NCBI GenBank assembly: GCA_964490395.1
Contig: CAZBAS010000006.1
Span: forward strand, 8,081-72,080
Direction of reading: 5' to 3'
From: an uncultured Candidatus Saccharibacteria bacterium
GTDB taxonomy: Bacteria; Patescibacteriota; Doudnabacteria; UBA920
DNA: 64,000 nucleotides
The notes beneath the pieces were generated by a model. That model saw only the letters and a list, made by a program, of their open reading frames with translations, ran no database searches and was not told the DNA's origin. The position numbers and the translations under genes are program-made. The number at the start of each line of letters is the position of its first letter. Positions within the stretch are counted from its first letter, which is position 1. Of the stretch, positions 1 to 64,000 are shown piece after piece.

Positions 1-470
1 TGAGCCTGCATTGGGGTGGAAACTTTGAGCAAAAATATTTTCTTGAGCAGCCCGTACCGTCCAAAAGTGGCATAGAAACGTACAAGAGTCAGCGTTACCC
101 GTATCAATTTACGTATACGGCAAAAAATGGCTATGTCATTCACCGCACTAGTGCGGACGCAGACCATACCCCCACACTGGAAAGTATAGAAATGTATAAT
201 CCTACCTCGAACCCCATAGACGCGTTTGGTGTGCTCGTATACGCAAATCCAGATACACTTTCCGCTACAGAATTTTTAAAAAAGAATTATAGTTTTTGGG
301 CAGAAAGCTATGCAGGGCTGCACCCAAAGTCAGCTACATTCCTAAAGATGCCAGCAGTGCGGTTTGACCCCAGTGGCATAAGCCTTCGGACCATTATTAC
401 TCACGGCAGCTATGCGTATGTGCTCGTGGGGAATACCGCTGCTTTTAAAACGTTTAGTTTTAACGAATAG
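1..470 (+). CDS. hypothetical protein, C-terminal fragment (ORF open to the left window edge)
   Basis: Frame 3 is open with no stop from nt 3 to the stop at 468-470. A perfect hairpin terminator follows. No family recognised. Confidence 0.45.
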   Translation, partial: SLHWGGNFEQKYFLEQPVPSKSGIETYKSQRYPYQFTYTAKNGYVIHRTSADADHTPTLESIEMYNPTSNPIDAFGVLVYANPDTLSATEFLKKNYSFWAESYAGLHPKSATFLKMPAVRFDPSGISLRTIITHGSYAYVLVGNTAAFKTFSFNE

Positions 471-480
471 CACAAAAATA

Positions 481-520
481 AACAATCTCACATTCTGCGA
501 ATGTGAGATTGTTTATTTGA
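481..520. terminator. bidirectional intrinsic terminator (15 bp perfect stem AACAATCTCACATTC / GAATGTGAGATTGTT, then TATTTG)
   Basis: Perfect inverted repeat lying between convergent genes, with an A-run on one side and a T-rich tract on the other. Confidence 0.7.
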
Positions 521-534
521 TATGGGCGGGTTGT

Positions 535-1092
535 TTATTTGTTGGTAACTGGTTTTGGTTGCAGAAAGGGAATGCGTGTAAGTACAAAATGGTCTAAGCC
601 AAGCCAGCCAGCGGTGCGCCAGGAAAGCAGGAGCAGAAATTCTAACATTAGAAATATAGGGTTTACACTGACTGCACCAGCAAGAAGGTAGTTCATGTTC
701 ATAAACGCGCCAAAGAATGCAGCAAGGGCAGTGAATAGTCCTAGTATGAGCGCAATACCTACCAGAAGTTCGCCATACGCAACAAGGTAAGAAAACAGAA
801 CTGTGTGGTGGTCCACAAAACTTCTCAGAAAAGCGGCATACCAGTTTTGCACATCGGGATGTGCGCCGCTTGTTTTCTGAAGCGCGCCAGTGACAAAAGT
901 GTGGAGGGCGCTCCCTGCCTTGTCGCCAGTCCAAGCCGCGCCTGTAATTTTTCCCCAGCCATCAACTACCCATTGCCAGCCCACGTACACCCGGATAATT
1001 AACCAAAGCGGAGAAAGTTTTGTATTCGTAAATAAAAACGTAGTCCATGGAATGCGCAATGTGTGGGGAGAGGCTGCGGGCGGGGTAGTCAT
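535..1092 (-). CDS. small integral membrane protein, possibly DoxX-family
   Basis: 185 aa with several hydrophobic helices. There is loose similarity to DoxX-like proteins. The start codon is uncertain. Confidence 0.4.
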   Translation of the reverse strand: MTTPPAASPHTLRIPWTTFLFTNTKLSPLWLIIRVYVGWQWVVDGWGKITGAAWTGDKAGSALHTFVTGALQKTSGAHPDVQNWYAAFLRSFVDHHTVLFSYLVAYGELLVGIALILGLFTALAAFFGAFMNMNYLLAGAVSVNPIFLMLEFLLLLSWRTAGWLGLDHFVLTRIPFLQPKPVTNK

Positions 1093-1225
1093 ATGTGTAG
1101 TATTAATAACTTAAATGCTCCTAGTCTTATTGTACCAAACCTCCACCCGCCGAGTCATGTGGGTGGCGCCTTGTGAGTGCGTTGTATATTCAGTACAATA
1201 CAGTATTGGTTAACCTTTACTCCGT

Positions 1226-2062
1226 ATGTGGGCAACAAAAACAAAAAGATTTTTCATCCAGGCGGGAAAAAAGTGGAAAAGCGACAACGCAAGTACCCTC
1301 GCAGCCGCGTTAGCATATTACACCTTATTTTCACTTGCACCCTTGCTCCTCATTGTTATAGCCATGGCAGGTATTTTGTTCGGACGAGAAGCAGCAGAGG
1401 GCAGAATTATTGGCCAAGTACAAGGCGTGCTCGGGTATGATGGTGCGGTATTTATTCAGGACTTGGTACGGAATGTCCGGCACTCTTCAAATAACATTGT
1501 TGCTTCGGTTATTGGTGTGGGTGTGTTGGTGGTAGGTGCGACAGGGATTTTTTCACAGCTTCAAACTTCACTAGACACCATATGGAACGCTCCGGAGCGG
1601 AAAACGCACGCCCTCCTAAAATTACTGAAGCAAAAGACCTTATCATTTGGTATGGTGCTGGTAGTGGGTTTGCTGCTTACCATTTCACTCATCGCCAGTA
1701 CTATTTTGGCGGCGTTTAGTCCGTACCTCAATGAACTAGTGCCAGGAAGTGTGTGGGTGTTTCGCTTGGGCGAAGCACTGCTTTCTTTTTCTATAATTAC
1801 GTTTTTGTTTTCGTGCATGTTTGCTTTTTTGCCCAATGTGCACATTCGCATGCGCCATGCATTTGTGGGTGGGTTTATTACTGCTTGTTTATTCATGCTC
1901 GGCAAATACGCTCTCAGCTGGTACTTGGCATCTCGCGCCATAACATCTTCTTACGGCGCAGCGGGCTCTGTGGTGCTTATACTGTTGTGGGTATACTATT
2001 CGTCTATTATTTTTTACTTCGGTGCGGCATGTACCTATGTATACGTAGGTACCAAAAAATAG
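1226..2062 (+). CDS. YihY/BrkB family membrane protein
   Basis: Has the N-terminal motif AAALAYYTLFSLAPLLL and a multi-TM architecture typical of the YihY/virulence factor BrkB family. Confidence 0.8.
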   Translation: MWATKTKRFFIQAGKKWKSDNASTLAAALAYYTLFSLAPLLLIVIAMAGILFGREAAEGRIIGQVQGVLGYDGAVFIQDLVRNVRHSSNNIVASVIGVGVLVVGATGIFSQLQTSLDTIWNAPERKTHALLKLLKQKTLSFGMVLVVGLLLTISLIASTILAAFSPYLNELVPGSVWVFRLGEALLSFSIITFLFSCMFAFLPNVHIRMRHAFVGGFITACLFMLGKYALSWYLASRAITSSYGAAGSVVLILLWVYYSSIIFYFGAACTYVYVGTKK

Positions 2063-2077
2063 CCATTTATTTGTATA

Positions 2078-2121
2078 TAAAAAACAACTCCACATATTTC
2101 AATTGTGGAGTTGTTTTTTTG
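2078..2121. terminator. bidirectional intrinsic terminator (AACAACTCCACA...TGTGGAGTTGTT followed by T7)
   Basis: Perfect 12 bp stem followed by TTTTTTT, between convergent genes. Confidence 0.7.
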
Positions 2122-2131
2122 ATCGCAGGGT

Positions 2132-2827
2132 CTAGGCAAAAAACTTAGCAATGAGAAATGCAGCTGCTGCGGCAACTCCGCCAATAAGCGCTGTTTGCAC
2201 CATTCCTTTAAAAGGGTTTGCGCCAATGAATTTTGCTTTTACATACCCAAAGACAAGCAGCGCTGCTATGGTTACAACTACGGATGTGCCCAACGCAGCT
2301 GTGGGAGAGTGCATAAAGAAGTAAGGAGAGAGCGGTACAGCGCCACCTACCAAATACGCTGCTGCAATGGTCAAGGCGCTCGTACGAGCACGGTACGGAT
2401 CTGGTTTCTCTAGCTGCAATTCATGCTTCATCATGAATTCTACCCAGTGGTCCGGGTCTTGTTTGAACTGTGCTATAACTTGCCCGAGGTGCTGCTCCGA
2501 TAGCCCATAGGGTTTGAATATTTCTACTGTTTCTTCAATTTCTTTTTCTGGCACAGTGGCTATTTCTTCGTATTCTCGTTTCTCCTCGCTTGCATAGTGT
2601 TCGGCTTCGTTTTTTGCAGCAAGAAAACCACCCAGGCCCATGGAAATGGACCCTGCGGCTATTTCGGCAAGCCCTGCTACCATAATAAGCTCCATGTGGC
2701 TTCCTGCGCTGGAAAGGCCGGCAGCAAGAGCAAACGGTACAGTAAGACCGTCGGACATGCCTAGAATTATATCTCGTATAACTTCTTTGGAAGTAAAATG
2801 TTTTTCAGTATGCAATGGGTGTGACAT
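2132..2827 (-). CDS. VIT1/CCC1 family iron/manganese transporter
   Basis: Has the GMSDGLTVPFALAAGLS motif. An acidic central loop is flanked by TM segments. Confidence 0.8.
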   Translation of the reverse strand: MSHPLHTEKHFTSKEVIRDIILGMSDGLTVPFALAAGLSSAGSHMELIMVAGLAEIAAGSISMGLGGFLAAKNEAEHYASEEKREYEEIATVPEKEIEETVEIFKPYGLSEQHLGQVIAQFKQDPDHWVEFMMKHELQLEKPDPYRARTSALTIAAAYLVGGAVPLSPYFFMHSPTAALGTSVVVTIAALLVFGYVKAKFIGANPFKGMVQTALIGGVAAAAAFLIAKFFA

Positions 2828-2832
2828 ATGGG

Positions 2833-3420
2833 TTATTGAGTGTGTGACCAGTTCCTAAATAGTAGGTAATCGTAAAAGCCAACTATATCTCGCGCGGTGG
2901 AGTACGTGTCTCGTATCTCGTAAAAAGTGGCGTGCGCGTGGTACATGCGGGGGACGCCTGCTCGATGAAAAGCATATATACTCCGAAGAATGTGGTAGGG
3001 TTGAGTAACTACAATAACAGAATGCCAGTTTCTTTGTTTTGCCATGGCTGCGGTATGCTCTGCAGTGGCTTGGGTGTTAACGCCCGTGTCGTCTACTACT
3101 ATGTCGGTTGCTGGCACAGCATGCTCACGTAAATAGTTTTGCATAACTTGCGCCTCGTTGTATCCTTCTTTGCCCATGCCCCCGCTCACTACAAGTAAGG
3201 GGGCGTAGTGGGCCTGGTATAGTTCCAAGCCCTTGTCTATCCTGCTTTTGAGCCGGTCGGACATGCTACCATCGGGGTTGACCGTGTTGGCTAGTATTAC
3301 TATAGCGTCTGCAGCATGGGTTGTGTCGTGGAGGCCCACATACCAGAATACTACAACGTGTGCAACAGCGATGGCTACCAGGCTTGCACAAGCCAGAACA
3401 ATTTTCTTTTTTAAAGTCAT
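2833..3420 (-). CDS. YdcF/ElyC (DUF218) family protein
   Basis: Has an N-terminal TM segment and the VVSGGMGKEGYNEAQVM motif typical of DUF218. I chose the internal start MTLKKK (CAT at 3418-3420) to avoid overlap with the upstream gene. Confidence 0.6.
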   Translation of the reverse strand: MTLKKKIVLACASLVAIAVAHVVVFWYVGLHDTTHAADAIVILANTVNPDGSMSDRLKSRIDKGLELYQAHYAPLLVVSGGMGKEGYNEAQVMQNYLREHAVPATDIVVDDTGVNTQATAEHTAAMAKQRNWHSVIVVTQPYHILRSIYAFHRAGVPRMYHAHATFYEIRDTYSTARDIVGFYDYLLFRNWSHTQ

Positions 3421-3431
3421 GGTACGTATAG

Positions 3432-4670
3432 TTAGTGTGCGCTGTTTTCTCCAGCAAGGTAACCCGTGGTCCAACATATTTGCAAACTAAAGCCACCAGA
3501 TGGTCGGTCAAAGTCGAGTACGTCACCAGCAAGGTACAGGTTTGCATATAACTTTGACTGCATGGTTTTGAAATCTATTTCTTTCAAAGAAACTCCGCCC
3601 GAGGTAACCACTGCTTTTTCTACACCTAAAAATCCGGTTACGGTAAGAGAAAAACTTTTTAGTTGTTTTACCAGCAAGGTTCGTTCCGCTTGGGTTATGG
3701 CGTTGCAGGTTTTTTCTGGGTCAATGTGTACTAGATTTAAAAGCGTGGGAATCATTTTAGGTGGGACTACGTCGCCGAGATTGTTGCGCACTTTTTTATT
3801 GAAACCAGCAGACAGTACTTCCAGGATTTTTTTATCGAGTGCTACTACATCGAGCTCGGGAAATAAATCTAGGTCCAGTGTGACTGGCGCATAGAGGTGC
3901 AGCTCGCGTATGTTTTTGCTCATGTTTAGTACCAGCGGGCCACTTATGCCAAAGTGAGTAAACAGGAGTTTACCGGTTTTGCTTTCTACTTTCTTTCCGT
4001 CTTGAACAATGGTAAGTTTGGCATGGGTAAAGCTCAGGCCCGAGAGGTCTTTGAGCCATTGTTCTTGTATGGTAACTGGTACTAGCGCCGGATCGGATTC
4101 GCTTACGCTATGACCAAGGGTTTTCATCCATGCAAAGCCTTCGCCCGTTGACCCGGTTTCTGGCCTGGATTTTCCACCAGTAGCCAGTATGTATTTTTTG
4201 CCAACTACCACTCCCTGCTTGGTTTTTACGCCTGTTATAAGATTTCCACTATGGAGCAGTGCGTGTGCAGGGCAGTTATATACTATGTGTACACCGCCCT
4301 CACGCATATAATCTACGAGAACCTGCCACACATCTTGAGCTTTGTTGCTTTTGGGAAAGGCGCGTTTTTCTGCTTCTACTTTTGTTTCAAGATTCCTTGC
4401 GTGAAAAAACTCCAGACTCTCGGCTACGCCAAACCGGCTAAAAGAGCCAAAGAGTGCTTTGCCTTTTGGTCCGTATTTTGCCACCATTTTTCGCACTTCG
4501 AGTTCAGCATTGGTAATGTTACATCGGCCTCCTCCTGTGATGAGAAGTTTTTTACCGAGTTTGGCATTTTTTTCGAGCAGCACCACGTTTGCTCCGAGCT
4601 CAGCAGCTCTGCCCGCGGCTATCATTCCTGCAGGACCGCCGCCAATAACTACAACATCGTACATATACAA
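3432..4670 (-). CDS. FAD-dependent oxidoreductase, HI0933/aminoacetone-oxidase family
   Basis: Has an N-terminal VVVIGGGPAGMIAAGRAAELG Rossmann motif, GGGRCNITN, and the domain order of the HI0933-like flavoprotein family. Confidence 0.8.
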   Translation of the reverse strand: MYMYDVVVIGGGPAGMIAAGRAAELGANVVLLEKNAKLGKKLLITGGGRCNITNAELEVRKMVAKYGPKGKALFGSFSRFGVAESLEFFHARNLETKVEAEKRAFPKSNKAQDVWQVLVDYMREGGVHIVYNCPAHALLHSGNLITGVKTKQGVVVGKKYILATGGKSRPETGSTGEGFAWMKTLGHSVSESDPALVPVTIQEQWLKDLSGLSFTHAKLTIVQDGKKVESKTGKLLFTHFGISGPLVLNMSKNIRELHLYAPVTLDLDLFPELDVVALDKKILEVLSAGFNKKVRNNLGDVVPPKMIPTLLNLVHIDPEKTCNAITQAERTLLVKQLKSFSLTVTGFLGVEKAVVTSGGVSLKEIDFKTMQSKLYANLYLAGDVLDFDRPSGGFSLQICWTTGYLAGENSAH

Positions 4671-4672
4671 GC

Positions 4673-4722
4673 AGAATCTAGAATTAAGAATTATGAATCA
4701 AGAATATAGTAGTAAGAATATG
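4673..4722. repeat. heptanucleotide tandem repeat (AGAATYA)x7 in a 5' leader
   Basis: agaatct agaattA agaattA tgaatca agaatat agtagta agaatat lies immediately 5' of the start of the oxidoreductase gene. Confidence 0.5.
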
Positions 4723-4769
4723 GGTGTCGGGTGATGGCATATCGTAACTAGGTACAGACAACTGACTAC

Positions 4770-5351
4770 TTATCTTCCTGGTTTTTTTAAAATTTCATCG
4801 GTGAGCAAGCCTACATTTATTTTCTTTTCTGCAGAGTAGGGAATGAGTTTGTGCTCTCCAATTTCATCTTGTATGGCTGCAATTTGTTTTTTTGCTTCGC
4901 TTGGTTTTAGTTTGTCTATTTTATTGGCAACTATAACCACACGTCGGTCTGCTGCTTCGAGTAGCTCCACCATGGCAATGTCGTTATCGGTTAGGCCAAC
5001 TTTTGCGTCTATGATGAGTACGACTTTTTGTGGGTCAATGTCTGGGTTTTGAAGATACCAGTGGATGAGTTTGGTAATTATGTCACGGCTTTCCCAAGAG
5101 CCTTCTGCGTATCCATACCCAGGTAAGTCCACTAAGTAAAACGATTTATTTATAAGAAATAAATTTATTTCACGAGTCTTGCCAGGTCGCGGACTTGACC
5201 GTGCCAAGTCCTTCCGGCCCACGAGAGAATTTATAACGCTCGACTTGCCTACATTACTCCGGCCAATAAAAGCCACCTGGGGGGTGCCATCGTGTAGTAT
5301 TTCGTCATCGCCAGTAAGGCCTTTTTTAAAATCTGCGGATCGAATTATCAT
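4770..5351 (-). CDS. engB: ribosome biogenesis GTP-binding protein YihA/YsxC (EngB)
   Basis: Has the GRSNVGKSSVINSL P-loop and DLPGYGYA, matching the EngB family. The start is set at MIIRSADF to give the typical length of about 194 aa. Confidence 0.8.
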   Translation of the reverse strand: MIIRSADFKKGLTGDDEILHDGTPQVAFIGRSNVGKSSVINSLVGRKDLARSSPRPGKTREINLFLINKSFYLVDLPGYGYAEGSWESRDIITKLIHWYLQNPDIDPQKVVLIIDAKVGLTDNDIAMVELLEAADRRVVIVANKIDKLKPSEAKKQIAAIQDEIGEHKLIPYSAEKKINVGLLTDEILKKPGR

Positions 5352-5596
5352 GATGCGTATGTATGTTAATACCCAGTGCGCCCTAAGCCTTACACCCTTG
5401 AATTGCTTAAGTATACCAGAAAAGGCTCCCCTCATGTTAAATTTATTTTTTGCTCTATGCTTCAAGCTCCTTAACCTGTGCGCAATATGATGTACCATAT
5501 AGGTACTTCTGGTTGGTAATATAGCGACTGGAAACAATTTCACCTTCCTGAGCTGAAGTCGGCGCCTAGCATTACTGCAAGAAAATGTCTAAAGAA

Positions 5597-5623
5597 ATTA
5601 GTCCGCCATTGGCGGACTAATTT
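5597..5623. terminator. perfect palindrome AATTAGTCCGCCA-TT-GGCGGACTAATT, probable terminator of the minus-strand ABC exporter gene
   Basis: 13 bp perfect stem about 55 nt 3' of the ABC exporter gene stop, followed by a T-rich tract on the minus strand. Confidence 0.5.
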
Positions 5624-5678
5624 GGTTCTACATTGGTAATTGGAAATTCGGAATTGAATATTTGTGCTACTCGACTTA

Positions 5679-7454
5679 TCATAGCTTTTGTTTTTCCCAC
5701 AGTTCAAAGAAGCGCCCTTTCTTTTTATACAGCTCGTCAAAGCTTCCTTGCTCTATAAGTTTACCTTCTTCAATCACCAAAATTTTGTCCATCTCTTTTA
5801 TGGTGGTAAGACGATGGGCTATGACTATAGCAGTAACATTTTCAAAAAATAGGTGCAGCGAGTCTTTTATTTTTGCTTCTGACTCTATGTCTAGGTGCGA
5901 GGTAGCTTCGTCGAGCAAGAGAATTTGTGGCTCCTTAAATACTGCCCTGGCTATGCCAAGTCGCTGTTTCTCGCCCCCAGAAAGTTTTACACCTTTTTCG
6001 CCAATGAGGCTTTCTACGCCTTCAGGGAGTTTAGACAAGAAATCAGTTACGTGGGCTATGTCTAAAGATTTGGTAAGTAGATTGTTATTATCTTTCTGTT
6101 CGTCATTTGCTAAGACTATATTGTCTTTAAGGGAAAAATTAAACACCTCTGTGTCTTGCAACACTACTGCCACATATTTAAAGTAGTCAGATTTTTTAAT
6201 GTTTTGAAGGGTAGTGCCGTCGAAACTAATACTTCCATCAAAATTCTCATATTCTTTTAAGAGCAGTTTGAATAAGGTAGATTTGCCCGCCCCGGAAAGT
6301 CCGACAACACCAATCTTTTCGCCCCGGCGTATGGTAAACGAGATGTCCTGCAATACCACATTGTCTCCGTAGCTAAAAGTAACATGTGCCACATCCAACT
6401 GTTGCCAGTTTTGGGGAAATGCTATCTTGCCACTCATATCCTCTATAGTGGTTGGTGTCTTGAGCAGGGCTTGTAGTCTGCTTATGGAGAATTTCGCGAT
6501 GGTTATATCTTGGCCCAGGTCGGAGAGGTTGTTCGCTAGGTCGCGGATTGTGGTAAAGTAACCATTAAATAATATCAAAAACCCAATTTCGTACCGGCCG
6601 TGAATTACCCCAAAAATAATATAGATAAGTGTGGCAATGCGAATGGAATGCCCCCACAAGCCAAGCGCAGTCCCGCGTATCTGAAACAGTAATATTCTCT
6701 TTTTGACCTTCTGGTAGAAATTATCTATTTCATCGGATACTCTCCGGTGTAAGGGTCCTGCAAGTTCCATTACTTTTACTGTGCGAATATTACTTATGGT
6801 TTGCACTTCAAGCCCGTTCACGGTTTCCGATTGCACGCTGGCTGCGTGTGCACTTCGCGCTGCTGGTTTTGTAAGAAAATACGAGAGCGTATAGTGCACC
6901 GCAATAAATACTATAATAATTGCAGCGGTAAATGCGTTTACCTTCGCGACTATATAAATGGTTCCGCCGAACGTTACGAGTATGGTAATAATGGAATTTA
7001 GCCACAATCTTATAATTTGCTGAACGCCGTTTGTTCCATTGCTTATGCGCCGCAACTTATTGCCCGTGTTTTCTTTTTCATGCCAGGCCATGTCAATCCT
7101 GAACAGCTGCTGGAGGCTTTTTAGTTCCACATCAAAACCCATCCGTTCTATGGCATAACCACTATATATTCTGGAAAAATATACCGCGACAAATTCCCAT
7201 GCTACGGCAGCGATGAGTAACAGTAAAACGCGAATAATTTCTGATTCGTGTGCGGGTGCGTCTTTGCTGAGCAGCGTGACTACTTCCGCAAACGCATATA
7301 CGGGATAGAGTCTGCTCAGGTCGCGCGAAGCTATGAGCATGCTGAGGAAAAACAGTTTTATCTTAAATGGACGGGCAAAGACCCACACATCTCGTATGAG
7401 TTGAAGCAGGGGGTAGTCAGGGGCTTTTTCATCTGGGTTGGCGTATCGGGGCAT
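5679..7454 (-). CDS. ABC exporter, fused permease/ATPase (MsbA/MdlB-like)
   Basis: Six-TM N-terminal domain. The C-terminal domain has Walker A GLSGAGKST, the signature LSGGEKQRLGIARA, and Walker B ILLLDEATS. Confidence 0.85.
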   Translation of the reverse strand: MPRYANPDEKAPDYPLLQLIRDVWVFARPFKIKLFFLSMLIASRDLSRLYPVYAFAEVVTLLSKDAPAHESEIIRVLLLLIAAVAWEFVAVYFSRIYSGYAIERMGFDVELKSLQQLFRIDMAWHEKENTGNKLRRISNGTNGVQQIIRLWLNSIITILVTFGGTIYIVAKVNAFTAAIIIVFIAVHYTLSYFLTKPAARSAHAASVQSETVNGLEVQTISNIRTVKVMELAGPLHRRVSDEIDNFYQKVKKRILLFQIRGTALGLWGHSIRIATLIYIIFGVIHGRYEIGFLILFNGYFTTIRDLANNLSDLGQDITIAKFSISRLQALLKTPTTIEDMSGKIAFPQNWQQLDVAHVTFSYGDNVVLQDISFTIRRGEKIGVVGLSGAGKSTLFKLLLKEYENFDGSISFDGTTLQNIKKSDYFKYVAVVLQDTEVFNFSLKDNIVLANDEQKDNNNLLTKSLDIAHVTDFLSKLPEGVESLIGEKGVKLSGGEKQRLGIARAVFKEPQILLLDEATSHLDIESEAKIKDSLHLFFENVTAIVIAHRLTTIKEMDKILVIEEGKLIEQGSFDELYKKKGRFFELWEKQKL

Positions 7455-7535
7455 ATATAAAAGCGGAATTTAGAATGGCGAATGTAGAATAAAGAGTGTA
7501 GCAGATTAGAAGAGGGTAGCCCCTTTTGATTATCT

Positions 7536-8399
7536 CTAATGTACCTGCGACGTAGTGATGAGCCGTCTCCAGGGTCCAGTAGGCACTTCTGATTCTTCCA
7601 CGAATTGCCAGCTTACTGTATTTTCGTCGTTATTTAGTCCTTGGAATTTAAGGCAGTCACGTAGTGCAGGAGAGACGTCCATGCCCGCACTGTTTGCTTC
7701 CGTGTTTTTGGGTCGTTCGTCTTTACTCCCAAATACATATTGGGCGTCGCTATATTCATAAGGTCCTGCGTCTTCTATCTGTCCGTAGCAGGCAACGGTG
7801 CCATGAGTAATTTTTACCCATTGGTTTTTCATGAGCGATTCTTCCTTGCTCCAGCTCTTGTCTTTGGCCCATGGTACTACTTGCAGCGCTGTTGGTTTGC
7901 GGTCGCCCTCATCTGTAAAGTCATTATAGGGCAAGTCTAAGTAAAACGGATTTTCTTTGGGTATGCAACCAGCAGGGAAGTAGCCGTTTCGTTTTTCGGG
8001 ATTATCAAAACACCCAAAGTGGTCTTGCCATGCGTCGTCCCATGCGCTTACTGCGTTGTTTTCCGAAGATCCATTTCCCACTGGCTCGCCAATCCAAAAT
8101 ACGGTAGCGGTTATGTTGGTGTGGGCGGGATAGGTGGTAGGTTGCCCGCCCGAGGCGGGTCCGCCTTGGGCGGATAAGTTGTCAGTTGTAAGTTGTTCGG
8201 AAACAGGAGAAGGGGGTGGTACTTTTGATGGGGGAAGGGTAGTGGGGGCAATATCCTGCATGCCTGTACTTACTGCAGAGCTGCTATTTGTGGTCCCTGA
8301 GTTAGTGATAGTATTTACATGCCTCGAGTGTTTCCAAAAAGCAATACCCACAAGTACGGCTAGAAGTATTATGCAAATGAGCATCCATTTATTCCGCAT
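7536..8399 (-). CDS. hypothetical membrane-anchored extracytoplasmic protein
   Basis: Has an N-terminal TM helix, a Pro/Ser/Thr-rich linker and a Trp-rich globular domain. No family recognised. Confidence 0.5.
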   Translation of the reverse strand: MRNKWMLICIILLAVLVGIAFWKHSRHVNTITNSGTTNSSSAVSTGMQDIAPTTLPPSKVPPPSPVSEQLTTDNLSAQGGPASGGQPTTYPAHTNITATVFWIGEPVGNGSSENNAVSAWDDAWQDHFGCFDNPEKRNGYFPAGCIPKENPFYLDLPYNDFTDEGDRKPTALQVVPWAKDKSWSKEESLMKNQWVKITHGTVACYGQIEDAGPYEYSDAQYVFGSKDERPKNTEANSAGMDVSPALRDCLKFQGLNNDENTVSWQFVEESEVPTGPWRRLITTSQVH

Positions 8400-8453
8400 A
8401 TGATAATTGTAACTCTAGGTGCAGATGGGCACCATCCGTAGATTGTTTTGGTA

Positions 8454-9443
8454 CTAAACTAACTTATGTTTGATTAAAATGCTTTTTACCTCGTCGCTCG
8501 TTTTTGCAGTGTAGAGTTCTTCTCGAACCTCTGCTGCACCGTCGAAACCAGATAGGTAAATTTTGTAAAAACGTTTGAGCGGCTCAAAAGGTTTTATGCC
8601 GGTGAAGTGTTTTTCGTATTGCTCCGCGTGGAGGAGGAGTAGCTGCGCTCGTTCTGCTACTGTGTGCTCTTGGGAGCTTTTTTCAAATACCCAAGGATTC
8701 TGAAAAATACCCCGCCCTATCATAACCCCATCACAGCCTGTTGTTTTGGTTTTTTCGTTTCCCTCTGCTCTGGTGAGTACGTCTCCGTTGCCAACAATGG
8801 TTGGTCTTGTTTCGGGAGTTGTTTGGGCGTGTATAAATTTTACAATTTCTGGCATGAGCTCCCAGTGAGCTGGCACTTTAGACATTTCTTTGCGAGTTCG
8901 AAGGTGGACGGAAATGTTTGCTGGCTGCGCTTTTAGCAATGTTGCTATCCAGTTTTCCCAGTCTATTTTGGTGTCGCCAATGCGAATTTTAACCGATACG
9001 GGTATGGTGCTTAGGTTTCCATGGGCTTCTGTAGCGCCTTTCCATGTGGCCTCTACTATTTCCTTGGCAAGTTCTGGGTTTTTATAGAGTGCTGCGCAGG
9101 CTCCGCCTTTCATCTCCGCAGGCTTGGGGCAGCCCATGTTTATGTCTATGCCGTCAAAGCCTAGTTCACGTACGAACTTTGCGGTTTCGTAAAACTTTTC
9201 TGGTTTTGCTCCAAATATCTGTGCCACGAGGGGAGTGGGGCCAGCTTCCTTTTTTAGGTGGTACATAAGGCGCTCTCTGCCGGTAGTATTCATGAGACCA
9301 TCTGTGGAAACGAATTCCGTAAAATAGACGTCTGGTGCAGCTGCCTTGGAAACCACATGCCTAAAAGCGACGTCCGTGACGTCGTACATGGGCGCAAGTA
9401 TAAAAAATGGCCTGGGCAACTTCTCCCAAAAACCTCGGTTCAT
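8454..9443 (-). CDS. dus: tRNA-dihydrouridine synthase
   Basis: Has FFILAPMYDVTDVAFR and GFDGIDINMGCP, the TIM-barrel motifs of the Dus family. Confidence 0.85.
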   Translation of the reverse strand: MNRGFWEKLPRPFFILAPMYDVTDVAFRHVVSKAAAPDVYFTEFVSTDGLMNTTGRERLMYHLKKEAGPTPLVAQIFGAKPEKFYETAKFVRELGFDGIDINMGCPKPAEMKGGACAALYKNPELAKEIVEATWKGATEAHGNLSTIPVSVKIRIGDTKIDWENWIATLLKAQPANISVHLRTRKEMSKVPAHWELMPEIVKFIHAQTTPETRPTIVGNGDVLTRAEGNEKTKTTGCDGVMIGRGIFQNPWVFEKSSQEHTVAERAQLLLLHAEQYEKHFTGIKPFEPLKRFYKIYLSGFDGAAEVREELYTAKTSDEVKSILIKHKLV

Positions 9444-9488
9444 TAAGGTAGTATAATGTAAAGTCCGCTATCTTGTCACCGCGCATCC

Positions 9489-10175
9489 CTATTTTACAGG
9501 TTTAAGTTTTAGTTTAAATTTTCTACGATTTTCTGGCCCCAACTTTATTTCTTCGGCCAGGCCCTCTGCAATAAGATTGTCCCATGCGCCAACAGCAAGG
9601 CGGTTTGCCCCGACAGAGTGTAATTCTTTATTAAAAAATGCCAGGCTATATGCGCCCATCTCAAGTATTCTTTTTGTTCCATACTTTTGGCGAGTGAAGC
9701 TTTTTTCCTCATCGTCAGTTTCTGATATGTTGCCTATGGTTCTATTAAAAATAATGACCGGTAGGTGACTATATGGGTAGTCTTTTAGATATTCATCCTC
9801 AAGACTAATAGTGCCGTACCCAAGTTGGTCTTCTCCGAGCATCTCATAAAAGTAAACTTGTGTGCGTAAACTGCTACCAGGCTCAATACGGTGTTGGGAC
9901 GCCGTGTAGGTTGTTACCCCGTCATTGCGATCAATCTTATAATGAGAATCAAAATTGCCAGGAACATACGGTTCGTTTTCGGTCACAAAGTATCCGCTTT
10001 GCCATTCGAAAAAACTAATTGCCTGCTCAGGTATGCTGGTGCTGTCTATTTCAGTAATTTCGCCAGGAAAGTATGTCTCGAAGGTTGACTTCGAAGAATC
10101 CTTGTAGACCTCCCTAGGCTCGTATGGCTTTTCGCTTGTCTCTCTAGTTTGGTATTGATGTGGTTTTTCGGTCAT
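9489..10175 (-). CDS. hypothetical protein
   Basis: Intact 228 aa ORF. No recognisable motifs. Confidence 0.45.
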   Translation of the reverse strand: MTEKPHQYQTRETSEKPYEPREVYKDSSKSTFETYFPGEITEIDSTSIPEQAISFFEWQSGYFVTENEPYVPGNFDSHYKIDRNDGVTTYTASQHRIEPGSSLRTQVYFYEMLGEDQLGYGTISLEDEYLKDYPYSHLPVIIFNRTIGNISETDDEEKSFTRQKYGTKRILEMGAYSLAFFNKELHSVGANRLAVGAWDNLIAEGLAEEIKLGPENRRKFKLKLKPVK

Positions 10176-10370
10176 GGTGTAGTTGAAGCTTATTGCTGAC
10201 TTATATTATAACTATAATTGATCAGTTTGCCACCGACCTGTCTATTTTCCAGATTTGACTAATGCCATATTGAAAGGCACAATGGTAAGCAAACCACTGC
10301 ACGCGCAGGTAGGTTTTTAGTGGCCTTCTTGCCACTCGTTATCTTTGCCGAAAACTCATAGGGGGTTGAA

Positions 10371-11192
10371 ATGATAAAGGACGATGTCATATTCGCCTCA
10401 GATGAGAGGCGGAATGCGGTTGGTCGCGTTTTTCACGTTTTCTCTTGGTACCTTTTTGGGGGAGACATGCTCCCACATAATAGTAATGTTGCTGACTTGG
10501 TTGGCGCTAATGGTTTTCTTATTGATAGCAAATCCCGAAATGACTCGTGTGGCTTTCTTCATCCAGAAAGACAACTAATGGCACACGAGGCAAGCTTCCC
10601 GCAAGCTGTGTTGTATGCAGATTGGGGGTGGGTGGGGAGGTATCAGTCCCGCCGTCGAAAGGCGAACGGGCAGAGAAAGCGCCTCAGTGCATTAAAGAAT
10701 ATGCGTAACACGAGACAGCTGGTCCAGTATCTGAGCCAGCATACTACCCAACTGTATATCATAGATGGGAGTATATTGGCGCAGATGTGCCGACGTGCTA
10801 AACGGGGTAGGGTAAAAGGGGTAGGAAAAAAGAAATTGAAACCCCACCTTACTGATGCCTATTATGGCGAGAGGTCGCTAACGGTTTGCCGCTCATTATT
10901 ACAGGCGATTTGCGCTGATCCCAAGCTCCTCAAAATCTATGGACTAAGTCCAGATAATTTTGTTGCGTATCAGGAAAAGCAAAAACTTGACTGGGTAATG
11001 GCGTATGTCGACGATGGTGATCGGATTTTATACGAAGACCTTCTTTGTTTAGAATTAGACGTTTACTACATTGTGCGACCTACTTGGCTGCCCGAAATAC
11101 AAGCGATGATAGCTGGAGAGAGGGAATACCACAACCAGCTAGTGCAATTATTTAGGCAGAACCAGGATACGCGGACTACTGTGCCTTTTTAG
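10371..11192 (+). CDS. hypothetical protein (first gene of a GC-richer block)
   Basis: ATG preceded by GGGGG at -7. 273 aa with a basic region RRAKRGRVKGVGKKKLK. No family recognised. Confidence 0.45.
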   Translation: MIKDDVIFASDERRNAVGRVFHVFSWYLFGGDMLPHNSNVADLVGANGFLIDSKSRNDSCGFLHPERQLMAHEASFPQAVLYADWGWVGRYQSRRRKANGQRKRLSALKNMRNTRQLVQYLSQHTTQLYIIDGSILAQMCRRAKRGRVKGVGKKKLKPHLTDAYYGERSLTVCRSLLQAICADPKLLKIYGLSPDNFVAYQEKQKLDWVMAYVDDGDRILYEDLLCLELDVYYIVRPTWLPEIQAMIAGEREYHNQLVQLFRQNQDTRTTVPF

Positions 11193-11479
11193 CCTTCAAC
11201 GTACTCCTTGTGCGCTGTAGGCTGTTTTTATTTTCTAAACTTTTACTTTCTGCGGTGAAATTGTTACAGTAGTGGGTCTGCATGGTGCAGGCCAACCTAC
11301 TGCTGAAATGAGGCAGAATGAACACACCAGAGTCGAACTGGCTTAAGCGACTCAGTGGCAATGTTGGACTTGGTCTGACTGCTTCTTTGCTCGGAGACGG
11401 TATAGTTCGCGGGAATCAAACCAATGGGATGGACCTCTTCAGGGCTGTCCCTGGCGGCCAGTGAGGGATAGAATGCAAG

Positions 11480-12028
11480 ATGGCTCATACCGGGCGTTTA
11501 GAGTTAAGCGTTCCTCAATTCAGCCGGCACACAAAGAGTAGCTCTAGTTTTTGCATGTATGCAATGTATGAATATGATAGGAACACTAGGGGTCTAAGTA
11601 GGGTCGCTGGTTCGTATGAGAGTGCGGAGAGATTTGTTTTGCGGCGTATTCACTCAGGGTATTTTATTGCTGCTGATGTGATAAGCGCTGCGCGTACAAT
11701 TCATGGTACCCAAAAAATTTGGGGAAAATCATCTCCCGAATATATCTGCCTTAAGGCGGATATATTAAGATCCTTGTTTAATGATTTTCCAAGGTACTGT
11801 GTAGCTGGTTTGCTTAACCAGGGTGATTACGAGCTCTGTACTATCGAAGTACCTCGGATCAGTTTTCGTGGCGAGAGCCTTTCGGGTCTGCGTAAGATAC
11901 GCACCATCTTGCCGGCTTCCATTTCAGAACAGCTTGTTACCGAAGTTGAAGCGCGATTAGCGGTGGTGGCTGGTAAAGACCTGAGTGATGTGCTGTATCC
12001 ACTCTTTTGCCAACTCGATAAATCTTGA
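11480..12028 (+). CDS. hypothetical protein
   Basis: ATG preceded by GAGGGA. 182 aa, no family recognised. Confidence 0.45.
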   Translation: MAHTGRLELSVPQFSRHTKSSSSFCMYAMYEYDRNTRGLSRVAGSYESAERFVLRRIHSGYFIAADVISAARTIHGTQKIWGKSSPEYICLKADILRSLFNDFPRYCVAGLLNQGDYELCTIEVPRISFRGESLSGLRKIRTILPASISEQLVTEVEARLAVVAGKDLSDVLYPLFCQLDKS

Positions 12029-12156
12029 CTGCTTACATGCGAATGTGGGCAGTCTTTACTTTTTGTTATCAGTGTGAGTTGTTTACTTTATTGACTAATA
12101 TGCTACAGTACTAAGCTTTGCAATGGGGCAGAGTAAATACCAAAAAGGGAGGAGTT

Positions 12157-12822
12157 ATGGACGGAGCAAGTATGACCAAGCTGCGTTTTCTTGGCGGCAA
12201 GTATGGCCAGTCTTTGACCGCCTCCCTTTTAGGTGGTAAGTCAAAGTTTGGTAATGACAGCAATGGTGCTGACCTGTTTTGGTTTCCCACGACAGGCGAA
12301 AAAGTTGATGTTGAAATCAAGGTGTCACAATCCTATGGTTTCAAAATAGATGAAATCCAATTACTGCGATATGAGCGTAGACAGGTGTGTGGGGCTTGTG
12401 ATCATGTTCTGTACATGCTAGTAGAATATCATCCAGACCCTGTTATCCTACGAGAGCTGGAATTAACACAGCAGAATGTTTCGGCTTTTCTTTCACAGCG
12501 GGTCCATACTATATATTTATTAGACCTGGGTGCGGTGTTGGCCATGCGTGCCCTTGAGGGCAGTAAGAATGGCTATCATCCAGAGAAAAGAATGGTACGT
12601 ACAACGGCAACGTTTTTACGTTCCATCTTTGATTATTCTTCGGGTTTTTGCCAAAGAGGTGGTCTGAACCGTGATGAGTTTGTATCTCATAGCCTGGAGT
12701 TGGGCTCGCCTGGTTTGTGCGGGGAAAAATTGCCCCAGCTGAAGTCGCTGAGGTTTTTTCTGCCCGCTGCAGTGTCTAATGAGATTACAACCAACACATA
12801 TCACTATCTCATAAGCGAGTAG
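12157..12822 (+). CDS. hypothetical protein with a possible PD-(D/E)xK nuclease-like motif
   Basis: The ORF track begins at a TTG (12118). An ATG at 12157 lies 3 nt after GGGAGGAG. The segment GADLFWFPTTGEKVDVEIKV fits the D-x(n)-E-x-K restriction-endonuclease-fold pattern. This match is weak. Confidence 0.4.
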   Translation: MDGASMTKLRFLGGKYGQSLTASLLGGKSKFGNDSNGADLFWFPTTGEKVDVEIKVSQSYGFKIDEIQLLRYERRQVCGACDHVLYMLVEYHPDPVILRELELTQQNVSAFLSQRVHTIYLLDLGAVLAMRALEGSKNGYHPEKRMVRTTATFLRSIFDYSSGFCQRGGLNRDEFVSHSLELGSPGLCGEKLPQLKSLRFFLPAAVSNEITTNTYHYLISE

Positions 12823-12886
12823 TTTCTGTTTTTGGTTGTGCATGTATCTTGCCTGGCACATTTTGAGGCTGTCGACCGTAATTGGT

Positions 12887-12915
12887 TTGACAGTCTCTAC
12901 TTTTTATGGTACTAT
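12887..12915 (+). promoter_or_regulatory. sigma70-like promoter TTGACA-17 nt-TACTAT upstream of the DUF1003 gene
   Basis: Exact TTGACA, then a 17 nt spacer, then TACTAT. This predicts a 5' leader of about 135 nt. Confidence 0.5.
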
Positions 12916-13057
12916 GTTAAACAAGTTGGGTGCATTCGAATGATGCCATCCCTGGCGTTAGTCGATTACTCCTGACTTGAACTTAGTAATAGCACATACA
13001 TGATTGGCCTGTTTGCGCAGCCAGTCCTGTCTTTGCGTATGGAAAGGAATTACCAGC

Positions 13058-13618
13058 ATGGTAAAGAAACCAGAACCACAGTCCAAGTTCGAATTGGCTG
13101 CAGTAAAGTTTACTAATTGGGTTGGGTCTACGTCTTCGCTTGTCGTCCATACCTTAGCTTTTATAGCCAGTTTTATATTGGTTATATTTGGCGTGGCGTT
13201 AGATAAAGTACTCCTTGTACTTACGACCGCAGTGTCGCTGGAGGCAATTTATCTTGCTATATTCATTCAAATGACAGTGAACCGCAACACTGCAAGTTTG
13301 GAAGAAGTGGAAGAAGACATAGATGAAATCCAAAAAGACATTGATGAAGTCCAGGAAGACGTGGGCGAAATTGCCGAAGATGTAGGAGAAATTGAAAAAG
13401 ACGTTGATGAAATTCAGGCGGACATTGATGAAGTGCAAAAAGATATAGACGAAGTGCAAAAAGACGTTGACGAAATTCAAGAAGACGTAGAAGACATTAC
13501 AGAAGGCGAAACTGCAGAAGAGCTAGCCGACCGCAAAACTCGCGAGTCCTTAGATAACATAGAAGGCACCCTCGCAAGGCTCATAGAAGAAATAGAAAAA
13601 ATAAAAGCGCAGAAATAA
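13058..13618 (+). CDS. DUF1003 family membrane protein with C-terminal heptad-repeat coiled coil
   Basis: Has two TM helices and the SLEAIYLAIFIQMTVNRN motif characteristic of DUF1003/COG4420. The ATG at 13058 follows AAAGGA. The C-terminus is an acidic 7-residue repeat array. Confidence 0.7.
   Translation: MVKKPEPQSKFELAAVKFTNWVGSTSSLVVHTLAFIASFILVIFGVALDKVLLVLTTAVSLEAIYLAIFIQMTVNRNTASLEEVEEDIDEIQKDIDEVQEDVGEIAEDVGEIEKDVDEIQADIDEVQKDIDEVQKDVDEIQEDVEDITEGETAEELADRKTRESLDNIEGTLARLIEEIEKIKAQK
13301..13512 (+). repeat. about ten imperfect 21 bp tandem repeats inside the DUF1003 gene, encoding the heptads (D/G)E(I/V)(Q/E)(K/E)D(I/V)
   Basis: gatgaa(a/g)t(c/g)ca(a/g)aaagac(a/g)t(t/a) recurs head-to-tail. 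The protein repeat reads DIDEVQK / DVDEIQE. Confidence 0.7.
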
Positions 13619-13648
13619 GTAGTCAGTAGTAAGTTGTCTGTTGTAAGT

Positions 13649-13685
13649 AAAGCACTCTTTGCGTAGGCAAAGAGTGCTTTTATAT
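13649..13685. terminator. bidirectional intrinsic terminator (AAAGCACTCTTTGC-gtag-GCAAAGAGTGCTTT + TAT)
   Basis: Perfect 14 bp stem between convergent genes. Confidence 0.65.
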
Positions 13686-13724
13686 ACTGACTACTGATAA
13701 CTTACTACTGACAGCCTGTTCGGA

Positions 13725-15470
13725 TTATTCTCTCGCTGCTATTTGCTGCCTCCATAGCGCGGCGTAGAGGCCGTGTTGGTCAAGGAGTTGTTGGTGGCTA
13801 CCTGACTCGGCTACTTTGCCTTTTTCAAGTACAAATATAGTATCGCTGTGCACAATGGTAGAAAGACGGTGTGCAACGAGAACGGTAATAAGGTTTGGTC
13901 GCTCGTTCTTTATTTCTTTTATGGTATGGGTTATCTCTTCTTCTGTAAGAGAGTCGAGCGCGCTGGTTGCTTCGTCAAATATTATTAAGTCAGGGTTGCG
14001 AAGTAGGGCACGGGCAATGGATAGACGCTGTTTTTCACCACCAGAAAGCTTAAGGCCACCTTCACCGATAATTGTTTCAAGGCCCTTGCCCCCGCGTTCA
14101 ATAATTGGCAGTGCTGCTGCAGACTTAAGCGCGGCTATACATTCATCGTCAGTCGCGTTTGGTTTTACGAACTGGAGGTTGTCGCGAATAGTTCCGGCAA
14201 AGAGCTGGGTGTCCTGCGAAACAAACCCAATGCGGTTACGGTAGTATTCTGCATCCAGCTGCAACATGTTGGTTTCATTAACCGTAATGTTACCTTCGGT
14301 TGCAGGGTACAGGCCTACTATGAGTTTTATAATGGTTGTCTTACCGGACCCAGATGGCCCAGCAAACGCAACGGTCTGGCCAGCAGCTATGTTGAACGAC
14401 ACTTTTTCCAGGGCAGGCTCGTTTGCCGATTGGTACTTAAAGCTTACGCCATCAAATACAATATTTTTTACTTTATCTACAGATACCGCGCCTTTAGGTT
14501 TTTCTTCTTTTGGAGTTTTCAGAATTACATCCAGGCGTTCCATGCTGGCTTTTGTTTCCTGATATGCTGCGGCTACATTGCCCAGCTCGCCAAGAGGAGC
14601 AAAGATGGCAAACGAGTAGAATAGAAGGGTGAAGAATTCACCAAGGCTAATGCCGCCAATTAATATAAGCCACAGCATAAGGAGCATTAGTGCCGAACGA
14701 AGCGCATTCGTAAGTGTACCCTGAAGGAACGAAAGCTTGCGCACGAGACGTACTTTTTCAAGCTCAAGCTGGAGAATTTGCTCGTTAACGGTATTTAGTC
14801 GTTTTATTTCTTGCTGTTCAAGTCCGAGCGATTTAACTAACTCTACATTTCTTAAAGTTTCTGTAGTGCTTCCGGCAAGCGCGGAAGTTTGTTTAATAAT
14901 GCGCTGCTGTATAAGTTTTATCTTTCTAGAAATCCAGTAGGTAACAGCACCCAGCGTTGGTAGTATGAGGAAGTATACGAGTCCTACTAACCAGTGCACG
15001 TAAAATGCGTACCCAATAACTATGAGTATGCTTATGAGCGAAAGGAAGAGGGAGTTAATGCTTGTTTGAATAAGCTTTTGAGCATCGTCGCGAGCTTTTT
15101 GGAGTTTATTTAAAAACTCACCACTGCGTTGGTCCTCGAATACTGCGTAGGGGAGAGAGAAGGAATGATCTACGGAGTGGTTGTACATTTTTGCACCAAG
15201 GCGCTGCACTATAACGTTTACGTAGTAGTCCTGAAAGTTTTTTGCAACGCGGGAAACAAATGCCGTGCCCATGGAAGCAAGGAGGAGCAAGCCAACACCA
15301 CGCAAAAACTGGTTGTGCGGTATTTGCCCAACTTTAGACGCGTACTTGTCTACTATGAGTCTAAAAATTTGCGGATCAATTAAACTAAAAACTTGGTTTA
15401 CAGTCGCGAGGAGTAGCGCACCAATAAGAAGGTTGCGGTAGTTTTTGAGGTATTGCCAAAGTAATTTCAT
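13725..15470 (-). CDS. ABC exporter, fused permease/ATPase (MsbA/MdlB-like), second copy
   Basis: TM domain followed by Walker A GPSGSGKTT, LSGGEKQRLSIARAL, and Walker B IIFDEATSALD. Confidence 0.85.
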   Translation of the reverse strand: MKLLWQYLKNYRNLLIGALLLATVNQVFSLIDPQIFRLIVDKYASKVGQIPHNQFLRGVGLLLLASMGTAFVSRVAKNFQDYYVNVIVQRLGAKMYNHSVDHSFSLPYAVFEDQRSGEFLNKLQKARDDAQKLIQTSINSLFLSLISILIVIGYAFYVHWLVGLVYFLILPTLGAVTYWISRKIKLIQQRIIKQTSALAGSTTETLRNVELVKSLGLEQQEIKRLNTVNEQILQLELEKVRLVRKLSFLQGTLTNALRSALMLLMLWLILIGGISLGEFFTLLFYSFAIFAPLGELGNVAAAYQETKASMERLDVILKTPKEEKPKGAVSVDKVKNIVFDGVSFKYQSANEPALEKVSFNIAAGQTVAFAGPSGSGKTTIIKLIVGLYPATEGNITVNETNMLQLDAEYYRNRIGFVSQDTQLFAGTIRDNLQFVKPNATDDECIAALKSAAALPIIERGGKGLETIIGEGGLKLSGGEKQRLSIARALLRNPDLIIFDEATSALDSLTEEEITHTIKEIKNERPNLITVLVAHRLSTIVHSDTIFVLEKGKVAESGSHQQLLDQHGLYAALWRQQIAARE

Positions 15471-15586
15471 AGAGTATCGATGCTAATATACAAATAAATA
15501 CTAATTATACGAATAAAGAGTTATGCATAAGTATGCATAACTAAAATGAGTATATCAAAGGAGTTTAAAATAGTCGAGTCGTACTG

Positions 15587-15925
15587 CTACCGTGGAATTA
15601 TTTGCCAGCCTTTGGGTACGTCGCACGGGGTGGGGAAGTCGCGAATTTCTTGAGTGTCCGGGTTTTTAGCCGGAGTTATTACTTCGGCGCAGGTAGTCTG
15701 TTTAGGAAGGGTAGGACGAACGTATCCTTGCGGAGGTTTATTTATGTCCACACCGCCATCGTCTGAAGCCTGGGTGCCTGCGTCTATGGTTATGGGCGCA
15801 TCCTCTATAATTTGTGTTTTTAGTAGGTGGGGAGCAAAGATGTATGCCAGCAGTACTGCCACCACGAGGCATACTCCTATGCTACCAAGAAGATATGGGG
15901 TTTTTATTTCTTTTTCAAATTTCAT
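15587..15925 (-). CDS. hypothetical small membrane-anchored protein
   Basis: The start MKFEKEIK was chosen (CAT at 15923-15925). It has one TM helix and a Pro-rich tail. Confidence 0.45.
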   Translation of the reverse strand: MKFEKEIKTPYLLGSIGVCLVVAVLLAYIFAPHLLKTQIIEDAPITIDAGTQASDDGGVDINKPPQGYVRPTLPKQTTCAEVITPAKNPDTQEIRDFPTPCDVPKGWQIIPR

Positions 15926-15934
15926 ATTTGCGAC

Positions 15935-16024
15935 ACTAATATACGAATGCCACGCGAATGTCACGAATAATACCGGAAGAATTTACTTAATTCGTAATTC
16001 TTGATTCTTAATTCTATTCTTACA
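15935..16024. repeat. heptanucleotide repeat tract (CGAATG/GAATTAA/GAATCAA units) in a 5' leader
   Basis: acgaatg-cacgcgaatg-tcacgaata ... cttaattcgtaattcttgattcttaattctattcttac. This is the same unit family seen at 4673, 52245, 61143 and inside metG. Confidence 0.45.
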
Positions 16025-16706
16025 ATATATCCGACTTTTGTATATGCACGAACTGGCCCGGAGGAATGTCGGGAAGTTTTAGTTTATTAATGCGAATGCG
16101 TTTCAGGTTTTTCACTTTAAGGCCAACTGCTTCTATCATGCGGCGGACCTGGCGCTTTTTTCCTTCGTGGATGGTTATGAGTATGGTGGTGCCCTTATTT
16201 TTCACTTTAGCCGGGTACGTGGTGCCAGTGGCTATATCTACTCCTTCGCGAAGCAGCTGGAGTTGTTGATCGTTCGGCGCAAGGTTTACGAGGACCTCGT
16301 ACTCTTTTTGGTGCTCGAAACTTGGGTGGGCGAGCTGCTGCGTAAGCTCACCATCATTCGTCAAAATAAGTAATCCTTCGGTGTGGTAGTCGAGCCTACC
16401 CACATTCCAGACTTTGGTCTGCAATTCTTTTGGCAACAGTTTAAATATAGTACGGCGGTGCTGCGGATCGCTTTTGCTGACCACATACTCTTTTGGTTTA
16501 TTTAGCGCAATGTATATCTTCTCTTCTGTAGGGCGAATAACTTTTCCGTATACACTTACTACGTCTTTCTCCGGGTCTACTTTATCTCCCAGCTTTGCTC
16601 GTTTACCATTTATGCTGACCTGACCGCTTTGAATAAACTCCTCAGCTTTGCGCCGGGAAGCTATGCCGTGTTCACTAATGTATTTTTGTACGCGTATGGG
16701 TTCCAT
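16020..16706 (-). CDS. rRNA pseudouridine synthase, RsuA/RluB family (S4 domain plus catalytic domain)
   Basis: Has an S4 RNA-binding N-terminus (YISEHGIASRRKAEEFIQSGQVSINGK) and the catalytic motif GRLDYHTEGLLILTNDG. Start at MEPIRV. Confidence 0.8.
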   Translation of the reverse strand: MEPIRVQKYISEHGIASRRKAEEFIQSGQVSINGKRAKLGDKVDPEKDVVSVYGKVIRPTEEKIYIALNKPKEYVVSKSDPQHRRTIFKLLPKELQTKVWNVGRLDYHTEGLLILTNDGELTQQLAHPSFEHQKEYEVLVNLAPNDQQLQLLREGVDIATGTTYPAKVKNKGTTILITIHEGKKRQVRRMIEAVGLKVKNLKRIRINKLKLPDIPPGQFVHIQKSDIL

Positions 16707-16794
16707 ATGAATGTATTTTACCTTGTTTGGCATTTTATAGCTAGGTTTTGTGTGATAAACTTAAAACAACATAACTGCCAACTAAGACACATAT

Positions 16795-18489
16795 ATGGAC
16801 CAAGAAAACCAAACGCCTCCTTCTGCAGAGCCTGTGCAGGAAATAAAGCCAGTACGCAGCTGGCATGGTGCTGCCCTTTATATACTCATTCCGATAGTGG
16901 TAGTATTGCTCGGCGCTGCTGCATACATGGCCATGCAACTGAAAAATAATTCTACACATGTGCCAAGTGTTGGTACTGTTCAGCCTCCGGCGCCAACCCC
17001 TCCTACCGAAGTGCCGCCTACCCCAGCTCCAGAGCCCGATCACTCTGCTGGTACATGGGTTGGCGTAACGTGGGTTAGCCCATGGAAGCCAGTTGCGAAG
17101 GTGGATTGTGGGCCCGCTGATGCAATTACATGCGAAGCCGAAGCGACAAAACAATATAACGCAGGAACAATTATTGACGGGAAATATAAAGGGCAGACTA
17201 TCTACATACAGGAAGAGAGTATGCTCGGTAGTTCTTACCGATATTTTATAAAGGTGGATAGCAAAAATAAATATTTTGACGAGGCGAATATAAAAATAAC
17301 GGGCATAGACGACCTGCCGGAATATATCCAGCTTCCTGGTAGCGACCAGAAACTAAGACGGTTTACTACCCAGCAGTCGCTCTACAAAGACTTAAAACTG
17401 GCGAAGAAAATATTTACCGACCCGACTGTGGGCGATATCTACTTGTCCGATACTGGGGATTGTTTTATTGCTGCTTTGCCAAATGGTCTGGCAGTGTCGT
17501 ACAGTCTTGTTGTTCCGTTTGTAAACAAAGATACTGGTATCCCTCAAATATCTTTTGACACTGGCAAGGCAAATGCAGATACCTATAATTACATAGTTCC
17601 TTCGTGTGGCTGGCTGTGTGACCGTTTGGCATTGGTAGAAGAAAAAGATCTGAAGCCAGACACAAGGTTGGTTGTGGTGGGGGCAGCAGGCGGCCAAAAG
17701 ATATACGGAATAAAGGACCCGAACGATAAGGTGCTTAAGGATATTTATAACGACAAGAATACGGTGCCGTACTCGAGTAGTACTCAAAATCCTGACGGTA
17801 CCTATCAAAACTCAAAGAGTAAGTATACCTACGAACAATTTATAGCACTGCGCCCGCTTTTGTACTGGCAAGACGCACTTGGTCGCTGGATAGAATTTAG
17901 AAACGCACGCGTGGCAGTTGCCGCGGAAATGTGTAAGCCAGTTATTTATCTATACCCAACCAAAGATACAAACTTAAAAATAGAAGTGGCGCCAAATGGA
18001 GGCCTTACCAAAACTATTCCAGAGTACGGCAATGGCTGGGAAGTAACTGCGCATCCAACTGGTAAAATTACTGACAGAAAAACCGGTGAGGTGTATGACT
18101 ACTTGTTCTGGGAAGGTATAGGCATGCAGTATCCAAGCCCAACAGAAGGTTTTGTTGTGGCAACAAAAGATCTTTCTAAATTCTTTGATACTACATTGCC
18201 AAAGCTTGGTCTGGCAGGCAGAGAAATAACCGACTTTAAAGAATACTGGGTAGCTCGTTTGCAAAATACTGGTAAGGCATATGCGCTCATAAGCTTTATG
18301 AAACCTCTGGACTTTGCAGCGTTAGCGCCTGTTGCCATAACTGGTCAGCAGCCAAATTCAACCATTCGCGTTATGATGACTGCAAAAGCTCTTGATGCAA
18401 AAATTTCTATTCCCGAACAAAAACTTGCTCCAACACCAGTACGTAAAGGGTTTGTGTACGCAGAGTGGGGTGGAGCGCTGCTTCAGTAG
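16795..18489 (+). CDS. hypothetical membrane-anchored extracytoplasmic protein (564 aa)
   Basis: Has an N-terminal TM helix and a Pro/Thr-rich linker (PPAPTPPTEVPPTPAPEP), followed by a large domain with no recognised family. Confidence 0.55.
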   Translation: MDQENQTPPSAEPVQEIKPVRSWHGAALYILIPIVVVLLGAAAYMAMQLKNNSTHVPSVGTVQPPAPTPPTEVPPTPAPEPDHSAGTWVGVTWVSPWKPVAKVDCGPADAITCEAEATKQYNAGTIIDGKYKGQTIYIQEESMLGSSYRYFIKVDSKNKYFDEANIKITGIDDLPEYIQLPGSDQKLRRFTTQQSLYKDLKLAKKIFTDPTVGDIYLSDTGDCFIAALPNGLAVSYSLVVPFVNKDTGIPQISFDTGKANADTYNYIVPSCGWLCDRLALVEEKDLKPDTRLVVVGAAGGQKIYGIKDPNDKVLKDIYNDKNTVPYSSSTQNPDGTYQNSKSKYTYEQFIALRPLLYWQDALGRWIEFRNARVAVAAEMCKPVIYLYPTKDTNLKIEVAPNGGLTKTIPEYGNGWEVTAHPTGKITDRKTGEVYDYLFWEGIGMQYPSPTEGFVVATKDLSKFFDTTLPKLGLAGREITDFKEYWVARLQNTGKAYALISFMKPLDFAALAPVAITGQQPNSTIRVMMTAKALDAKISIPEQKLAPTPVRKGFVYAEWGGALLQ

Positions 18490-18501
18490 AATCATGTAAA
18501 C

Positions 18502-20289
18502 ATGAAAACATTTAAACATATAAACAAAAAATACTTAGTGGTAAGCGCGCTTGTAATTGCAGGCGCGCTTTTGGTGTGGAGTTTTTATTGGGTTGGGGTG
18601 TTTTCCGGTTCCCCTCCTAAGGTAGGAGGGGCTAGGGGTGGTATGAAAGAAAATGCTACCGTAATCCATCCTGCCACGGTCATGCAACCGGATCTGTACC
18701 CAACTTTGAATAAAGTGGATGAGATCCCTGCTGCTACTGAGAAAGTCTACGGCGGTATAGTATCCCACCATTTCTACATGGAAGAGGATATAGGGAAGCT
18801 GTTTTTACAGTTACGCCAGCAGAATCCATCTGTGGTGGTAATAGTGGGTCCGAACCATTTTAATGCAGGCAATGCAGACATACAAACTTCTACTGCTTCG
18901 TATACTACTCCCTTTGGTCAGCTCGATGGCGATCTGCCGCTCGTTAGTCGCTTGGTCGCAGACGGCGCTGCAACTCATGAGGAGCTCGCTTTTGAGCGCG
19001 AACATTCCATAGGGGCACTTGTTGGTTTTACAAAGAAAGTATTTCCAAATGCTAAATTACTTCCCATTATCATGCGTCGCAACGCAAGTCCTGGCCGTAC
19101 GGAACAACTTGCAGCTGAGCTTGAAAAAATACTTCCCCAAGATGCGCTCGTCCTGGCGAGTGTAGATTTTTCGCATCACTTGGATAGGTTTGCAGCTGGC
19201 TTCCACGATAGCCAGTCAGTGGCTGCGTTGCTTTCTGCGGACTTCAACCGCATTCGCAGTCTAGAAGTAGATAGTCCGCAGAGTTTAGAAGTGCTTATGC
19301 GCTACCTGGAGAGCCGGGGAGCACTGCATATGGAATATAAAAATACGAACCAGGCAGTGTATGGCGGTAACTTGATGTCCGATGACGTAACCAGCTATGT
19401 GTTCGCGAAATTTACGTCTTCTTCCAGCCCTCCCCCTCAAGAGGGGTCTCCCTCCTCTTCCTCCCCTAATATAGGGCCCGCTACGCCGGAGCGTAAGCGA
19501 GGCGAGGAGGCTAGGAGGGGTATAATTTCGAACATCGTACCACCCCTAACCCCTCCTATCCTAGGAGGGGGAAAAGACACAGCCACCCTCCTACATCTTG
19601 GGATATTCAATGCAGGCATGCTTGAATCTAACGAAGGCAAGGCCCTCTACGCACTTGGTGGCCCAGAAAATAATTTCCTCCGCGGCGGAGATTTAAAAGT
19701 TATTGGTACGAATAATAAAACAAGTTGTAACTCAGCGCGCATTCCAGCACTTGAGCGCTATAAGATCAATGTATTCAACTCACAGTCATGCGCAAATACC
19801 TTTGTGTTTGGCTCAGAAAATAGAAATTATAATGTAGGTTTTATTTCTATAGCTCAAGGTGAAAACGTAAGCAAAGCAGTAGCTATCCAAAAAAAGAATT
19901 ACGCTTACGTGGCTGTTCAGGTTCCCGCTAGTGCCGAAGCCCAAAGTGCCATCGATTACGGCGCAGATGCAGTCTTTATTCAAGACGGTGCAGCAAAAGT
20001 TGAACTATACAAAAACAAACCCATCATTCATCACCCGGCATCAAATACATCAGGTTTCAGTACTGGCGTAGTATTTAATCCAGCAGGTGCATCAAATATC
20101 GCAGAAGCTTCCTCTGATTCCTCCCCTAAAATAGGGGAGGCTAGGTGGGGTATAAAACTGTACACCTTCCCATACCAACTAAAAAACAATCAACTCACCC
20201 GCCTCGATATTTCTGCAAGACTAAAATCCTGTAAACAAATTTTAACCGGACTAAAAAATGTAGATGGTTGCTCTGCAAGTATCCAGTAA
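18502..20289 (+). CDS. membrane-anchored MEMO1-family (AmmeMemoRadiSam protein B-like) domain fused to a C-terminal domain of uncertain (possibly CapA/metallophosphatase-like) affinity
   Basis: Shows the N-terminal TM helix and the Memo-like motifs VIVGPNHF, TPFG, EHSIGA and SVDFSHH. The C-terminal segment AIDYGADAVFIQDG...LYKNKPIIH is CapA-like. The ORF is interrupted in-frame by three GC-rich palindromic elements. Confidence 0.6.
   Translation: MKTFKHINKKYLVVSALVIAGALLVWSFYWVGVFSGSPPKVGGARGGMKENATVIHPATVMQPDLYPTLNKVDEIPAATEKVYGGIVSHHFYMEEDIGKLFLQLRQQNPSVVVIVGPNHFNAGNADIQTSTASYTTPFGQLDGDLPLVSRLVADGAATHEELAFEREHSIGALVGFTKKVFPNAKLLPIIMRRNASPGRTEQLAAELEKILPQDALVLASVDFSHHLDRFAAGFHDSQSVAALLSADFNRIRSLEVDSPQSLEVLMRYLESRGALHMEYKNTNQAVYGGNLMSDDVTSYVFAKFTSSSSPPPQEGSPSSSSPNIGPATPERKRGEEARRGIISNIVPPLTPPILGGGKDTATLLHLGIFNAGMLESNEGKALYALGGPENNFLRGGDLKVIGTNNKTSCNSARIPALERYKINVFNSQSCANTFVFGSENRNYNVGFISIAQGENVSKAVAIQKKNYAYVAVQVPASAEAQSAIDYGADAVFIQDGAAKVELYKNKPIIHHPASNTSGFSTGVVFNPAGASNIAEASSDSSPKIGEARWGIKLYTFPYQLKNNQLTRLDISARLKSCKQILTGLKNVDGCSASIQ
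18607..18645. repeat. GC-rich palindromic element, short version, in-frame in CDS (encodes SGSPPKVGGARGGM)
   Basis: ggttCCCCTCCtaaggtaGGAGGGGctaggggtggtatg. Confidence 0.7.
19425..19572. repeat. composite GC-rich palindromic element cluster in-frame in CDS (CCCCCTCAAGAGGGG hairpin, then the long-version element, then a CCCCTCCTA-tcc-TAGGAGGGG hairpin)
   Basis: ccctccccctcaagaggggtctccc ... cctcccctaatatagggcccgctacgccggagcgtaagcgaggcgaggaggctaggaggggtat ... cccctcctatcctaggagggg. It encodes SSSPPPQEGSPSSSSPNIGPATPERKRGEEARRGI...PPILGGG. Confidence 0.7.
20119..20155. repeat. GC-rich palindromic element, short version, in-frame in CDS (encodes SDSSPKIGEARWGI)
   Basis: tCCTCCCCTAaaaTAGGGGAGGctaggtggggtataaa. 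Confidence 0.7.
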
Positions 20290-20401
20290 TGTAAACATTG
20301 TTTTATTAATCTATATGGTAGCCCTGGGTAATGGGGGTAGGAAGATAGGATAAATCATGGTTAGGGGGCGCTTTTAGAAACAAAAACTGTCGCCATACAA
20401 T

Positions 20402-20438
20402 CAAAGAGACTCTTTGCGTGGTGCAAAGAGTCTCTTTG
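20402..20438. terminator. perfect hairpin CAAAGAGACTCTTTGC-gtggt-GCAAAGAGTCTCTTTG next to the 3' end of tRNA-Arg(TCT)
   Basis: 16 bp perfect stem. The core CTCTTTGCGT.G..GCAAAGAG is shared with the terminator at 13649. The flanking T-run is weak. Confidence 0.4.
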
Positions 20439-20440
20439 AT

Positions 20441-20515
20441 TGGTGCCCTCGGAGGGAATCGAACCCCCATCAAGACCTTAGAAGAGTCCTGCTTTATCCA
20501 TTAAGCTACAAGGGC
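20441..20515 (-). tRNA. tRNA-Arg (anticodon TCT)
   Basis: The reverse complement is GCCCTTGTAGCTTAATGGATAAAGCAGGACTCTTCTAAGGTCTTGATGGGGGTTCGATTCCCTCCGAGGGCACCA. The cloverleaf folds with the anticodon loop CUUCUAA, and CCA is encoded. Confidence 0.85.
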
Positions 20516-20817
20516 TTACTTCTTCCCCAATTATTAAATTGCGCATAGGTCTTTCGCCGGTGGCAATTGGCGCATCGTATCTCACATTTTATCATTTCCT
20601 GTTCAATCGATTGCCAAGAATAATGACCGGAAAGCATGCGAGCAATATTTTTGAACTTAGCGCTGGGGTTGCTGTGATCAAATTCTAATACAACTGGATC
20701 TTTTTCGCCACAGTCTATGCAAGACTTACATGAGAGATACTCAAACAACTTGGCCCGTATTTTTACACGATGCCTCTTTTGTGCCAAGTATAGGTCCGCT
20801 CTATTTTTGTAAGGCAT
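20506..20817 (-). CDS. HNH endonuclease (small Cys4 zinc-finger HNH protein)
   Basis: Has CKSCIDCGE...EFDHSNP...CANCHRRK, that is CxxC...DH...N..CxxC. This matches the HNH nuclease motif with a zinc ribbon. The ORF sits between tRNA genes, and its 3' end overlaps the first ~10 nt of tRNA-Arg(TCT). Confidence 0.6.
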   Translation of the reverse strand: MPYKNRADLYLAQKRHRVKIRAKLFEYLSCKSCIDCGEKDPVVLEFDHSNPSAKFKNIARMLSGHYSWQSIEQEMIKCEIRCANCHRRKTYAQFNNWGRSKPL

Positions 20818-20904
20818 GTAAGGATTATAACAAATCGTTCTAACCCCTGTCCATCTTCTTTTTACAAAGTAAAACTCCCTATGACAGGGAGCTGACCGAA
20901 GCTA

Positions 20905-21021
20905 CTTACATTTTATACTCATGGTGATCTCGGCAGGAGTTGAACCTGCGACCTTCAGCTCCGCAAGCTGACGCTCTATCCAGCTGAGCTACGAGACCAT
21001 GCCATGAGTATAAAATGTAAT
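20905..21021. repeat. 19 bp perfect inverted repeats (TTACATTTTATACTCATGG / CCATGAGTATAAAATGTAA) bracketing tRNA-Arg(GCG)
   Basis: The left arm abuts the tRNA 3' CCA and the right arm lies 2 nt beyond the tRNA 5' end. In the precursor transcript they would form a 19 bp stem enclosing the tRNA. Confidence 0.6.
20922..20998 (-). tRNA. tRNA-Arg (anticodon GCG as read; D-arm identical to bacterial tRNA-Arg(ACG))
   Basis: The reverse complement is GGTCTCGTAGCTCAGCTGGATAGAGCGTCAGCTTGCGGAGCTGAAGGTCGCAGGTTCAACTCCTGCCGAGATCACCA. The anticodon stem is TCAGC/GCTGA with loop UUGCGGA, and CCA is encoded. Confidence 0.8.
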
Positions 21022-21031
21022 TTTGCAAATA

Positions 21032-21129
21032 GCAGGAGTTGAACCTGCGACCTGTCCGGTGCCGCATCGGACCGCTCTATCCAGCTGCCTCTCCGCCACA
21101 GCGTTAGCGACGACAGAAGCTACGAGACC
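21032..21129 (-). pseudogene. tRNA-Arg-like remnant (degenerate partial duplication of the adjacent tRNA-Arg)
   Basis: It shares the 5' leader and the GGTCTCGTAGCT start plus the T-arm GGTCGCAGGTTCAACTCCTGC with tRNA-Arg(GCG). It carries an insertion of about 30 nt in the D-loop, has a 9 nt anticodon loop, and lacks the 3' acceptor strand and CCA. Confidence 0.4.
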
Positions 21130-21377
21130 ATGCCATAGGTATGGAATATATGCGGGAAAAACACTAAAGCTAAACTAGTCTACCATGTTTACCAGGTTTT
21201 ATCAAGGTCGCGTGTGTGGTATTATAGTAGTACATATATTCTTTATAGACGGTTGTGTCGCCCCGACAGTGTATGGGGTCTAGAGTTGCCGCGTTGTTTG
21301 AACTCTGGTTTCTCGAGCTTTGAGAAAAGATCACATGACTTGCCTTCTACCAAGGCAATTTTTAGTGAGACACACCT

Positions 21378-22430
21378 ATGCAAGAACTATCTCTATACAA
21401 AAAACAATTTGACCGTAAACTGGCGGCCTTTTTTAATGCCCGCTTAAAAACCTATAACAAACTCGGAAAAGGTACCTTGGTGCCAAAGTTTATAGAGCAG
21501 ACTAGTGTCATTGCATTGGCGGGCGGTAAAAGGTTTAGACCATATTTAGCCGCCTTATCTCACGAGACGTTTGGGGGCACATCACCGATAATAGATGACT
21601 TGGGTATGGCCCTCGAGTTGTTCCATTTGTTTGGATTGACTCATGACGATATTGTGGATAAGGGTGCGAAACGACATGGTGTGGAGACAGTCCATATTTA
21701 TACTAAAAACAAATTGCAGGCGCATCGTCGCCTCGGCGAGATTGAACATATTGGAAAAGGACAAGCGATATTCGCGGGTGATTTGCTCTTTATGTGGTCA
21801 CAAGAGTTATTTATTGGATCTGGGAATATGGACACAGGGCGAAAGCTGGCACTGGATGCATTTCGGACTATGATGGACGAGGTATTTGTAGGGGAAATGG
21901 TGGACATAGATTTGACTACTCAGGCCAAGGCGAGTCGTGCAGATATTGAACGAAAAAATATCTTGAAAACTGCTCGATATACTTTTGTGTGTCCAATACG
22001 GGTAGGGGCTAGGTTGGCTACCAAAAATACTTCCGTAGACGTATTTTCAAAAAAATTTGGCGAGGCTTTAGGCTCCGCATATCAGATACAAGACGATGTG
22101 CTGGATATATTGAATGAGTCTAGCGATAAAACTAATTTGGTGGACATTTCAGGCCGCCAGCATACATATCTAACATATTATATGCAGGAAGAAGCAGCAC
22201 CTAAGTACCGCAAGCGCTTTAACCAATTGTTCGGAGCTCCTATTGAAACGCTGGATGCAAAGGTAGTTAAGTCGCTGTATGTTGAGTCAGGGGCTGTGAG
22301 TTATGCAAATCGAATAGCAAGCGTCCAGTTTAAAAAAGCCCACGCCGCATTGAAGGCCTATCCTATTCCCAAAAAATTCATTTCGGCATGGGAAACAGTA
22401 ATTGATATAATAGAAAATCGTAAGTCATAA
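21378..22430 (+). CDS. crtE: polyprenyl diphosphate synthase (probable geranylgeranyl diphosphate synthase)
   Basis: Has the two Asp-rich motifs LTHDDIVD and IQDDVLD of the trans-isoprenyl diphosphate synthases. It lies directly upstream of crtB and crtI. Confidence 0.75.
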   Translation: MQELSLYKKQFDRKLAAFFNARLKTYNKLGKGTLVPKFIEQTSVIALAGGKRFRPYLAALSHETFGGTSPIIDDLGMALELFHLFGLTHDDIVDKGAKRHGVETVHIYTKNKLQAHRRLGEIEHIGKGQAIFAGDLLFMWSQELFIGSGNMDTGRKLALDAFRTMMDEVFVGEMVDIDLTTQAKASRADIERKNILKTARYTFVCPIRVGARLATKNTSVDVFSKKFGEALGSAYQIQDDVLDILNESSDKTNLVDISGRQHTYLTYYMQEEAAPKYRKRFNQLFGAPIETLDAKVVKSLYVESGAVSYANRIASVQFKKAHAALKAYPIPKKFISAWETVIDIIENRKS

Positions 22431-23294
22431 ATGGATTTGAATTTGCAAGAAGGCTATGAAGCCTGTAGAAAAATAATGAAAGCGAGTGGTAAAAGTTATT
22501 ACTTTGCCACGAGTCTTTTTGGTGACGTGTGGATGAAGCGGTCTACGTGGGCGCTCTATGCATTTTTTAGGATTCCGGATGATATAGTAGACGAACAGTT
22601 AGACAAAGCGCCCGAAGCGTTAGATGCAGAGCTGGCTGACTTTGCCCAGGGTTGGCGAGCTGCACTGGCAGCAGGAACGAGTAAAGACCCCAAGATGGCG
22701 GCAATAGTAGACACATATAAAAGGTGTGCCATTCCTGTAGAGTATGGCGAGTCGTTTCTGCACTCTATGGCTTTGGATATTCATAAAAAACAGTATGCAA
22801 CGTACCAAGACCTAGAAGAATACATGTACGGCTCAGCAGGAACTGTGGGCATAATGATGGCAATGGTCATAGGCTTTGTAGACGCACAAGCCCCTGAATA
22901 CGCCAAAACCCTTGGCTATGCCATGCAACTTACAAACTTTTTGCGCGACATAGATAAGGACTATCAAGAACTAGGGCGTATATACATGCCACAGGATGAA
23001 CTTGCTAGGTTTAACCTGTCCAACGCAGATATAGCGAACCGGGTGTGGTCAGAAGAATTTAAAGCGTTTATGCAGTTTCAAGTGAACCGTGCTTGGACTT
23101 TATACGAAGAAGGTAACAAGTGCTTGCCGCTGCTAAACCCCAAGGGTCGCTTTGCATACAAAATGGCTAGTGTGTTGTATTCGCGCATACTTACAAAGCT
23201 CGCGCAGCAGGACTTTAATCCTTTTGTTGGGAGAGCCTCTACGTCTCTGGCTGAAAAAATGTGGCTATTGGCTAAAACTAAAGTACTGGGTTAG
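22431..23294 (+). CDS. crtB: phytoene synthase (squalene/phytoene synthase family)
   Basis: Has YYFATSLFGDVWMKRSTWALYAFFRIPDDIVDE and the second Asp-rich motif region. It overlaps the crtE stop. Confidence 0.85.
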   Translation: MDLNLQEGYEACRKIMKASGKSYYFATSLFGDVWMKRSTWALYAFFRIPDDIVDEQLDKAPEALDAELADFAQGWRAALAAGTSKDPKMAAIVDTYKRCAIPVEYGESFLHSMALDIHKKQYATYQDLEEYMYGSAGTVGIMMAMVIGFVDAQAPEYAKTLGYAMQLTNFLRDIDKDYQELGRIYMPQDELARFNLSNADIANRVWSEEFKAFMQFQVNRAWTLYEEGNKCLPLLNPKGRFAYKMASVLYSRILTKLAQQDFNPFVGRASTSLAEKMWLLAKTKVLG

Positions 23295-23415
23295 AGTACA
23301 ATTTTCAATTTTTAATTTTACAATTTTTAATGAATTAGCAAATATCTAAACATTGAAGTTTTAAAATGGTAAATTGGAGATTTTAAATTGATTGAAAATT
23401 GTAAAATTGAAAATT

Positions 23416-25035
23416 ATGGCTTCATCTAAACGCGTAATTATCATCGGTTCTGGTATTGGTGGGCTCGGGTCAGCGAACTTGCTGGCTAAGCTTGGCTATG
23501 AAGTAACGGTGCTGGAGAAAAATGACTATCTGGGTGGCCGCGCCGGCCTTATAGAGGAAGCAGGGTACAGGTTTGATAAGGGTCCTTCTTGGTACTTAAT
23601 GCCGGACGTGTGGGAACATTATTTTGGACTGCTTGGGAAAAAGGTAGAAGATTATCTTACTCTCAAGCAACTCAGTCCAAGCTATAGAATATTTTTTGAA
23701 AGCGATCGTCATTCCCGATCCAGTCGGGAATCCAGTGTCGCCATGTCAGCGACACAGCTTAACGGCCCCGATGTGAAATCGGGGCTGGATCCCCGCGGGC
23801 GCGAGGATGACAATGCTCACTTTGTAGACATGTATGCAGATGTAGAAAAGACTGCTGCGTATTTTGAAAGTCTAGAAGCAGGCGCAGGGGAAAAGTTTAA
23901 GGCGTACTTGAAAATGACAGCGCATGCCTATGAAACCGCAAAAGAGCTGTTCATGTACAAGAACTATGACTCCGTGTTTGACCTCTATGACAAGCGGGCA
24001 TCCAAAGCAAAGCTATCACCGCACCTTCTCGGTTCCATGCATCGCTACGTGAGCAAGGAATTTAAAAACGAACGCATACAAAAAATACTCCAGTACCAAC
24101 TAGTATTTCTTGGCGGCTCGCCCTATAACACTCCTGCGCTCTATTCCATTATGAACCACATAGACTTTAACATGGGCGTGTTTTATCCTATGGGTGGCAT
24201 TTATGAAATTATTAACGCCCTAGTCAACATTGGTCGTGAGTTTGGAGTTACGTACAAAACGAATGCAGCAGTTAAACGGATTGTGGTAACGGGAGGAAAA
24301 GCGAGTGGAGTAGAGCTTGAAGATGGGACCGTTATTGAATCCGACTTGGTTGTATCAAATGCAGACATCTACCACACAGAAACAGCGTTGCTTGCACCGG
24401 AGTATCGAGAACACACAGAAAAATACTGGCAGAAGCGCACGCTTGCTCCTTCGGCGTTCATTATGTACTTAGGCATTAAAGATAGGGTGCCTGAACTTAC
24501 GCACCACAATTTATTATTTGCCAAAGACTGGGCGCAAAATTTTGCAGATATATTTGACCATCCTAAATTTCCCGAAAAGCCTTCAGTATATGTGTGCGCG
24601 CCAAGCGTAACCGATGACACTGTAGCACCGGCAGGAAAAGAAAACCTCTTCGTGCTCGCGCCCATTGCCCCGGGCCTCGAATATACTTCTGAGTTTTTAG
24701 AGCAGTATGGAAATAATCTCCTTGACTGGCTTGGCCGCGAAATGGGCGTGGAAAATCTGCGAAGCCGAGTTGAGTATAGAAAAGAATATTGTGTAAAAGA
24801 TTTTGCTGCAGACTACAACAGTTTTAAAGGTACAGCCTTGGGTCTGGCTCATACGTTACGTCAGAGTGTATTTCTTCGGCCAAATAATATAAGCAAAAAG
24901 GTACAAGGGTTGTACTACGTTGGTGCTGGCACTAACCCTGGCATTGGTATGCCCATATGTTTAATTTCTGCGGAGTTGCTTGTTAAGCGACTCCTTGGTA
25001 ATGCAACTGCGGAGCCGCTCTTAAAACTTGAATAG
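23416..25035 (+). CDS. crtI: phytoene desaturase (CrtI-family FAD-dependent oxidoreductase)
   Basis: Has the N-terminal VIIIGSGIGGLGSANLLAKLGYEVTVLEKNDYLGGRAG dinucleotide-binding motif. The CrtI-family C-terminus is present (GLYYVGAGTNPGIGMP). The ATG at 23416 was chosen. It contains an in-frame GC-hairpin cluster. Confidence 0.85.
   Translation: MASSKRVIIIGSGIGGLGSANLLAKLGYEVTVLEKNDYLGGRAGLIEEAGYRFDKGPSWYLMPDVWEHYFGLLGKKVEDYLTLKQLSPSYRIFFESDRHSRSSRESSVAMSATQLNGPDVKSGLDPRGREDDNAHFVDMYADVEKTAAYFESLEAGAGEKFKAYLKMTAHAYETAKELFMYKNYDSVFDLYDKRASKAKLSPHLLGSMHRYVSKEFKNERIQKILQYQLVFLGGSPYNTPALYSIMNHIDFNMGVFYPMGGIYEIINALVNIGREFGVTYKTNAAVKRIVVTGGKASGVELEDGTVIESDLVVSNADIYHTETALLAPEYREHTEKYWQKRTLAPSAFIMYLGIKDRVPELTHHNLLFAKDWAQNFADIFDHPKFPEKPSVYVCAPSVTDDTVAPAGKENLFVLAPIAPGLEYTSEFLEQYGNNLLDWLGREMGVENLRSRVEYRKEYCVKDFAADYNSFKGTALGLAHTLRQSVFLRPNNISKKVQGLYYVGAGTNPGIGMPICLISAELLVKRLLGNATAEPLLKLE
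23706..23825. repeat. cluster of three to four GC-rich perfect hairpins inserted in-frame in crtI (a sequence family distinct from the CCCCTCC elements)
   Basis: ATTCCCGA-tccag-TCGGGAAT; GTGTCGC-catgtca-GCGACAC; GCCCCGAT-gtgaa-ATCGGGGC; CCGCGGGCGCG. Together they encode about 40 extra residues (SDRHSRSSRESSVAMSATQLNGPDVKSGLDPRGRED). Confidence 0.5.
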
Positions 25036-25866
25036 CGGATACACTATGTAGCAAAAGATGCTAAATCCGAGTATGGCATTGAGTAGTGGAAACCACGTAT
25101 ACACCCGAAATATTCGGGTGTTATTTTTCCCTTGAGCTGCAAGCGCAATCATAATTATATACAAGGCTCCCAGTATGACGCTAAGGATGTGTAGATAGGG
25201 AAAGGAGAGTATGGCGGCGCCTGCGTAACACAGGGCGCAAAAGAGAAGCGTGCCCATCCTTCCGAGTTTCGTGGCAATGGTGTGGAGCCCTACTTTTGCA
25301 TCGGATGCTATGTCGGGTATGGCAGAGAATGCATGCATGGCCATAACCCAGAGCGTTCCGGCTAAAAATATACTCCAGGTAAATTTTGTGCCGCCCCCAA
25401 GATAGTACGCAAACCATCCAGGGAATAAATAAAGTATGTTAAACATGCTGTCCAGTAGTGGTTTTGTTTTGGCGCGGATGGGCGGCGCGGAATAAAACAA
25501 ACTAAAGAGCAAAAAGCCAATCATGGCCAAAATGTTTCGGAGAGGCAGGCCAAACGCAATGATCCAAAAAGGTAGGTTGGTGTATACAATCCACTTCATG
25601 AGTGAGTCGTGCATGCTTGGCGAGACCAGTAGTTCGTAGTGTTGTTTCTTTGGATTCTGTTTGTCAGTTTCGTAGTCGTATGTATCGTTTACGCCGTATA
25701 TAAACAAATTGGCTGGAAACAAAAAATAAACGAGAAACAGTAGCACCCAACCACTGTGCAGGTCGTTCACCGCTCCTGCTGCTGCGGCAGTGCCAATTAA
25801 AAAAGGACCGGCTGTATAGAGCCAGAAACGGGGGCGACTTATTTTAAATACACTCGAGATTTGCAT
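25021..25866 (-). CDS. UbiA-family prenyltransferase (possibly a carotenoid-modifying prenyltransferase, judged from its context)
   Basis: Has the Asp-rich motif NDTYDYETD and 7-8 TM helices. It overlaps the crtI 3' end on the opposite strand. Confidence 0.7.
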   Translation of the reverse strand: MQISSVFKISRPRFWLYTAGPFLIGTAAAAGAVNDLHSGWVLLFLVYFLFPANLFIYGVNDTYDYETDKQNPKKQHYELLVSPSMHDSLMKWIVYTNLPFWIIAFGLPLRNILAMIGFLLFSLFYSAPPIRAKTKPLLDSMFNILYLFPGWFAYYLGGGTKFTWSIFLAGTLWVMAMHAFSAIPDIASDAKVGLHTIATKLGRMGTLLFCALCYAGAAILSFPYLHILSVILGALYIIMIALAAQGKNNTRIFRVYTWFPLLNAILGFSIFCYIVYPLFKF

Positions 25867-25880
25867 GCCTATAGTGTACC

Positions 25881-26633
25881 ATGCAAGGCTGCTATACTAC
25901 ATATATGACGCACTCAGTGACTATAGTTATTCCAACTTTGAACGAAGTCCATACTGTCCCGTCTTTGCTCGCAGACTTACGTGAGCAGACGCAACTGCCT
26001 GAGGAAATAATTCTCATAGACAGCGGGTCAAAAGATGGCACCGCAGAAATGGTAAAGAAGCAGTTTCCAGAAGTGCGCGTATTCCTGCACGACAAAGAGC
26101 CAGCATACAAGCGCAACATGGGCGGCTACTTGGCAAAAAGTGAAATCACCATTTTTTTAGACGCAGATACTAGACTAAAGCCAAAGTTCATAGAAAAAGT
26201 TGTCCGTGAGATGAGCCGCCGCAAGCTTGATATTGCATGCCCGTGGTATGTTCCGCACAAATCTACCGTGGTAATTCATGGTATTTACGGTCTCTTTAAT
26301 AGTATGTTTTACCTACTGCAAAAAATTCTGGCGAGCGGTGCGGGGAGTTGTGTTGTGGTACGGAGTTCGGTATTCCAAAAGAGTCGTGGTTACGACACAT
26401 CACTTAAATTTGATGATATAGAATTTATTCGCCGCATGTCATGGCGGCATTCATTTGGCATACTCCATACCACGGTGGGGGTGTCGGACCGCCGATTTAA
26501 AAAGCACGGCGCGCTACGGATGGGCCTTATGTATATGGTGCTCAGTGTGTTTTTTACCCTTGGTGCATTTCGGGCGGCAAATGTCATTAGTTACGAATTT
26601 GGTAGGTATGGCCACAACAGAAGAACAACTTAA
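25881..26633 (+). CDS. GT2-family glycosyltransferase (possibly a carotenoid glycosyltransferase, judged from its context)
   Basis: Has VIPTLNE...IILIDSGSKDGT...FLDADT, the GT-A fold with the DxD motif. Confidence 0.7.
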   Translation: MQGCYTTYMTHSVTIVIPTLNEVHTVPSLLADLREQTQLPEEIILIDSGSKDGTAEMVKKQFPEVRVFLHDKEPAYKRNMGGYLAKSEITIFLDADTRLKPKFIEKVVREMSRRKLDIACPWYVPHKSTVVIHGIYGLFNSMFYLLQKILASGAGSCVVVRSSVFQKSRGYDTSLKFDDIEFIRRMSWRHSFGILHTTVGVSDRRFKKHGALRMGLMYMVLSVFFTLGAFRAANVISYEFGRYGHNRRTT

Positions 26634-27210
26634 ACAAATACGTGACGAGGTCTGGGATTTGAAACAGTCTCCACTCTATACCTACCGCACAGAGAACAAA
26701 TATTACCCTGTGCTCGGAGAGGGTGGCCATACTGCGCGCGTAGTGTTTGTGGGCGAGGCTCCTGGAGAAAATGAAGCAAAAACCGGAAGACCATTTGCGG
26801 GCGCTGCGGGGAAAGTGTTGGATCAGCTACTGGCATCCATTAACTTAAAACGAGAAGATGTATACATTGCCAACTTGGTTAAGGATAGGCCTCCGGGGAA
26901 TCGAGACCCACAGCCTGAAGAGATAGAGCTGTATGGTCCGTTTCTTATAAGGCAACTTGAAGCAATACAACCAAAGGTAGTTGCTACGCTTGGACGGCAT
27001 TCGCTCCAGTATTTGTTGCAGTACTTTGGCGCACCCGAGTTTGGGCAAACCATAACAAAGCTTCATGGTAGGGTAATACCGGTAAAAGCATCCTACGGGC
27101 CTCTGACTCTTGTCCCGCTGTATCACCCTGCGGCTGCGCTTTACAACCCCAACCTTCGCGCAGTACAACTCGAAGATATAAAAGTTTTGTCTGGTATACT
27201 AAAGGGGTAA
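26608..27210 (+). CDS. uracil-DNA glycosylase, family 4
   Basis: Has the GEAPGENE motif, GRPFAGAAGKVL, and the HPAA(A)LYNP C-terminal motif typical of family 4 UDG. The start is set at MATTEEQ. Confidence 0.75.
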   Translation: MATTEEQLKQIRDEVWDLKQSPLYTYRTENKYYPVLGEGGHTARVVFVGEAPGENEAKTGRPFAGAAGKVLDQLLASINLKREDVYIANLVKDRPPGNRDPQPEEIELYGPFLIRQLEAIQPKVVATLGRHSLQYLLQYFGAPEFGQTITKLHGRVIPVKASYGPLTLVPLYHPAAALYNPNLRAVQLEDIKVLSGILKG

Positions 27211-27312
27211 TGACAAAAATGAACAAAAGTAAATAAAAATGACAGAAATATAAAACACAACTCTGAACAATTTTTGTCACTTTTGTCATTTTTTTAAATT
27301 TTGTCACTAAAC
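27211..27312. repeat. about 100 bp intergenic repeat element, copy 1 (termini AATGACAAAAATGA ... TCATTTTTGTCA; three TTTTGTCA direct repeats)
   Basis: The 5' end (22 nt) and the 3' end (37 nt, tttttgtcacttttgtcatttttttaaattttgtca) are near-identical to the copy at 59122..59228. It lies between UDG and dedA. Confidence 0.6.
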
Positions 27313-27314
27313 TT

Positions 27315-27938
27315 ATGCTTATAGACGTTCCACACTTAGTTAAGACTGCTGGGTACATTGGAGTTTTTGCTATTATTTTTGCTGAGACCGGCTTGTTTAT
27401 TGGTTTCTTCCTACCAGGAGACAGTCTTTTATTTACTGCCGGTATTTTAGCCTCTCAAGGGTATCTGAATGTAACCTGGCTCTGCATTGGATTGTTTATT
27501 GCAGTGTTCTGTGGCGACAATGTTGGTTACCTTATTGGCAAACATGCTGGCCCAAAGTTTTTCACAAGGCCAAAGTCTTTACTGTTTAATCCTGAACACT
27601 TAAAACGCAGTCATGATTTTTTTGAAAAGCACGGCGGCAAAGCAGTTATTATTGCTCGGTTCGTGCCAGTTGTGCGCACATTTAGTCCAGTAGTATCGGG
27701 TCTCGCTCGCATGCGATACGTAAAGTTTATGGTGTACAGCACCATAGGATCGCTCCTTTGGGCAGTGGGATTGACGCTTCTTGGCTACTGGCTGGGTCAA
27801 ACCGTGCCCAACGTAGAAAAATATATTATTCCTGGTGTTGTTATAATTATTTTGCTATCTATAAGTCCTGGTATATATCATGTACTTAAGACCAAAGAAA
27901 GCAGGGCGTCTTTCTTTTCTATATTCAAAAAAAAGTAA
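27315..27938 (+). CDS. DedA-family (SNARE-associated/TVP38) membrane protein
   Basis: Has GYIGVFAIIFAETGLFIGFFLPGDSLLFTAG, the DedA signature. Confidence 0.8.
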   Translation: MLIDVPHLVKTAGYIGVFAIIFAETGLFIGFFLPGDSLLFTAGILASQGYLNVTWLCIGLFIAVFCGDNVGYLIGKHAGPKFFTRPKSLLFNPEHLKRSHDFFEKHGGKAVIIARFVPVVRTFSPVVSGLARMRYVKFMVYSTIGSLLWAVGLTLLGYWLGQTVPNVEKYIIPGVVIIILLSISPGIYHVLKTKESRASFFSIFKKK

Positions 27939-27961
27939 CGCATTGACCAACCTTTTGTAGT

Positions 27962-29470
27962 ATGGTTCATCCTTCACGCGTAAGAAAATTGAACACAGCT
28001 GAAAGTGGTACGGAAGGTCCGGTTGTATATTGGATGAGCCGAGACCAGCGCGTGGCTCACAATGCAGCGCTGGCTTACGCAGCACAACTCGCCCGCGAAT
28101 ATAATCAGCCACTCATGGTGGTTTTTTGCCTACGCAAAAAATTTGCCCACGGAACAGAGCGCCTTATAGATTTCATGCTCACAGGCCTAGAGGAAGTGGA
28201 AGCAGACCTCGTAAAGAAAGATATCCCATTTTACTTTTTGCTCGGAAGGCCGGAAATAGAAATTCCAAAATTTATACACGAGCATAGTGTTTCTGCTTTG
28301 GTTTCAGATTTTTCTCCGCTGAAGACTAATCGTCAGTGGAAAGAGCATGTATCCGAAAGAATCAAAATTCCATTGTATGAAGTGGACGCCCACAATATAG
28401 TGCCGTGCTGGGCTGCAAGTCCTAAGCAAGAATTTGGCGCATATACCATTCGCCCAAAAATACATAGGCTCCTTTCTGAATATCTGCAAGATTTTCCAAG
28501 ATGGAATTATACCCCACCTAACCTCCCCTATATTAGGGGAGGAAAGAATGCCGATAGTGGATCCATTGATGCAGACGCCTCCTCCGGTACCCCTCCTAAG
28601 ATAGGACCCGCTACGCTGGAGCATAAGCGAGGCGAGGGAGCTAGGGGTGGTATGGATTGGAGCCACATTCGATCCCAAATAGAAGTAGATACTTCTGTGC
28701 CAAAAGTGGACTGGATTGTGCCAGGGGAAAAAGCAGCACATAAAATGGTAAAACATTTTATTGCCCATAAATTAAAAACCTATAACGAAAATAGAAACGA
28801 CCCCACTAAGGATGTTCAGTCCAATCTTTCTCCCTATCTTCATTTCGGCCACATATCGAGCGAGCAAGTAGTCTTAGAGGTTCTCAATGCCACAGGCCTC
28901 AGTCTTGCCGAAGTGCTAGAAAAACATACTGCAAGCACAGAGCCACTTAAGCTATCGGCCACATCGTTTATTGAAGAGCTTGTAGTGCGCAAAGAACTTT
29001 CCGATAATTTTTGTTTCTACAATAAATTTTACGATTCAACAAAGGGGTTTCCTGCGTGGGCGCTAAAAACTCTGAATGAACATCGCGGTGATGTGAGAGA
29101 ATACACATATACGCTCAAGCAGTTAGAAGAGGCGAGCACGCACGATGACCTATGGAATGCTGCGCAATTGGAAATGGTTAAGCGGGGTAAAATGCACGGC
29201 TACATGCGCATGTACTGGGCCAAGAAAATATTTGAATGGAGCAAAACACCAGAGAAGGCCGTAGAGCATGCTATATACTTGAACGACAAATATTTTTTGG
29301 ACGGACGTGATCCAAACGGTTATACAGGCATAGCCTGGTCCGTTGGTGGCGTGCACGACCGCGCGTGGTTTGAGCGGTCTATATTTGGTAAAATTCGCTA
29401 CATGTCTTACGGCGGCGCGAAAAGTAAATTTAAAATTGCTGAATATATACAAAAGATCAATGCACTATAG
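27962..29470 (+). CDS. phr: deoxyribodipyrimidine photolyase, class II CPD photolyase
   Basis: The N-terminus VVYWMSRDQRVAHNAAL and the C-terminus GYTGIAWSVGGVHDRAWFERSIFGKIRYMSYGG are class II photolyase signatures. It contains an in-frame insertion of GC-rich palindromic elements. Confidence 0.85.
   Translation: MVHPSRVRKLNTAESGTEGPVVYWMSRDQRVAHNAALAYAAQLAREYNQPLMVVFCLRKKFAHGTERLIDFMLTGLEEVEADLVKKDIPFYFLLGRPEIEIPKFIHEHSVSALVSDFSPLKTNRQWKEHVSERIKIPLYEVDAHNIVPCWAASPKQEFGAYTIRPKIHRLLSEYLQDFPRWNYTPPNLPYIRGGKNADSGSIDADASSGTPPKIGPATLEHKRGEGARGGMDWSHIRSQIEVDTSVPKVDWIVPGEKAAHKMVKHFIAHKLKTYNENRNDPTKDVQSNLSPYLHFGHISSEQVVLEVLNATGLSLAEVLEKHTASTEPLKLSATSFIEELVVRKELSDNFCFYNKFYDSTKGFPAWALKTLNEHRGDVREYTYTLKQLEEASTHDDLWNAAQLEMVKRGKMHGYMRMYWAKKIFEWSKTPEKAVEHAIYLNDKYFLDGRDPNGYTGIAWSVGGVHDRAWFERSIFGKIRYMSYGGAKSKFKIAEYIQKINAL
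28521..28655. repeat. GC-rich palindromic elements in-frame in the photolyase gene (CCTCCCCTA-tat-TAGGGGAGG hairpin plus the long-version element)
   Basis: acCTCCCCTAtatTAGGGGAGGaaag ... ccCCTCCtaagataGGAcccgctacgctggagcataagcgaggcgagggagctaggggtggtatg. It encodes ...SGTPPKIGPATLEHKRGEGARGGM. Confidence 0.7.
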
Positions 29471-29560
29471 GACTGGTCATTCTCTGGCAACGAAACAGAA
29501 AGACGCTTTTGCTACAACTATTGATAAGGTATACACTAAAAAAGAATTAATACATGAAGT

Positions 29561-30790
29561 ATGAAAAAGTATATAGCGTTGCTAATAACAGTGTTCAGTG
29601 TAGTTAGCGTGACGCCTTTTATAGCGATCCCGGCTCATGCTGCCCCTGGAGTGCGCGTGCCGCTCATTCGTTTATACAATGCGCGTACAAACGACCATTT
29701 GTATACAAGTAGTCGCGTTGAAGCTGTGCAGGCTGGTGCAGTCGGGTACCGCATCGAGGGCGAGATGGGTTATTTGTACGAACAAGGACAGTTTAACGGT
29801 CAGTATGAGGCAATGCTGTATCGTTTGCTCAATCCTAGAAATGGTAAGCATTTTTATACAACCAGTGGACAAGAAAACGCAGCGGCAACTGCATCCGGAT
29901 ATATTTTAGAGGGCATAGTCGGAGTACTACCAGGGTCTACAACCGAATATTCCTTAGATATATTCAGATTATATAATCGTAAACAAGACAACCATTTCTA
30001 CACCACAAATGTGTCTGAACGAGATACATTACTCAGTGCTGGGTTTATCTCCGAGGGAACGTTGGCGGGTGTATTATTTACTAGTTCAGCTGGAAGCTCT
30101 AGCAACGTCCCCATGCCCACCGTTCAAACCGATTTCATAATGACCTCATCGTCATTCGCTGTGTTTACCCCAGGTGTGTACCGGACAGTTAATTTCTCGT
30201 TTCAGTATAAAGGCCCAGATGGTGCACAGCCAGTCGCTACGTTCTCTGGTGTGCCCAGTGGCCTTGCGGGAGGTGTTGTCACACCTCGTGTTGTGAATAA
30301 CAATGACAGTTTTAGTATTTCTATTTCTGGTGCCCTAACGAGCAGCAACCCCGCAACCATACAGGTTACGCTCTATGCCGGTAATGGATACAATGAGACA
30401 TTTGGTATCGAAATAAATCCAGTTGCACAGGGTACTGTTACAACTGTTTTGTCGGCAAACGATACTAAGCGCGTTAGGGATGCAATCACAATACAAGATG
30501 CTATTAGTAGCTATTACTATAATCAACCGTATCAGGGTGGTGGCTATAACCCTTCCGTAGTGCCAGTACTACCCGCATCATTAGATGTCCTTGTGCCGTT
30601 GTATCTTTCTACCATTCCTGTCCCCCCAGCCCCAGAAGGTTCATGTACTGCTCAGCAAAATAATTACGTCTACAGGAAACTAACGTCGAATAGCTATTCC
30701 GTGTCGCTCTGTACGAGTGCTGCAGGCACGTACGATGGCGAATATATAACTGCTGGCTATCATGAGTTCGTGCTTACCATACACAATTAG
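29561..30790 (+). CDS. secreted protein with three tandem ~50 aa repeats (DUF5648-like RLYN..DHFYTT repeat)
   Basis: Has a signal peptide MKKYIALLITVFSVVSVTPFIAIPAHA. Three repeats follow the pattern LYRLxNpxxxxHxYTT...E......GY..EG. Confidence 0.55.
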   Translation: MKKYIALLITVFSVVSVTPFIAIPAHAAPGVRVPLIRLYNARTNDHLYTSSRVEAVQAGAVGYRIEGEMGYLYEQGQFNGQYEAMLYRLLNPRNGKHFYTTSGQENAAATASGYILEGIVGVLPGSTTEYSLDIFRLYNRKQDNHFYTTNVSERDTLLSAGFISEGTLAGVLFTSSAGSSSNVPMPTVQTDFIMTSSSFAVFTPGVYRTVNFSFQYKGPDGAQPVATFSGVPSGLAGGVVTPRVVNNNDSFSISISGALTSSNPATIQVTLYAGNGYNETFGIEINPVAQGTVTTVLSANDTKRVRDAITIQDAISSYYYNQPYQGGGYNPSVVPVLPASLDVLVPLYLSTIPVPPAPEGSCTAQQNNYVYRKLTSNSYSVSLCTSAAGTYDGEYITAGYHEFVLTIHN

Positions 30791-30836
30791 CTTTCAGCAA
30801 AACTCGCTCACTATAAAGACTGCGTTAAAGCAGCCT

Positions 30837-31823
30837 TTATTTTTTATCGTGGAATTTTTTGTGCACTTCACGGAGCTGCTCGTTGGTAACGTGAGTGTAT
30901 ATTTGCGTGGTGGTGATGCTCGCATGACCAAGCATAGTCTGTACACTGCGAATGTCTGCGCCGTTGCGCAGTAGATCTGTGGCGAACGAGTGCCGAAACA
31001 CGTGCGGGGTTACTTTAGTGGTGACCCCGGCAAGCATAGCGTACTTATGAACCATACGTTGTACAGACCGCGCCGAAAGGCCGGCAGCTTCGTGCTGGCT
31101 TGCAGTTTGTATTTTTCCTTGAGCATCCATTTGCGCCGTTACGCTTTGGCCAATACTGGTGTGTGCGATAAACAATGCTGGGTGGTTGTCGGTTCGTTTG
31201 TCTAGATACGCCTTCAGCGCTTTAACTGCATCGGGAGATAAAAACACCAGGCGAAGTTTGTCGCCCTTACCGCGAACGGTAAATTCACCTCGGTCCAGGT
31301 TTATCATGCGCTCGGTAAGTTGTACTAGTTCGGAAACACGAACGCCCGAAGCAAATAGGGTATGAAGAATGGCAGTGTCGCGCAGCCGAATAAGCTCGTC
31401 GCTTTCTTGCTCTACGGCTTTTAAAATTCGCGAGAGTGCATCGTCGTCTAGTGCGTGGACTTCGCGACTCGGGTTTTTAGCAAGCTCTATTTTTTCTGGA
31501 GACAGAGTGTCTATGTCGTGCTTCATTAAGTATTTTAAGAATGCCCGGAGCGCAATAACATGGTAGCTCTGTGTTATTTGTTTTAAGTGTCTACCCTTGT
31601 CATCTACAAACCGATTTAAGTATAGGCGGTATTTTCTAACCACGTCGAGAGTTATGTCGCTTGGTTTGCCAAGGCCTTCACTGCGCGCGAACCCAGCAAA
31701 ACGACCCAAGTAGTGGTCGTAGTTTTTAATAGTTTTAAGACTCTTGTTTTTTTCTATTTCGCAGTACTCCAGGAAGTCCTGGATATGGTTTTGGAGCGGG
31801 CTGCGTTTGGGTAGTTCTGACAT
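30837..31823 (-). CDS. site-specific tyrosine recombinase, XerC/XerD family
   Basis: The C-terminal catalytic region contains HVFRHSFATDLLRNGADIRSVQTMLGHASITTTQIYTHV, with the R...HxxR...Y residues. The N-terminus is a SAM-like domain. Confidence 0.85.
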   Translation of the reverse strand: MSELPKRSPLQNHIQDFLEYCEIEKNKSLKTIKNYDHYLGRFAGFARSEGLGKPSDITLDVVRKYRLYLNRFVDDKGRHLKQITQSYHVIALRAFLKYLMKHDIDTLSPEKIELAKNPSREVHALDDDALSRILKAVEQESDELIRLRDTAILHTLFASGVRVSELVQLTERMINLDRGEFTVRGKGDKLRLVFLSPDAVKALKAYLDKRTDNHPALFIAHTSIGQSVTAQMDAQGKIQTASQHEAAGLSARSVQRMVHKYAMLAGVTTKVTPHVFRHSFATDLLRNGADIRSVQTMLGHASITTTQIYTHVTNEQLREVHKKFHDKK

Positions 31824-31973
31824 ATATCTATAGTATACCGTATCTACAAATGAATTTGCTTATTTTAAAGCTTTTTTGTATAATGTAAGCACTATTATTT
31901 ACCCACGAGCACGCTTAAGCCGCGCGCTACGTGTAGACCCCGCCTTGCACCGCAGGGCAGAAAGTATAGACAT

Positions 31974-32306
31974 ATGCTTAGCAAACAAGAGAAAGACGCC
32001 CTCATAAAGAAGTTTCGTACTCACAAAGACGATACTGGTAGTCCAGAAGTGCAAATTGCTATTCTGACCAAAGAAATTGAGCAGGTAAGTGAGCACTTAA
32101 AAGTACACAAGAAAGACAATCACTCCCGCCGTGGTCTTTTGAAGATGGTAGGTAACCGCCGTCGCTTGCTCCGCTATCTTCGCCAAGAAGATGCAAAGCG
32201 TTTTGAAAAGCTAGTAGACCGCTTAAAGATTAAAGTTGCTATGACTGCTGCTCCAACAAAGCAGGTCGCAGTTAAGGCAGAACCACAAGAAGAAATAGAA
32301 GCATAG
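31974..32306 (+). CDS. rpsO: 30S ribosomal protein S15 with a C-terminal extension of about 20 aa
   Basis: Has [20 protein letters not shown], the S15 signature. A tail ([23 protein letters not shown]) is not found in the canonical 89 aa protein. Confidence 0.85.
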
Positions 32307-32311
32307 ACTGT

Positions 32312-32695
32312 ATGCCTGAAAGCACAGATCCAAAAGTACAAGATTTTGAATCCGAATGGTTCGAGTTCGCCACAAAGGTGGTGGACCGTATTGCCAAAGA
32401 CCCGGAAATTGTTGCCATGTGGGATCTTTATAAGGCAGGGAATAAATTGAGCTTGGAACAACGCAGCCAGTTTATCGCTGTAGCGAATCGGGTAAAAATG
32501 GAAGTGATGCACGAAACCTATGGAGTAGATGCGTCTGAAAGTTTTGAAACGTTTAAAGAACGCTGGAAACATTGGTACAACCACAAAGGTGTTGTATCGA
32601 CGAGTCAAATTGGCAGAAGGCTGACCAATGAAGAACATATTGTGTACAGTAGTACGCCTGAGGCTGAAGAGTTCTTTATAAATATGGAAAAATAG
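32312..32695 (+). CDS. hypothetical protein
   Basis: 127 aa ORF between rpsO and pnp, in the same orientation. No family recognised. Confidence 0.45.
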   Translation: MPESTDPKVQDFESEWFEFATKVVDRIAKDPEIVAMWDLYKAGNKLSLEQRSQFIAVANRVKMEVMHETYGVDASESFETFKERWKHWYNHKGVVSTSQIGRRLTNEEHIVYSSTPEAEEFFINMEK

Positions 32696-32931
32696 TGCAA
32701 CCCTAATCTGCGAATGTCCACGCGAATGACAAGAATAAAAGCCCCTAAGGCGTGAGTTCAGTCATTCCGTGTGATTCGGAGGTTAGGGTTCATTCGTAAT
32801 AAGTAATTGTTTTATTCTGGTATGCAGATACCACGACAGGCTTCTGAAAGTCTTCGTACATTTGCGTATCAGGAGAAAACACATTCGCCGCTGCCACGTA
32901 AGTGACTATGGCGTGACAAGGAAAGAAAGCA

Positions 32932-35184
32932 ATGTTAGAAAAAAAAGAAATATCATGTGATGTTGGTGGTCAAGCCATAAGTTTTGAAACAGGTCGCATG
33001 GCAAGACAGGCCGATGCTGCGGTGTTGGCAAGGCAAGGCGATACTGTAGTACTCGCAACTGCAGTTATGAGTGCAAAAGCGCGCGAAGGTATGAACTACT
33101 TTCCGCTCTTAGTTGACTACGAGGAAAGACTATACGCCGCGGGTAAGATAAAAGGCAGTCGTTGGGTAAAGCGCGAGGGGCGCGCAACTGACGATGCTAT
33201 TTTGACTGGTCGCGTTATAGACCGAACCCTCAGGCCACTGTTTAAAGACGGTATGCGCAACGACGTACAAGTGGTTGTCACTGTCTTGAGCGTAGACGGG
33301 CAAAACGATCCAGACATGCTAGCGGTAACCGCTGCCAGCATGGCTCTTATGCTCAGCGGTATTCCGTTCGATGGTCCTGTTGCTGCAGTGCGCGTAGGAA
33401 AAGTAGATGGTCAGTACGTCATAAACCCAACTCATGACCAGCGCGAGAAGAGTACCATGGAGCTGGTGGTTTCTGGGACTGGCGAGTACATTATGATGAT
33501 AGAAGCTGGTGCTCAGCTGGTAACAGAAGAAGAAATAATTGGCGGTGTAGAATTCGCACAGGGCTTTTTGAAAACATTGACTCAAGTACAGCACGACTTT
33601 AAGGCTCAGGCAGGCAAGCCGCTCCGTGAAGGTATTTATATGCTCCCGAACGAGCAAGTCATGGCCAAGGTGAAAGAGCTTGCTACTCCAGAGCTTATTG
33701 AACAGGCAGTATACGTAAAAAGCAAAGATGAACGCGAAGAGCGAATAAACGCACTTATTGCTACCATGCTGGAGCAAGTGAATGCTGCTTTCCCTGAAGG
33801 CATAGAAGGTGTAAAAATTGAGAAAGAAGTTAACGACTGCATAGACAAAGTTCTAAAGAAGTACCAGCAAAAGCAAATTCTTGAACACGATCGCCGCGTT
33901 GACGGTCGCCGCCTGGACGAGACACGCGAAATTACCTGCGAAGTCGGTATACTGCCACGCACGCACGGTTCTGCTTTATTTACTCGCGGTGAAACTCAGG
34001 TGCTTTCTGTGGTAACCCTTGGTAGCAAGAGCGACGAACAAATACTCGATGGTATAGAAGACCCAGTGGATGGTACGCCAAAGCGGTACATACACCACTA
34101 TAATATGCCAGGCTATAGCGTAGGCGAGGTGTCTCCGCTTCGTGGCCCTGGTCGCCGCGAAATTGGTCATGGCGCGCTCGCTGAAAAAGCAATTGAAGCT
34201 TCTGGCGTGTTGCCAAAGCAAGAAGATTTTCCGTACACCATGCGCCTGGTAAGTGAGGCCATTGCTAGTAACGGTTCTACTTCCATGGCTTCCACCTGTG
34301 GGAGCAGTCTAGCGCTCATGGATGCTGGTGTTCCTATATCCGATGTCATTGGCGGCGTTGCTATGGGTCTCGTTATGGACGAAGCGAATCCATCACACTT
34401 TAAGGTGCTCACTGACATTGCTGGTATAGAAGACTTTAACGGTCACATGGACTTTAAAGTAACAGGGAATGAAAAGGGCGTTAGTGCCATGCAAATGGAC
34501 ATTAAAGTCAAAGGTCTTACTCCAGAAATTCTTGCTAAGGCAATTATGCAGGCAAAACCTGGCCGCATGTTCATCATCGGTAAAATGAAAGAGGCGCTTT
34601 CTGCTCCACGTGCAGAGCTTTCCAAATATGCTCCACGCATAACCAGCTTCTTTATAAAGCCAGACAAAATTCGCGAGGTTATTGGTACTGGTGGTAAGGT
34701 GATTAACGCTATTATTGCTGCGACTGGTGTAAAGATAGATATAGAAGATAGCGGACAAGTTATGGTTGTGTCCACGGATGCTGCTGCAGCAGAAAAAGCA
34801 GTGCAGTGGATTCAGAATATAGTGAAAGAAGTAGAAGTTGGCGAAGTCTACGACGGAACTGTAACTCGTATAATGGACTTCGGTGCATTTGTAGAAGTAC
34901 TGCCAGGCAAAGAAGGTCTGGTACACATTTCGCAGCTCGCAAACTACCGGGTAAACAATGTAGAAGACGTAGTCAAAGTAGGGGACAAGCTTAAAGTGCA
35001 GGTGAGCGAAATAGACGATCAAGGCCGCACGAACTTGACCCACAAGCCATTTGCTCCAGCGCCAACCCCAGAACAACTTGCTGCAGGCGCTAGTGGTGGT
35101 GATCGTGGCCCACGCCCTTCTGGCCCACGCCGTCTGTTTAATGGCGGTGGCCGCGGCGGTGATAGATCGCACGGACACAGGTAA
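32932..35184 (+). CDS. pnp: polynucleotide phosphorylase
   Basis: Has two RNase PH domains plus KH and S1 domains. The C-terminus is an extra Gly/Arg-rich tail. Confidence 0.9.
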   Translation: MLEKKEISCDVGGQAISFETGRMARQADAAVLARQGDTVVLATAVMSAKAREGMNYFPLLVDYEERLYAAGKIKGSRWVKREGRATDDAILTGRVIDRTLRPLFKDGMRNDVQVVVTVLSVDGQNDPDMLAVTAASMALMLSGIPFDGPVAAVRVGKVDGQYVINPTHDQREKSTMELVVSGTGEYIMMIEAGAQLVTEEEIIGGVEFAQGFLKTLTQVQHDFKAQAGKPLREGIYMLPNEQVMAKVKELATPELIEQAVYVKSKDEREERINALIATMLEQVNAAFPEGIEGVKIEKEVNDCIDKVLKKYQQKQILEHDRRVDGRRLDETREITCEVGILPRTHGSALFTRGETQVLSVVTLGSKSDEQILDGIEDPVDGTPKRYIHHYNMPGYSVGEVSPLRGPGRREIGHGALAEKAIEASGVLPKQEDFPYTMRLVSEAIASNGSTSMASTCGSSLALMDAGVPISDVIGGVAMGLVMDEANPSHFKVLTDIAGIEDFNGHMDFKVTGNEKGVSAMQMDIKVKGLTPEILAKAIMQAKPGRMFIIGKMKEALSAPRAELSKYAPRITSFFIKPDKIREVIGTGGKVINAIIAATGVKIDIEDSGQVMVVSTDAAAAEKAVQWIQNIVKEVEVGEVYDGTVTRIMDFGAFVEVLPGKEGLVHISQLANYRVNNVEDVVKVGDKLKVQVSEIDDQGRTNLTHKPFAPAPTPEQLAAGASGGDRGPRPSGPRRLFNGGGRGGDRSHGHR

Positions 35185-35295
35185 GGGTTGTTAAAGAGTG
35201 TTAAAAGTCGAAAGTCATCATGTCTATAAAGCCAGCATGTACTATGTCTGGCTTTCGACATTATGGCTTTGGACGTGACGACTTGAGATACGTCT

Positions 35296-36462
35296 ATGGA
35301 TTATTTTGAAATTCTAAAAAAAGATGAGAAGTCATTTGCGCGGACTGGAGTTATTCATACCGCACACGGAGACGTACAAACGCCTCAGTTTTTGCCTATT
35401 GGCACGCGTGGCACCGTAAAAACCGTAACCAGTGAAGAACTTAAATTTTGGGGCGCTACCATGGTACTGGCAAATACCTATCACTTGTGGCAACGGCCAG
35501 GCGACGGGCTTATTTATAAAGCTGGTGGGCTGCATAAATTCATGAACTGGAAAGGGCCCATCTTTACCGACTCGGGTGGATTCCAGGTGTACAGCCTGGC
35601 AAAGATGCGCAAAGTCATGGAAGTGGGTGTGTATTTTCAGTTCGACCTAGATGGCAAACACGAAATACTTTCTCCGGAAAAATCTGTAGACATACAAGCA
35701 AACCTGGGGAGTGATATTTGTTTGATACTCGATGATTTTCCTGGTTACCCGTTTGAACATGCTCGCTCAAGCGAATCCATAGCGCTGACCAACCGCTGGG
35801 CAGAGCGCGCCATGCAGGAATATAAAAAAATAATTCTAGACGGCGACCCCGTAAACCCAGGACAAAAACTGTGGGGTATAGTTCAGGGCGCAAACTTTGA
35901 AGACCTTCGAAAACAGTCTGCCGAGGACATGGCTAAGCTTGGTTTTGAAGGATTTGCCATTGGCGGTGTGGCTGTAGGAGAACCGCATGTGGAAATGATG
36001 AAAGCCATAGACTATGCTGTGCCATATTTGCCGGAAAATACCCCAAAGCATTTACTCGGTGTGGGTACGCCATTCGACATAATTCAAGGTGTGGCCCGTG
36101 GCTGCGATACGTTTGATTGCGTTATTCCAACTCGCGAGGCGCGGCATGGTCGCTTGTATGTTGCCAAGCGAAATGAAGCAGGGGAAGAAGGCTACGAAAC
36201 CATCGACATACGCTTAGAAAAACACAAAGAAGATTTTGTGCCAATTGACGCTACCTGTAATTGTTATGCCTGTCTTCACCATACCCGGGCCTATGTACGG
36301 CACCTCTTCCAGACCGGTGAACCTTTGGGCGAGCGTCTTGCAACCATGCACAATTTACGGTTCTACTTGAACTTTATGGAAAAAATTCGCACTGCTATTC
36401 AGTTCGATTACTTCGACAAAATACTCACAGAATTTAGAGATTATACTGACGTAAAAGAATAG
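35296..36462 (+). CDS. tgt: queuine tRNA-ribosyltransferase
   Basis: Has the TPQFLPIGTRGTVK N-terminus, the zinc-site motif CNCYACLHHTRAY near the C-terminus, and the Tgt TIM-barrel motifs. Confidence 0.9.
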   Translation: MDYFEILKKDEKSFARTGVIHTAHGDVQTPQFLPIGTRGTVKTVTSEELKFWGATMVLANTYHLWQRPGDGLIYKAGGLHKFMNWKGPIFTDSGGFQVYSLAKMRKVMEVGVYFQFDLDGKHEILSPEKSVDIQANLGSDICLILDDFPGYPFEHARSSESIALTNRWAERAMQEYKKIILDGDPVNPGQKLWGIVQGANFEDLRKQSAEDMAKLGFEGFAIGGVAVGEPHVEMMKAIDYAVPYLPENTPKHLLGVGTPFDIIQGVARGCDTFDCVIPTREARHGRLYVAKRNEAGEEGYETIDIRLEKHKEDFVPIDATCNCYACLHHTRAYVRHLFQTGEPLGERLATMHNLRFYLNFMEKIRTAIQFDYFDKILTEFRDYTDVKE

Positions 36463-36774
36463 CCAATTTTTTCATTTTGACTACTCAGGCAACTAGGGTG
36501 TATCTTTAATTTACTACTATCCCCCATATATGCTGCAAGATATAAACTTTACTCCAATATTTGAATATATTGATGCAAAGAATGATGAACTGCTTGAAAA
36601 AATGCAGGGTATTTTTGCCACCAAAGAAGATGTAAGGTGTATTAATGATAGGCTTGCACAGATCAGTTTTTTTATATAATCTATAAGTAGCTATGAAGGC
36701 GGTGGCGCGCTGGAGCTGAATTGAATAAAGATGGTCCCGCTAAGCGGGACAAATAGGGTGGAACCGCGGGTGAA

Positions 36775-36822
36775 GACTCGTCCCTAGATATAAGTAATTA
36801 TATTTAGAGACGAGTTTTTTGT
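36775..36822 (+). terminator. intrinsic terminator (ACTCGTC ... GACGAGT stem with a 26 nt loop, followed by T6)
   Basis: gACTCGTCcctagatataagtaattatatttagaGACGAGTtttttgtatttt. It would terminate a short upstream transcript (a 49 aa ORF or an ncRNA). Confidence 0.5.
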
Positions 36823-36831
36823 ATTTTCTTG

Positions 36832-36923
36832 TCCCCCTCCTAAGATAGGAGGGGCTAGGGGTGGTATGAGTCATTCGTAATAAATTTCGTACCCCATCTG
36901 ACTTCCCCTATCTTAGGGGAAGG
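36832..36923. repeat. intergenic copies of the GC-rich palindromic element (a complete short version plus an inverted partial copy)
   Basis: tCCCCCTCCtaagataGGAGGGGctaggggtggtatg (near-identical to the in-gene copy at 18607) and cTTCCCCTAtctTAGGGGAAgg. Neither lies in a coding region. Confidence 0.7.
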
Positions 36924-36963
36924 ACAGGACAAACATATGTGCTATTAATAATCGTATATATCT

Positions 36964-38349
36964 ATGGCAAACAATACCGAAATGATGGATAAGATAATTA
37001 GCTTGTGCAAGCGTCGCGGTTTTGTATTTCCGAGCTCGGAAATATATGGCGGCTTCGCTGCAACGTATGATTACGGACCTCTGGGGTTCTTGCTTAAGAA
37101 AAATCTTGAGCAGGCTTGGCGCTATTGGAATACACAAAAGCGTGACGATGTAGTAGAAATAGAGGGCGCCATTTTTATGCATCCACGCGTATGGGAGGCG
37201 AGTGGCCATGTGGGTGGTTTTGCAGATCTTTTAGTGGAAGATCTTGTTACTCATAAGCGGTACCGGGCCGATCACTTAATAGAAGAGGCTGGGCTTATGG
37301 AGAACGCAGGCGGGCTTACCACCGACCAGGCAACCGATCTGATAAAAGCGAAGGGTCTTAAGAGTCCCGATGGCAATGCACTGTCCGATGTGAAAAAATT
37401 CAACCAGTTAGTGAAAACTCACCTCGGTGCTACCGAAGATGATACAACATTGGTGTACTTGAAGGGGGAGAGTTGTCAGAACATTTATCTAGACTGGAAA
37501 GCCGTGCAGGAGACAACTCGGAGAAAGCTGCCGTTTGGTATAGCACAAATAGGTAAGGCTTTTCGCAATGAAATTACCGTAAAGAATTTCTTGTTCCGCA
37601 CGCGCGAGTTCGAACAGATGGATGTGCAGTATTTCTGCAGGCCAGAGGATGCAGACAAGTATTATGAAGAGTGGAAAACGTATCGGATGGATTTTTATGC
37701 TGAGCACATAGGTTTCTCAAAAGAGAACTTGCGCTGGCGCCAGCACGATGACGACGAGCGCGCGTTTTACGCAAGGGATGCCTGGGATATTGAATATAAC
37801 TTTGCCGGTATGGGCTTTAAGGAAATGGAGGGCTTGCATAACCGTGGCAGCTACGATTTAGATCAACATTCTAAATTCTCTGGGCAAGACCTGACTTACT
37901 TTGATGACGCCACGAACGAAAAGTTCAATCCATACATTGTGGAAAGTTCGGCTGGTTTTAACCGATTATTCCTCTCAACATTGTTTGAGTTTTATCGCGA
38001 GGAAGAACGCAATGGTGAAACAAGAACATATTTGGCACTGCCTCCAAAACTTGCCCCGTATAAGGTTGCTGTATTCCCTTTGCTTAAAAACAAGCCAGAG
38101 CTAGTAGAGAAGGCACGAGGTATATACCAAATTCTACGCGAGGCCGGTATAAACGCTGCCTGGGATGACCGAGGAAACGTGGGGAAGCGATACTATAGCC
38201 AAGATGAAATAGGAACCCCATTTTGCATTACAGTAGATTTTGACACCTTGGAAAATGAGAGCGTAACAGTACGCGACCGCGATACCGCAGAGCAGGAGCG
38301 CATTGCTATTGCGGACCTTCCTGCTTACATTGCCAGTAAAATAAAGTAG
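36964..38349 (+). CDS. glyQS: glycine--tRNA ligase (dimeric class II GlyRS)
   Basis: Has the N-terminus FVFPSSEIYGGFAATYDYGPLG and the class II motifs characteristic of the alpha2-type GlyRS. Confidence 0.9.
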   Translation: MANNTEMMDKIISLCKRRGFVFPSSEIYGGFAATYDYGPLGFLLKKNLEQAWRYWNTQKRDDVVEIEGAIFMHPRVWEASGHVGGFADLLVEDLVTHKRYRADHLIEEAGLMENAGGLTTDQATDLIKAKGLKSPDGNALSDVKKFNQLVKTHLGATEDDTTLVYLKGESCQNIYLDWKAVQETTRRKLPFGIAQIGKAFRNEITVKNFLFRTREFEQMDVQYFCRPEDADKYYEEWKTYRMDFYAEHIGFSKENLRWRQHDDDERAFYARDAWDIEYNFAGMGFKEMEGLHNRGSYDLDQHSKFSGQDLTYFDDATNEKFNPYIVESSAGFNRLFLSTLFEFYREEERNGETRTYLALPPKLAPYKVAVFPLLKNKPELVEKARGIYQILREAGINAAWDDRGNVGKRYYSQDEIGTPFCITVDFDTLENESVTVRDRDTAEQERIAIADLPAYIASKIK

Positions 38350-38366
38350 TACTTTTGTTTTTTTGG

Positions 38367-38453
38367 TAAGCAAAATACAACGTTTTCCGCGTTCACGCTA
38401 ATCGTGACCCAAGCAACGCTTAGCGTTGCGGCCACGGAAAACGTTGTATTATA
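38367..38453. repeat. structured palindromic element (16 bp outer stem AATACAACGTTTTCCG / CGGAAAACGTTGTATT enclosing two small hairpins)
   Basis: aatacaacgttttccgcgttCACGctaatCGTGacccaagcAACGCttaGCGTTgcggccacggaaaacgttgtatt. It lies between glyQS and the downstream CYTH gene. Confidence 0.5.
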
Positions 38454-38492
38454 TAAGTTCCCCCTGTGGATATATCTAGCAGATTAAAACAT

Positions 38493-39074
38493 ATGGCTGT
38501 TCACGTAGAAGCAGAAGTTAAATACCACATATCAGAGTCTAGCTATGCACTCTTTCCTAAACTCATAGTGCAGCTGGGGTTTGTAGACGCAGGAGTATTT
38601 GCGCAGGAAGACCGGTATGTAACCTACGAACCCTCTCCTTTAGGGGGGTTCGATTTTGAGCGTATACGTAAGACTGTCGCAGATAATGGAGAGGCGCAGT
38701 ATTCCTGGGACAGAAAATATAGCGCCAAAGATGGTATGGGAAAAAAAGTTCGCTTAGAAGACACCCGTACCACAACAGAACTTGAATATGTTCAGGCCCT
38801 AGGACTTGCCTCAGAAGAGTGTCCTGTAGTACACAAGCGTAGGCATAATTTTACGGGGACTATTGCTCAGTGGCCCGCCACTGTGTCACTGGACATAGTA
38901 AACTTTGGTAGCAAACAGGAGCATTTTATTGAGGCGGAAATTATAACAGATGCTGAACATGGTAGGGAGGCGCGCCAGGTTTGTAAAGATTGGCTCGAGC
39001 ATAATTTAGGCGTAGACACCATACAGGAAGCGCCCGGGTACTTAAAACAGTATTTTGCGAGCATCCAGGAATAA
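38493..39074 (+). CDS. CYTH-domain protein (triphosphate tunnel metalloenzyme / class IV adenylate cyclase-like)
   Basis: Has the N-terminal ExExK motif (VEAEVKY) characteristic of CYTH. The ATG at 38493 is preferred over the GTG at 38466 given in the ORF track. Confidence 0.6.
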   Translation: MAVHVEAEVKYHISESSYALFPKLIVQLGFVDAGVFAQEDRYVTYEPSPLGGFDFERIRKTVADNGEAQYSWDRKYSAKDGMGKKVRLEDTRTTTELEYVQALGLASEECPVVHKRRHNFTGTIAQWPATVSLDIVNFGSKQEHFIEAEIITDAEHGREARQVCKDWLEHNLGVDTIQEAPGYLKQYFASIQE

Positions 39075-39173
39075 TGCGGGGGTTTGCGAAGTCCTATTTG
39101 AATTAGTATTATACATAAGCCAGTCAAAAGCATTGATGGGTCAATGCTCTTTTATTTTTATAGGTGTGCATGT

Positions 39174-40451
39174 ATGAAATTTACCAAACAAGTATTGCCC
39201 AATGGCCTCACTATTATCACTGTACCCAGCCACGACGCCGAGAGCGTAGTTGTGGATGTGTTTATTAAAACTGGTTCTCGAAGTGAGTCAGAAAAAGAGG
39301 CGGGCATTTCTCATTTCCTTGAGCACTTTTTGTTTAAAGGTACAAAGAAATATCCCACAGCACTCGCTATAAACGAAATTGTTGACGGTATTGGCGGGGA
39401 TATGAATGCATTTACCAGCAAGGAGTCTACGCAGTACTATATAAAAGCAAGAAGTAAATACCTGCCGTTAATTTTTGATATTTTAACCGACATGGTCCAG
39501 CAGCCTTTATTTGACCCCGCAGAGCTGGAAAAAGAGAAGGGTGTGATAGTCGAAGAGATGAACATGACCAAGGACAGCCCGCAGTGGGTTGTCGAAGAAG
39601 CATTGGACGTTTTAATGTGGCCGAAAGACGTACTGGGTCAGCCCATTATCGGCCGCAAAGAAACAGTTACTAGTTTTACCCCAGATGTATTTCGAAATTA
39701 CATGCATCGCCACTATCAACCAGGAAACATGATGATTGGCGTGTCCGGAAAGTTTAGCGCAAAAGAGCTACAAAAATTAGTGAAGCAGTCTTGGGGTCCG
39801 CTTAAAAAGCAAAAAGCGGGTGGCTGGCCGAAAGTCGGGGATGTACAAAAGAGTCCTCGTTTTAAATTAATTTTCAAAGAGACTGAACAAGCGCAAGTGG
39901 CTTTTGGTTTTAAAGGTTTTGCTAATAACGATAAACGCAATCCTATTGTGACGGTGCTTTCAACCATTCTTGGAGGCGGTATGAGTAGTAGGCTGTGGGA
40001 TGAGATTCGGGAAAAACGCGGACTGGCTTATTACGTGCGGTGCAGTGGGGGGTCGTATCAAGACACCGGCCAGTTTGTTGTCAGCGCTGGCGTGCAAATC
40101 CCAAAAGTGCAAGAAGCAATTGAGGTTATACTTTCCGAACTTAAACGCACTGTAGATGTTCTGGTGGATGAGAAGGAATTACTTAAGGCAAAAGAATATT
40201 TGAAAGGTAAAACAGCTCTGGCCCTGGAAGATAATCAAGTTCGCCTGGATTGGTACTTGGACCAAGTGGCGTTTAAGAAAAAAATTCTGACACCTCAAGA
40301 GGCATATGACCGCATAGATAAAGTAACCCGCCACGATGTGCAAGCGGTGGCGCGAGAGTTGTTTAAATCCAGCCAGGCTTCTTTGGCGGTATTGGGTCCG
40401 TACAAAGACGGCGGATTGGAAAAGTCTTTACAGAAAGTTTTAAGGTTTTAG
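39174..40451 (+). CDS. M16-family zinc peptidase (insulinase/pitrilysin-like)
   Basis: Has the inverted zinc motif HFLEHFLFKGT (HxxEH) and the GISH..EH region. Start at MKFTKQ. Confidence 0.8.
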   Translation: MKFTKQVLPNGLTIITVPSHDAESVVVDVFIKTGSRSESEKEAGISHFLEHFLFKGTKKYPTALAINEIVDGIGGDMNAFTSKESTQYYIKARSKYLPLIFDILTDMVQQPLFDPAELEKEKGVIVEEMNMTKDSPQWVVEEALDVLMWPKDVLGQPIIGRKETVTSFTPDVFRNYMHRHYQPGNMMIGVSGKFSAKELQKLVKQSWGPLKKQKAGGWPKVGDVQKSPRFKLIFKETEQAQVAFGFKGFANNDKRNPIVTVLSTILGGGMSSRLWDEIREKRGLAYYVRCSGGSYQDTGQFVVSAGVQIPKVQEAIEVILSELKRTVDVLVDEKELLKAKEYLKGKTALALEDNQVRLDWYLDQVAFKKKILTPQEAYDRIDKVTRHDVQAVARELFKSSQASLAVLGPYKDGGLEKSLQKVLRF

Positions 40452-40452
40452 T

Positions 40453-41382
40453 ATGTTCGACTATTCAAAAAGTATCGCATTATTTAGGGATGAATTTGTG
40501 CCGTTCAGTGAAGCCAACGTAAGTATTGCTTCCTCACCAGTTTTATATGGTTTGGCTGTATATACGGTTTTTAACGTAATCTGGAATGATACAGAAAAAC
40601 AGCTGCGTATATTCAGGTTGCGTGACCACTGGAAGCGCCTGTGTAACTCCGCGCGGATAATGGGCTTTGACGATTTTGCGGAGAGCCATCCGTATGAGGC
40701 ATTTGAGTCACGCATGAAGGAGCTGCTGCAGCGGAATAACATACAGGAGAACGTGCTCGTGCGTACCAGTATATTTATAGACGAGCTTATTGCCGGTACA
40801 CGCATTGCCGGCCTGGCTAATAGTTTTTCCGCGTATGTGTACCCCATGGGCCAGTTCTACAAAAAAGAGGGGGTTCATGTCTGTGTTAGCACCTGGCGAC
40901 ATGTAGAGGATGATGCTATTCCAGCTCGCGCCAAAGTAAATGGACTTTACGTGAGTAACAGCCTCATGAAGAACGAAGCATTACTCAATGGTTTTGATGA
41001 AGCTATTTGTTTAGACCGCGATGGACACGTGACCGAAGGTACAGTGGCAAACATTTTCATGGTCCGAGATGGAGTGCTTATAACCCCGGCCGTGACCTCA
41101 GACATTCTTGAAGGGGTAACCCGAGATACTGTTATTAAGCTTGCCGATCATCTAAGCATACCTGTTGCCATCCGCGCTATAGACCGCAGTGAGTTATACA
41201 TGGCTGACGAACTCTTCTTCTGTGGTTCTAGCGCACGCATAACTCCTATACTATCTGTAGACAAGCGTAAGGTGGGCCAGGGCGCCACTGGGCAAATTGC
41301 TCAAAAACTTTTAACCCAGTATGAGCTTTTGCAGTACGGGAAAATTGATATGTTCAATCAATGGCTTACTATTTTAGAATAA
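40453..41382 (+). CDS. class IV PLP-dependent aminotransferase (branched-chain/D-amino-acid aminotransferase or aminodeoxychorismate lyase family)
   Basis: Has a fold-type IV architecture and conserved segments (EGTVANIFMV, ITP....ILEGVTR). Confidence 0.7.
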   Translation: MFDYSKSIALFRDEFVPFSEANVSIASSPVLYGLAVYTVFNVIWNDTEKQLRIFRLRDHWKRLCNSARIMGFDDFAESHPYEAFESRMKELLQRNNIQENVLVRTSIFIDELIAGTRIAGLANSFSAYVYPMGQFYKKEGVHVCVSTWRHVEDDAIPARAKVNGLYVSNSLMKNEALLNGFDEAICLDRDGHVTEGTVANIFMVRDGVLITPAVTSDILEGVTRDTVIKLADHLSIPVAIRAIDRSELYMADELFFCGSSARITPILSVDKRKVGQGATGQIAQKLLTQYELLQYGKIDMFNQWLTILE

Positions 41383-41386
41383 CTAT

Positions 41387-42250
41387 ATGGATATAAAAAT
41401 TGGTTGTCATGTTTCTATTGCGGGAGGAATATTTAATGCACCAAAGAATGCGGCGGATTTGGGGTGTGAGACATTTCAAATTTTTAGCCGGAGTCCACAT
41501 GGGGGACCAGTAGCAGCGCTGACCCCAGAAATTGTAGAGCAGTTTAAGTCAGAAATGGCCAAGTACAAACTGAAAGAGTTTGTTATTCATGCTCCGTATA
41601 TACTGAACTTTGGCTCGGCTAAACCCAGTACTTTTCATGGGTCAATAGCCATTGTTCGCGGCGAGCTGGACCGAGGGAGTCTCCTTGGCGCGAGCTACGT
41701 TATGTTCCATCCTGGGAGCTTTAAAGACCTGGGTGAAGAAGCAGGCATGAAGCAGGCCCAGGAAGGCCTCTTGAAGGTCCTAGACGGCTATACAGGCTCT
41801 ACAAAGCTGCTCATAGAAATATCTGCCGGGGCAGGACAGGTAATAGGCGATACGTTTGAAGAATTGGAAGAGCTTATGAAGCCGCTCAAAAAACATAAGG
41901 GTTTTGGTGGTATTTGCTACGACACCCAGCACGCTTTTGCTTCGGGCTATGACATTCGCACAAAAAAAGACGCGGCCGCAACCTTTAAAAAGTTTGATGC
42001 AGTCATTGGCCTAAAAAACCTACACATGAGCCATGTAAATGACAGCAAACCAGAATTTGCTTCACACAAAGACAGACACGAGCATATAGGCGAGGGGAAT
42101 ATTGGTTTAGAAGGTTTTAAAGCTTTTTTGGGTGAACTCAAAAAGCACTACGCAAAAACCAAAGGAGTATTCCCACTTATTTTAGAAACCGAACACGACA
42201 AGGTGCAAGAAGACATTAATACTATGAAAAAACTGAGGGATGCAGCATAG
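41387..42250 (+). CDS. nfo: endonuclease IV (AP endonuclease family 2)
   Basis: Matches the Nfo TIM-barrel family along its whole length. Histidine clusters in HAPYILN and MFHPGS fit Nfo zinc-site residues. Confidence 0.85.
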   Translation: MDIKIGCHVSIAGGIFNAPKNAADLGCETFQIFSRSPHGGPVAALTPEIVEQFKSEMAKYKLKEFVIHAPYILNFGSAKPSTFHGSIAIVRGELDRGSLLGASYVMFHPGSFKDLGEEAGMKQAQEGLLKVLDGYTGSTKLLIEISAGAGQVIGDTFEELEELMKPLKKHKGFGGICYDTQHAFASGYDIRTKKDAAATFKKFDAVIGLKNLHMSHVNDSKPEFASHKDRHEHIGEGNIGLEGFKAFLGELKKHYAKTKGVFPLILETEHDKVQEDINTMKKLRDAA

Positions 42251-42398
42251 GTGTTATGTTGCTTATGGGCCATATGCTAATTCTAAAAAGTCAAACAGAT
42301 TGTAGGGCTGCGTTAGGCACTCTGATTGACAAAATAATTTTGTCTTAACCTAAACGTCTAAAATTAACTTTGATTATAAATAAAACAAAAAATACATC

Positions 42399-42427
42399 TT
42401 GACCTCTTGTCGTAGCAATGGTAAATT
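42399..42427 (+). promoter_or_regulatory. sigma70-like promoter TTGACC-17 nt-TAAATT upstream of two small ORFs
   Basis: A good -35 with a 17 nt spacer. A 55 aa ORF starts at about 42471, so it falls below the ORF-track cutoff. Confidence 0.45.
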
Positions 42428-42674
42428 CTATACACAGAGTTAAAATTCAGAACTAAGAAACAAACGAATTATGGAGAAAGGTATAGGCTCTAGAGAAAAT
42501 TTTCAAGCAGAATTTTCTGCCCCACACTCAGTCGAAGTGAGTGAGATGAAAACGTCAGAACTTATTGAATTGGTCAATGGAGTTAGGGCAATCCACGAGC
42601 TCAAAGAGCGGATGGGTAATAGAGAAAGCGCCGTTTAGGCGTCGAACGGAAGCGATAGTGTATAATAAATACAT

Positions 42675-42914
42675 ATGAACGAACAGGAACTACAGAGCGT
42701 GATAGATCTTATTTTGGCTTCCGCATTAGACCAAACCATAAAAGATATATTGATACGCGATCTAAAAACAGAAGGACTTACGGATTTTCTCCGTGAGCAG
42801 ATTATTGCTTATTGCGATGATGCATTACAAAAATTGGATGCTAAAGCAGAGGCAGCTAAAAAAGTGCTTGAAGAGCGGGGTGTTGATTATAATTCAGCGA
42901 CTACTGCTGCTTAG
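42675..42914 (+). CDS. small hypothetical protein (79 aa, helical)
   Basis: The ORF is followed immediately by a perfect intrinsic terminator. No family recognised. Confidence 0.4.
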   Translation: MNEQELQSVIDLILASALDQTIKDILIRDLKTEGLTDFLREQIIAYCDDALQKLDAKAEAAKKVLEERGVDYNSATTAA

Positions 42915-42945
42915 AAAACCGGCTTAGTAGCCGGTTTTTTCTTTT
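42915..42945 (+). terminator. intrinsic terminator AAAACCGGCT-tagt-AGCCGGTTTTTT
   Basis: Perfect GC-rich stem with a T6 tail. Confidence 0.75.
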
Positions 42946-42962
42946 GAGCGTATACTACAACT

Positions 42963-43988
42963 ATGAAATTTTCTGAACTCGAATACTCTACAAAAGTCAT
43001 ATTAAAGGTTGTGTTTGTTGTTTTGGCCTTGGCATTTATATGGGCTATCCGCGAAGTTATAGCCGTTTTTTTGCTAGCGGTTGTTTTGGCCTCCGCTTTG
43101 GACCCTTTGGCAGACTATCTAAGCAAACGAAAAATTCCTCGCGCTGTGAGTGTACTTGCGGTGTACGTGATTGTTTTTGGTATTGTGGGTCTGGTGCTGG
43201 CGACCATTGCCCCGTCGCTTGCTACTCAGTTCCATTTACTTAGCAGTAATTTTCCGGAGTATCTCAGCGAACTCCATGCGCGCTATCCAAGCTTCGCAAG
43301 CATTCTACCTGGGTCCAGCCTTGGTGAAATAGTAAGCGGTGTGCTTACGGGTAATGGCGGCGGTTCTGTGTTTACCCGCACGTTGGGCGTATTTAATGGG
43401 CTCCTAGGTTTTGTTACTGTGCTCGTTGTTTCTTTTTACTTAGTTGCTTCTCAGCAAAAGGGTATGAAAGAGCTTATTCGTTCCGTAGTCCCTGCTGGCC
43501 AACGAGAAATGACTATGGGCTTGGTGGAGAAAATCCAACGCAAAATGGGTTTGTGGGTGCTTGGACAAATTATTTTAAGCATTGCTATTTTCATACTTAC
43601 CTTTGTGGGGCTAACCGTGCTGAATGTTAAATATGCGTTGGTGCTCGCGCTCATGGCTGGCCTCTTAGAAGTGGTGCCGTATATTGGTCCCATTGTTTCA
43701 GCAGTTCCTGCACTGTTTTTTGCGCTCATACAAAGTCCTGCGCTTGGTGTGGGGGTGATAGTGTTGTATATAATTATTCAAAAAACCGAAGGCTATGTAC
43801 TTGTCCCGAAGATAATGCACAAGACTGTAGGCGTTTCGCCTTTGGTTGTTATACTCGCCCTCCTTACCGGGTTTAAACTCGCAGGCATAGTGGGTTTACT
43901 CCTTGCAGTGCCTATTGCCGCTGCCGCTACAGTGCTTATAGACGAGTTTTCTGGCGGGCCTTCCGAGCCGAAGTCCGCTCCGTTGTAG
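42963..43988 (+). CDS. AI-2E family transporter (PerM/UPF0118)
   Basis: Has an 8-TM profile and conserved segments typical of AI-2E/UPF0118 permeases. Confidence 0.75.
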   Translation: MKFSELEYSTKVILKVVFVVLALAFIWAIREVIAVFLLAVVLASALDPLADYLSKRKIPRAVSVLAVYVIVFGIVGLVLATIAPSLATQFHLLSSNFPEYLSELHARYPSFASILPGSSLGEIVSGVLTGNGGGSVFTRTLGVFNGLLGFVTVLVVSFYLVASQQKGMKELIRSVVPAGQREMTMGLVEKIQRKMGLWVLGQIILSIAIFILTFVGLTVLNVKYALVLALMAGLLEVVPYIGPIVSAVPALFFALIQSPALGVGVIVLYIIIQKTEGYVLVPKIMHKTVGVSPLVVILALLTGFKLAGIVGLLLAVPIAAAATVLIDEFSGGPSEPKSAPL

Positions 43989-44045
43989 TAAAAATTCAAA
44001 AAAGCTATACTAAAAGGGCTCAAACGAGCTCTTTTTCTTACATCT

Positions 44046-45524
44046 ATGTCTAAACCATTTTACATTACGACTACACTTCCATATGTAAACGCGAAACCCC
44101 ACATGGGTCACGCGCTGGAGTTTGTGTATGCCGATATTTTAGCTCGGTATCATAAGCTGTTGGGCGATGAAATATACTTCAACACTGGTACTGACGAACA
44201 TGGTTTGAAGATATATCAGAAGGCTATTGAAGAAGGTAAGGGGCCCCAAGCTTACGTAGATGAGTACGCAGCAAAGTTTAAGTCTCTACTGCCTCGTTTG
44301 GGAGTATCCGACGATATACATTTTATACGAACAACAGATGCCAATCATAAATCTGCTGCGCAAGAGTTTTGGAAGCGGTGCTTGGCGAATGATGATATAT
44401 ATAAAAAGATATATAAAGTTAAATACTGCGTTGGGTGTGAGCTAGAAAAAACAGATTCAGACCTTGTTGATGGATTCTGCCCATTGCACCCCGGAAAAGA
44501 GTTAGAGCTCATAGAAGAAGAAAACTATTTCTTTAAATTTTCGAAGTATCAGCAACCCTTGCTCGATTTGTACGATACAGCGAACCATGACTTTGTGGTG
44601 CCAAAAACACGTCTGCATGAGATACGCGAATTCGTATCAGCAGGTCTTAAAGACTTTAGCATATCGAGGCTCGCAACTAAGATGCCTTGGGGAATACCGG
44701 TGCCTGGCGACGAATCACAAGTCATGTATGTGTGGTTTGATGCACTCATTAATTACATTTCTACATTGGGCTGGCCAAGTACTTCCGAGCAGTTTGAAAA
44801 ATTTTGGGGAACAATTGATGCGCCAAACGGAATACAAATTGCAGGTAAAGACAACCTCCGCCAGCAGTCCGCAATGTGGCAGGCAATGCTTATGAGCGCG
44901 GGTCTTCCAAACTCTAAACAAATCTTAATCCACGGGTTCATCACGAGCGGCGGCCAGAAGATGTCTAAGAGTATTGGAAACGTCGTAGATCCATTTGATG
45001 TAATAGATAAGTTAATAGAAAAAGGTGTGGCAGAAGCTCAGGCAATTGACGCGCTTAGGTATTGGTTTGCGCGTGAGATGCCGACCTTTGAAGACGGTGA
45101 TTTTACTTGGGAACGTTTCGTAGAAAACTATACTGCTAATCTTGCAAATGGTTTGGGGAATTTGACGAGCCGTATTTTAAAAATGGCGGTGAATGCAGGA
45201 ATTACGAATTACGAATTACGAATTACGAATTTCAATTCTGAGTATGGAACCTGTCTAAACCAGTATGAAATACAGAAAGTAACAGACTGGGTGTGGGAAA
45301 AAATTAAAGCCGCAGATGAGTTCATAGCTAAAGAAGAACCATTCAAGAAAGTTAAAGTTGACCTTGAGGCAGGCAAGAAAGATATACAGTATTTACTTGG
45401 CCAGCTGGAGCTTGTTGCATATCACACGCAGCCATTGTTACCAGACTCATCACAAAAAATATTGGCAGCGTTACAAAACATAACTCTTGAAACTATTCCA
45501 CGGCTGTTTCCAAGGATTGCATAA
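44046..45524 (+). CDS. metG: methionine--tRNA ligase (short form)
   Basis: Has the HIGH-type motif PHMGHAL, the KMSKS motif, and a Cys knuckle CVGCELEKTDSDLVDGFCPLH. An in-frame heptamer-repeat insertion lies in the anticodon-binding region. Confidence 0.8.
   Translation: MSKPFYITTTLPYVNAKPHMGHALEFVYADILARYHKLLGDEIYFNTGTDEHGLKIYQKAIEEGKGPQAYVDEYAAKFKSLLPRLGVSDDIHFIRTTDANHKSAAQEFWKRCLANDDIYKKIYKVKYCVGCELEKTDSDLVDGFCPLHPGKELELIEEENYFFKFSKYQQPLLDLYDTANHDFVVPKTRLHEIREFVSAGLKDFSISRLATKMPWGIPVPGDESQVMYVWFDALINYISTLGWPSTSEQFEKFWGTIDAPNGIQIAGKDNLRQQSAMWQAMLMSAGLPNSKQILIHGFITSGGQKMSKSIGNVVDPFDVIDKLIEKGVAEAQAIDALRYWFAREMPTFEDGDFTWERFVENYTANLANGLGNLTSRILKMAVNAGITNYELRITNFNSEYGTCLNQYEIQKVTDWVWEKIKAADEFIAKEEPFKKVKVDLEAGKKDIQYLLGQLELVAYHTQPLLPDSSQKILAALQNITLETIPRLFPRIA
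45198..45239 (+). repeat. six tandem heptanucleotide units (CGAATTA)x6 = 42 nt, in-frame inside metG
   Basis: ggaatta cgaatta cgaatta cgaatta cgaattt caattct. It encodes GITNYELRITNFNS. This is the same unit family as the intergenic tracts. Confidence 0.7.
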
Positions 45525-45571
45525 TGGCCATATCTATACAAAGGTTTAAGTATTAATTATACGATTTTAAA

Positions 45572-46267
45572 ATGTTAGGCGAGCGTGGTGCGCATGAAAA
45601 TTTGAACTCGACCATCACTGGCGAGGGTACCGACCATAAGCGCGCTATGGCCTATACGAATGCGTTCAAAACTTTCGTACATGAACATCCGCATGTTTTA
45701 CGGCAAGTTGAAACGCAGATAGATGAGTTATATGCTCAAAACCCAAAACCTGGGGATGAATTATCAACTCCTGAATGCAAGGTTGTATTTTTAGATAGAG
45801 AACCTTTGCATGATTCCGATTATTTCTCGGTTCACGTGGCAGGTAGGGATTTCTTTGTGAAAGCTCCTGGGGTAAATGAAGATACTACGCCTGCGTATGC
45901 TGAGGTGGTCGCTGGTCATGCTCTACAGAAGAAGCTGGAAGGCCTGCATATTCCAAAACTGAAGGTTGTGAAATACCACTTTGGCTACACAGATTCAAAA
46001 GGCAGAAATATATTAGTAGCAGATTTAGCAGCAAAGCATTGGAGAATAGCGCAGGAGTACATGAACGAAATATCGAAAACAGATCTAGCTAAAGCCGACA
46101 GCCTCCAGCGTCGCACCGATTACGTAATGCAGGTGTTGGACCTTACGGAAGGAGAGGGGGAATTTCTAGATATCCAGCCGTATAATATGTTCTACGATCC
46201 AGATACAGACGAATTAATTCTATTTGATATAAGCTATCCAGATTCACTAGGCGATTATGCTCATTGA
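45572..46267 (+). CDS. hypothetical protein
   Basis: 231 aa ORF. No family recognised. Confidence 0.45.
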   Translation: MLGERGAHENLNSTITGEGTDHKRAMAYTNAFKTFVHEHPHVLRQVETQIDELYAQNPKPGDELSTPECKVVFLDREPLHDSDYFSVHVAGRDFFVKAPGVNEDTTPAYAEVVAGHALQKKLEGLHIPKLKVVKYHFGYTDSKGRNILVADLAAKHWRIAQEYMNEISKTDLAKADSLQRRTDYVMQVLDLTEGEGEFLDIQPYNMFYDPDTDELILFDISYPDSLGDYAH

Positions 46268-47282
46268 TACTCACGCACATATAAACTTACACGCATTTAA
46301 AGATGATGCAGATGAAGTGTTGCAGCGGTGTTTTGCCGCGGGTGTGACTGTTATAAATGTGGGCACAGAATACAATACGAGCAAACAGGCGGTGGATATG
46401 CTCAAGGAATATCCGCTGCGTGTATATGCAGCCATAGGTCTCCACCCTAGTCATACGTACGATAATCCGTATTTAGATGAGAATGAAAGCGCGTCGCGAA
46501 GTGGGCAGGAACAGTTCAATTACGACGCTTATAAAAAACTGGGAGCGCATGAAAAGGTTATTGGAATAGGTGAGTGTGGGTTGGATTATTATAGATTGCC
46601 AGATGATGCGTCTACTCATGAATCTATTAAGGCGTTGCAAAAAGAAGCTTTTCTGAAGCAGATTAAGCTAGCGCTGGAACTAGACAAGACTCTTATTATC
46701 CATTGTCGCCCAAGCAAAGGTACCAACGACGCTTATGAGGATGTCCTTGCTATAATTTCCAATTTCCCCGTTCGGCAGGCTCAGGGCCCTGAACTTCTTG
46801 AAGGGCAATTTCCAGTTTCCAATGAAGGAAGTTTTCTTTCCGGCACCCCTCCTCTGGAGGAGGGGCAGGGGGAGGTCATAGTGAAGAATGACGATGCATC
46901 AAAAGTTTCTATGACCCCCACTAACTCCCCCTCAAGAGGGGGAGGACAAGAACTTCGTTTCGAAGTTCATTCGTTTACGGGACCACTCGAAATAGCACAG
47001 AAGTTTCTTGCTCTCGGCGCTTACATTGGTTTAAACGGGATAATCACTTTCGATAAAACCGGGAACATGGAGCAAGTAGTAAAAGGTGTGCCGCTGGAAC
47101 GAATAGTGCTTGAGACAGATTCGCCGTACCTAGCGCCTATCCCATATCGTGGTAAGCGCAACGAGCCTGCATATATAGAGCAAGTGGCAAAGAAAATTGC
47201 TGAGTGGAAAAGCGTGGCTTGTGAAGACGTGGCCGCTACTACAACAGAAAACGCAAAACAATTATTTAAACTACCTTTATGA
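46257..47282 (+). CDS. tatD: TatD-family metal-dependent deoxyribonuclease/hydrolase with an in-frame insertion of about 45 aa
   Basis: Has LIDTHAHI, GECGLDY and the HCR motif of the TatD family. It is 341 aa against about 255 aa typical. The excess corresponds to a GC-rich palindromic element cluster. Confidence 0.85.
   Translation: MLIDTHAHINLHAFKDDADEVLQRCFAAGVTVINVGTEYNTSKQAVDMLKEYPLRVYAAIGLHPSHTYDNPYLDENESASRSGQEQFNYDAYKKLGAHEKVIGIGECGLDYYRLPDDASTHESIKALQKEAFLKQIKLALELDKTLIIHCRPSKGTNDAYEDVLAIISNFPVRQAQGPELLEGQFPVSNEGSFLSGTPPLEEGQGEVIVKNDDASKVSMTPTNSPSRGGGQELRFEVHSFTGPLEIAQKFLALGAYIGLNGIITFDKTGNMEQVVKGVPLERIVLETDSPYLAPIPYRGKRNEPAYIEQVAKKIAEWKSVACEDVAATTTENAKQLFKLPL
46840..46950. repeat. 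composite GC-rich palindromic insertion in tatD (CCCCTCCTC-tg-GAGGAGGGG; GGTCATAG...CTATGACC; CTCCCCCTC-aa-GAGGGGGAG)
   Basis: Three perfect hairpins lie within 110 nt. They encode GTPPLEEGQGEVIVKNDDASKVSMTPTNSPSRGGGQE. Confidence 0.7.
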
Positions 47283-47860
47283 GTGAACCCGAGGATTTAG
47301 TATATATAGACGAGCACGGTCTTATTGGCAGTAACTTCTACTGGCATAAGTACGAGTCAAAAGGTTTAACCAAAGAAGATATATTGGAGGCAGGTCTAAC
47401 GAGTGACCGTGTACAAGTCGCTCGTGAGATTGTTGAACCACTGCAGCGAGCAGAAGAAGCGCTACGCCCCTTCGGGTACCGCTTATACATTAAAGAAGGG
47501 TACCGTGCAAAGAGTTTGTATGAAATTGTATACAAACGTCGTGTAGAAAAATTTGGAAAAACAGAAACCGATTCATTGCTCAATATGGAAGGTATGCCGC
47601 ATGCGCAGGGCCTTTCTGTAGATGTTGCGCTTTGGAGCATTGCCGAAAATAAAGAAGTGTATTTACGAAACGGTGAAGATGGTACAGCGGCACTATTTAC
47701 GCATTTCTACCGAGATAAAGAAGGCGACACATCAAAACATTACCAAGAGTTACAAGACCTGCTCATAAATACCATGATGACTCAAGGTTTCCGCCTTGGC
47801 ACTAAAAATGAATATTTCCACTTTGATTATAGACCCGACATGTTGCCCAATTACGTATGA
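47279..47860 (+). CDS. putative M15-family zinc peptidase (VanX/D-Ala-D-Ala dipeptidase-like)
   Basis: Has the motifs GMPHAQGLSVDV (H-x6-D) and EYFHFDY (ExxH), as in VanX-like peptidases. Similarity is moderate. Confidence 0.5.
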   Translation: MSEPEDLVYIDEHGLIGSNFYWHKYESKGLTKEDILEAGLTSDRVQVAREIVEPLQRAEEALRPFGYRLYIKEGYRAKSLYEIVYKRRVEKFGKTETDSLLNMEGMPHAQGLSVDVALWSIAENKEVYLRNGEDGTAALFTHFYRDKEGDTSKHYQELQDLLINTMMTQGFRLGTKNEYFHFDYRPDMLPNYV

Positions 47861-48510
47861 GCTTAATAATATTTAACAAGCGGCAAGAGGTTACGTTTCA
47901 ACGGTTTGCCATATCCGTTCTTTCTGGGTCTGCATTTATGCTCATCTTAGGGGTGGTACATGGTTGGCTCCACCAAATGCATTACTTTATAGACATAGGT
48001 ACGCCGCTCGATGTGCGGCTGTTACTCATTGCATCTGTAGTAGGCATTATTCTTACTATAATTTATTTTTATCAAGGTGGTAGTGGTGCGTGGAGCGAGG
48101 AAATACGCAAGAGTGCTAAAAGAAGTAGCGGAGTCCCGGTGGGTTGGTACGCACATGCGAGCGACATTCGAAAACTATTTATCTATATGACGGTGGGGAA
48201 CGCCTTACTGCTCGCGGTGGGGTTGTACGCTTTTGTATGGCAAGGTATTGTGCTGCATCTGGATTTCATCCGTGCCTTGGCTAACATCGCTTTTGCTGGC
48301 GTGGCAGTTTTGTTGCCGCTTAACTATGCAGCGCTCCTACAGCTCGACAGCTATACGGAAACGGCTGAAGAGCCCCTTTGTGCATTTGCCCAAGAGCGCT
48401 TTTACAGGATATTATACTGGGTATTGGTGGCATATTGGGCTTGCCTTTTTGCCGCATATATCCTTTTATTGGTATTTAGTCAGGCATATTGCCGCTTTTT
48501 AGTTTGTTAA
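47857..48510 (+). CDS. hypothetical integral membrane protein
   Basis: Has five to six predicted TM helices. No family recognised. Confidence 0.5.
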   Translation: MSLIIFNKRQEVTFQRFAISVLSGSAFMLILGVVHGWLHQMHYFIDIGTPLDVRLLLIASVVGIILTIIYFYQGGSGAWSEEIRKSAKRSSGVPVGWYAHASDIRKLFIYMTVGNALLLAVGLYAFVWQGIVLHLDFIRALANIAFAGVAVLLPLNYAALLQLDSYTETAEEPLCAFAQERFYRILYWVLVAYWACLFAAYILLLVFSQAYCRFLVC

Positions 48511-48514
48511 TAGT

Positions 48515-49105
48515 ATGGCAGAAGCACAAGAAATAGAAATTCGGTACAAAGTGCAAGACCGGTCACAACTTGAAGCGGTGCTTATGGAGGTTGGGGCCGT
48601 GCTTGAAAGTACGAGCCGGCTCGTAGATCACTGGTTTATACCGGTTGAAGTTACCTCCGCCCAGGCTCAGGCTGAATGGTTCGACTCCGGGAGAGGTTGC
48701 AGCATACGTGTGCGCGAGAAGTACGAGGGAGAATCTGTGGTAGAGACAAGTCTTGGCACCAAACGCGTTACCGATCCATTAGGACATAAGGCGCTTAGTG
48801 AAGCAGAGGTACAGGTTGAAAGTTATGCAATAGCAAGACCGCTGCTAGCCATGATGGACCGGAAAGAATTTTTGACTATAGATAAAACTCGCACTACGTA
48901 CAGCAAAGACCAATTTGAAATTACCATAGACGACATACAAGGATACGGGACGGGAGCGGAGATTGAACTTAAAGAGAAGGTTACTGCTGAAGAAGGCGTT
49001 GAGGCTATACGTGCATTTGCTAAAACCCTAGGGCTTACTGAGGCAGACGAACACGAAAAAAGTATTACTGTTTCCGCCATGAAGGCCTTGGCGCACTATG
49101 AATAA
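48515..49105 (+). CDS. CYTH-domain protein, second paralog
   Basis: Has the N-terminal ExExK motif (EIEIRYKV) and a length and layout similar to the protein at 38493..39074. Confidence 0.55.
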   Translation: MAEAQEIEIRYKVQDRSQLEAVLMEVGAVLESTSRLVDHWFIPVEVTSAQAQAEWFDSGRGCSIRVREKYEGESVVETSLGTKRVTDPLGHKALSEAEVQVESYAIARPLLAMMDRKEFLTIDKTRTTYSKDQFEITIDDIQGYGTGAEIELKEKVTAEEGVEAIRAFAKTLGLTEADEHEKSITVSAMKALAHYE

Positions 49106-49121
49106 CTAATGAATTTGTTGT

Positions 49122-51581
49122 ATGAAAAAATATAACCCTAAGACAGTAGAAAAAAAGTGGCAGAAGATTTGGCAGGAGCAGGAGGTGTATAAGGCGGACC
49201 TGAATAGCGCCAAGCCAAAATATATTTCCATGAGCATGTTTAACTACCCCAGTGGGGCAGGTATACACATAGGGCATGCCATGAACTACACCATAAGCGA
49301 TGTACTGGCTCGGTTTAAACGCCAGCAAGGATATGAGAGCTATCATCCAGTTGGTTGGGATAGTTTTGGTTTGCCTGCAGAAAACTATGCCATTAAGGCC
49401 GGGGTGTCGCCACAGGAATCCATGGCAAAAATTATTCCGAACTACCACAAGCAGTACCAAGCTATGGGCTGGAGTAATGATTGGAGTAAGGAAATAGCTA
49501 CGCACACTCCGCAGTACTACAAGTGGACGCAGTGGATTTTTTCCGAAATGTACCGCGCAGGTTTAGCCTACCAAGATACCCGTCTCCAGTGGTGGTGCGA
49601 CAAGTGCCAAACCGTACTTGCAAACGAACAAGTTATAGACGGCAAGTGCTGGCGCCACGATGCTGCTACAGACCCTGAGGTGGTGCAGCGCGAAGTAAAA
49701 CAGTGGTTCTTTAAAATTACCGATTACGCAGATGAATTGTTAGAGGCAACCGATGCGCTCGACTGGACTGAAACCGTTAAGACTGCGCAGAAGAATTGGA
49801 TAGGCAAGTCTGTTGGGGCAGAGCTCGATTTTCCATTGGAAGGTCGAGAAGGAAAAATCACCGTCTTTACCACACGAGCGGATACTATTTTTAGTGGTGC
49901 ATTTATAGTGTTGGCCCCAGAGCATGCATTGGTAGAAAGTCTTACCATTCCATCTCAAAAAGAATTGGTGGAAGAATACGTAAATCGCAGTATCCGTAAA
50001 ACAGATGTAGAGCGTCAAGCGGATAAAGAAAAGAGCGGGGTATTCACTGGTTCATACGCTATTAACCCAGCGAATGGAGAAAAGATGCCAGTGTGGGTCG
50101 GCGATTTTGTGTTAGTAGCCTACGGTACCGGAGCGGTCTTTGGTGATATCCATGATGAGCGTGATTTTGAATTCATAAAAAAATTCAACATACCCGCAGA
50201 GCCAACAGTGTTGCCTGAGGACGAAGTTGAGGCACAAAAAGTTTTACATAAAGAATACCCGTATACGGGAGAAGGGGTATTGATAAATTCTGGTGAGTTC
50301 ACTGGTATGAGGAGTGAAATTGCTAGGGATAAGATAATTGCCTGGCTTGCTGGTAAGGGGTTGGCCAAAGAAAAAGTTAACTACAAAATGCGCGATTGGA
50401 GCGTGAGCCGTCAGCGGTACTGGGGTGCGCCCATTCCCATTATTTACTGTACTGAGTGTGGTCCACAGCTTGTGCCGGATAGTGATTTACCAGTTGTATT
50501 ACCAGAACTTAAAGACTTCAGCCCAAGCGGAGATGGCCGCAGCGCATTGGCAAGAGCAGAGGAGTGGGTAAAAGTGAAGTGTCCAAAATGCGGCGGCGAT
50601 GGCGAGCGGGAGACCGATACGCTTGATACCTACATTTGCAGTAGCTGGTACATGCATCGGTATTTTGACCCGACGAACAGTGAAAAGATTTTTGATAGCG
50701 CCACTATAAACAAGTGGATGCCCATAGACTTTTACAATGGCGCGGACCACGCAACTGCTCACATGCTGTACGCGCGCTTTGTAACTCGGTTCTTCTTTAA
50801 AAAAGGTTTGACCGAACACCCTGAACCGTTTAAGAAGTTTTTGTTTAACGGTAAGGTTACCGCAAGTGATGGTCAGATGTTCAGCAAGAGCAAGGGGAAT
50901 GGGGTAGACCCGCTCGAGATTATCGAGCAGGGGTACGGCGCAGATGCGCTTCGTACGTATTTGATGTTTGCCGCGCCTTTGGAATTGTGGATTAAATGGG
51001 ACCCGCAAGGTGTGCCAAGCGCGCTTCGGTTCCTGAACCGTATCTGGACTCTGGTGCAGGAGTTTATTGCTGCAGAAAATTCTGCTGAACAAAATGAACT
51101 AGTGCTGCGCGCTACACATAAGACTATCAAAAAAGTGACTGCAGACTTGGAAAGCCAAAAGTACAACACTGCTATTGCGAGTATGATGGAGCTAGTAAAT
51201 ACACTCTCTGCAGAAAAGAATGAACACGGGTTTGTAAGTACAAACGCATGGAAATTTGTCATGGACAGTTTAGTGCAGCTCGTTGCTCCGTTTGCGCCGC
51301 ACATGGCAGATGAACTGTGGGAAACGCTGGGGCATACCGATAGTGCACAAAAAGACCATTGGCCAAAGTTTGACGCAGCATTTGTGCAAGAAAGTACTGC
51401 TACAGTGGTGGTACAGATAAATGGAAAAATGCGTGGCAGGCTTGAACTGCCGGTCGGTACTTCAGAAGAAGAAGTCAAAGCTGCAGCTTTAGCAGATGAC
51501 AAAATAAAAACCGCTCTAGGCGGAAGTGAAATAAAGCGTGCGATCTTCGTACTGAATAAACTGTTGAATTTGGTTATATAG
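49122..51581 (+). CDS. leuS: leucine--tRNA ligase
   Basis: Has the HIGH motif (HIGHAMNY), the CP1 editing domain, and a KMSKS-like MFSKSKGN. Confidence 0.9.
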   Translation: MKKYNPKTVEKKWQKIWQEQEVYKADLNSAKPKYISMSMFNYPSGAGIHIGHAMNYTISDVLARFKRQQGYESYHPVGWDSFGLPAENYAIKAGVSPQESMAKIIPNYHKQYQAMGWSNDWSKEIATHTPQYYKWTQWIFSEMYRAGLAYQDTRLQWWCDKCQTVLANEQVIDGKCWRHDAATDPEVVQREVKQWFFKITDYADELLEATDALDWTETVKTAQKNWIGKSVGAELDFPLEGREGKITVFTTRADTIFSGAFIVLAPEHALVESLTIPSQKELVEEYVNRSIRKTDVERQADKEKSGVFTGSYAINPANGEKMPVWVGDFVLVAYGTGAVFGDIHDERDFEFIKKFNIPAEPTVLPEDEVEAQKVLHKEYPYTGEGVLINSGEFTGMRSEIARDKIIAWLAGKGLAKEKVNYKMRDWSVSRQRYWGAPIPIIYCTECGPQLVPDSDLPVVLPELKDFSPSGDGRSALARAEEWVKVKCPKCGGDGERETDTLDTYICSSWYMHRYFDPTNSEKIFDSATINKWMPIDFYNGADHATAHMLYARFVTRFFFKKGLTEHPEPFKKFLFNGKVTASDGQMFSKSKGNGVDPLEIIEQGYGADALRTYLMFAAPLELWIKWDPQGVPSALRFLNRIWTLVQEFIAAENSAEQNELVLRATHKTIKKVTADLESQKYNTAIASMMELVNTLSAEKNEHGFVSTNAWKFVMDSLVQLVAPFAPHMADELWETLGHTDSAQKDHWPKFDAAFVQESTATVVVQINGKMRGRLELPVGTSEEEVKAAALADDKIKTALGGSEIKRAIFVLNKLLNLVI

Positions 51582-51586
51582 AGGGT

Positions 51587-51630
51587 GGGGCGGTAGAGTA
51601 AGGTGTTACTCTACCGCCTATTTTATTTCG
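51587..51630. terminator. bidirectional intrinsic terminator GGCGGTAGAGTA-aggtgt-TACTCTACCGCC + TATTTTATTT
   Basis: 12 bp perfect stem between leuS and a convergent gene. Confidence 0.7.
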
Positions 51631-52009
51631 CTGCGAACTCGACATAGGTGCACCCTTTCATCCACGGGAAGCGTTCGTTGGGCTTGCCCGCAAGTAGGGA
51701 GAGAACTTCTTCTCTTCCTAATGCGATTCGCGCCCCCGAACTGTCGTTAAAGCCTAGCTTTAACGTTTGCATAAGTGTCCGGGCGTGATTCTCTGTTTCG
51801 TTAGAAACGCCACAGATTGCATGCGCGTACAGAATGCAAGCGAGCTGTGTGAGTGTCCATTGTAACTTCTCTCGTACTGTGAGTGTTGCAAGGTTATTGC
51901 GCACCTGTTGTACGAGAATGGTACTCACCCCTCTTTCTTCACCTAATATCTCGTCGAGCAGCTCTCCTAGTTTTACTGTTTCGTAACTTTTTGTGTCTTT
52001 GGCAACCAT
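51623..52009 (-). CDS. hypothetical protein
   Basis: 128 aa ORF. No family recognised. Confidence 0.45.
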   Translation of the reverse strand: MVAKDTKSYETVKLGELLDEILGEERGVSTILVQQVRNNLATLTVREKLQWTLTQLACILYAHAICGVSNETENHARTLMQTLKLGFNDSSGARIALGREEVLSLLAGKPNERFPWMKGCTYVEFAAK

Positions 52010-52244
52010 AGATTTACCTCCTATGGTGTTTTATGGATCATTGATGTGGCAACATAAATGATCGGTCCTAAGGCGTGGGTGGCTCATTGCTGTAGGAAGG
52101 TATATATAAATCCTGTTCATGCAGGCCTGGTGTTGCTATTAAAATGACGTACTTAGCCTATGATGTCAAATGAATAAGAAACAGGGAAACCTGTTATACT
52201 TAAATAACAGATGTTTTCTTGCAAGTCGATTGCGCTGAGTTGCA

Positions 52245-52275
52245 TGATTCGTAATTCTTCATTCTTGATTCTGTC
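52245..52275. repeat. heptanucleotide repeat tract (TGATTCG TAATTCT TCATTCT TGATTCT) in a 5' leader
   Basis: Lies immediately upstream of the ATG at 52281. Unit family GAATYAM (shown here as its reverse complement). Confidence 0.45.
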
Positions 52276-52280
52276 TTTTC

Positions 52281-53429
52281 ATGACTTTAAAACTCCGACT
52301 CCCACACTATTTTCTGTTTCACCTCAATGCTGAGGTAAAAGAACTCTATGTCGCTGCTGGTATTGCCGATGTTGCTTTGTCGGCGATGCTCGTGTTCGAA
52401 CCTATATATTTGTATCAGGCTATTGGGCTGACAGTGCCGATGGTGCTCATTTTTTTTGCTGCTGTGTATGCGTGGTATGCACTGCTTATTCCTTTTGGTG
52501 GAAAATTTACCGCTGCATTTGGCTATAAACGGGCCATGGCACTGAGCATATTTTTTCAGCTTGGGTATTGGGCGTGTTTGTTTTTTGCGGCAGGACACCC
52601 TGCGCTCTTGTGGCTTGCCCCGCTACTCTATGCCATAGAAAAATCTTTATATTGGCCCGCATTTCATGGTATAGTGGCACGGTTTGCAAATCAGGGGCAG
52701 GTAGGGAGAGAGTTCAGTATGCTTACCGCCATTATTCAAGCCGCGCAAATAATTGGCCCACTTCTCGGTGGCATCTTGGCACAGGTGAGCGGTAGTCAGA
52801 ATTTACTTGTGGCAGCGGGGGCAATATATGTAGTGGCTCTTATTCCTTTGCTTATTCATAAAGAGCGTTATCAAGAGAAACCATATTCATTCCGGGACAC
52901 CTGGAATTTGTATGGCACACAAATGAAAAAAAGCATTGGGTATTGGGGATTTGGCGAAGAACTGTTGGCGCTCACTGTTTGGCCTATTTTCATTTTCATT
53001 GTTCTTACTGGCTACCAGGAAGCGGGTATAGTTATAACCATTGCCTCCGCACTTTCCGCCGGTATTTCGTTGTACCTTGGAAAGCTTACCGATGGAGCAG
53101 CTAAAATGCCCATGCTTAAGCTTGGAGCGGTAGCAACTGCTCTTGGCTGGTTTGTGCGTCCACTGTTGCCAGGCGCCGGCGGAAGCCTCGCCGCAGATAC
53201 CACTGCCAGGGTAGGGAAAAATGTCTATTTTATTCCGCTTTCTACCGTAACGTATGAACGGGCAGAAGCAACGGATATAATTCCTTACATAGTATTTTTT
53301 GAGCAAAGCTTGGCCTTTGGCAAGCTCCTCACGGCTCTTGCGGCCGCGCTCTTATTTGCCGTAACAGGCAGTTTTCCGCTATTGTTTGTATTAGCAGGGC
53401 TCATGAGCCTTTTATACATTCTTCTATAA
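52281..53429 (+). CDS. MFS-type transporter (putative)
   Basis: Has about 10-12 TM helices, and GxLaD-like and MFS-like loops. The N-terminal boundary is uncertain. Confidence 0.5.
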   Translation: MTLKLRLPHYFLFHLNAEVKELYVAAGIADVALSAMLVFEPIYLYQAIGLTVPMVLIFFAAVYAWYALLIPFGGKFTAAFGYKRAMALSIFFQLGYWACLFFAAGHPALLWLAPLLYAIEKSLYWPAFHGIVARFANQGQVGREFSMLTAIIQAAQIIGPLLGGILAQVSGSQNLLVAAGAIYVVALIPLLIHKERYQEKPYSFRDTWNLYGTQMKKSIGYWGFGEELLALTVWPIFIFIVLTGYQEAGIVITIASALSAGISLYLGKLTDGAAKMPMLKLGAVATALGWFVRPLLPGAGGSLAADTTARVGKNVYFIPLSTVTYERAEATDIIPYIVFFEQSLAFGKLLTALAAALLFAVTGSFPLLFVLAGLMSLLYILL

Positions 53430-53529
53430 TAATTCCATGCGAATTTCTTCACTTTTTCTAAAACTAAGGGGGTTCGTAAGCTAAGCAACTCCGCTTAGTT
53501 TGATTTTGTTGTTATTAAAACCCTCATTT

Positions 53530-54861
53530 ATGAATATATCATTTATAAAAAAAGAAGATTCAGAGTTGGCGAATCTAATAGAGCTGGAGAATCAACGCCA
53601 AAAAGAAGGGCTTGAGCTGATACCGTCCGAAAACTATACTTCGGCGGCGGTAATGGAGGCCATGGGGAGTGTTCTCACAAATAAATATTCCGAGGGCTAT
53701 GCTGGTAAGCGTTATTATGGAGGCAATGAATTTATTGATGGGGTAGAGCGGCTGGCTATTAATCGGGCAAAAGAATTATTTCACGTACCTCACGCAAATG
53801 TCCAAGCGTACTCTGGTAGTCCGGCCAATCTTGCTGTGTATCTAGCGGCCTGCAATCCTGGCGATGTAATTATGGGTCTCAATCTTCCTGATGGAGGACA
53901 TCTTACGCATGGATGGAAAGTATCTGCAACGGCTATCTATTATAAGAGTGTCCCGTACCATGTTACCGAAGATGGTCGGATTGACTTTGATGAAGTACGA
54001 CGTTTAGCTGAAGAGTACAGGCCCAAGCTGATATGGGCTGGTGCCACCGCATATGTATATGCGTATGATTATGAAAAGTTCGCAAGCATTGCTGAAAGTG
54101 TGGGCGCGTATTTTGCGGCAGACATTGCACATGTGGCCGGGCTTATAGCAGCAGGTGTGCACCCAGATCCTGTTCCTCACGCTCATATAGTTACATCAAC
54201 TACACACAAAACTCTTCGTGGTCCGCGTGGGGGAATTATCATGGTGACTGAAAAGGGTTTGGCTAAAGATGCAGAGCTTGGAGATAAAATAGATAAGGCT
54301 ATATTTCCAGGTTTGCAAGGTGGGCCACACGACCACCAAACAGCGGCAATTGCAGTTGCGCTTAAAGAAGCTGCTACTTCTGATTTTAAAGAGTATGGTA
54401 ACCAAGTTGTAAAAAACGCAAAGGCCCTCGCTGCAGGCTTATTGTCCCGAGGTATAAAGTTGGTTGGTAATGGTACAGAGAACCATTTATTGCTTATGGA
54501 TTGTATTCCACAACTGGGTTCGGGCGGAGGGGTGTTTGCTCAAGAGGCTCTGGAAGCCGCAGGTATGACTGCAAATAAAAACACAATCCCTAAAGACCCA
54601 TCCTCCCCATTCTATCCAAGTGGGCTTCGTTTGGGCACGCCCGCAATAACTACGCGAGGCATGAAAGAGCACGAGATGGAAAAAATAGCGGAATGGATTG
54701 CGGAGGTGGTGGAAATAATAAAAGATGATCATCTGCCTGAAGTAAAAGAACAGCGTCAGCAGTATATTTCCGAATTTAAAAAACGAATGCAAGAAGATGC
54801 ACGCATAAAAATAATTCGCAATTTGGTCAAGGACTTGTGCGCGCAGTTTTCTTTAAAATAA
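53530..54861 (+). CDS. glyA: serine hydroxymethyltransferase
   Basis: Has GLELIPSENYTS and the PLP-lysine motif region VTSTTHKTLRGPRGG. Start at MNISFIKK. Confidence 0.9.
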   Translation: MNISFIKKEDSELANLIELENQRQKEGLELIPSENYTSAAVMEAMGSVLTNKYSEGYAGKRYYGGNEFIDGVERLAINRAKELFHVPHANVQAYSGSPANLAVYLAACNPGDVIMGLNLPDGGHLTHGWKVSATAIYYKSVPYHVTEDGRIDFDEVRRLAEEYRPKLIWAGATAYVYAYDYEKFASIAESVGAYFAADIAHVAGLIAAGVHPDPVPHAHIVTSTTHKTLRGPRGGIIMVTEKGLAKDAELGDKIDKAIFPGLQGGPHDHQTAAIAVALKEAATSDFKEYGNQVVKNAKALAAGLLSRGIKLVGNGTENHLLLMDCIPQLGSGGGVFAQEALEAAGMTANKNTIPKDPSSPFYPSGLRLGTPAITTRGMKEHEMEKIAEWIAEVVEIIKDDHLPEVKEQRQQYISEFKKRMQEDARIKIIRNLVKDLCAQFSLK

Positions 54862-54877
54862 CAAACCAAATAAACAC

Positions 54878-55186
54878 ATGACTGAATTTATAAAATTAAT
54901 TAAAATATACAACTGGTTCGGTGTTGTTGTCAGTGCAGGAATTATTTTACTTTTCCTAGTTGTTGAGGGTAATCCTTTTTTGTGCGTTAAGCACGATTGT
55001 TCGGGTAGCTTGACTTATTTTTTTCTCAGCTTTATGGCAGTGCCGTATGGTATATTTGGTGCTATAGTGTCTGGTATAGCAGTGTGGAAAAAACAATTAT
55101 CTTGGATTTGGGTGCTGCTGAATTTAATCGTAGGTGGTATTTTCCCTTTACTAATTTGGCTCGGTGCGCTTATTTACCTGGACTAG
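54878..55186 (+). CDS. small hypothetical membrane protein
   Basis: 102 aa with three hydrophobic helices. Confidence 0.4.
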   Translation: MTEFIKLIKIYNWFGVVVSAGIILLFLVVEGNPFLCVKHDCSGSLTYFFLSFMAVPYGIFGAIVSGIAVWKKQLSWIWVLLNLIVGGIFPLLIWLGALIYLD

Positions 55187-55222
55187 TATTCTTAATTCAA
55201 TTTTATTGGTTAGTAGAATAAT

Positions 55223-56026
55223 ATGTTTGAAGCTTTCATTTTAGGGTTGGTACAAGGGTTGGGGGAATTTCTACCAATATCATCGTCTGCGCATTTAATT
55301 ATTACTCCGTGGCTGTTTAATTGGCGGGACCCAGGGCTGGGGTTTGATGTAGCACTGCATTGGGGGACACTCCTTGCTGTGGTGGTGTATTTTAGAAATG
55401 ATATATGGCTCCTCGCAAAAGGGTTTGTACACTCGTTGTTCAAGTCTACACGCAACTTTCAGGGGAATGTATACCAGAAACTTTCGTGGCTCATTATTCT
55501 TGCTAGTATACCCGCGGCCCTCATAGGCAAGCTTTTAGAGAAACAGGCAGATGAAGCATTGAGAAGTCCACTGCTCATAGCATTTACTATGCTTGGGTTT
55601 GGTATTGTGTTGGCGCTTGCAGATAGATTTGGAAAAAAGCTGAAGAATTTAGACCATATAAAACCAGGGCATGCCTTACTCATTGGCTGTAGTCAGGCTT
55701 TGGCACTTATTCCTGGTGTCTCTCGCAGTGGCAGTACCATGACCACAGGGCTCATCCTTGGGCTAAAACGAGCAGATGCAGCACGTTTCAGTTTCCTCAT
55801 GGCCATACCGATAACATTTGGTGCGGGCCTCCTTAAAATAAAAGATTTTCACAACGGAGTTACTACACCCGAGCTAATCGTAGGTTTTATTACTTCGGCC
55901 ATTGTAGGTTTTCTTTCCATACGTTTTTTGCTTCGTCTGCTGGCAAAGAAAGACTTTACTCTGTTTGTGGGGTATAGAATTGCATTTGCAGTATTAATTC
56001 TTGCCGTGTATTTTTTAAGAAAATAA
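55223..56026 (+). CDS. uppP: undecaprenyl-diphosphatase
   Basis: Has the GLVQGLGEFLPISSSAHL and SRSGSTMTTGL motifs of the UppP/BacA family. Confidence 0.9.
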   Translation: MFEAFILGLVQGLGEFLPISSSAHLIITPWLFNWRDPGLGFDVALHWGTLLAVVVYFRNDIWLLAKGFVHSLFKSTRNFQGNVYQKLSWLIILASIPAALIGKLLEKQADEALRSPLLIAFTMLGFGIVLALADRFGKKLKNLDHIKPGHALLIGCSQALALIPGVSRSGSTMTTGLILGLKRADAARFSFLMAIPITFGAGLLKIKDFHNGVTTPELIVGFITSAIVGFLSIRFLLRLLAKKDFTLFVGYRIAFAVLILAVYFLRK

Positions 56027-56060
56027 TCTGACTCTACCAGAAGGGCATCTTCTGCGGCGG

Positions 56061-56633
56061 TTGCAAAAGATGCCTTTCTGTGACGTCCGTTCCATGTCTA
56101 AAGACCAATACAAAGATATACATACATACCTTTCTTCAAGACGTGCGCTGGTAAGGTTGCTCGACTTTTTTGCGACTAAAGTTGTGTATGCGTATGTTGC
56201 CTTGCCTTTTTGCGTTGCCTGGTTTAAAGAGGGAAGACAGTTCATTGCCATGGCGGGGGTGGCGCTCGTGCTTGGGTGGGGCGTGCTGGTGCAGCTCATA
56301 GCGTATCTTTTTCCGCATAAACGGCCTTACCAGCAGTTCGCATTTAAGCCTCTCGCAGGGAAAGGATTGTTCTCACGCATAGATACCCGCTACGACTCTT
56401 TTCCATCTGGGCACACAACGGCTCTGACCATTCTTACTCTTATTATGGCTTTGTACAGCATTCCTCTGGCAATAGTAAGTGTGGCGGTGGTATTGCTCAC
56501 CATGGCTTCCCGGGTCTTGCTTGGGTATCACTACCCCACAGACACTGTAGGAGGGTTTTTTATTGCAGCATTTGTAGTGCTCTCTTTGCAATATAGTGGT
56601 TTTTTTGGGCTAATAATGACCCTTGTTAAATAG
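56061..56633 (+). CDS. PAP2-family phosphatase
   Basis: Has KxxxxxxRP (HKRPYQQ), SFPSGHTT and SRVLLGYHY(P)TD, the three PAP2 motifs. Confidence 0.75.
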   Translation: MQKMPFCDVRSMSKDQYKDIHTYLSSRRALVRLLDFFATKVVYAYVALPFCVAWFKEGRQFIAMAGVALVLGWGVLVQLIAYLFPHKRPYQQFAFKPLAGKGLFSRIDTRYDSFPSGHTTALTILTLIMALYSIPLAIVSVAVVLLTMASRVLLGYHYPTDTVGGFFIAAFVVLSLQYSGFFGLIMTLVK

Positions 56634-56710
56634 CTGGGCTATTTGCGCTTGGGGTGTTTAGTCTGCTAAAATATGAGGGCTTTAGTTGCCTCTTCTGTGT
56701 GATTTAAGAG

Positions 56711-56795
56711 GCCGGTGTGGCGGAACTGGCAGACGCGCACGACTCAAAATCGTGTATCGAAAGATGTGTGGGTTCGACTCCCACCACCGGCACCA
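56711..56795 (+). tRNA. tRNA-Leu (anticodon CAA)
   Basis: GCCGGTGTGGCGGAACTGGCAGACGCGCACGACTCAAAATCGTGTATCGAAAGATGTGTGGGTTCGACTCCCACCACCGGCACCA. It has a long variable arm and the Leu-type D-arm, and CCA is encoded. Confidence 0.9.
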
Positions 56796-56939
56796 GCCTT
56801 CCCAAAGCTACGGCTGGCTTACGCCAGTATGTAGTTATGCGATTACGGCGTTCTAAATATATTTTCCTTACTGCGCACTCTTGCAAGCGAGTGTTTTGAT
56901 ATAAAACAATGCTGGACTCATATCCAGCACTTTTCAAAT

Positions 56940-57995
56940 ATGTTAGACGGTATTATCGGCCAACCAACACAAAATAACACAGACTATAACTCAGCTCAAC
57001 CAGTTTTGGATGACGATGTTTTTGCGTCTATCTTGGGTTACATGGCGCCTATTCCTGTAGCGCCTGCACCAGAAGTTCTGACCCCTGAGAAAGAAGAAGT
57101 CTTAGCACACAGTTTTGATGCTGAACCTGTTGTTGCAGCTGAACCAACAGAGCGAGTTTCTTATGCAGATGCGCAAATAGAAGAAATAGAAGTTACAAAA
57201 ATTGTTCCCAATCCATTTCAGCCGCGTAAAATTTTTGACCCAGAAGGGCTAAAAGAACTTTCCAAGTCTATTCGCGAGCATGGTGTTATACAACCGCTTG
57301 TGGTCACAAAAACCGCTGCAGGGTATGAACTAGTTGTGGGAGAGAGACGTTTCCGCGCATCTATTTTGGCAGGACTTGCCAAAGTGCCCGCCATTGTAAA
57401 GCAAACGTTAGAAGACCAAACCAAGCTCGAAGTAGCGCTTATTGAGAACATACAGCGCCGAGAGCTCAATGCCATTGAAGAAGCACGGGCCTACGACAGG
57501 CTTATAAAGACGTTCAACCTTACGCAAGAGCAGGTGGCGCAAAAAGTCGGGAAGTCTCGTCCCTCTGTTACTAACACACTTCGTTTACTAAACTTGCCGG
57601 TAGAAGTACAACGCGCGGTTATTGAGAATAAAATTACGGAAGGTCATGCGCGAGCACTGCTTTCGGTTCCAGAAACAGAAAAGCAGCTAGTACTGTTTAA
57701 GGCGATAATAGATCAAAACCTTAACGTGCGCCAAGTGGAAGCAAAAGCACGCGAGCTCTCTTTAAAGAGGCAACTCGATGCAGCTGCGCCAGACCCGAAG
57801 CTTATGGCCATAGAAACCGAGCTTCGTTCTCGCTTGGGTACTCAGGTAAAGGTACAACGCCAGGGCCGCGGCGGCCGCATTACCATAGAGTTCTTTAGTG
57901 ACGAAGACCTGCAAGACATAGTAAGCAAGCTTGAGCATTCAGAAGATTTACCCACCAAACAAACTGGCCCAGCCGACTCTTACTTTACGGTATAA
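56940..57995 (+). CDS. parB: ParB/Spo0J family partition protein (N-terminally extended; no adjacent parA)
   Basis: Has IVPNPFQPRK, GVIQPLVV, LVVGERRFRA and the HTH region. An extra N-terminal stretch of about 80 aa is present. Confidence 0.8.
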   Translation: MLDGIIGQPTQNNTDYNSAQPVLDDDVFASILGYMAPIPVAPAPEVLTPEKEEVLAHSFDAEPVVAAEPTERVSYADAQIEEIEVTKIVPNPFQPRKIFDPEGLKELSKSIREHGVIQPLVVTKTAAGYELVVGERRFRASILAGLAKVPAIVKQTLEDQTKLEVALIENIQRRELNAIEEARAYDRLIKTFNLTQEQVAQKVGKSRPSVTNTLRLLNLPVEVQRAVIENKITEGHARALLSVPETEKQLVLFKAIIDQNLNVRQVEAKARELSLKRQLDAAAPDPKLMAIETELRSRLGTQVKVQRQGRGGRITIEFFSDEDLQDIVSKLEHSEDLPTKQTGPADSYFTV

Positions 57996-58007
57996 GCCAA
58001 AGTCGTG

Positions 58008-58043
58008 TGTTCGCAATGTAAGCGGCCGCTTACATTGCGAACA
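58008..58043. terminator. 36 bp perfect palindrome TGTTCGCAATGTAAGCGGCCGCTTACATTGCGAACA after parB
   Basis: Perfect 16 bp arms around a GCGGCCGC centre. No clear T-run follows. Confidence 0.5.
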
Positions 58044-58111
58044 TGTGCATGGTGATGGAAGACCTGTGTTTGATAACGCTATGGTCGGGTCAGTGAGTAG
58101 TAATGGTTTTT

Positions 58112-58219
58112 CTCACACTAACTTTTGGTCTATCGGGATATCGTATACCGGTAGTACGCGCCCATGGGGTGGGCGTAGACTGGGTTCAATTCCCAGTATC
58201 CCGACCAAAAGTTAGTGTG
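58112..58219. repeat. 17 bp perfect inverted repeats (CACACTAACTTTTGGTC / GACCAAAAGTTAGTGTG) bracketing tRNA-Pro
   Basis: The left arm ends 5 nt before the tRNA 5' end. The right arm overlaps the tRNA 3' GACCA. Together they would form an extended precursor stem. Confidence 0.6.
58134..58207 (+). tRNA. tRNA-Pro (anticodon GGG)
   Basis: CGGGATATCGTATACCGGTAGTACGCGCCCATGGGGTGGGCGTAGACTGGGTTCAATTCCCAGTATCCCGACCA. The anticodon stem is CGCCC/GGGCG with loop AUGGGGU, and CCA is encoded. Confidence 0.85.
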
Positions 58220-58387
58220 GGATACGTAAGCTAATACTGTATCGTTGTAAATGAGCTATAAAATTTTCAATTTCCGATTTACACTTTTTAGCTTTAGAAG
58301 GCCGGGTCTTTTGTGATACTTGTATTGGGAGTATTAACAGACCTGGCCTGTGCGGGTCTTTTATATTTAATCTATTGATGTAATTAT

Positions 58388-59125
58388 ATGGAACCAACCA
58401 AATTAGTATATTTAGAAGACATGCATACGCTGACTGGCGATGCAGGTGTGGTAGAAGTAGGGGAGATGGAAGGCAGGCAGTACATAGTGCTTGACCAAAC
58501 TATTTTGTATGCGCAAGGGGGTGGCCAGCCTGCAGACCATGGGGTTATAAAAAATGATGCTTCAGTTTTCATGGTAACGGATGTACGTTTCAAGGATGGT
58601 ATTGTCTATCACTATGGCGAACGGGAGGGTGCTCCATTATCCGTTGGTGATAAAGTAGTTATAGAAGTGGATGGCGAGCGAAGGCAGTTGCACAGGCGGT
58701 TGCATTCTGCTGCGCACGTGCTAGACATGGTAGTGGCAGAAATGAATCTACCCTGGGTACCTGGTAAAGGGTATCATTTTCCCGATGGTCCCTATGTAGA
58801 ATACGCCGGGTCGCTGGACGGCTTGAACATAGAAGAGCTAAAAGAAAAAATGGAGAAAAGAATACATGAGATAATTGCTTCGGATCTTCCGACGCGTACT
58901 GTGTTTGTGAGTAAAGATGAAATGGCACAGCTCTGCAGATTTGTACCAGAACACTTGCCCGAGGGGAAACCAACACGCGTAGTTCTGTATGGCCAGTTTG
59001 GTGTGCCGTGCGGGGGTACGCATGTGGCGCATTTAAGCGAAATAGGCTCTGAAGCTATACGTAAGATAAAAGTGGAAAAAGGCAACGTTAGAGTAAGCTA
59101 TACTATAGATACCAATGCTCAATGA
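58388..59125 (+). CDS. AlaX-type alanyl-tRNA editing protein (tRNA synthetase second additional domain)
   Basis: Has the HxxxH motif (HSAAHVL) and CGGTHV zinc-binding motifs of AlaX/ThrRS editing domains. Confidence 0.7.
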   Translation: MEPTKLVYLEDMHTLTGDAGVVEVGEMEGRQYIVLDQTILYAQGGGQPADHGVIKNDASVFMVTDVRFKDGIVYHYGEREGAPLSVGDKVVIEVDGERRQLHRRLHSAAHVLDMVVAEMNLPWVPGKGYHFPDGPYVEYAGSLDGLNIEELKEKMEKRIHEIIASDLPTRTVFVSKDEMAQLCRFVPEHLPEGKPTRVVLYGQFGVPCGGTHVAHLSEIGSEAIRKIKVEKGNVRVSYTIDTNAQ

Positions 59126-59228
59126 CAAAAATGAGCAAAATTGAACAAAGGTGAAAAAATTAAAATATATTCGGTTTTCATTTTTGTCACTTTTGTCATT
59201 TTTTTAAATTTTGTCAATCTAAAATAAA
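59122..59228. repeat. about 100 bp intergenic repeat element, copy 2 (the same termini and TTTTGTCA triple repeat as 27211..27312)
   Basis: aatgacaaaaatgagcaaaa ... tcatttttgtcacttttgtcatttttttaaattttgtca. It sits between the AlaX-like gene and the next gene. Confidence 0.6.
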
Positions 59229-60050
59229 ATGAAATACGTTAAAGCACTGATAGTTTTTATTGGCATTGTATGGCTGGCTACTGCGCCTATTGCTATGCAT
59301 GCACGACCTGGTAGTATTTTGCATAGGGTAAATAGTATTGTAAACGAGCCTGTATGGGCCTGGATTCACATTACCCAAGATGGCCGGGCCGATACCGTGG
59401 AAAAACAGCTCGAGCAGCGGTATACAGACATAGAACATGCCTGGAATAGCAAAGAGGCGTGGCAAGAGCCGTGGGCGTATAAAGCTGAAGATGCCACTGC
59501 GGGAAGAGTAATTGCGCAAATACATAGCGCCATAGCGGCTCAGGACTTTAAGGTAGCGGACACGCTGACTGCACATGCCCTTGCCCTGTCCCGCGGACAT
59601 AAACAAGTTATGCTTGGCTTAATTACTAAGCCTGGCATAGGGAAAACTGCGGCAGATGTTACCTTTATGGATACGCGCATAAACGCACTTACCGAGCTCC
59701 GCCAGAGTATTGCCCAGAAATTTGCTACGGCATACAGTAGAACGGAACTGGTAAAAGGTATAGATGATAAACTTATACAACTAGATACCTACGTCGCCAC
59801 TGCAGATACTGACTTCCAAGTTGCGGACGCGGTAGTAGGGGATACAGAACGGCTGGCCATACAGAACACTCTCAAATACGCTAAAACATTGCAGGCCGCG
59901 GCAAAAGACAAGCTCGCCAATGACCAGTATGTAGATGCCTACCGCTATGCAAACGATGCAGAGGGCTATGCGAAAGAGGTTTCTATAGTAGTAACAGCCG
60001 CACAAGAGTTTTCCATCCACACTCCCACCAGTTTCCTTCCTGTGCAATAG
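59229..60050 (+). CDS. hypothetical secreted protein
   Basis: Has an N-terminal signal/TM segment (ALIVFIGIVWLATAPIAMHA). No family recognised. Confidence 0.5.
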   Translation: MKYVKALIVFIGIVWLATAPIAMHARPGSILHRVNSIVNEPVWAWIHITQDGRADTVEKQLEQRYTDIEHAWNSKEAWQEPWAYKAEDATAGRVIAQIHSAIAAQDFKVADTLTAHALALSRGHKQVMLGLITKPGIGKTAADVTFMDTRINALTELRQSIAQKFATAYSRTELVKGIDDKLIQLDTYVATADTDFQVADAVVGDTERLAIQNTLKYAKTLQAAAKDKLANDQYVDAYRYANDAEGYAKEVSIVVTAAQEFSIHTPTSFLPVQ

Positions 60051-61147
60051 TGGTAGCGACAGGAGCCAAACGCATGCAGATACAACCAGAAGACTACAAT
60101 TTTGAGTTTCCCGACTCTCTTATTGCCCAAAGCCCTGCGCATCCTCGTGATAGTGCGCGGCTTTTGGTTTACGACAGAAAAACCAGCACAGTTGCATTGG
60201 ATATATTTAAAAATCTGGTACAGTACCTACCTCCCCGCGCAGTTATTGTATTTAATGAAACCAAAGTTATTCCGGCGCGTTTCTATGCGTATAAGCCCAC
60301 TGGCGGTAAGGTGGAGTTGCTATATACAGGTAAATCGGAAAAAACTTTTGACGCCCTTGCAAATAGATCGCTAGTAGTCGGTGATGTACTTTGTTTTCGA
60401 TCCGGTTCCTCCCCTAAGATAGGGGAGGCTAGGAGGGGCATGAACCAAGAGCACGATATTACCGTTACGAAAAAACTATCCAAAGGATACCGTTTTACAT
60501 CGTCATTCCCCATTTCTCAGTTATTCTCTATTCTCGACAGGCACGGTGTTACACCTATACCGCCGTACATAAAAAATAATACATTTGCGGAAAAGAAACT
60601 TCGCACAGAGTATCAGACTGTGTTTGCGAAGTCGCAAGGCTCAAGCGCAGCACCAACTGCGAGTCTACACTTTACGAAAAACCTTCTGGCGAAATTTGAG
60701 AAAGCGGGAATAGCTACCGAGTATGTAACATTGCATGTGGGGCTCGGCACCTTCGCACCGCTCACGGAGAAACATCTGAAAACCAAAAAACTTCATAGCG
60801 AGTACTATGAAATTACGCCATCTGTTGCAAAGCGGCTGGAGCGCTATAAAAAACAGGGCAGGCCAATAGTTGCTGTGGGGACGACCGTGGTCCGTACACT
60901 CGAGTCCGCTGCTTCGCGTGCGGGAAAGCTTGGTAAGCTTTCCGGAAAAACTGAAATATTTATTTACCCGCCGTATAATTTTAAATTTGTAGACAGCCTC
61001 ATTACCAACTTTCATGTACCCAAGTCCAGCCTTATGATGCTGGTAGCAAGTTTAATTGGTCGTGAAAAGCTGCTTGAGTTGTACGTCTTGGCGGTAAAAA
61101 AGAAGTTTAGGCTGTTTTCGTTTGGTGATGGCATGCTCATAAGATAG
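60050..61147 (+). CDS. queA: S-adenosylmethionine:tRNA ribosyltransferase-isomerase
   Basis: Has QSPAHPRDSARLLVYDRKT at the N-terminus and conserved QueA motifs throughout. One GC-rich palindromic element is inserted in-frame. Confidence 0.85.
   Translation: MVATGAKRMQIQPEDYNFEFPDSLIAQSPAHPRDSARLLVYDRKTSTVALDIFKNLVQYLPPRAVIVFNETKVIPARFYAYKPTGGKVELLYTGKSEKTFDALANRSLVVGDVLCFRSGSSPKIGEARRGMNQEHDITVTKKLSKGYRFTSSFPISQLFSILDRHGVTPIPPYIKNNTFAEKKLRTEYQTVFAKSQGSSAAPTASLHFTKNLLAKFEKAGIATEYVTLHVGLGTFAPLTEKHLKTKKLHSEYYEITPSVAKRLERYKKQGRPIVAVGTTVVRTLESAASRAGKLGKLSGKTEIFIYPPYNFKFVDSLITNFHVPKSSLMMLVASLIGREKLLELYVLAVKKKFRLFSFGDGMLIR
60407..60443. repeat. GC-rich palindromic element, short version, in-frame in queA (encodes SSPKIGEARRGM)
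   Basis: tCCTCCCCTAagaTAGGGGAGGctaggaggggcatg. Confidence 0.7.
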
Positions 61148-61178
61148 GATCAAGAATTAAGAATCACGAATTGGGTAC
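61143..61178. repeat. heptanucleotide repeat tract (GGATCAA GAATTAA GAATCAC GAATTGG) followed by a degenerate GC-rich palindrome
   Basis: Lies directly after the queA stop. It is followed by gggtacccccgggttCCCCTCCCCaggcGGGGGGAGagg (61178..61225). Confidence 0.45.
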
Positions 61179-61230
61179 CCCCGGGTTCCCCTCCCCAGGC
61201 GGGGGGAGAGGCCAGGAGAGAGGTTGAATC

Positions 61231-62292
61231 ATGCTTACACAATCCAAAGTTACAACTTTAACCAAAACTTTTTGGATATCTGGAACAGTAATTATTTTAA
61301 TTGCTATTGGGTTGGTAGCATGGCGTGTGTGGCCTACGAAAAAATCTGATTTTGCTAATGGCGCACAGGTTGCTGAACAAACAAAGCCAAAACTTGAGGC
61401 GACTATTAGCGGGCAGTTAGTAGCGCCGGAAATAGCTGCGCGAAGACCCATGGCAGTTATGGTAGAAAACCACCCGGATGCCAGGCCACAAAGCGGCCTT
61501 TCGCAAGCAGAGGTAGTGTATGAAATGATGGCTGAGGGTGGTATAACCCGGTATGTTGCAGTCTTCCAGAAAGATACAGGCGCCATAGGTCCGGTTCGTT
61601 CTGCGCGTGACTATTTTGCGGAACTTGCAGATTCATGGGGTGCGATATATGCCCATGTAGGCGGAAGCCCAGAAGCATTGGAACAAATAAAGAATGGCGT
61701 GTATAAAAACCTTACCGACATAAACGAATTTTACCAAGGTAACTATTTTACGCGCATCAAAACAAGAGTCGCCCCGCACAATACCTATATCTCCACAAAC
61801 AAACTACTCGAATACGAAGCAGTAATAGATAAGGCTCCAACAACTCCACCGCAGCCGTTCACTTTTGCAGACACGCCAGGAGTAGCACCTGAAGTCGCAC
61901 GTAGTATAGCCATAGATTTTTCCTTGCCTAGCTACAAAGTCCTATTTACCTACGACCCCGCAACGCAAAAGTATTTACGCTCTGTTGCCGGCAAAGCCGA
62001 CACCGATGCAGTAACCAAAACCCAACTTTCTCCAAAAACTGTAATAGTACAGGAAACAGATATAAATCCTATACCAGGCGATGATAAATTCCGCGTAAAC
62101 CTCCGCACCACTGGTACCGGCAAGGCCTACGTCTTCCAAAATGGCTACGTTGCCACTGCCACCTGGAAACGCGAACCCGGCAAACCAATCCAATACCTCG
62201 ACGCCCAAAATAACCCCATCTCATTCACCCCCGGTCAATTCTGGATCGCACTTGTTTCTAAAAATAATCCCTCAGCCGTAACTTGGCACTAA
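61231..62292 (+). CDS. DUF3048-like secreted protein (YerB-like)
   Basis: Has an N-terminal TM/signal and the segment MAVMVENHPDARPQSGLSQAEVVYEMMAEGGITRYVAVF, which resembles DUF3048. Confidence 0.5.
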   Translation: MLTQSKVTTLTKTFWISGTVIILIAIGLVAWRVWPTKKSDFANGAQVAEQTKPKLEATISGQLVAPEIAARRPMAVMVENHPDARPQSGLSQAEVVYEMMAEGGITRYVAVFQKDTGAIGPVRSARDYFAELADSWGAIYAHVGGSPEALEQIKNGVYKNLTDINEFYQGNYFTRIKTRVAPHNTYISTNKLLEYEAVIDKAPTTPPQPFTFADTPGVAPEVARSIAIDFSLPSYKVLFTYDPATQKYLRSVAGKADTDAVTKTQLSPKTVIVQETDINPIPGDDKFRVNLRTTGTGKAYVFQNGYVATATWKREPGKPIQYLDAQNNPISFTPGQFWIALVSKNNPSAVTWH

Positions 62293-62352
62293 TGTTGAAG
62301 TGCCACTTCAACATAGACGTATTAATATTGTTTTATAAATCTAGTCTTAGAA

Positions 62353-62482
62353 ACACTAATTACGGTTTTACTCACAATTGTGAGTAAAACCGTAATTTTA
62401 AATTCAAAACCCTAAGCTTATTAGTTAGGTCGTAATTATTTATAAAAATGTATGCGACAACTTTGGGACGGCCGTCACAAAG
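62353..62482. terminator. two large perfect palindromes (40 bp AATTACGGTTTTACTCACAATTGTGAGTAAAACCGTAATT and TGCGACAACTTTG-N13-CAAAGTTGTCGCA) between convergent genes
   Basis: Perfect arms of 18 and 13 bp. They lie at a compositional junction. Confidence 0.5.
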
Positions 62483-62615
62483 TTGTCGCAGGGTTTATAA
62501 AAAAAATAATGCAAAAATGAATATAAAAAAACAGAGCCGGGCGAGAACTGAAGTAAGGATGCTATCCTGTCTTCGTTCTCGCGCGGCCTGCGTTACCCCC
62601 CCCTGTTTCCTCGTG

Positions 62616-63242
62616 TTATTTTTCTTGCCTGCTCTTCCTCCATACAAGTTGAGACAGCATTTTTAGAGTTGTCGAGACCTCGATGTTGTGGCCCCAAGCC
62701 GCTTTAAATGAGGTATCGAAAACTTCATCATCGGTGTCGGTTATGGATTGTGCCCGTCCTCCGTGATAATCGAAGCCAGGTTCGCGCTTCCAAAGCAGGT
62801 AGTTAGCGCCAGGATCGTATTTCCCGTACCGCACTTCGAATTTGTAGTTTCGGTCGCCATCTCTAGTTGGGATACTGACGTCCTTTGCTAAGAAAGCGGC
62901 CCATCCTACAGTCTCGTCCTTCCATTGCACCACAACCCCCGAGTATGTTGGTTTGGGGTCATGCGCCCAGTCCGGTAATTCCGGGTGCTGAATCTGCAGT
63001 TGGTTGACGAGCGGCAGTAGTGCCCATGCCTTAGTGGGTAAATCGCGCGGGAAATTTTTAGGTTTACGCCCGGTGAGGCGCAACATTTCCTTCATGTATT
63101 TCACCGCCAGTTGTCGGTCTTCAATTTCGACCCAGCCTTCGCCGACTTTATTAGTAACGACGGGAAGATTTGGGATATCTTGTGCCTGAATTCCGATTGC
63201 GAGTAGGATCATCGCAAGGAAAGCTAAAATGATTCGTTTCAT
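62616..63242 (-). CDS. hypothetical secreted protein
   Basis: The start MKRIILAFLAMILLAIGIQAQD (a signal peptide) is preceded by CAGGAGA. The local GC content is higher than the rest of the window. Confidence 0.5.
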   Translation of the reverse strand: MKRIILAFLAMILLAIGIQAQDIPNLPVVTNKVGEGWVEIEDRQLAVKYMKEMLRLTGRKPKNFPRDLPTKAWALLPLVNQLQIQHPELPDWAHDPKPTYSGVVVQWKDETVGWAAFLAKDVSIPTRDGDRNYKFEVRYGKYDPGANYLLWKREPGFDYHGGRAQSITDTDDEVFDTSFKAAWGHNIEVSTTLKMLSQLVWRKSRQEK

Positions 63243-63309
63243 TCGTGATCTCCTGATTTTTGTTTGTGTACGTGTACGAGCTTCGTCGTACGGTGTAGAT
63301 AAAAACATG

Positions 63310-63340
63310 AGAGAATAGAGGGGGCCCCTATTCTCTCTGT
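63310..63340 (-). terminator. hairpin GAGAATAG-agggggcccc-CTATTCTC after the upstream minus-strand gene
   Basis: Perfect 8 bp stem with a GC-rich loop, downstream of the stop at 63365. Confidence 0.45.
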
Positions 63341-63364
63341 GGTTATAAATTTGTTGTGGTCGCG

Positions 63365-64000
63365 CTATTTCTTAAGCTTCACGTTATACCTTTGTTTCAA
63401 AACCTCTTCATATAAAGAAAGGAAGTCTTTAAAACGCGGGTCATTTGCGAAAACCTCATAGTAGCGTTCGCGGAATGGGTTGTAGGAAAGATATCTTTTC
63501 TCCACTGTGTTACCAGTGGGGGCTTCGGCCATTGAGGCGTCGGCCCAGTTTTCTTTCTTCCAATGTTTGAAAAATCCTTGCGGGGGCTTGTAGATGATCT
63601 GTAGTCCCCCGGTGAACGGCATGGGTAATTCCGAATGCTTGCTTTTGACCGCTTTTTCCCACAAAACATCTACGATACCCAACGTCCATGTCTTGGTGCC
63701 GTCTGGGGCCGTGTTTATGAGCAAGATCGCTGACGGTTCTGTATCGGACGTATCCCAGTCGTCTAGAATCATCGTTCCTTGCTTTTTGTACTTCAAAGGG
63801 ACGATTCCTGACAGATAAACCCAGTACGCTTCCTGGACTGGAGGAATAGGACGCTGGCCTTCGATTCGCTCGTTGACTAACTTGGCTGCGTCAGCGAATT
63901 TATCTTCTGGTATTGGTTCAAAAGCCGGTGCGGCTTTTGTCGATAACGGGGTTGCTACTGGTAAACTTGCAGCATTTTGCCCGTAAACTAGCATCGAAAG
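63365..64000 (-). CDS. hypothetical protein (the N-terminus may lie beyond the window edge)
   Basis: The ORF is open to within 6 nt of the window end. No family recognised. It lies in GC-richer sequence. Confidence 0.4.
   Translation of the reverse strand, partial: LSMLVYGQNAASLPVATPLSTKAAPAFEPIPEDKFADAAKLVNERIEGQRPIPPVQEAYWVYLSGIVPLKYKKQGTMILDDWDTSDTEPSAILLINTAPDGTKTWTLGIVDVLWEKAVKSKHSELPMPFTGGLQIIYKPPQGFFKHWKKENWADASMAEAPTGNTVEKRYLSYNPFRERYYEVFANDPRFKDFLSLYEEVLKQRYNVKLKK

What the first reader, a model, noticed from the sequence alone, without database searches (positions are those of the whole stretch)
18607..20155. One gene carrying the palindromic element at three separate in-frame sites
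The MEMO1-like/CapA-like fusion gene (18502..20289) contains a short-version element near its N-terminus. It has a composite cluster of about 150 nt in the middle, made of a CCCCCTCAAGAGGGG hairpin, then a long-version element, then a CCCCTCCTA-tcc-TAGGAGGGG hairpin. A third short-version copy lies near the C-terminus. The ORF still remains intact over 595 aa. The middle cluster sits exactly at the junction between the Memo-like domain and the C-terminal domain, so it may act as an inter-domain linker. A single gene hit three times suggests either a hotspot or relaxed constraint.
Basis: seen in the sequence. Interest (0 to 1): 0.6.

Follow-up and report, generated by a model that had tools for sequence, protein, structure and literature searches.

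The report
Triplex-type DNA repeats inside a gene
A small GC-rich repeat, built as a hairpin plus a mirror-image G-rich tail like the known "intrastrand triplex" (BoxC/PIT) repeats, sits in frame at three floppy loops of an intact enzyme gene in a candidate-phyla-radiation (CPR) bacterium, so a repeat reported as strictly intergenic in E. coli can be translated as harmless protein filler here.

Summary
ORF 18502..20289 (595 aa, Memo plus a degenerate CapA-like domain) is intact and carries the repeat at three sites.

The anatomy needs correcting:
- The middle cluster holds a degenerate hairpin, a long copy, and a complete short copy in inverted orientation.
- The element is more than a palindrome. 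It has a pyrimidine arm, a loop, a purine arm, a YTA linker, and a G-rich tail that mirrors the purine arm (arm A matches tail A or T).
- This is the layout of class II purine-motif intrastrand triplex repeats (BoxC / PIT / TM; Holder 2015).

Supporting numbers:
- The window holds 11 copies, against 0 in shuffles. Nine lie inside ORFs (Memo-CapA, photolyase, TatD, QueA).
- The mirror rule holds at 238 of 246 variable positions in 123 copies from other genomes.
- Only 3 of 6 reading frames are stop-free, and those are the frames used.
- AlphaFold2 gives pLDDT below 50 at the three sites and nowhere else except residues 1-6.
- An orthologue lacks the middle insert, so the insert is not needed for the fusion.
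- An independent strain (99.3% identity) has all three sites, with pN/pS about 0.2.

Verdict: a selfish or structure-constrained repeat tolerated in permissive loops, resembling Rickettsia palindromic elements. It is a new variant of a known kind, of moderate interest. The way it spreads is unknown.

The parts
18502..20289 (+). Host gene: N-terminal TM helix, Memo domain, and a degenerate CapA/PGA_cap-like (metallophosphatase-fold) domain; 595 aa, intact
   Evidence: pN/pS 0.2 against strain L115
18605..18648 (+). Site 1: short triplex-motif copy. CCCCTCC-TAAGGTA-GGAGGGG-CTA-GGGGTGG, with 5' flank TCCGGT and 3' flank TATGA. Read as SPPKVGGARGGM (aa 37-48)
   Evidence: pLDDT below 50 at aa 34-51
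19429..19446 (-). Site 2a: degenerate hairpin CCTCCCCCTCAAGAGGGG, a remnant of the TatD-type subfamily. A decayed version sits at the same place in orthologue L003
19460..19525 (+). Site 2b: long copy. CCTCCCC-TAATA-TAGGG[30-nt insert]GAGG-CTA-GGAGGGG. Read as SSPNIGPATPERKRGEEARRGI
19477..19506 (+). 30-nt nested hairpin insert CCCGCTACGCCGGAGCGTAAGCGAGGCGAG, which splits the purine arm of the long copy
   Evidence: the same 30-mer occurs in photolyase (28607-28636) and in groundwater contig L121
19535..19572 (-). Site 2c: complete short copy in inverted orientation (core 19540-19570). Read as VPPLTPPILGGG
   Evidence: (I1)
20114..20157 (+). Site 3: short copy. CCTCCCC-TAAAATA-GGGGAGG-CTA-GGTGGGG. 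Read as SSPKIGEARWGI (aa 540-552)
   Evidence: pLDDT below 50 at aa 531-547
28509..28655 (.). Same family in the class II photolyase gene (27962..29470): an inverted short copy (core 28512-28542, -) and a long copy (28590-28655, +), in the linker between the two photolyase domains
36834..36922 (.). Intergenic pair: 36834-36864 (+) and 36892-36922 (-). The second has the co-varying variant CTTCCCC/GGGGAAG/GATGGGG
46846..46944 (.). Composite inverted pair in the TatD gene (46257..47282): 46846-46875 (+) and 46915-46944 (-), around the spacer AGTGAAG..GATGCATCAAAAGTTTCT. The same composite lies in the Memo gene of L003 and the QueA gene of L118
60402..60452 (+). Single copy in QueA (60050..61147), core 60408-60438. 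Read as SSPKIGEARRGM, in a variable loop

Best explanation
The three sites are copies of a short GC-rich interspersed repeat.

What the element is. Each unit of about 35-50 nt has five parts:
- a pyrimidine arm (CCCCTCC or CCTCCCC, extended by TA);
- a 3-nt loop;
- the complementary purine arm;
- a 3-nt linker (YTA);
- a G-rich tail that is the mirror image of the purine arm, with A or T opposite each A.

This is the layout of class II purine-motif intrastrand triplex repeats, known in E. coli as BoxC / PIT / TM-ECO. On single-stranded DNA the unit can fold into a 9-bp hairpin. The tail can then lie back on the purine arm as G*G-C and A/T*A-T triplets.

How it came to sit in the gene. The family has multiplied in this CPR (Patescibacteria) lineage. 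Only about 12% of the window is non-coding, so most surviving copies lie inside genes. A copy survives in a gene only under three conditions:
- the inserted length keeps the reading frame;
- it is read in one of the three stop-free frames (one forward, two reverse);
- it falls in a surface loop or inter-domain linker.
It is then translated as a disordered Ser/Pro/Gly/Arg-rich peptide.

Why this gene was hit three times. The Memo/CapA-like gene offers three such permissive places: after the membrane anchor, in the existing inter-domain linker, and in a C-terminal loop. New copies also tend to accumulate beside old ones.

Shown here: the architecture, its covariation, the copy census, frame use, loop location, dispensability of the insert, and integrity of the gene.

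Inferred: that a triplex forms in vivo, that the inserts are translated, and how the element copies itself. For the last, the likeliest route is a structure-promoted template switch or gene conversion seeded by existing copies, or an unidentified enzyme acting in trans.
For: Architecture:
- There are 9 perfect three-block motifs in the window against 0 in 100 dinucleotide shuffles. Two long forms bring the total to 11.
- In 123 copies from 110 loci of other genomes, the tail obeys the mirror rule at 238 of 246 variable positions. A direct-repeat register fits only 30 of 246. In 106 of 123 copies the complementary pyrimidine arm is perfect.
- Further co-varying triples occur: CTTCCCC/GGGGAAG/GATGGGG, CTCCCCC/GGGGGAG/GTGGGGG and CTCCTCC/GGAGGAG/GAGGAGG.
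- DNA folding gives a 9-bp hairpin and leaves the tail unpaired. The long form folds as a three-way junction that restores the split arm.

Literature:
- Holder et al. 2015 (PMC4666352) describe the same Py-loop-Pu-N3-Pu pattern as abundant, conserved bacterial repeats. They showed by CD and NMR that it forms a triplex in vitro. They note inverted pairs and found no associated transposase.

Genic copies and frames:
- 9 of 11 window copies lie in ORFs.
- Only 3 of 6 frames are stop-free, and all three are used.

Permissive sites:
- The AlphaFold2 model has mean pLDDT 80. Apart from residues 1-6, its only segments below 50 are aa 34-51, 309-357 and 531-547, which are the three sites.
- The photolyase insert is in the inter-domain linker. 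The QueA insert is in a variable loop.

Dispensable and changing over time:
- P0003 lacks the middle insert. P0002 has a different composite at the same site. More distant homologues lack all three.
- In QueA homologues P0123 and P0124, a composite has landed directly next to the older copy.

Constraint at the DNA level:
- The orthologous QueA copy is kept in lineages with 81-86% protein identity. Its 4 substitutions all fall in loops or the linker and none in the three stems, while the flanking codons diverge by about 30%.

Gene is functional and not an artefact:
- Independent sample L115 is 99.3% identical, has no indels, carries all three sites, and gives pN/pS 0.2.
Against: - Triplex formation was not tested and cannot be computed with the tools used. 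The stems are only 7-8 nt, and Holder et al. themselves treat 7-nt stems as close to chance when they are not repeated.
- G-runs could instead form a two-tier G-quadruplex.
- The covariation counts are not corrected for phylogeny. Many copies come from a few genomes, and the search pattern fixed much of the purine arm and tail.
- No clean empty site or target-site duplication was found, so mobility is inferred from distribution rather than shown.
- In other genomes the family avoids ORFs: 18 of 110 copies lie in long frames against 69% of random positions. The high genic share in this window rests on 11 copies.
- There is no direct evidence that the inserts are translated rather than removed.
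Confidence: 0.72

Rival explanations
1. A classical transposase-driven element, either a REP/REPIN mobilised by a RAYT or a MITE with terminal inverted repeats. On this view the hairpin-plus-tail is simply the enzyme's recognition site, and the mirror symmetry is a by-product.
For: - Inverted pairs around a conserved spacer behave as one unit found in three different genes of three genomes: TatD in the window, Memo in L003 and QueA in L118.
- Copies have conserved 5' (TCYGGT) and 3' (TATGA) flanks.
- Copy number differs sharply between relatives: 11 per 64 kb here against 0 intact in 34 kb of ERZ650264 and 20 kb of L003.
Against: - No Y1/RAYT or other transposase was found among the window ORFs scanned. 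The only recombinase is a syntenic tyrosine recombinase.
- There is no GTAG/CGTC tag and no recognisable target-site duplication.
- Mirror symmetry is not what sequence-specific dsDNA- or hairpin-binding transposases are known to require (my own knowledge).
- Holder et al. also found no mobility genes near TM-ECO.
Confidence: 0.15
2. The constrained structure is a G-quadruplex, or just the hairpin, rather than a triplex. The tail would supply G-tracts.
For: The purine arm plus tail always contain at least four GG tracts. The hairpin alone is stable, at about -9 kcal/mol with z-scores of -1.8 to -3.7 across the four short copies.
Against: - A quadruplex does not predict that the non-G position of the tail tracks the mirrored A of the purine arm and is restricted to A or T (238 of 246).
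- It also does not predict a pyrimidine arm that co-varies with both.
- The related TM-ECO was shown to be a triplex in vitro.
Confidence: 0.12
3. The inserts are selected at the protein level, as flexible linkers or as a recurring peptide module (SSPKIGEARxGM) with a function of its own.
For: The middle cluster lengthens a real inter-domain linker. The same forward frame recurs in many genes and genomes.
Against: - The same DNA occurs in intergenic regions and in both orientations, giving three unrelated peptides.
- Conservation follows nucleic-acid pairing rules, not codons.
- Orthologues function without the inserts.
- Recurrence of one forward frame is forced, because the other two forward frames contain stops.
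Confidence: 0.06
4. The gene is a decaying pseudogene, or the repeats are an assembly artefact.
For: The C-terminal domain has lost segments of the CapA fold. GC-rich repeats can mislead assemblers.
Against: - The ORF is intact.
- The architecture is identical in an independently assembled sample.
- pN/pS is 0.2.
- The AlphaFold2 model is confident outside the inserts.
- The domain losses are shared by a whole clade, P0001-P0007.
Confidence: 0.02

Closest known systems
BoxC / PIT elements / TM-ECO intrastrand triplex repeats (Hoyne et al. 2000, cited from Holder et al.; Holder et al. 2015, PMC4666352)
   Same: - Same block order: C-rich arm, short loop, G-rich arm, 3-nt loop, second G-rich block mirroring the first.
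- Same triplet rules (G*G-C, A*A-T, T*A-T).
- High sequence conservation and many dispersed copies, sometimes as inverted pairs.
- No transposase nearby, and an association with locally variable sequence.
   Different: - Stems are 7-8 nt here against 9 nt in TM-ECO. The sequence differs, and the TM-ECO consensus has no match in the window.
- The hosts are CPR bacteria.
- TM-ECO is reported as always intergenic in E. coli, whereas 9 of 11 copies here are translated in frame inside housekeeping genes.
- A long form with a nested 30-nt hairpin, and composite pairs with a conserved spacer, are not described for TM-ECO.
Rickettsia palindromic elements (RPE; 'selfish DNA in protein-coding genes', Ogata et al. 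2000, cited from my own knowledge; the search listed Rickettsia genome papers that contain the terms 'Rickettsia palindromic element' and 'selfish DNA', but I did not open them)
   Same: A small palindromic repeat inserted in frame into many unrelated, still functional genes of a reduced genome. It is tolerated at surface-exposed, non-conserved positions and also occurs between genes.
   Different: RPEs are longer (about 100-150 bp), AT-richer, have no mirror-repeat tail, and are confined to Rickettsia. The family here is GC-rich, 35-66 nt, and found across many CPR lineages and some other phyla.
REP / BIME / REPIN elements mobilised by RAYT transposases
   Same: Imperfect palindromes of 20-40 nt, often paired in inverted orientation, with many copies per genome.
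   Different: There is no GTAG/CGTC tag, and no RAYT gene was seen in the window. REPs are extragenic, and the mirror-repeat third block is absent from REPs.

Membership tests
Intrastrand triplex motif, class II purine type (ITxF definition, Holder 2015) | Three consecutive blocks on one strand (Py stem, loop, Pu stem, loop, Pu/T third strand), with stems of 6-15 nt and loops of 1-6 nt | tested here: met
   Nine perfect 7-nt three-block motifs. With the flanking T-A pair the stems are 8 nt, loop 1 is 5 nt and loop 2 is 3 nt.
Intrastrand triplex motif, class II purine type (ITxF definition, Holder 2015) | The third block is antiparallel to (a mirror of) the purine stem, with G*G, A*A or T*A triplets | tested here: met
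   238 of 246 variable positions obey the rule, against 30 of 246 in direct register. All nine short window copies have 0 mismatches.
Intrastrand triplex motif, class II purine type (ITxF definition, Holder 2015) | The triplex physically forms (CD, NMR or DMS footprint) | not testable with these tools
   Shown only for TM-ECO by Holder et al.. ViennaRNA models Watson-Crick pairs only.
TM-ECO / BoxC sequence family | Consensus CCCTCNCCC N3-6 GGGNGAGGG N3 GGGNGAGGG | tested here: not met
   0 matches in the window. The arms here are CCCCTCC or CCTCCCC.
TM-ECO / BoxC sequence family | Strictly intergenic location | tested here: not met
   9 of 11 window copies lie inside ORFs.
REP/REPIN-RAYT system | A GTAG or CGTC tag next to the palindrome, and a RAYT (Y1 transposase) gene in the genome | tested here: inconclusive
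   No conserved tag. No Y1_Tnp hit among the 36 window ORFs scanned. The rest of the genome was not available.
MITE | Terminal inverted repeats with target-site duplications, and a parent IS element | tested here: inconclusive
   The composite pairs have inverted ends and a conserved spacer. No duplication or parent IS was identified.
Rickettsia palindromic element-like in-frame selfish repeat (behaviour, not homology) | The repeat is inserted in frame in several unrelated intact genes, at non-conserved surface positions | tested here: met
   Memo-CapA, photolyase, TatD and QueA are all intact. The inserts fall in low-pLDDT or variable loops.
Memo + CapA (PGA_cap) fusion protein family of CPR bacteria | An N-terminal Memo domain and a C-terminal PGA_cap/metallophosphatase-fold domain in one chain | tested here: met
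   PF01875 hit. Homologues carry PF01875 plus PF09587 and align full-length. Foldseek finds MEMO1 and weak metallophosphatase-fold hits. PF09587 itself is not detected in this clade, and an aligned stretch of about 40 columns containing the 'NNH' motif is missing.

The most novel reading that the evidence does not exclude
The three-way covariation (pyrimidine arm, purine arm, mirrored tail) across many lineages could be natural evolutionary evidence that a purine-motif DNA triplex is selected in living cells. On this reading the repeat family spreads between phyla and actively colonises protein-coding genes of CPR bacteria. There it seeds further insertions next to itself and creates new disordered protein segments. 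That would make it a structure-driven, transposase-independent way of remodelling genes.
Probability: 0.25. Interest if true: 0.7.

Novelty: new variant of a known kind. Interest (0 to 1): 0.5.

Why it matters
- Intrastrand-triplex repeats (BoxC/PIT/TM) have been known for decades, but their function and their means of spread are not. In E. coli they are described as strictly intergenic.
- Here the same architecture is translated in frame inside core enzymes of a reduced CPR genome, and several co-varying arm/tail variants exist.
- This gives two things to work with. One is a natural mutational series for testing whether the triplex matters in vivo. The other is a second example, independent of Rickettsia, of selfish repeats living inside proteins.
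- There is also a practical point. These inserts lengthen CPR proteins and add low-complexity loops, which can confuse annotation, alignment and structure prediction.

Tried and rejected
- Rfam, at gathering threshold over the whole window and at E≤1 over 18400-20400: only tRNAs and chance-level hits, so no known RNA family.
- Watson-Crick pairing of the tail with the pyrimidine arm (an alternative hairpin): rejected. The register is mirrored rather than complementary, leaving a C-T or C-A mismatch (checked by eye on the sequence).
- Direct-repeat reading of the tail: rejected, 30 of 246 against 238 of 246.
- Exact TM-ECO consensus: no match.
- Transposase or RAYT in the window: none among 36 ORFs scanned. 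A tyrosine recombinase at 30837..31823 is syntenic in L003 and is probably XerC/D-like.
- Clean empty sites and target duplications, using orthologues of Memo, photolyase and QueA: the relatives are too divergent (no more than 86% protein identity) and the loops too variable to define exact boundaries.
- Literature searches for in-frame palindromic or triplex repeats in CPR/Patescibacteria: nothing relevant in the library held.
- Metagenome scan for the 30-nt insert of the long form: only one other exact occurrence.
Full report
**Observation.** The region 18300-20500 contains one long ORF, 18502..20289 (+), of 595 aa. Pfam finds a Memo domain at aa 92-255 (E 5e-22), and NCBIfam finds AmmeMemoRadiSam system protein B. 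GC-rich repeat copies lie at 18611-18645, within 19429-19572, and at 20120-20155. The shared 15-nt motif GGCTAGGNGGGGTAT occurs 7 times in the window against 0.23 expected.

Three details of it need correcting:
- The third "hairpin" of the middle cluster is a complete short copy in inverted orientation. It is 89% complementary to copy 1 over 36 nt (I1).
- The first hairpin is a degenerate remnant related to the inverted copy in TatD.
- The long version is a short version with a 30-nt insert (19477-19506) inside its purine arm. When folded as DNA, the insert forms its own hairpin and the split arm is restored as a three-way junction.

**Anatomy of the element.** Aligned copies show these parts in order:
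- a pyrimidine-rich 5' flank (TCYGGT);
- a pyrimidine arm, CCCCTCC or CCTCCCC, followed by TA;
- a 3-nt loop;
- TA and the complementary purine arm;
- a YTA linker;
- a G-rich tail, GGGGTGG or GG(T/A)GGGG;
- TAT.

The tail is neither a second complement of the pyrimidine arm nor a direct repeat of the purine arm. It is the mirror image of the purine arm, with A or T opposite each A.

I wrote a scanner for this layout: Py arm, loop of 3-9 nt, perfect Watson-Crick Pu arm, linker of 2-4 nt, and a third block obeying G*G, A*A and T*A. It finds 9 perfect motifs in the window and none in 100 dinucleotide-preserving shuffles. A relaxed scan adds the two long forms, giving 11 copies.

**Wider distribution.** Most are labelled as CPR lineages: Saccharibacteria, Doudnabacteria, Peribacteria, Gracilibacteria, Magasanikbacteria, Berkelbacteria, SR1 and Wirthbacteria. 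Some are labelled Bacteroidota, Proteobacteria, Cyanobacteria or Melainabacteria. I did not check those labels.

Among the 123 copies in these loci:
- 106 have a perfect complementary pyrimidine arm, which the search pattern did not require.
- The mirror rule is met at 238 of 246 variable positions, against 30 of 246 for a direct register.
- Arm types CCCCTCC, CCTCCCC, CCTCTCC and CCCCCCC each come with their own matching purine arm and tail.
- Further matched triples occur in the window and in relatives: CTTCCCC/GGGGAAG/GATGGGG, CTCCCCC/GGGGGAG/GTGGGGG and CTCCTCC/GGAGGAG/GAGGAGG.

**What it corresponds to.** A literature search found Holder et al. 2015 (PMC4666352). They describe abundant, highly conserved "intrastrand triplex motifs" in bacteria. 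The main example is TM-ECO (CCCTCNCCC N3-6 GGGNGAGGG N3 GGGNGAGGG), previously called BoxC and PIT elements. According to that paper:
- TM-ECO forms a purine-motif triplex in vitro.
- It is "always located intergenically" in E. coli K-12.
- It sometimes occurs as tandem inverted repeats.
- It has no nearby transposase or integrase.
- It marks unusually variable loci.
- Purine-motif triplexes do not form in RNA.

The element here matches that architecture, with the same block order, the same 3-nt second loop and the same triplet rules. It is not the TM-ECO sequence family: the window has 0 matches to the consensus, and the stems are 7-8 nt rather than 9.

**Copies inside genes.** Nine of the 11 window copies lie inside long ORFs:
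- five pieces in Memo-CapA;
- two in a class II photolyase (27962..29470);
- two in TatD (46257..47282);
- one in QueA (60050..61147).

The coding fraction of the window is about 88%, so in this genome the copies are not depleted from genes. In the other genomes sampled they are: 18 of 110 copies lie in long stop-free frames, against 69% of random positions. Clear in-frame cases do exist there too, for example SSPKIGEARWGM and SSPNIGEARRGI in ORFs of 337 to about 2000 codons.

The element has stops in two of its three forward frames and one of its three reverse frames. The three open frames give S-S-P-K-I-G-E-A-R-x-G-M, Y-T-P-P-x-L-P-Y-x-R-G-G and I-P-P-L-x-P-P-x-L-G-G. All three are used in the window. 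"In frame" is thus what selection would leave behind, not a special property of the insertion.

**Where the inserts sit in the proteins.** An AlphaFold2 model built on 14 homologues has mean pLDDT 80 and pTM 0.76. Apart from residues 1-6, its only segments below 50 are aa 34-51, 309-357 and 531-547. The element pieces occupy aa 37-48, 310-357 and 540-552.

Foldseek places the N-terminal half on MEMO1 (TMt 0.71) and gives weak matches to metallophosphatase folds (Vps29, purple acid phosphatase, 5'-nucleotidase). This is consistent with a CapA/PGA_cap-type C-terminal domain. Homologues P0008-P0120 carry PF01875 plus PF09587, so the fusion is widespread in CPR bacteria and predates the inserts.

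In the alignment, P0003 (62% identity) joins the two domains with about 10 residues and has no insert. P0002 (63%) has an insert of similar length but different sequence at the same point. More distant homologues lack all three inserts. The middle cluster therefore expands an existing linker and is dispensable. The photolyase inserts lie in the linker between the α/β and FAD domains. The QueA insert lies in a variable loop.

**Turnover and clustering.** Codon-level alignment with the syntenic loci L001 and L003 shows decayed or different element variants at all three Memo sites. Examples in L003:
- TAAGGAGGGGCTGGGAGAGG at the N-terminal site;
- a perfect TCTCCCCA/TGGGGAGA hairpin at the C-terminal site.

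The middle insert of L003 is a composite: two inverted units with their tails facing inward, around the spacer AGTGAAG...GATGCATCAAAAGTTTCT. The same composite, spacer included, sits in TatD of the window (46846-46944) and in QueA of L118, where it landed directly beside the older single copy. Composite pairs thus behave as units that reach different genes in different genomes, and new copies gather next to old ones.

Uniform random placement of 7-8 site-clusters puts three or more in any one gene with probability 0.01-0.02. This is modest support for a hotspot or for permissiveness.

The relatives L001/L119 (34 kb) and L003 (20 kb) hold no intact copy, against 11 in 64 kb here. This pattern of expansion in one lineage and decay in others is typical of a selfish repeat.

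**Constraint on the DNA.** The QueA copy is retained at the orthologous position in P0122 and P0123 (86% and 81% protein identity). Its four substitutions all fall in the loop, the linker or the 3' flank, and none falls in the three stems, while neighbouring codons differ at roughly 30% of positions. In P0124 and P0125 the copy is decaying, and in P0126 it is absent. This fits either selection on the nucleic-acid structure or homogenisation by gene conversion among copies. I cannot tell which.

**Integrity of the gene.** Contig L115 comes from an independent sequencing run. It matches the window over 6321 nt at 99.3% identity with no indels and carries all three sites. Within the elements it differs only by CTA→TTA in the linker of copy 1. 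Between the two strains the gene has 14 synonymous and 9 non-synonymous codon differences, giving pN/pS about 0.2. The gene is under purifying selection and is not an artefact.

**Mechanism.** Shown or strongly supported:
- The element belongs architecturally to the intrastrand-triplex repeat class.
- It is an interspersed family with subfamilies and composites.
- Its genic copies are confined to open frames and to disordered loops.
- The inserts are dispensable for the fusion.

Inferred:
- On transiently single-stranded DNA the G-rich strand folds into a hairpin plus purine-motif triplex.
- This structure, or a protein that recognises it, drives copying by template switching or gene conversion, preferentially beside existing copies.
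- The inserts are translated into disordered filler.

No transposase was found in the 36 ORFs scanned, and Rfam has no matching family.

**Comparison and novelty.** In architecture the element matches BoxC/PIT/TM repeats. In behaviour it resembles Rickettsia palindromic elements, which are in-frame selfish repeats in intact genes. That comparison rests on my own knowledge of Ogata et al. 2000; the search listed Rickettsia genome papers that contain the terms, but I did not open them. I found no report of triplex-type repeats translated inside CPR genes in the library searched. That library is incomplete, so this is absence of evidence only. I rate the finding a new variant of a known kind, with interest about 0.5.

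Noticed in passing
window 19477-19506 and 28607-28636; L121 1100-1129: The 30-nt sequence CCCGCTACGCCGGAGCGTAAGCGAGGCGAG (two changes in the photolyase copy) is nested inside the purine arm of both long copies. In a groundwater metagenome contig the identical 30-mer sits at a different position, between the linker and the tail of another triplex-like element. It looks like a small insertion module of its own that targets these repeats. Only one other exact match exists in 241 million metagenome records.
   Followed up: partly
window 46846-46944; L003 about 9790-9900; L118 356-455: A composite of two inverted triplex units around a conserved spacer of about 31 nt (AGTGAAG..GATGNATCAAAAG..) is found in three different genes (TatD, Memo, QueA) of three genomes. 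It behaves as a MITE-like unit, and its arms differ by matched triple changes.
   Followed up: partly
window 17118-19245 versus 19246-23326 (compared with L115): All 44 differences between the window and the 99.3%-identical strain L115 lie in 17118-19245. The next 4 kb has none. This points to a recombination or sweep boundary about 180 nt upstream of the middle repeat cluster.
   Followed up: no
window 20506-20817 (-): A 103-aa ORF lies between two tRNA-Arg genes (20441-20515 and 20922-20998). By eye it has an HNH-like CxxC...DH...CxxCH pattern. It has no Pfam hit and is conserved in L115.
   Followed up: no
window 19600-20289 (C-terminal domain of the target protein): In this clade (the query and P0001-P0007), the CapA-like domain lacks an aligned stretch of about 40 columns that contains the 'NNH' metallophosphatase motif in full-length homologues, and it no longer hits PF09587. 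The domain is probably catalytically inactive.
   Followed up: partly
window 21378-29470: A carotenoid-type gene set (polyprenyl synthase, SQS_PSY, an amine-oxidase/phytoene-desaturase-like gene, UbiA) sits next to uracil-DNA glycosylase and a class II photolyase. The set is syntenic in relatives L002 and L003. A light-related gene set is unusual for a reduced CPR genome.
   Followed up: no
window 61185-61225: A divergent GC-rich hairpin, CCCCTCCCCAGGCGGGGGGAGAGGCCAGGAGAGAGG, lies just upstream of the DUF3048 gene (61231..62292). It may be another subfamily of the repeat. A related variant sits at the same place in L117 (2785-2818).
   Followed up: no
window 16795-18489 (+): A 564-aa protein with no Pfam hit and a Pro/Thr-rich N-terminal region lies immediately upstream of the Memo-CapA gene. 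It is conserved in that position in all syntenic loci (L001, L002, L003, L115), which suggests a functional pair.
   Followed up: no

Follow-up and report, generated by a model that had tools for sequence, protein, structure and literature searches.

A probable miniature palindromic repeat with Ssn-related ends, inserted in frame in a phytoene desaturase gene

The crtI gene and its in-frame insertion

The stretch of DNA analysed here (64 kb, hereafter the window) contains a crtI-type phytoene desaturase gene whose product carries Amino_oxidase and NAD_binding_8 domains (Pfam), has thousands of phytoene desaturase homologues and matches the PDB entries 4rep and 4dgk. A compact, GC-rich segment lies in frame within this gene:

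23416..25035, plus strand: crtI-type phytoene desaturase gene that hosts the insertion, encoding 539 aa when read from the ATG at 23416
23706..23813, no strand assigned: insertion of 108 nt (36 codons) compared with the empty allele, from the DNA alignment with L002 and L008 and from orthologue loop lengths

The closest relative, L002, has 96% nucleotide identity, and its crtI lacks exactly 108 nt at the insertion site. An earlier sequence-only reading of this DNA had described a stretch of 120 nt adding about 40 residues; the in-frame insertion is real, but the alignment with L002 sets its size at 108 nt and 36 residues. Its borders are uncertain by a few nucleotides, because the flanking codons also differ between filled and empty alleles. 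Local GC content is 0.61, against about 0.44. The same reading had allowed that CrtI orthologues might generally have a loop of this size. In an alignment of 119 sequences, however, the insertion is missing from 117, of which 108 have a loop of 5–7 residues and 9 a loop of 12; a long loop is found only in the window protein (42 residues) and in P0001 (37 residues). The protein is encoded identically on an independent assembly (L001), and since independent assemblies carry the same sequence, an assembly artefact is ruled out.

Of the six possible frames, only the one in use runs free of stop codons across the insert, which interrupts crtI at a turn between two beta-strands. In the AF2 model of CrtI (mean pLDDT 88.9), residues 99–133 score below 50 and have no secondary structure, and this low-confidence segment sits between strands at 90–94 and 136–139, a site predicted to be a surface loop and compatible with the fold. 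From this model, and by analogy with the Rickettsia palindromic elements, the insert would be carried through transcription and translation, and the enzyme would tolerate the resulting 36 residues as a disordered loop on its surface.

Anatomy of the element

The insertion resolves into two inverted ends and a spacer:

23707..23735, plus strand: left NTS/SRM-type end, CGTCAT TCCCGA-tccag-TCGGGA ATCCAG, matched by covariance model R1
23736..23784, no strand assigned: element-specific spacer with two perfect hairpins, GTGTCGC-N7-GCGACAC (23735–23755) and GCCCCGAT-N5-ATCGGGGC (23765–23785)
23785..23812, minus strand: right NTS/SRM-type end, inverted, reading TGTCAT CCTCGC-gccc-GCGGGG ATCCAG on the minus strand, matched by covariance model R1

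The GC hairpins described from the sequence alone are present as reported: the two in the spacer and a first one, ATTCCCGA/TCGGGAAT, at 23711–23731 (8-bp stem, 5-nt loop), all three perfect and bracketed by GTCAT...ATGAC at 23708–23811. What had been taken for a plain CCGCGGGCGCG tract is itself a hairpin, at 23789–23808, with an 8-bp stem that includes one T.G pair, and forms the mirror counterpart of the first hairpin. The layout is GTCAT-hairpin-ATCCAG ... CTGGAT-hairpin-ATGAC, that is, two inverted ends of a single 104-nt element; these ends, 28 and 27 nt long, enclose a hairpin-rich spacer of 49 nt. The hairpins do not form one family, as had been supposed. Only the first and the previously unrecognised right one are of NTS/SRM type; the middle two, which have no other copy in the window, are spacer specific to the crtI element and lie outside that family. 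With terminal inverted repeats, small size and no coding capacity of its own, the element has the make-up of a miniature inverted-repeat element (MITE).

Folded as single-stranded DNA, the element is more stable than its shuffles on both strands (z = -4.4 on the plus strand and -5.3 on the minus strand). Each single strand folds its own end hairpin, and the full 8-bp hairpin of the right end forms on the minus strand only. Comparison of filled and empty alleles revealed no target-site duplication and no excision footprint, the flanks being mosaic instead, and no direct repeat was seen at the element borders.

Relatives of the ends in other bacteria

NTS/SRM repeats are the motifs recognised by the Ssn GIY-YIG single-strand nucleases, including dRS3/NTS of Neisseria, and the published NTS is CGTCATTCCCGCGMAVGCGGGAATCYRG (PMC11893778). 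Wolbachia and Rickettsia have repeats that resemble them. Both crtI ends share the sequence and structure of these repeats (GTCAT, an 8-bp hairpin, ATCCAG). R1, a covariance model trained on 99 ends taken from other organisms, matches both over its full length, the left at 23704–23737 on the plus strand (37.1 bits, E = 1.4e-8) and the right at 23783–23815 on the minus strand (36.2 bits, E = 2.7e-8), and nothing else in the 64-kb window. The ends used for R1 were gathered by patterns that predefine the family and were filtered for stable folds, so the 98.9% pairing figure is inflated; this does not apply to the compensatory changes, which occur at 5 of the 8 pairs of the family hairpin, in 122 cells.

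The end architecture recurs in 37 viral contigs, at least 120 genome loci and at least 120 metagenome loci, and six of the genome loci listed are from Patescibacteria (L049, L050, L061, L087, L097 and L139). The hairpin variants of the crtI element are found in many loci of other organisms. Among the matches listed, the hairpin closest to that of the window is in L279, with one base different, and the CCTCGCG...CGCGGGG subtype of the right end is also present in L063, L081 and L128. At the level of sequence and predicted structure, these comparisons place both crtI ends in a family with members across many bacterial phyla, Patescibacteria among them.

The published search strings nonetheless miss them. 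The SRM string HGTCWYN(0-2)YYVSBRHN(0-5)WNVSBRGN(0-2)RNCYNB has 0 matches in the window, the element included, and neither end matches it or the NTS CGTCATTCCCGCGMAVGCGGGAATCYRG at up to one mismatch, because stem pair 8 and the loop differ (CCCGA-N5-TCGGG). For genome annotation, this means that the published SRM string overlooks common hairpin variants.

In the host genome, the element stands alone. No copies of the three hairpins beyond chance were found in the window at up to 3 mismatches, searches with end-architecture regular expressions returned the crtI copy only, and neither the rest of the 64-kb window nor a further 10 kb from this organism contained another element or a solitary end. 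The relative's 21.6-kb locus likewise has no further element elsewhere. The many copies per genome typical of NTS/SRM repeats are thus not seen in the stretches searched, which have a single doublet, and since there is no second copy in these roughly 74 kb, the status of the element as a repeat rests on other genomes. The sequence-only reading had proposed a second class of palindromic invader, unrelated to the CCCCTCC repeats. The element is indeed unrelated to these, whose status as a family with several copies in the window is genuine, and it does belong to a group of palindromic, mobile-looking repeats; a second class within this genome is unproven.

In metagenomic contigs, the same ends flank a gene of about 100 codons encoding a single-domain GIY-YIG nuclease. 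GIY-YIG ORFs (Pfam PF01541) lie between inverted ends in L168, L247, L262 and L198, the CCCGA/TCGGG variant included, and Ssn homologues have been named from Moran-, Woese- and Wildermuthbacteria. Because the same ends bracket GIY-YIG genes in these other contigs, the crtI copy looks, from its sequence, like a miniature non-autonomous (MITE-like) derivative. HMMs made from the Ssn-like ORFs collected here detected no GIY-YIG/Ssn gene in the window, L288, L008 or L002. The absence of both an ssn gene and a second copy from about 74 kb of the genome leaves recognition by a resident nuclease hypothetical, and no autonomous unit of end, GIY-YIG gene and end was seen in these 74 kb, although such units are present in metagenomic contigs.

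Several known systems resemble the element in part. NTS/SRM with Ssn shares CGTCAT, an 8-bp ATTCCC...GGGAAT hairpin followed by CCAG, inverted pairs, and pairs that flank small GIY-YIG genes (PMC11893778); the crtI ends differ from it at stem pair 8 and in the loop, and the crtI element is intragenic, in a Patescibacteria-like host, with neither ssn gene nor further copies in about 74 kb. The dRS3 repeats of Neisseria and the NIMEs they bound (units of 50–150 bp) are similar in that a short variable unit lies between inverted ATTCCC...GGGAAT palindromes, and raised diversity and mosaicism have been described for dRS3-adjacent genes, as for the flanks of the crtI element. However, dRS3 is ATTCCC-N8-GGGAAT, whereas the left crtI end has ATTCCC-N9-GGGAAT and the right ATCCCC-N8-GAGGAT, and NIMEs are intergenic arrays rather than a single intragenic unit. 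REP/BIME sequences and REPINs with their IS200/IS605-like RAYT also form inverted doublets of short hairpins, and a small nuclease acting on single-stranded DNA is encoded by a gene flanked by the same repeats; but RAYT is an HUH enzyme and Ssn a GIY-YIG enzyme, and REPs are species-specific and extragenic, in contrast to the cross-phylum NTS/SRM-type motif. Bacterial MITEs (Correia/NEMIS, ERIC) are likewise small and non-coding, with terminal inverted repeats, a larger gene-carrying counterpart and occasional in-frame insertion, but no target-site duplication is visible at the crtI element, which involves no transposase from any known IS family.

The protein-coding palindromes of Rickettsia (RPE) and Wolbachia are also in-frame palindromic repeats, inserted at fold-compatible places in housekeeping or metabolic enzymes (PMC10969869). 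The crtI insert lies in frame in a conserved gene and is missing from orthologues, as RPEs are. By their description rather than a consensus, RPEs are about 150 bp long, occur tens of times in a genome and code for a conserved peptide, whereas the crtI element is a single copy of 104–108 nt and no within-genome family encoding a conserved peptide was found in about 74 kb. Rickettsiales loci also have ends of the GTCAT...ATCCAG type, and one such doublet, L114, is an in-frame part of a YgfZ-like ORF. A weak but full-length match of the crtI element to the Rfam model WsnRNA46, which scores 42 bits on a Rickettsiales doublet, also speaks for the link to Ssn. It and L050, in a TGT gene of Parcubacteria that is possibly frameshifted downstream, are the only in-frame copies elsewhere with domain-match support; in high-GC genomes, long spurious ORFs confound the screen for such copies by length of the spanning ORF.

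Alleles, alternatives and implications

A second allele with an insert occurs in L008, a relative with 81% identity, which has a related insert of 87 nt at the same site. The two inserts differ by 21 nt, and their lengths, like the difference, are multiples of 3. In L008 the spacer has diverged, a different hairpin (GCCGC-N7-GCGGC) replaces the second spacer hairpin, and the left hairpin is lost while the ORF is retained. The element is thus present in decayed form in a relative of 81% identity and absent from one of 96%. Around it, two flanks depart from the otherwise close match to L002:

23626..23701, no strand assigned: upstream mosaic flank, sliding identity to L002 of 0.76–0.80
23814..23865, no strand assigned: downstream mosaic flank, identity to L002 of 0.73–0.84

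The upstream flank diverges from the empty L002 allele, to which the sequence is otherwise 97–98% identical, and is enriched in sites at which the window shares the base of L008 but differs from L002; in the downstream flank, the window groups with L008 at 8 of 16 informative sites. The element lies in this mosaic tract of about 250 bp, which suggests arrival or replacement by recombination. Given the solitary copy and this tract, the presence/absence difference is best accounted for if alleles with or without the element were exchanged by homologous recombination. The crtI copy is probably not an active invader in this genome, and it may be a relic or a recombination import.

Taken together, our results make it quite probable that crtI carries a single copy of a miniature palindromic repeat, with two inverted Ssn-related (NTS/SRM) ends and a hairpin-rich spacer, that forms an in-frame loop and is not an active invader here. 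In such an element, each single strand would present one hairpin in the orientation that Ssn can bind, Ssn would cut just 5' of the hairpin, which corresponds to the outer element borders, and movement or modulation of recombination would proceed via single-stranded DNA. Transposition by Ssn nucleases was merely raised by the authors who described them and has been shown for no family member (PMC11893778).

That the crtI copy is instead one of many in a second palindromic class now spreading is unlikely. The ends are intact by R1 score, both stems form, some Patescibacteria contigs hold 4–7 NTS/SRM-type ends per 8 kb, and strains of 96% identity differ in presence and absence. Against this stand the lack of any further doublet or solitary end in the stretches searched, the failure to find an ssn gene there, a polymorphism that lies within a mosaic tract with no clean empty site, and an insert common to the 81%-identical lineage and therefore old.

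We consider it more doubtful still that the hairpins act at the RNA level, in the crtI mRNA (stability or translation) or as a small RNA like WsnRNA46 of Wolbachia. The RNA is predicted to fold strongly (-56.8 kcal/mol, z = -3.9 against shuffles), L008 retains a hairpin, though of another sequence, where the third one lies, and the Rfam model of WsnRNA46 (RF02625) matches the element weakly but over its full length, on the minus strand. That match, however, scores 18.7 bits (E = 0.26–0.4) against a gathering threshold of 65.3 bits; at gathering level, Rfam finds three tRNAs in the whole window and nothing at the element. The two strands carry one conserved end each, and the full right stem forms only on the antisense strand, so no single transcript has both well oriented. 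Moreover, SsnA does not bind RNA (PMC11893778), and L008 has lost the left hairpin yet kept the ORF.

It is highly improbable that the insert is removed as a small intron, translational bypass element or intein-like segment, leaving a normal protein. Its compact, highly structured, GC-rich form inside a conserved enzyme would fit, but it is open in frame, its lengths of 108 and 87 nt are multiples of 3, which would be needless if it were removed, no ribozyme or intron family matches it, and 36 residues are far below intein size; we reject these readings on frame conservation and size. Least likely of all is a functional loop that arose in place with incidental hairpins, since, although the loop position is variable in CrtI and 9 orthologues have 12 residues instead of 6, the window and L008 share DNA hairpin ends and no peptide motif, the ends match a cross-phylum family at E of about 1e-8, and the loop is modelled as disordered.

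The miniature palindromic repeat in crtI adds a new case, from an unusual, Patescibacteria-like host, to a known phenomenon. It brings together Neisseria dRS3/NTS with Ssn, the in-protein palindromes of Rickettsia and Wolbachia, and the repeat biology of Patescibacteria, which are usually treated apart. A more tentative possibility is that inverted Ssn-type doublets are true miniature mobile elements, moved or spread through recombination by Ssn across phyla including Patescibacteria, and that the Rickettsia/Wolbachia palindromes belong to the same family. If so, the crtI insert would be a case of protein-loop evolution by palindromes outside Rickettsiales, and the agent long sought for the spread of RPEs would be Ssn. 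As a single polymorphic locus at which close relatives have filled, decayed or empty alleles, crtI is well suited to asking whether Ssn cuts at the element borders, whether the hairpins affect recombination and whether an enzyme tolerates the loop.

A polymorphic insert in crtI

The gene crtI lies in a carotenoid cluster with genes for a polyprenyl synthase, a phytoene synthase and a UbiA-type prenyltransferase, and our comparison with orthologues bears out the sequence-only reading that it carries an in-frame insertion. CrtI homologues are mostly 500–505 aa long. In a 119-sequence alignment, 5–7 residues separate the flanking conserved positions in 108 orthologues and 12 do so in nine, and long loops are restricted to the window (42 residues) and to P0001 (37 residues), the protein of a more distant relative; a loop of this size is thus not general among orthologues. 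The closest relative (96% nucleotide identity; protein P0002, loci L002–L007) lacks exactly 108 nt at the element site, and the P0001 relative (81% nucleotide identity; L008–L010) has a related 87-nt insert at the identical site. An assembly artefact is excluded as the source, because an independent assembly (L001) encodes the identical protein. The earlier description of 23706-23825, including three perfect hairpins, was also accurate.

crtI and its element. R1 is a covariance model of single NTS/SRM-type ends.
23416-25035, plus strand: crtI, CrtI-type phytoene desaturase, host ORF of the element
23704-23737, plus strand: left end, R1 match (37.1 bits, E 1.4e-8)
23783-23815, minus strand: right end, R1 match (36.2 bits, E 2.7e-8)
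23711-23731: perfect short inverted repeat
23735-23755: perfect short inverted repeat
23765-23785: perfect short inverted repeat
23708-23811: GTCAT...ATGAC bracket

The element has a GC content of 0.61 versus ~0.44 locally. Its fold goes far beyond shuffled controls as RNA (z = -3.9), and both strands exceed such controls as single-stranded DNA (z = -4.4 and -5.3).

Directly 5' of crtI is a very AT-rich spacer (23300-23415; GC 0.16-0.25) in which two 30-nt arms (23307-23336 and 23386-23415), 90% complementary, form an inverted repeat reaching as far as the start codon. In the 81%-identical relative, crtB and crtI are separated by a GATase/Peptidase_C26 gene (L008 9430-9996); the window lacks this gene and has ~100 nt of AT-rich spacer instead.

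Membership in the NTS/SRM family

A permissive Rfam scan gave a weak, full-length match to Wolbachia WsnRNA46, with GUCAU...GGGAUCCAG...CUGGAUUCC...AUGAC in common, which suggested the layout GTCAT-hairpin-ATCCAG ... CTGGAT-hairpin-ATGAC. This layout was matched in 37 viral contigs, on both strands in most, and a narrower pattern at no fewer than 120 loci in species-representative genomes. Among the matches listed, the typical unit is GTCATTCCCGCGAAAGCGGGAATCCAG, 25-55 nt, then CTGGATCCCCGC...GCGGGGATGAC, and the taxa include Alpha-, Beta- and Gammaproteobacteria, Nitrospirales, Rickettsiales, Coxiellaceae, Babeliales, Dehalococcoidia, Melainabacteria and six Patescibacteria loci (L049, L050, L061, L087, L097 and L139). 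From the literature, we identified the motif as the NTS, more generally the Ssn-related motif (SRM); the NTS is CGTCATTCCCGCGMAVGCGGGAATCYRG and includes the Neisseria dRS3 palindrome, and NTS-like repeats are reported from Wolbachia, Rickettsia and Sphingomonas, among others (PMC11893778). The published degenerate SRM string has no match in the window, element included: it expects CCCGCG/CGCGGG with a 4-nt loop, whereas the left stem is CCCGA/TCGGG with a 5-nt loop. Despite this miss, the CCCGA/TCGGG variant is common, as a metagenome scan with GTCATYCCCGA-N4-6-TCGGGRATCCAG found at least 120 loci. The nearest hairpin among the matches listed (L279) is one base off that of the window, and the right-end subtype CCTCGCG...CGCGGGG also occurs in L063, L081 and L128. 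In an Azospirillaceae MAG (L075 2459-3041), five near-identical 81-nt doublets form a head-to-tail array with a 124-nt period.

R1 was built from an alignment (A3) of 99 distinct ends, all from other organisms. Pairing of the 8-bp stem holds in 98.9% of cells, a figure inflated because a pattern was used to gather the ends and only stable folds were kept. No such inflation affects the compensatory changes: both-sided changes occur at 5 of 8 stem pairs (122 cells), and sliding the partners abolishes the signal. Run over the window without filters, R1 recovered the two ends and a weaker match (E 0.24) that overlaps the left hairpin on the other strand, and nothing else better than E 0.4. As judged from sequence and predicted pairing, the ends of the crtI element are thereby shown to belong to the NTS/SRM family, which contradicts a loop that evolved in place. 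The sequence-only reading had treated all the hairpins as one family; the first hairpin stands as a family end, and so does the "CCGCGGGCGCG tract", which the minus-strand R1 match identifies as the second end (only the minus strand forms its full stem, which includes one T.G pair), but the two middle hairpins belong to a 49-nt spacer private to this element.

The hairpins were correctly judged distinct from the CCCCTCC repeats, to which they are unrelated in sequence. Those repeats are a real multi-copy family with units of ~45-50 nt (GGTTCCCCTCCTAAGGTAGGAGGGGCTAGGGGTGGTATGA), each with an internal palindrome, and the heptamer occurs 14 times in the window against 4.1 expected.

CCCCTCC-family units in the window.
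18598-18646, 20107-20155, 28577-28625, 36821-36869, 60395-60443, 61184-61206: units
19535-19577, 28507-28544, 36886-36929, minus strand: units

Separately, ~nine to eleven tandem copies of a 21-nt unit (13299-13529; period 21, 60-79% identity; tandem-repeat entry D1) look like a 7-residue acidic coding repeat.

Gene-carrying counterparts, history and possible mobility

SsnA is a 94-aa GIY-YIG nuclease that binds the NTS hairpin and cuts beside it, on single-stranded DNA only and on one strand only, and ssn genes are often flanked by NTS-like repeats (PMC11893778). In the loci retrieved, inverted ends enclose or directly adjoin small GIY-YIG ORFs (Pfam PF01541). Four metagenome contigs with the CCCGA/TCGGG variant (L168, L247, L262 and L198) have compact units of inverted end, GIY-YIG gene (~100 codons) and inverted end; the upstream end overlaps the ORF start, and would be partly translated if an upstream start were used. 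The crtI element has the anatomy of a putative non-autonomous derivative, with the same ends and the 49-nt spacer replacing a ~300-nt gene. No GIY-YIG/Ssn gene is encoded in the window, in L288 (10 kb more of the same organism) or in L008. Named homologues of the L247 nuclease (65-70% identical) come from Candidatus Moranbacteria, Woesebacteria, Wildermuthbacteria and "Patescibacteria group", so the enzyme family exists in this phylum.

The element might be an active invader of this genome, but its copy number and age and the mosaic tract described below make this less likely. In the 64-kb window, R1 found a single doublet and no end on its own, and it had no match in L288. Other Patescibacteria contigs have 4-7 ends per 8 kb. 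The search for further copies thus had a split outcome, with none in the sequence at hand from this genome and very many across bacteria. The sole R1 match in L008 is to the right end of the orthologous insert (27.4 bits), the left one having decayed, and the weak fold of this copy (z ~ -2.2) is consistent with age. The ends of the two inserts are conserved and the interior has diverged. An irregular right-stem pair and the downstream codons (DDN-A/T-H) are common to both, indicating descent from one insertion. The L002 lineage, despite its 96% identity, shows a four-residue turn of ancestral type at this point (NSNE; compare GTGE and GAHE in outgroups). Along the gene, the window and L002 are 97-98% identical, but this drops to 73-84% within the 60-90 nt flanking the insert on either side. 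Sites uniting the window with L008 make up 13 of 30 informative sites in these flanks; downstream in the gene, more than ~200 nt away from the insert, they account for 12 of 201. The mosaic tract, ~250 bp long, speaks for replacement of the allele through homologous recombination and against clean excision or recent insertion; it also fits the raised diversity reported adjoining dRS3/NTS repeats (PMC11893778).

A role at the RNA level is disfavoured, because the two conserved ends lie on opposite strands, the right end has a mismatch in the sense transcript, Rfam scores fall far short of threshold and SsnA ignores RNA. By analogy with SsnA, each strand as single-stranded DNA would present a single hairpin in the right orientation, on its 5' side of the element. 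A nuclease cutting 5' of these hairpins would do so at the outer borders, and such cuts could underlie mobility or, during recombination, trim the incoming DNA. Ssn-driven transposition is hypothetical for every member of the family.

The CrtI protein and related elements

The insert is open in one of six frames, the one in use. Across 133 family elements, 46% of strand/frame combinations are stop-free, which makes an in-frame, stop-free insertion roughly a 1-in-7 event; selection would retain only such insertions. The length difference of 21 nt between the window and L008 inserts preserves the frame, which is evidence for translation of the insert and against its removal; frame conservation and size contradict an intron, bypass or intein. 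We infer that the enzyme is active with the insert. In an AlphaFold2 model from 119 sequences (mean pLDDT 88.9), residues 99-133 (H99 to N133, the element) have pLDDT below 50 and no secondary structure, and lie between strands 90-94 and 136-139. PDB alignments to 4rep are interrupted at this position.

The crtI element is no new type of system. The closest known systems include NTS/SRM-Ssn and Neisseria dRS3/NIMEs, which have the same ends, and Rickettsia palindromic elements (RPEs) and Wolbachia protein-coding palindromes behave the same way inside genes (PMC10969869). In a Rickettsiales MAG (L114 5167-5259), a doublet in frame in a YgfZ/CAF17-like ORF matches Rfam WsnRNA46 (42 bits, E 1.6e-5), which ties this 'sRNA' family to the same palindromic repeat. 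A Candidatus Parcubacteria MAG (L050 6951-7037) has an NTS-type doublet in frame in a queuine tRNA-ribosyltransferase ORF; in its PDB alignment the query skips from residue 132 to 190 while the structure runs on without a gap. This ORF seems frameshifted past residue 262 and may be a pseudogene or an assembly error. Our literature search found no paper on these repeats in Patescibacteria, or tying RPEs by name to Ssn. Clean and polymorphic, and in an unusual host, the crtI element is a useful example on which to test the idea of Ssn-driven mobility.

Follow-up and report, generated by a model that had tools for sequence, protein, structure and literature searches.

The window analysed here, by which we mean the whole 64-kb stretch of DNA, has a GC content of 45%, and its proteins are 55-72% identical to, and syntenic with, those of uncultured Candidatus Saccharibacteria contigs (L019, L073 and L074). 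Two look-alike intergenic spacers had been noticed in it, and both are real, at 27211-27306 and 59123-59216. The first lies between a UDG-family gene (26455-27210), whose TAA stop codon (27208-27210, + strand) directly abuts it, and a VTT/DedA gene (27315-27938). Copy 1 opens with an A-rich arm (27211-27248, +) of the units TGACAAAAA, TGAACAAAAG, TAAATAAAAA and TGACAGAAA, passes through a variable centre (27249-27271, +) that forms the loop of a predicted hairpin, and closes with a T-rich arm (27272-27306, +) of the units TTTTGTCAC, TTTTGTCAT, TTTTTTAAA and TTTTGTCA, of which the A-rich arm is a degenerate inverted version. An 8-nt spacer, ctaaactt (27307-27314, +), leads from the T-rich arm to the VTT/DedA ATG, a distance typical of the family described below. 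In copy 2, the A-rich arm (59123-59160, +) carries the units TGACAAAAA, TGAGCAAAAT, TGAACAAAGG and TGAAAAAAT, and the upstream AlaX-like ORF (58388-59125) continues into the element and terminates at its first TGA (59123-59125). The variable centre (59161-59181, +) holds a degenerate extra unit, GGTTTTCAT (59173-59181), and the T-rich arm (59182-59216, +) is identical to that of copy 1. The 12-nt spacer atctaaaataaa (59217-59228, +) precedes the ATG of a 273-aa signal-peptide-like ORF (59229-60050), which is followed by queA.

The comparison of the two copies bore out much of the original prediction and refined the rest. The shared 3′ block ATTTTTGTCACTTTTGTCATTTTTTTAAATTTTGTCA is 37/37 identical (27270-27306 versus 59180-59216) and the centres differ, as had been stated. 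The 5′ blocks share AATGACAAAAATGA[A/G]CAAAA, at 27209 and 59121, and are 78% identical over 45 nt. Where three direct repeats had been counted, the T-rich arm is in fact composed of four 9-bp units, the third of which is relaxed (TTTTTTAAA). The copies had also been said to end 4-12 nt before a gene; measured from the T-rich arm, the distance is 8 nt to the dedA ATG (27315) and 12 nt to the ATG at 59229. A segmental duplication was ruled out, since the flanking genes are unrelated: UDG and VTT-DedA-photolyase around copy 1, AlaX-like and the 273-aa ORF (no Pfam family) with QueA around copy 2. The perfect 17-bp palindrome GACAAAATAATTTTGTC, previously placed at 42324, was located at 42328-42344 (no strand assigned), 78 nt after the stop codon of ORF 41387-42250, with one half-site per arm, and it may be a vestigial or minimal relative of the element or a weak hairpin.

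The unit TTTTGTCA is strongly concentrated in these two spacers, where 8 of its 11 occurrences in the window fall; 3.7 occurrences were expected, and a count of 11 was reached by 0 of 100 shuffles. The double unit, allowing ≤3 mismatches, gave 8 matches in the window versus 0.41 expected, and a scan with the arm consensus (≥24/35 matches) recovered just these two loci in the 64 kb. At the gathering score, Rfam 15 reported only tRNAs in the window, and no credible match to the element was obtained at E ≤ 1. A tRNA-Pro (GGG) was detected at 58134-58207 by ARAGORN and was not reported by the Rfam tRNA model at the gathering score.

Several other repeats were also observed in the window. A second repeat family consists of a GC-rich palindromic unit of ~45-100 nt (CCCCTCCTAAGATAGGAGGGGCTAGGGGTGGTATGA) that is present in both orientations, with copies at 18598-18646, 19451-19577, 20107-20155, 28507-28544, 28577-28679, 36821-36929, 60395-60444 and 61184-61206, several of them inside long ORFs. 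The photolyase ORF has, at the site of its copies, an in-frame insertion of ~29-36 aa (about nt 28515-28640) which L094 and L095 do not have in their orthologues (466 aa versus 502 aa), an arrangement that resembles the in-frame Rickettsia palindromic elements. A Y1_Tnp gene (IS200/IS605- or RAYT-like) was found at L095:4595-5194, directly downstream of the photolyase gene and beside a phage-type integrase, and may be related to the GC-rich palindromic repeats. Many other spacers consist of short tandem arrays with a period of 7-8 nt (AGAATCT, GAATTAC, TAAGTAG, CAATTTT and others), located at 4673-4719, 7466-7501, 13616-13649 / 13685-13712, 15986-16015, 18493-18526, 23299-23331 / 23391-23415, 45199-45231, 52254-52272 and 61146-61171, the array at 45199-45231 apparently lying inside ORF 44046-45524. 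Often these arrays form inverted pairs that abut stop or start codons in the manner of the 9-mer element, and they have the appearance of additional families of this type of junction element. In addition, ORF 13004-13618 contains a 21-nt tandem repeat at 13299-13529 (about 9-11 copies, 60-79% identical) whose translation is an acidic heptad-like repeat; L019 and L074 have homologues of this ORF with 39-41% identity.

Further copies had been predicted, and a pattern scan of one genome per species with the 24-base pattern TTTTGTCANTTTTGTCAN{8,12}TTTTGTCA found the same element in many Patescibacteria genomes. The scan returned 85 loci, which were reduced to ~70 instances once (TTTTGTCAN)n microsatellites had been removed. 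Nearly all of these instances belong to MAGs of Doudnabacteria, Saccharibacteria and other Patescibacteria, with 2-9 exact matches per genome and additional degenerate arms within the same 8-kb loci. The pattern matches outside Patescibacteria include (TTTTGTCAN)n microsatellites, and in the viral contigs scanned such microsatellites were all that was found, the element itself being absent. The architecture of the family is that of two inverted arms, each of about four 9-bp TTTTGTCAN units, around a variable centre, with the consensus arm TTTTGTCA-A-TTTTGTCA-T-TTtTTTAA-T-TTTTGTCA. The third unit is relaxed across the family (TTTTTTTAA, TTTATTTAA, ATTATGTCA, TTTCCGTCG), and the ninth base of each unit is lineage-specific, in every copy and in both arms alike. 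Wherever two arms are in close proximity, the A-rich arm always comes before the T-rich arm. Loop lengths range from ~15 to 130 nt, and some loops enclose a nested GC-rich hairpin repeat. This hairpin repeat, GTCCCGAACGAAGCGAGGGATCCCTCGCTTCGTTCGGGAC, was observed in six Doudnabacteria and other Patescibacteria loci (L018, L028, L056, L078, L082 and L090), either nested within a 9-mer element's loop or directly ahead of a solo T-rich arm, which suggests that one element has inserted into another. Within the library searched, literature searches on the motif, on Patescibacteria promoters and on conserved intergenic repeats found no description of the element.

The placement of the element between genes is very regular. 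A total of 54 of the ~70 instances lie between co-directional genes, and along the direction of transcription the order is upstream stop codon, A-rich arm, loop, T-rich arm, ~8 nt and next start codon. Measured from the upstream stop codon, the A-rich arm is found at -13 to +7 nt in most instances, while the distance from the T-rich arm to a same-strand start codon (n = 25) is 8 nt in 18 instances, 9 nt in five, 6 nt in one and 12 nt in one. About half of the family instances are solo arms, with 13 T-rich arms ahead of a start codon and 14 A-rich arms behind a stop codon, and some apparent solo arms are full elements with the GC-rich hairpin repeat nested in their loop. The downstream genes are functionally unrelated and encode MreC, MreD, GlmS, SerS, GltX, RadA, a formyltransferase, an ABC-2 permease and PilC. 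The same gene is preceded by the element in different MAGs in the case of serS, glmS, mreC, mreD, pilC and the ABC-2 permease gene. Same-gene coincidences numbered ~6 against roughly 1.5 expected, the expectation being a rough estimate and several of the coincidences coming from related MAGs, and this positional conservation was not taken as proof of a regulon. In L075, one element lies upstream of mreC and another upstream of mreD within an operon-like gene string, and the arms upstream of mreC in L072 and L075 are 35/35 identical. The T-arms are conserved at least as strongly as the adjacent coding sequence.

Turnover was observed at orthologous junctions. At the UDG-dedA junction the element is present in L093 (86% DedA identity) and absent in L094-L096 (75-76%); in L095 and L096, dedA lacks the element and is preceded by a TATAAT-like box, 5 nt from the ATG, and the junctions of L094 and L096 carry arrays of a different unit (TTACTAAT / ATACTAAT). 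The alaX-orf273 junction lacks the element in L131, L132 and L133 (84%, 82% and 75% identity, respectively), L131 having another heptamer array there. Conversely, the window spacers orthologous to the elements of L073 and L019 are empty. Relative to copy 1, the orthologous arm of L093 has one substitution and a 2-nt deletion, whereas the T-arms of copies 1 and 2 are identical at 37/37 positions, which points to recent copying or gene conversion within the genome. It is these presence/absence patterns and the copy identity, and only these sequence comparisons, that suggest the element to be mobile.

Longer members of the family contain a gene. In L068, L069 and, in degraded form, L062, the arms are ~375 bp apart and enclose an ORF of 122-123 aa that matches PF05635 23S_rRNA_IVP (E 7.7e-12) and the TIGR02436 four-helix-bundle protein (E 4.2e-17). 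In this cassette the A-rich arm stops 2 nt ahead of the IVP ATG, the IVP TAA abuts the T-rich arm, and from the T-rich arm it is 8-9 nt to the next gene. When metagenomes were scanned with the IVP protein, 27 loci were obtained, among which the relatives L104-L107 (64-72% identical) have TGACAAAA-type arms as well. The IVP cassettes occupy at least five different junctions, namely PilB/PilC, HisS-like/HIT, LysM/unknown and two others. Distant IVP homologues (32-54% identical) are enclosed by inverted arms made of other short repeat units, and the unit varies with the IVP clade, examples being the 10-mers GATTGAMCAR and the 7-8-mers GTACAAAT/TACAAAG. Among full-length IVP genes from diverse bacteria, 13 of 17 have reverse-complementary flanks (z 3-18). 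IVP genes of unrelated bacteria (L109-L123, L012:3093-3458 and L024:838-1206) were observed between protein-coding genes, flanked by inverted clade-specific arrays of 7-10-nt repeats. At L012, a Saccharibacteria locus, the arms of the IVP gene are of the AATTTCC type, and 1 kb from it there is a cargo-less element of the TGACAAAA type. Neither window copy, nor any other part of the 64-kb window, contains the IVP gene. The window copies are members of a family of palindromic junction elements that extends across Patescibacteria and can carry an IVP gene, and if a protein that recognises the TGACA unit exists, the IVP protein is the obvious candidate.

The original prediction had also considered a promoter or operator module, with light or stress regulation conceivable for the copy ahead of dedA and photolyase. 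Across the family the downstream genes share no function, which argues against a photolyase-linked regulon, and a light or stress operator was discarded because element-less dedA orthologues (L094 and L095) still have a photolyase gene downstream. The promoter reading was likewise not sustained, as no sigma-70-like promoter is common to both copies: a search for -35/-10 hexamers at 16-18 bp spacing gave no match on the + strand of copy 1 and only weak 9/12 matches in copy 2, without a counterpart in copy 1. Sigma-70, Bacteroidetes-type TTTG/TAnnTTTG and leaderless -10 box models were rejected for want of consistent hexamers, and the 'TA' of a promoter would have to come from the third unit, which is variable. 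The PhoB/WalR boxes (TGTCA or TGTWAH), the DnaA 9-mer and the sites of CtsR and IHF were rejected, as the half-sites appear only loosely similar and the 9-bp period does not fit. A mini-ORF, in which the 9-bp period would be three codons (FCH/FCQ), was excluded as well, since neither window copy has an in-frame start codon, the FCH frame is broken in several family members and a conserved stop codon is missing.

Most of the window genes lack a Shine-Dalgarno sequence. At several such genes a TATAAT-like box was observed 6-8 nt before the start codon, namely TATAAT-8-ATG at 42675, TATACT-6-ATG at 42963 and TATAAG-8-GTG at 38466 (window positions 42651-42674, 42945-42962 and 38449-38465, respectively), an indication that this genome makes frequent use of leaderless mRNAs. 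In folding predictions, both window copies form long imperfect hairpins on either strand (z -3.6 to -5.1 versus shuffles), with sense-orientation z values of -3.6 and -4.1, and 35 family members fold similarly. A strand-specific RNA structure was rejected, the sense and antisense folds differing by a mean of -0.25 kcal/mol with 72 versus 62 G·U pairs, and this lack of asymmetry leaves selection on a transcribed RNA stem unproven. No terminator was predicted inside the element, whereas canonical GC-stem terminators are present elsewhere in the window.

Taken together, we consider that the two window spacers are probably cargo-less (MITE-like) copies of an IVS-like palindromic mobile element family of Patescibacteria. 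The MITE-like architecture originally proposed holds with respect to the inverted termini, the variable centre, the multiple copies, the presence that differs at orthologous junctions and the longer versions with a cargo gene, but it fails with respect to target-site duplication and a transposase partner. No duplication was detected at either window copy (GGGTAA before and CTAAAC after copy 1, GCTCAA before and ATCTAA after copy 2) or in the family consensus and alignments, and no mobility gene of any other kind was found with the element. A classical MITE, that is a deletion derivative of a DDE-transposase IS mobilised in trans via terminal inverted repeats, is therefore very improbable: the several copies per genome with inverted termini, a variable centre and presence differing among relatives would suit it, as would the multiple subterminal repeats, which resemble transposase-binding arrays, but no inspected junction has a target-site duplication, no transposase gene lies between or beside the arms in ~440 kb of element-bearing loci (the sole cargo being the IVP gene), a near-identical arm is kept across different Patescibacteria lineages, and a fixed distance to the start codon is unexpected for DDE insertion. 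It is scarcely more probable that the element is a stand-alone, non-mobile RNA, such as an intercistronic termination/re-initiation hairpin, a terminator or a small RNA selected for its structure. The absence of strand asymmetry and of a consistent pairing register, the commonness of solo arms, the lack of an Rfam family match and the placement of the canonical GC-stem terminators elsewhere in the window, with none predicted inside the element, all oppose such an RNA, even though the predicted stem is stable and has the stop and start codons at its base, the window genes are mostly without Shine-Dalgarno sequences and elements occur inside operon-like strings, for example upstream of mreC and mreD in L075.

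Unlikely, yet of more weight than either of these, is a cis-regulatory DNA module in which the 9-bp arrays are operators through which a DNA-binding protein conserved among Patescibacteria, perhaps the four-helix-bundle IVP protein acting in trans, controls downstream transcription or translation. An invariant TTTTGTCA across classes with lineage-specific ninth bases is what a co-evolving binding protein would give, and the very tight 8-nt distance to the ATG, the solo T-arms kept ahead of genes, the covariation of arm sequence with IVP clade, the recurrence of the element ahead of the same genes in different MAGs and a T-arm conservation that equals or exceeds that of neighbouring coding sequence (35/35 in L072/L075) would all be in keeping with it. 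However, there is no functional theme among the downstream genes, solo arms face the 3′ end of an upstream gene (14) as often as a start codon (13), no sigma-70-type promoter is shared, and the orthologous junctions of close relatives lack the element. A 9-bp period would moreover put successive sites on different helix faces, unlike the known response-regulator boxes.

The closest known systems are the intervening sequences (IVSs) of 23S rRNA and, after them, co-transcribed MITEs such as Correia and ERIC. In published IVSs, terminal inverted repeats form a stem, an S23p ORF lies in the loop, RNase III cuts the transcript, and a mobile origin is suspected and unproven (PMC4990558). The element resembles the IVSs of Leptospira, Coxiella and Salmonella (PMC4990558) in its terminal inverted repeats and long stem, in having both ORF-bearing and ORF-less versions, in its patchy phylogenetic distribution and in a mobile origin long suspected with no transposase known. 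The IVS loop may hold a PF05635 gene, the same cargo as in the elements of L062, L068, L069 and L104-L107. Unlike IVSs, which reside in helix 25 or 45 of 23S rRNA, both window copies lie between protein-coding genes, and the Rfam scan found no rRNA in the window; the arms of the element are arrays of 9-bp tandem units, it is held tightly against stop and start codons, and it has many cargo-less and solo-arm copies. IVSs are excised by RNase III, and a comparable processing of the element is suggested by analogy only.

The Neisseria Correia, enterobacterial ERIC/IRU and pneumococcal RUP elements likewise have a length of ~100 bp and inverted termini around a variable centre; they are scattered over intergenic sites and are probably transcribed along with the adjacent genes. 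In the case of Correia, the stems are substrates of RNase III. In contrast, the arm studied here is conserved across different Patescibacteria lineages rather than within one genus, and the element stands at a fixed distance from the start codon, has no TA or other target duplication and has no known IS partner. Mycobacterial interspersed repetitive units (MIRUs) also occupy the intercistronic spacers of operons, and they extend from the stop codon of one flanking gene to the start codon of the other, but they are direct tandem repeats with small coupled ORFs, and a mini-ORF was rejected for the element. The TIGR arrays of TIGR-Tas systems (10.64898/2026.09.09.750476; PMC12045711) were compared with the element in view of the same phylum, their stem-loop variants and their ~36-nt unit with internal periodicity. 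They were rejected as an identity for it, as the element consists of one inverted pair whose units are invariant, with neither variable spacers nor box C/D motifs, and its T-rich arm has no GA dinucleotide. TIGR arrays adjoin a tas (Nop-domain) gene, around which the element does not appear to be clustered, and the verdict was drawn from the arm architecture.

A mechanism can be outlined for the favoured reading of a cargo-less, IVS-like mobile element. The element would be transcribed within the intercistronic RNA of the neighbouring genes; we infer this since the 8 nt to the ATG leave no room for a start-proximal -10 box, such as the TATAAT-like one of the element-less dedA orthologues in L095 and L096, and no shared promoter or terminator is predicted. 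Once transcribed, it would form a long A·U stem that, by analogy with the 23S rRNA IVSs, is likely tolerated with the flanking genes unharmed; RNase III might cut this stem, and the arms may be recognised by the IVP protein. A hairpin is impossible for the solo arms, which make up about half of the family. The solo arms, the rigid 8-nt spacing, the invariance of the unit across classes and the concerted changes within lineages would equally fit a protein-binding site, and a conserved regulatory site would also predict the placement ahead of the same genes in different MAGs. Functional constraint would account better than a purely selfish element for so tight an 8-nt spacing and for a TTTTGTCA that hardly varies across distant classes. 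In addition, Patescibacteria genomes are tiny and tightly packed, so that a ~100-bp junction element conserved across their classes is unlikely to be neutral.

A broader proposal, which we put forward as speculation and hold to be doubtful as a whole, is that the IVS proteins (Avd-like) and the flanking tandem-repeat arms form one previously unrecognised class of genetic element, in which the protein recognises its own 7-10-nt arrays as DNA or RNA. As part of the same doubtful proposal, the class would have spread to gene junctions as well as rRNA genes, its cargo-less copies would be bound in trans, and operons would be punctuated by RNA processing, translational coupling or repression. If true, it would give the IVS ORF a function and explain how IVSs move.

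The link to the IVP gene means that IVS-like stem-loops also reside between protein-coding genes, and, as the arm repeats change with the protein clade, both the role of the IVS ORF and the spread of IVSs become testable. For the annotation of Patescibacteria genomes, the arms account for several peculiarities: they supply stop codons and remove the space for start-proximal promoters, and they are not to be mistaken for promoters or regulons.
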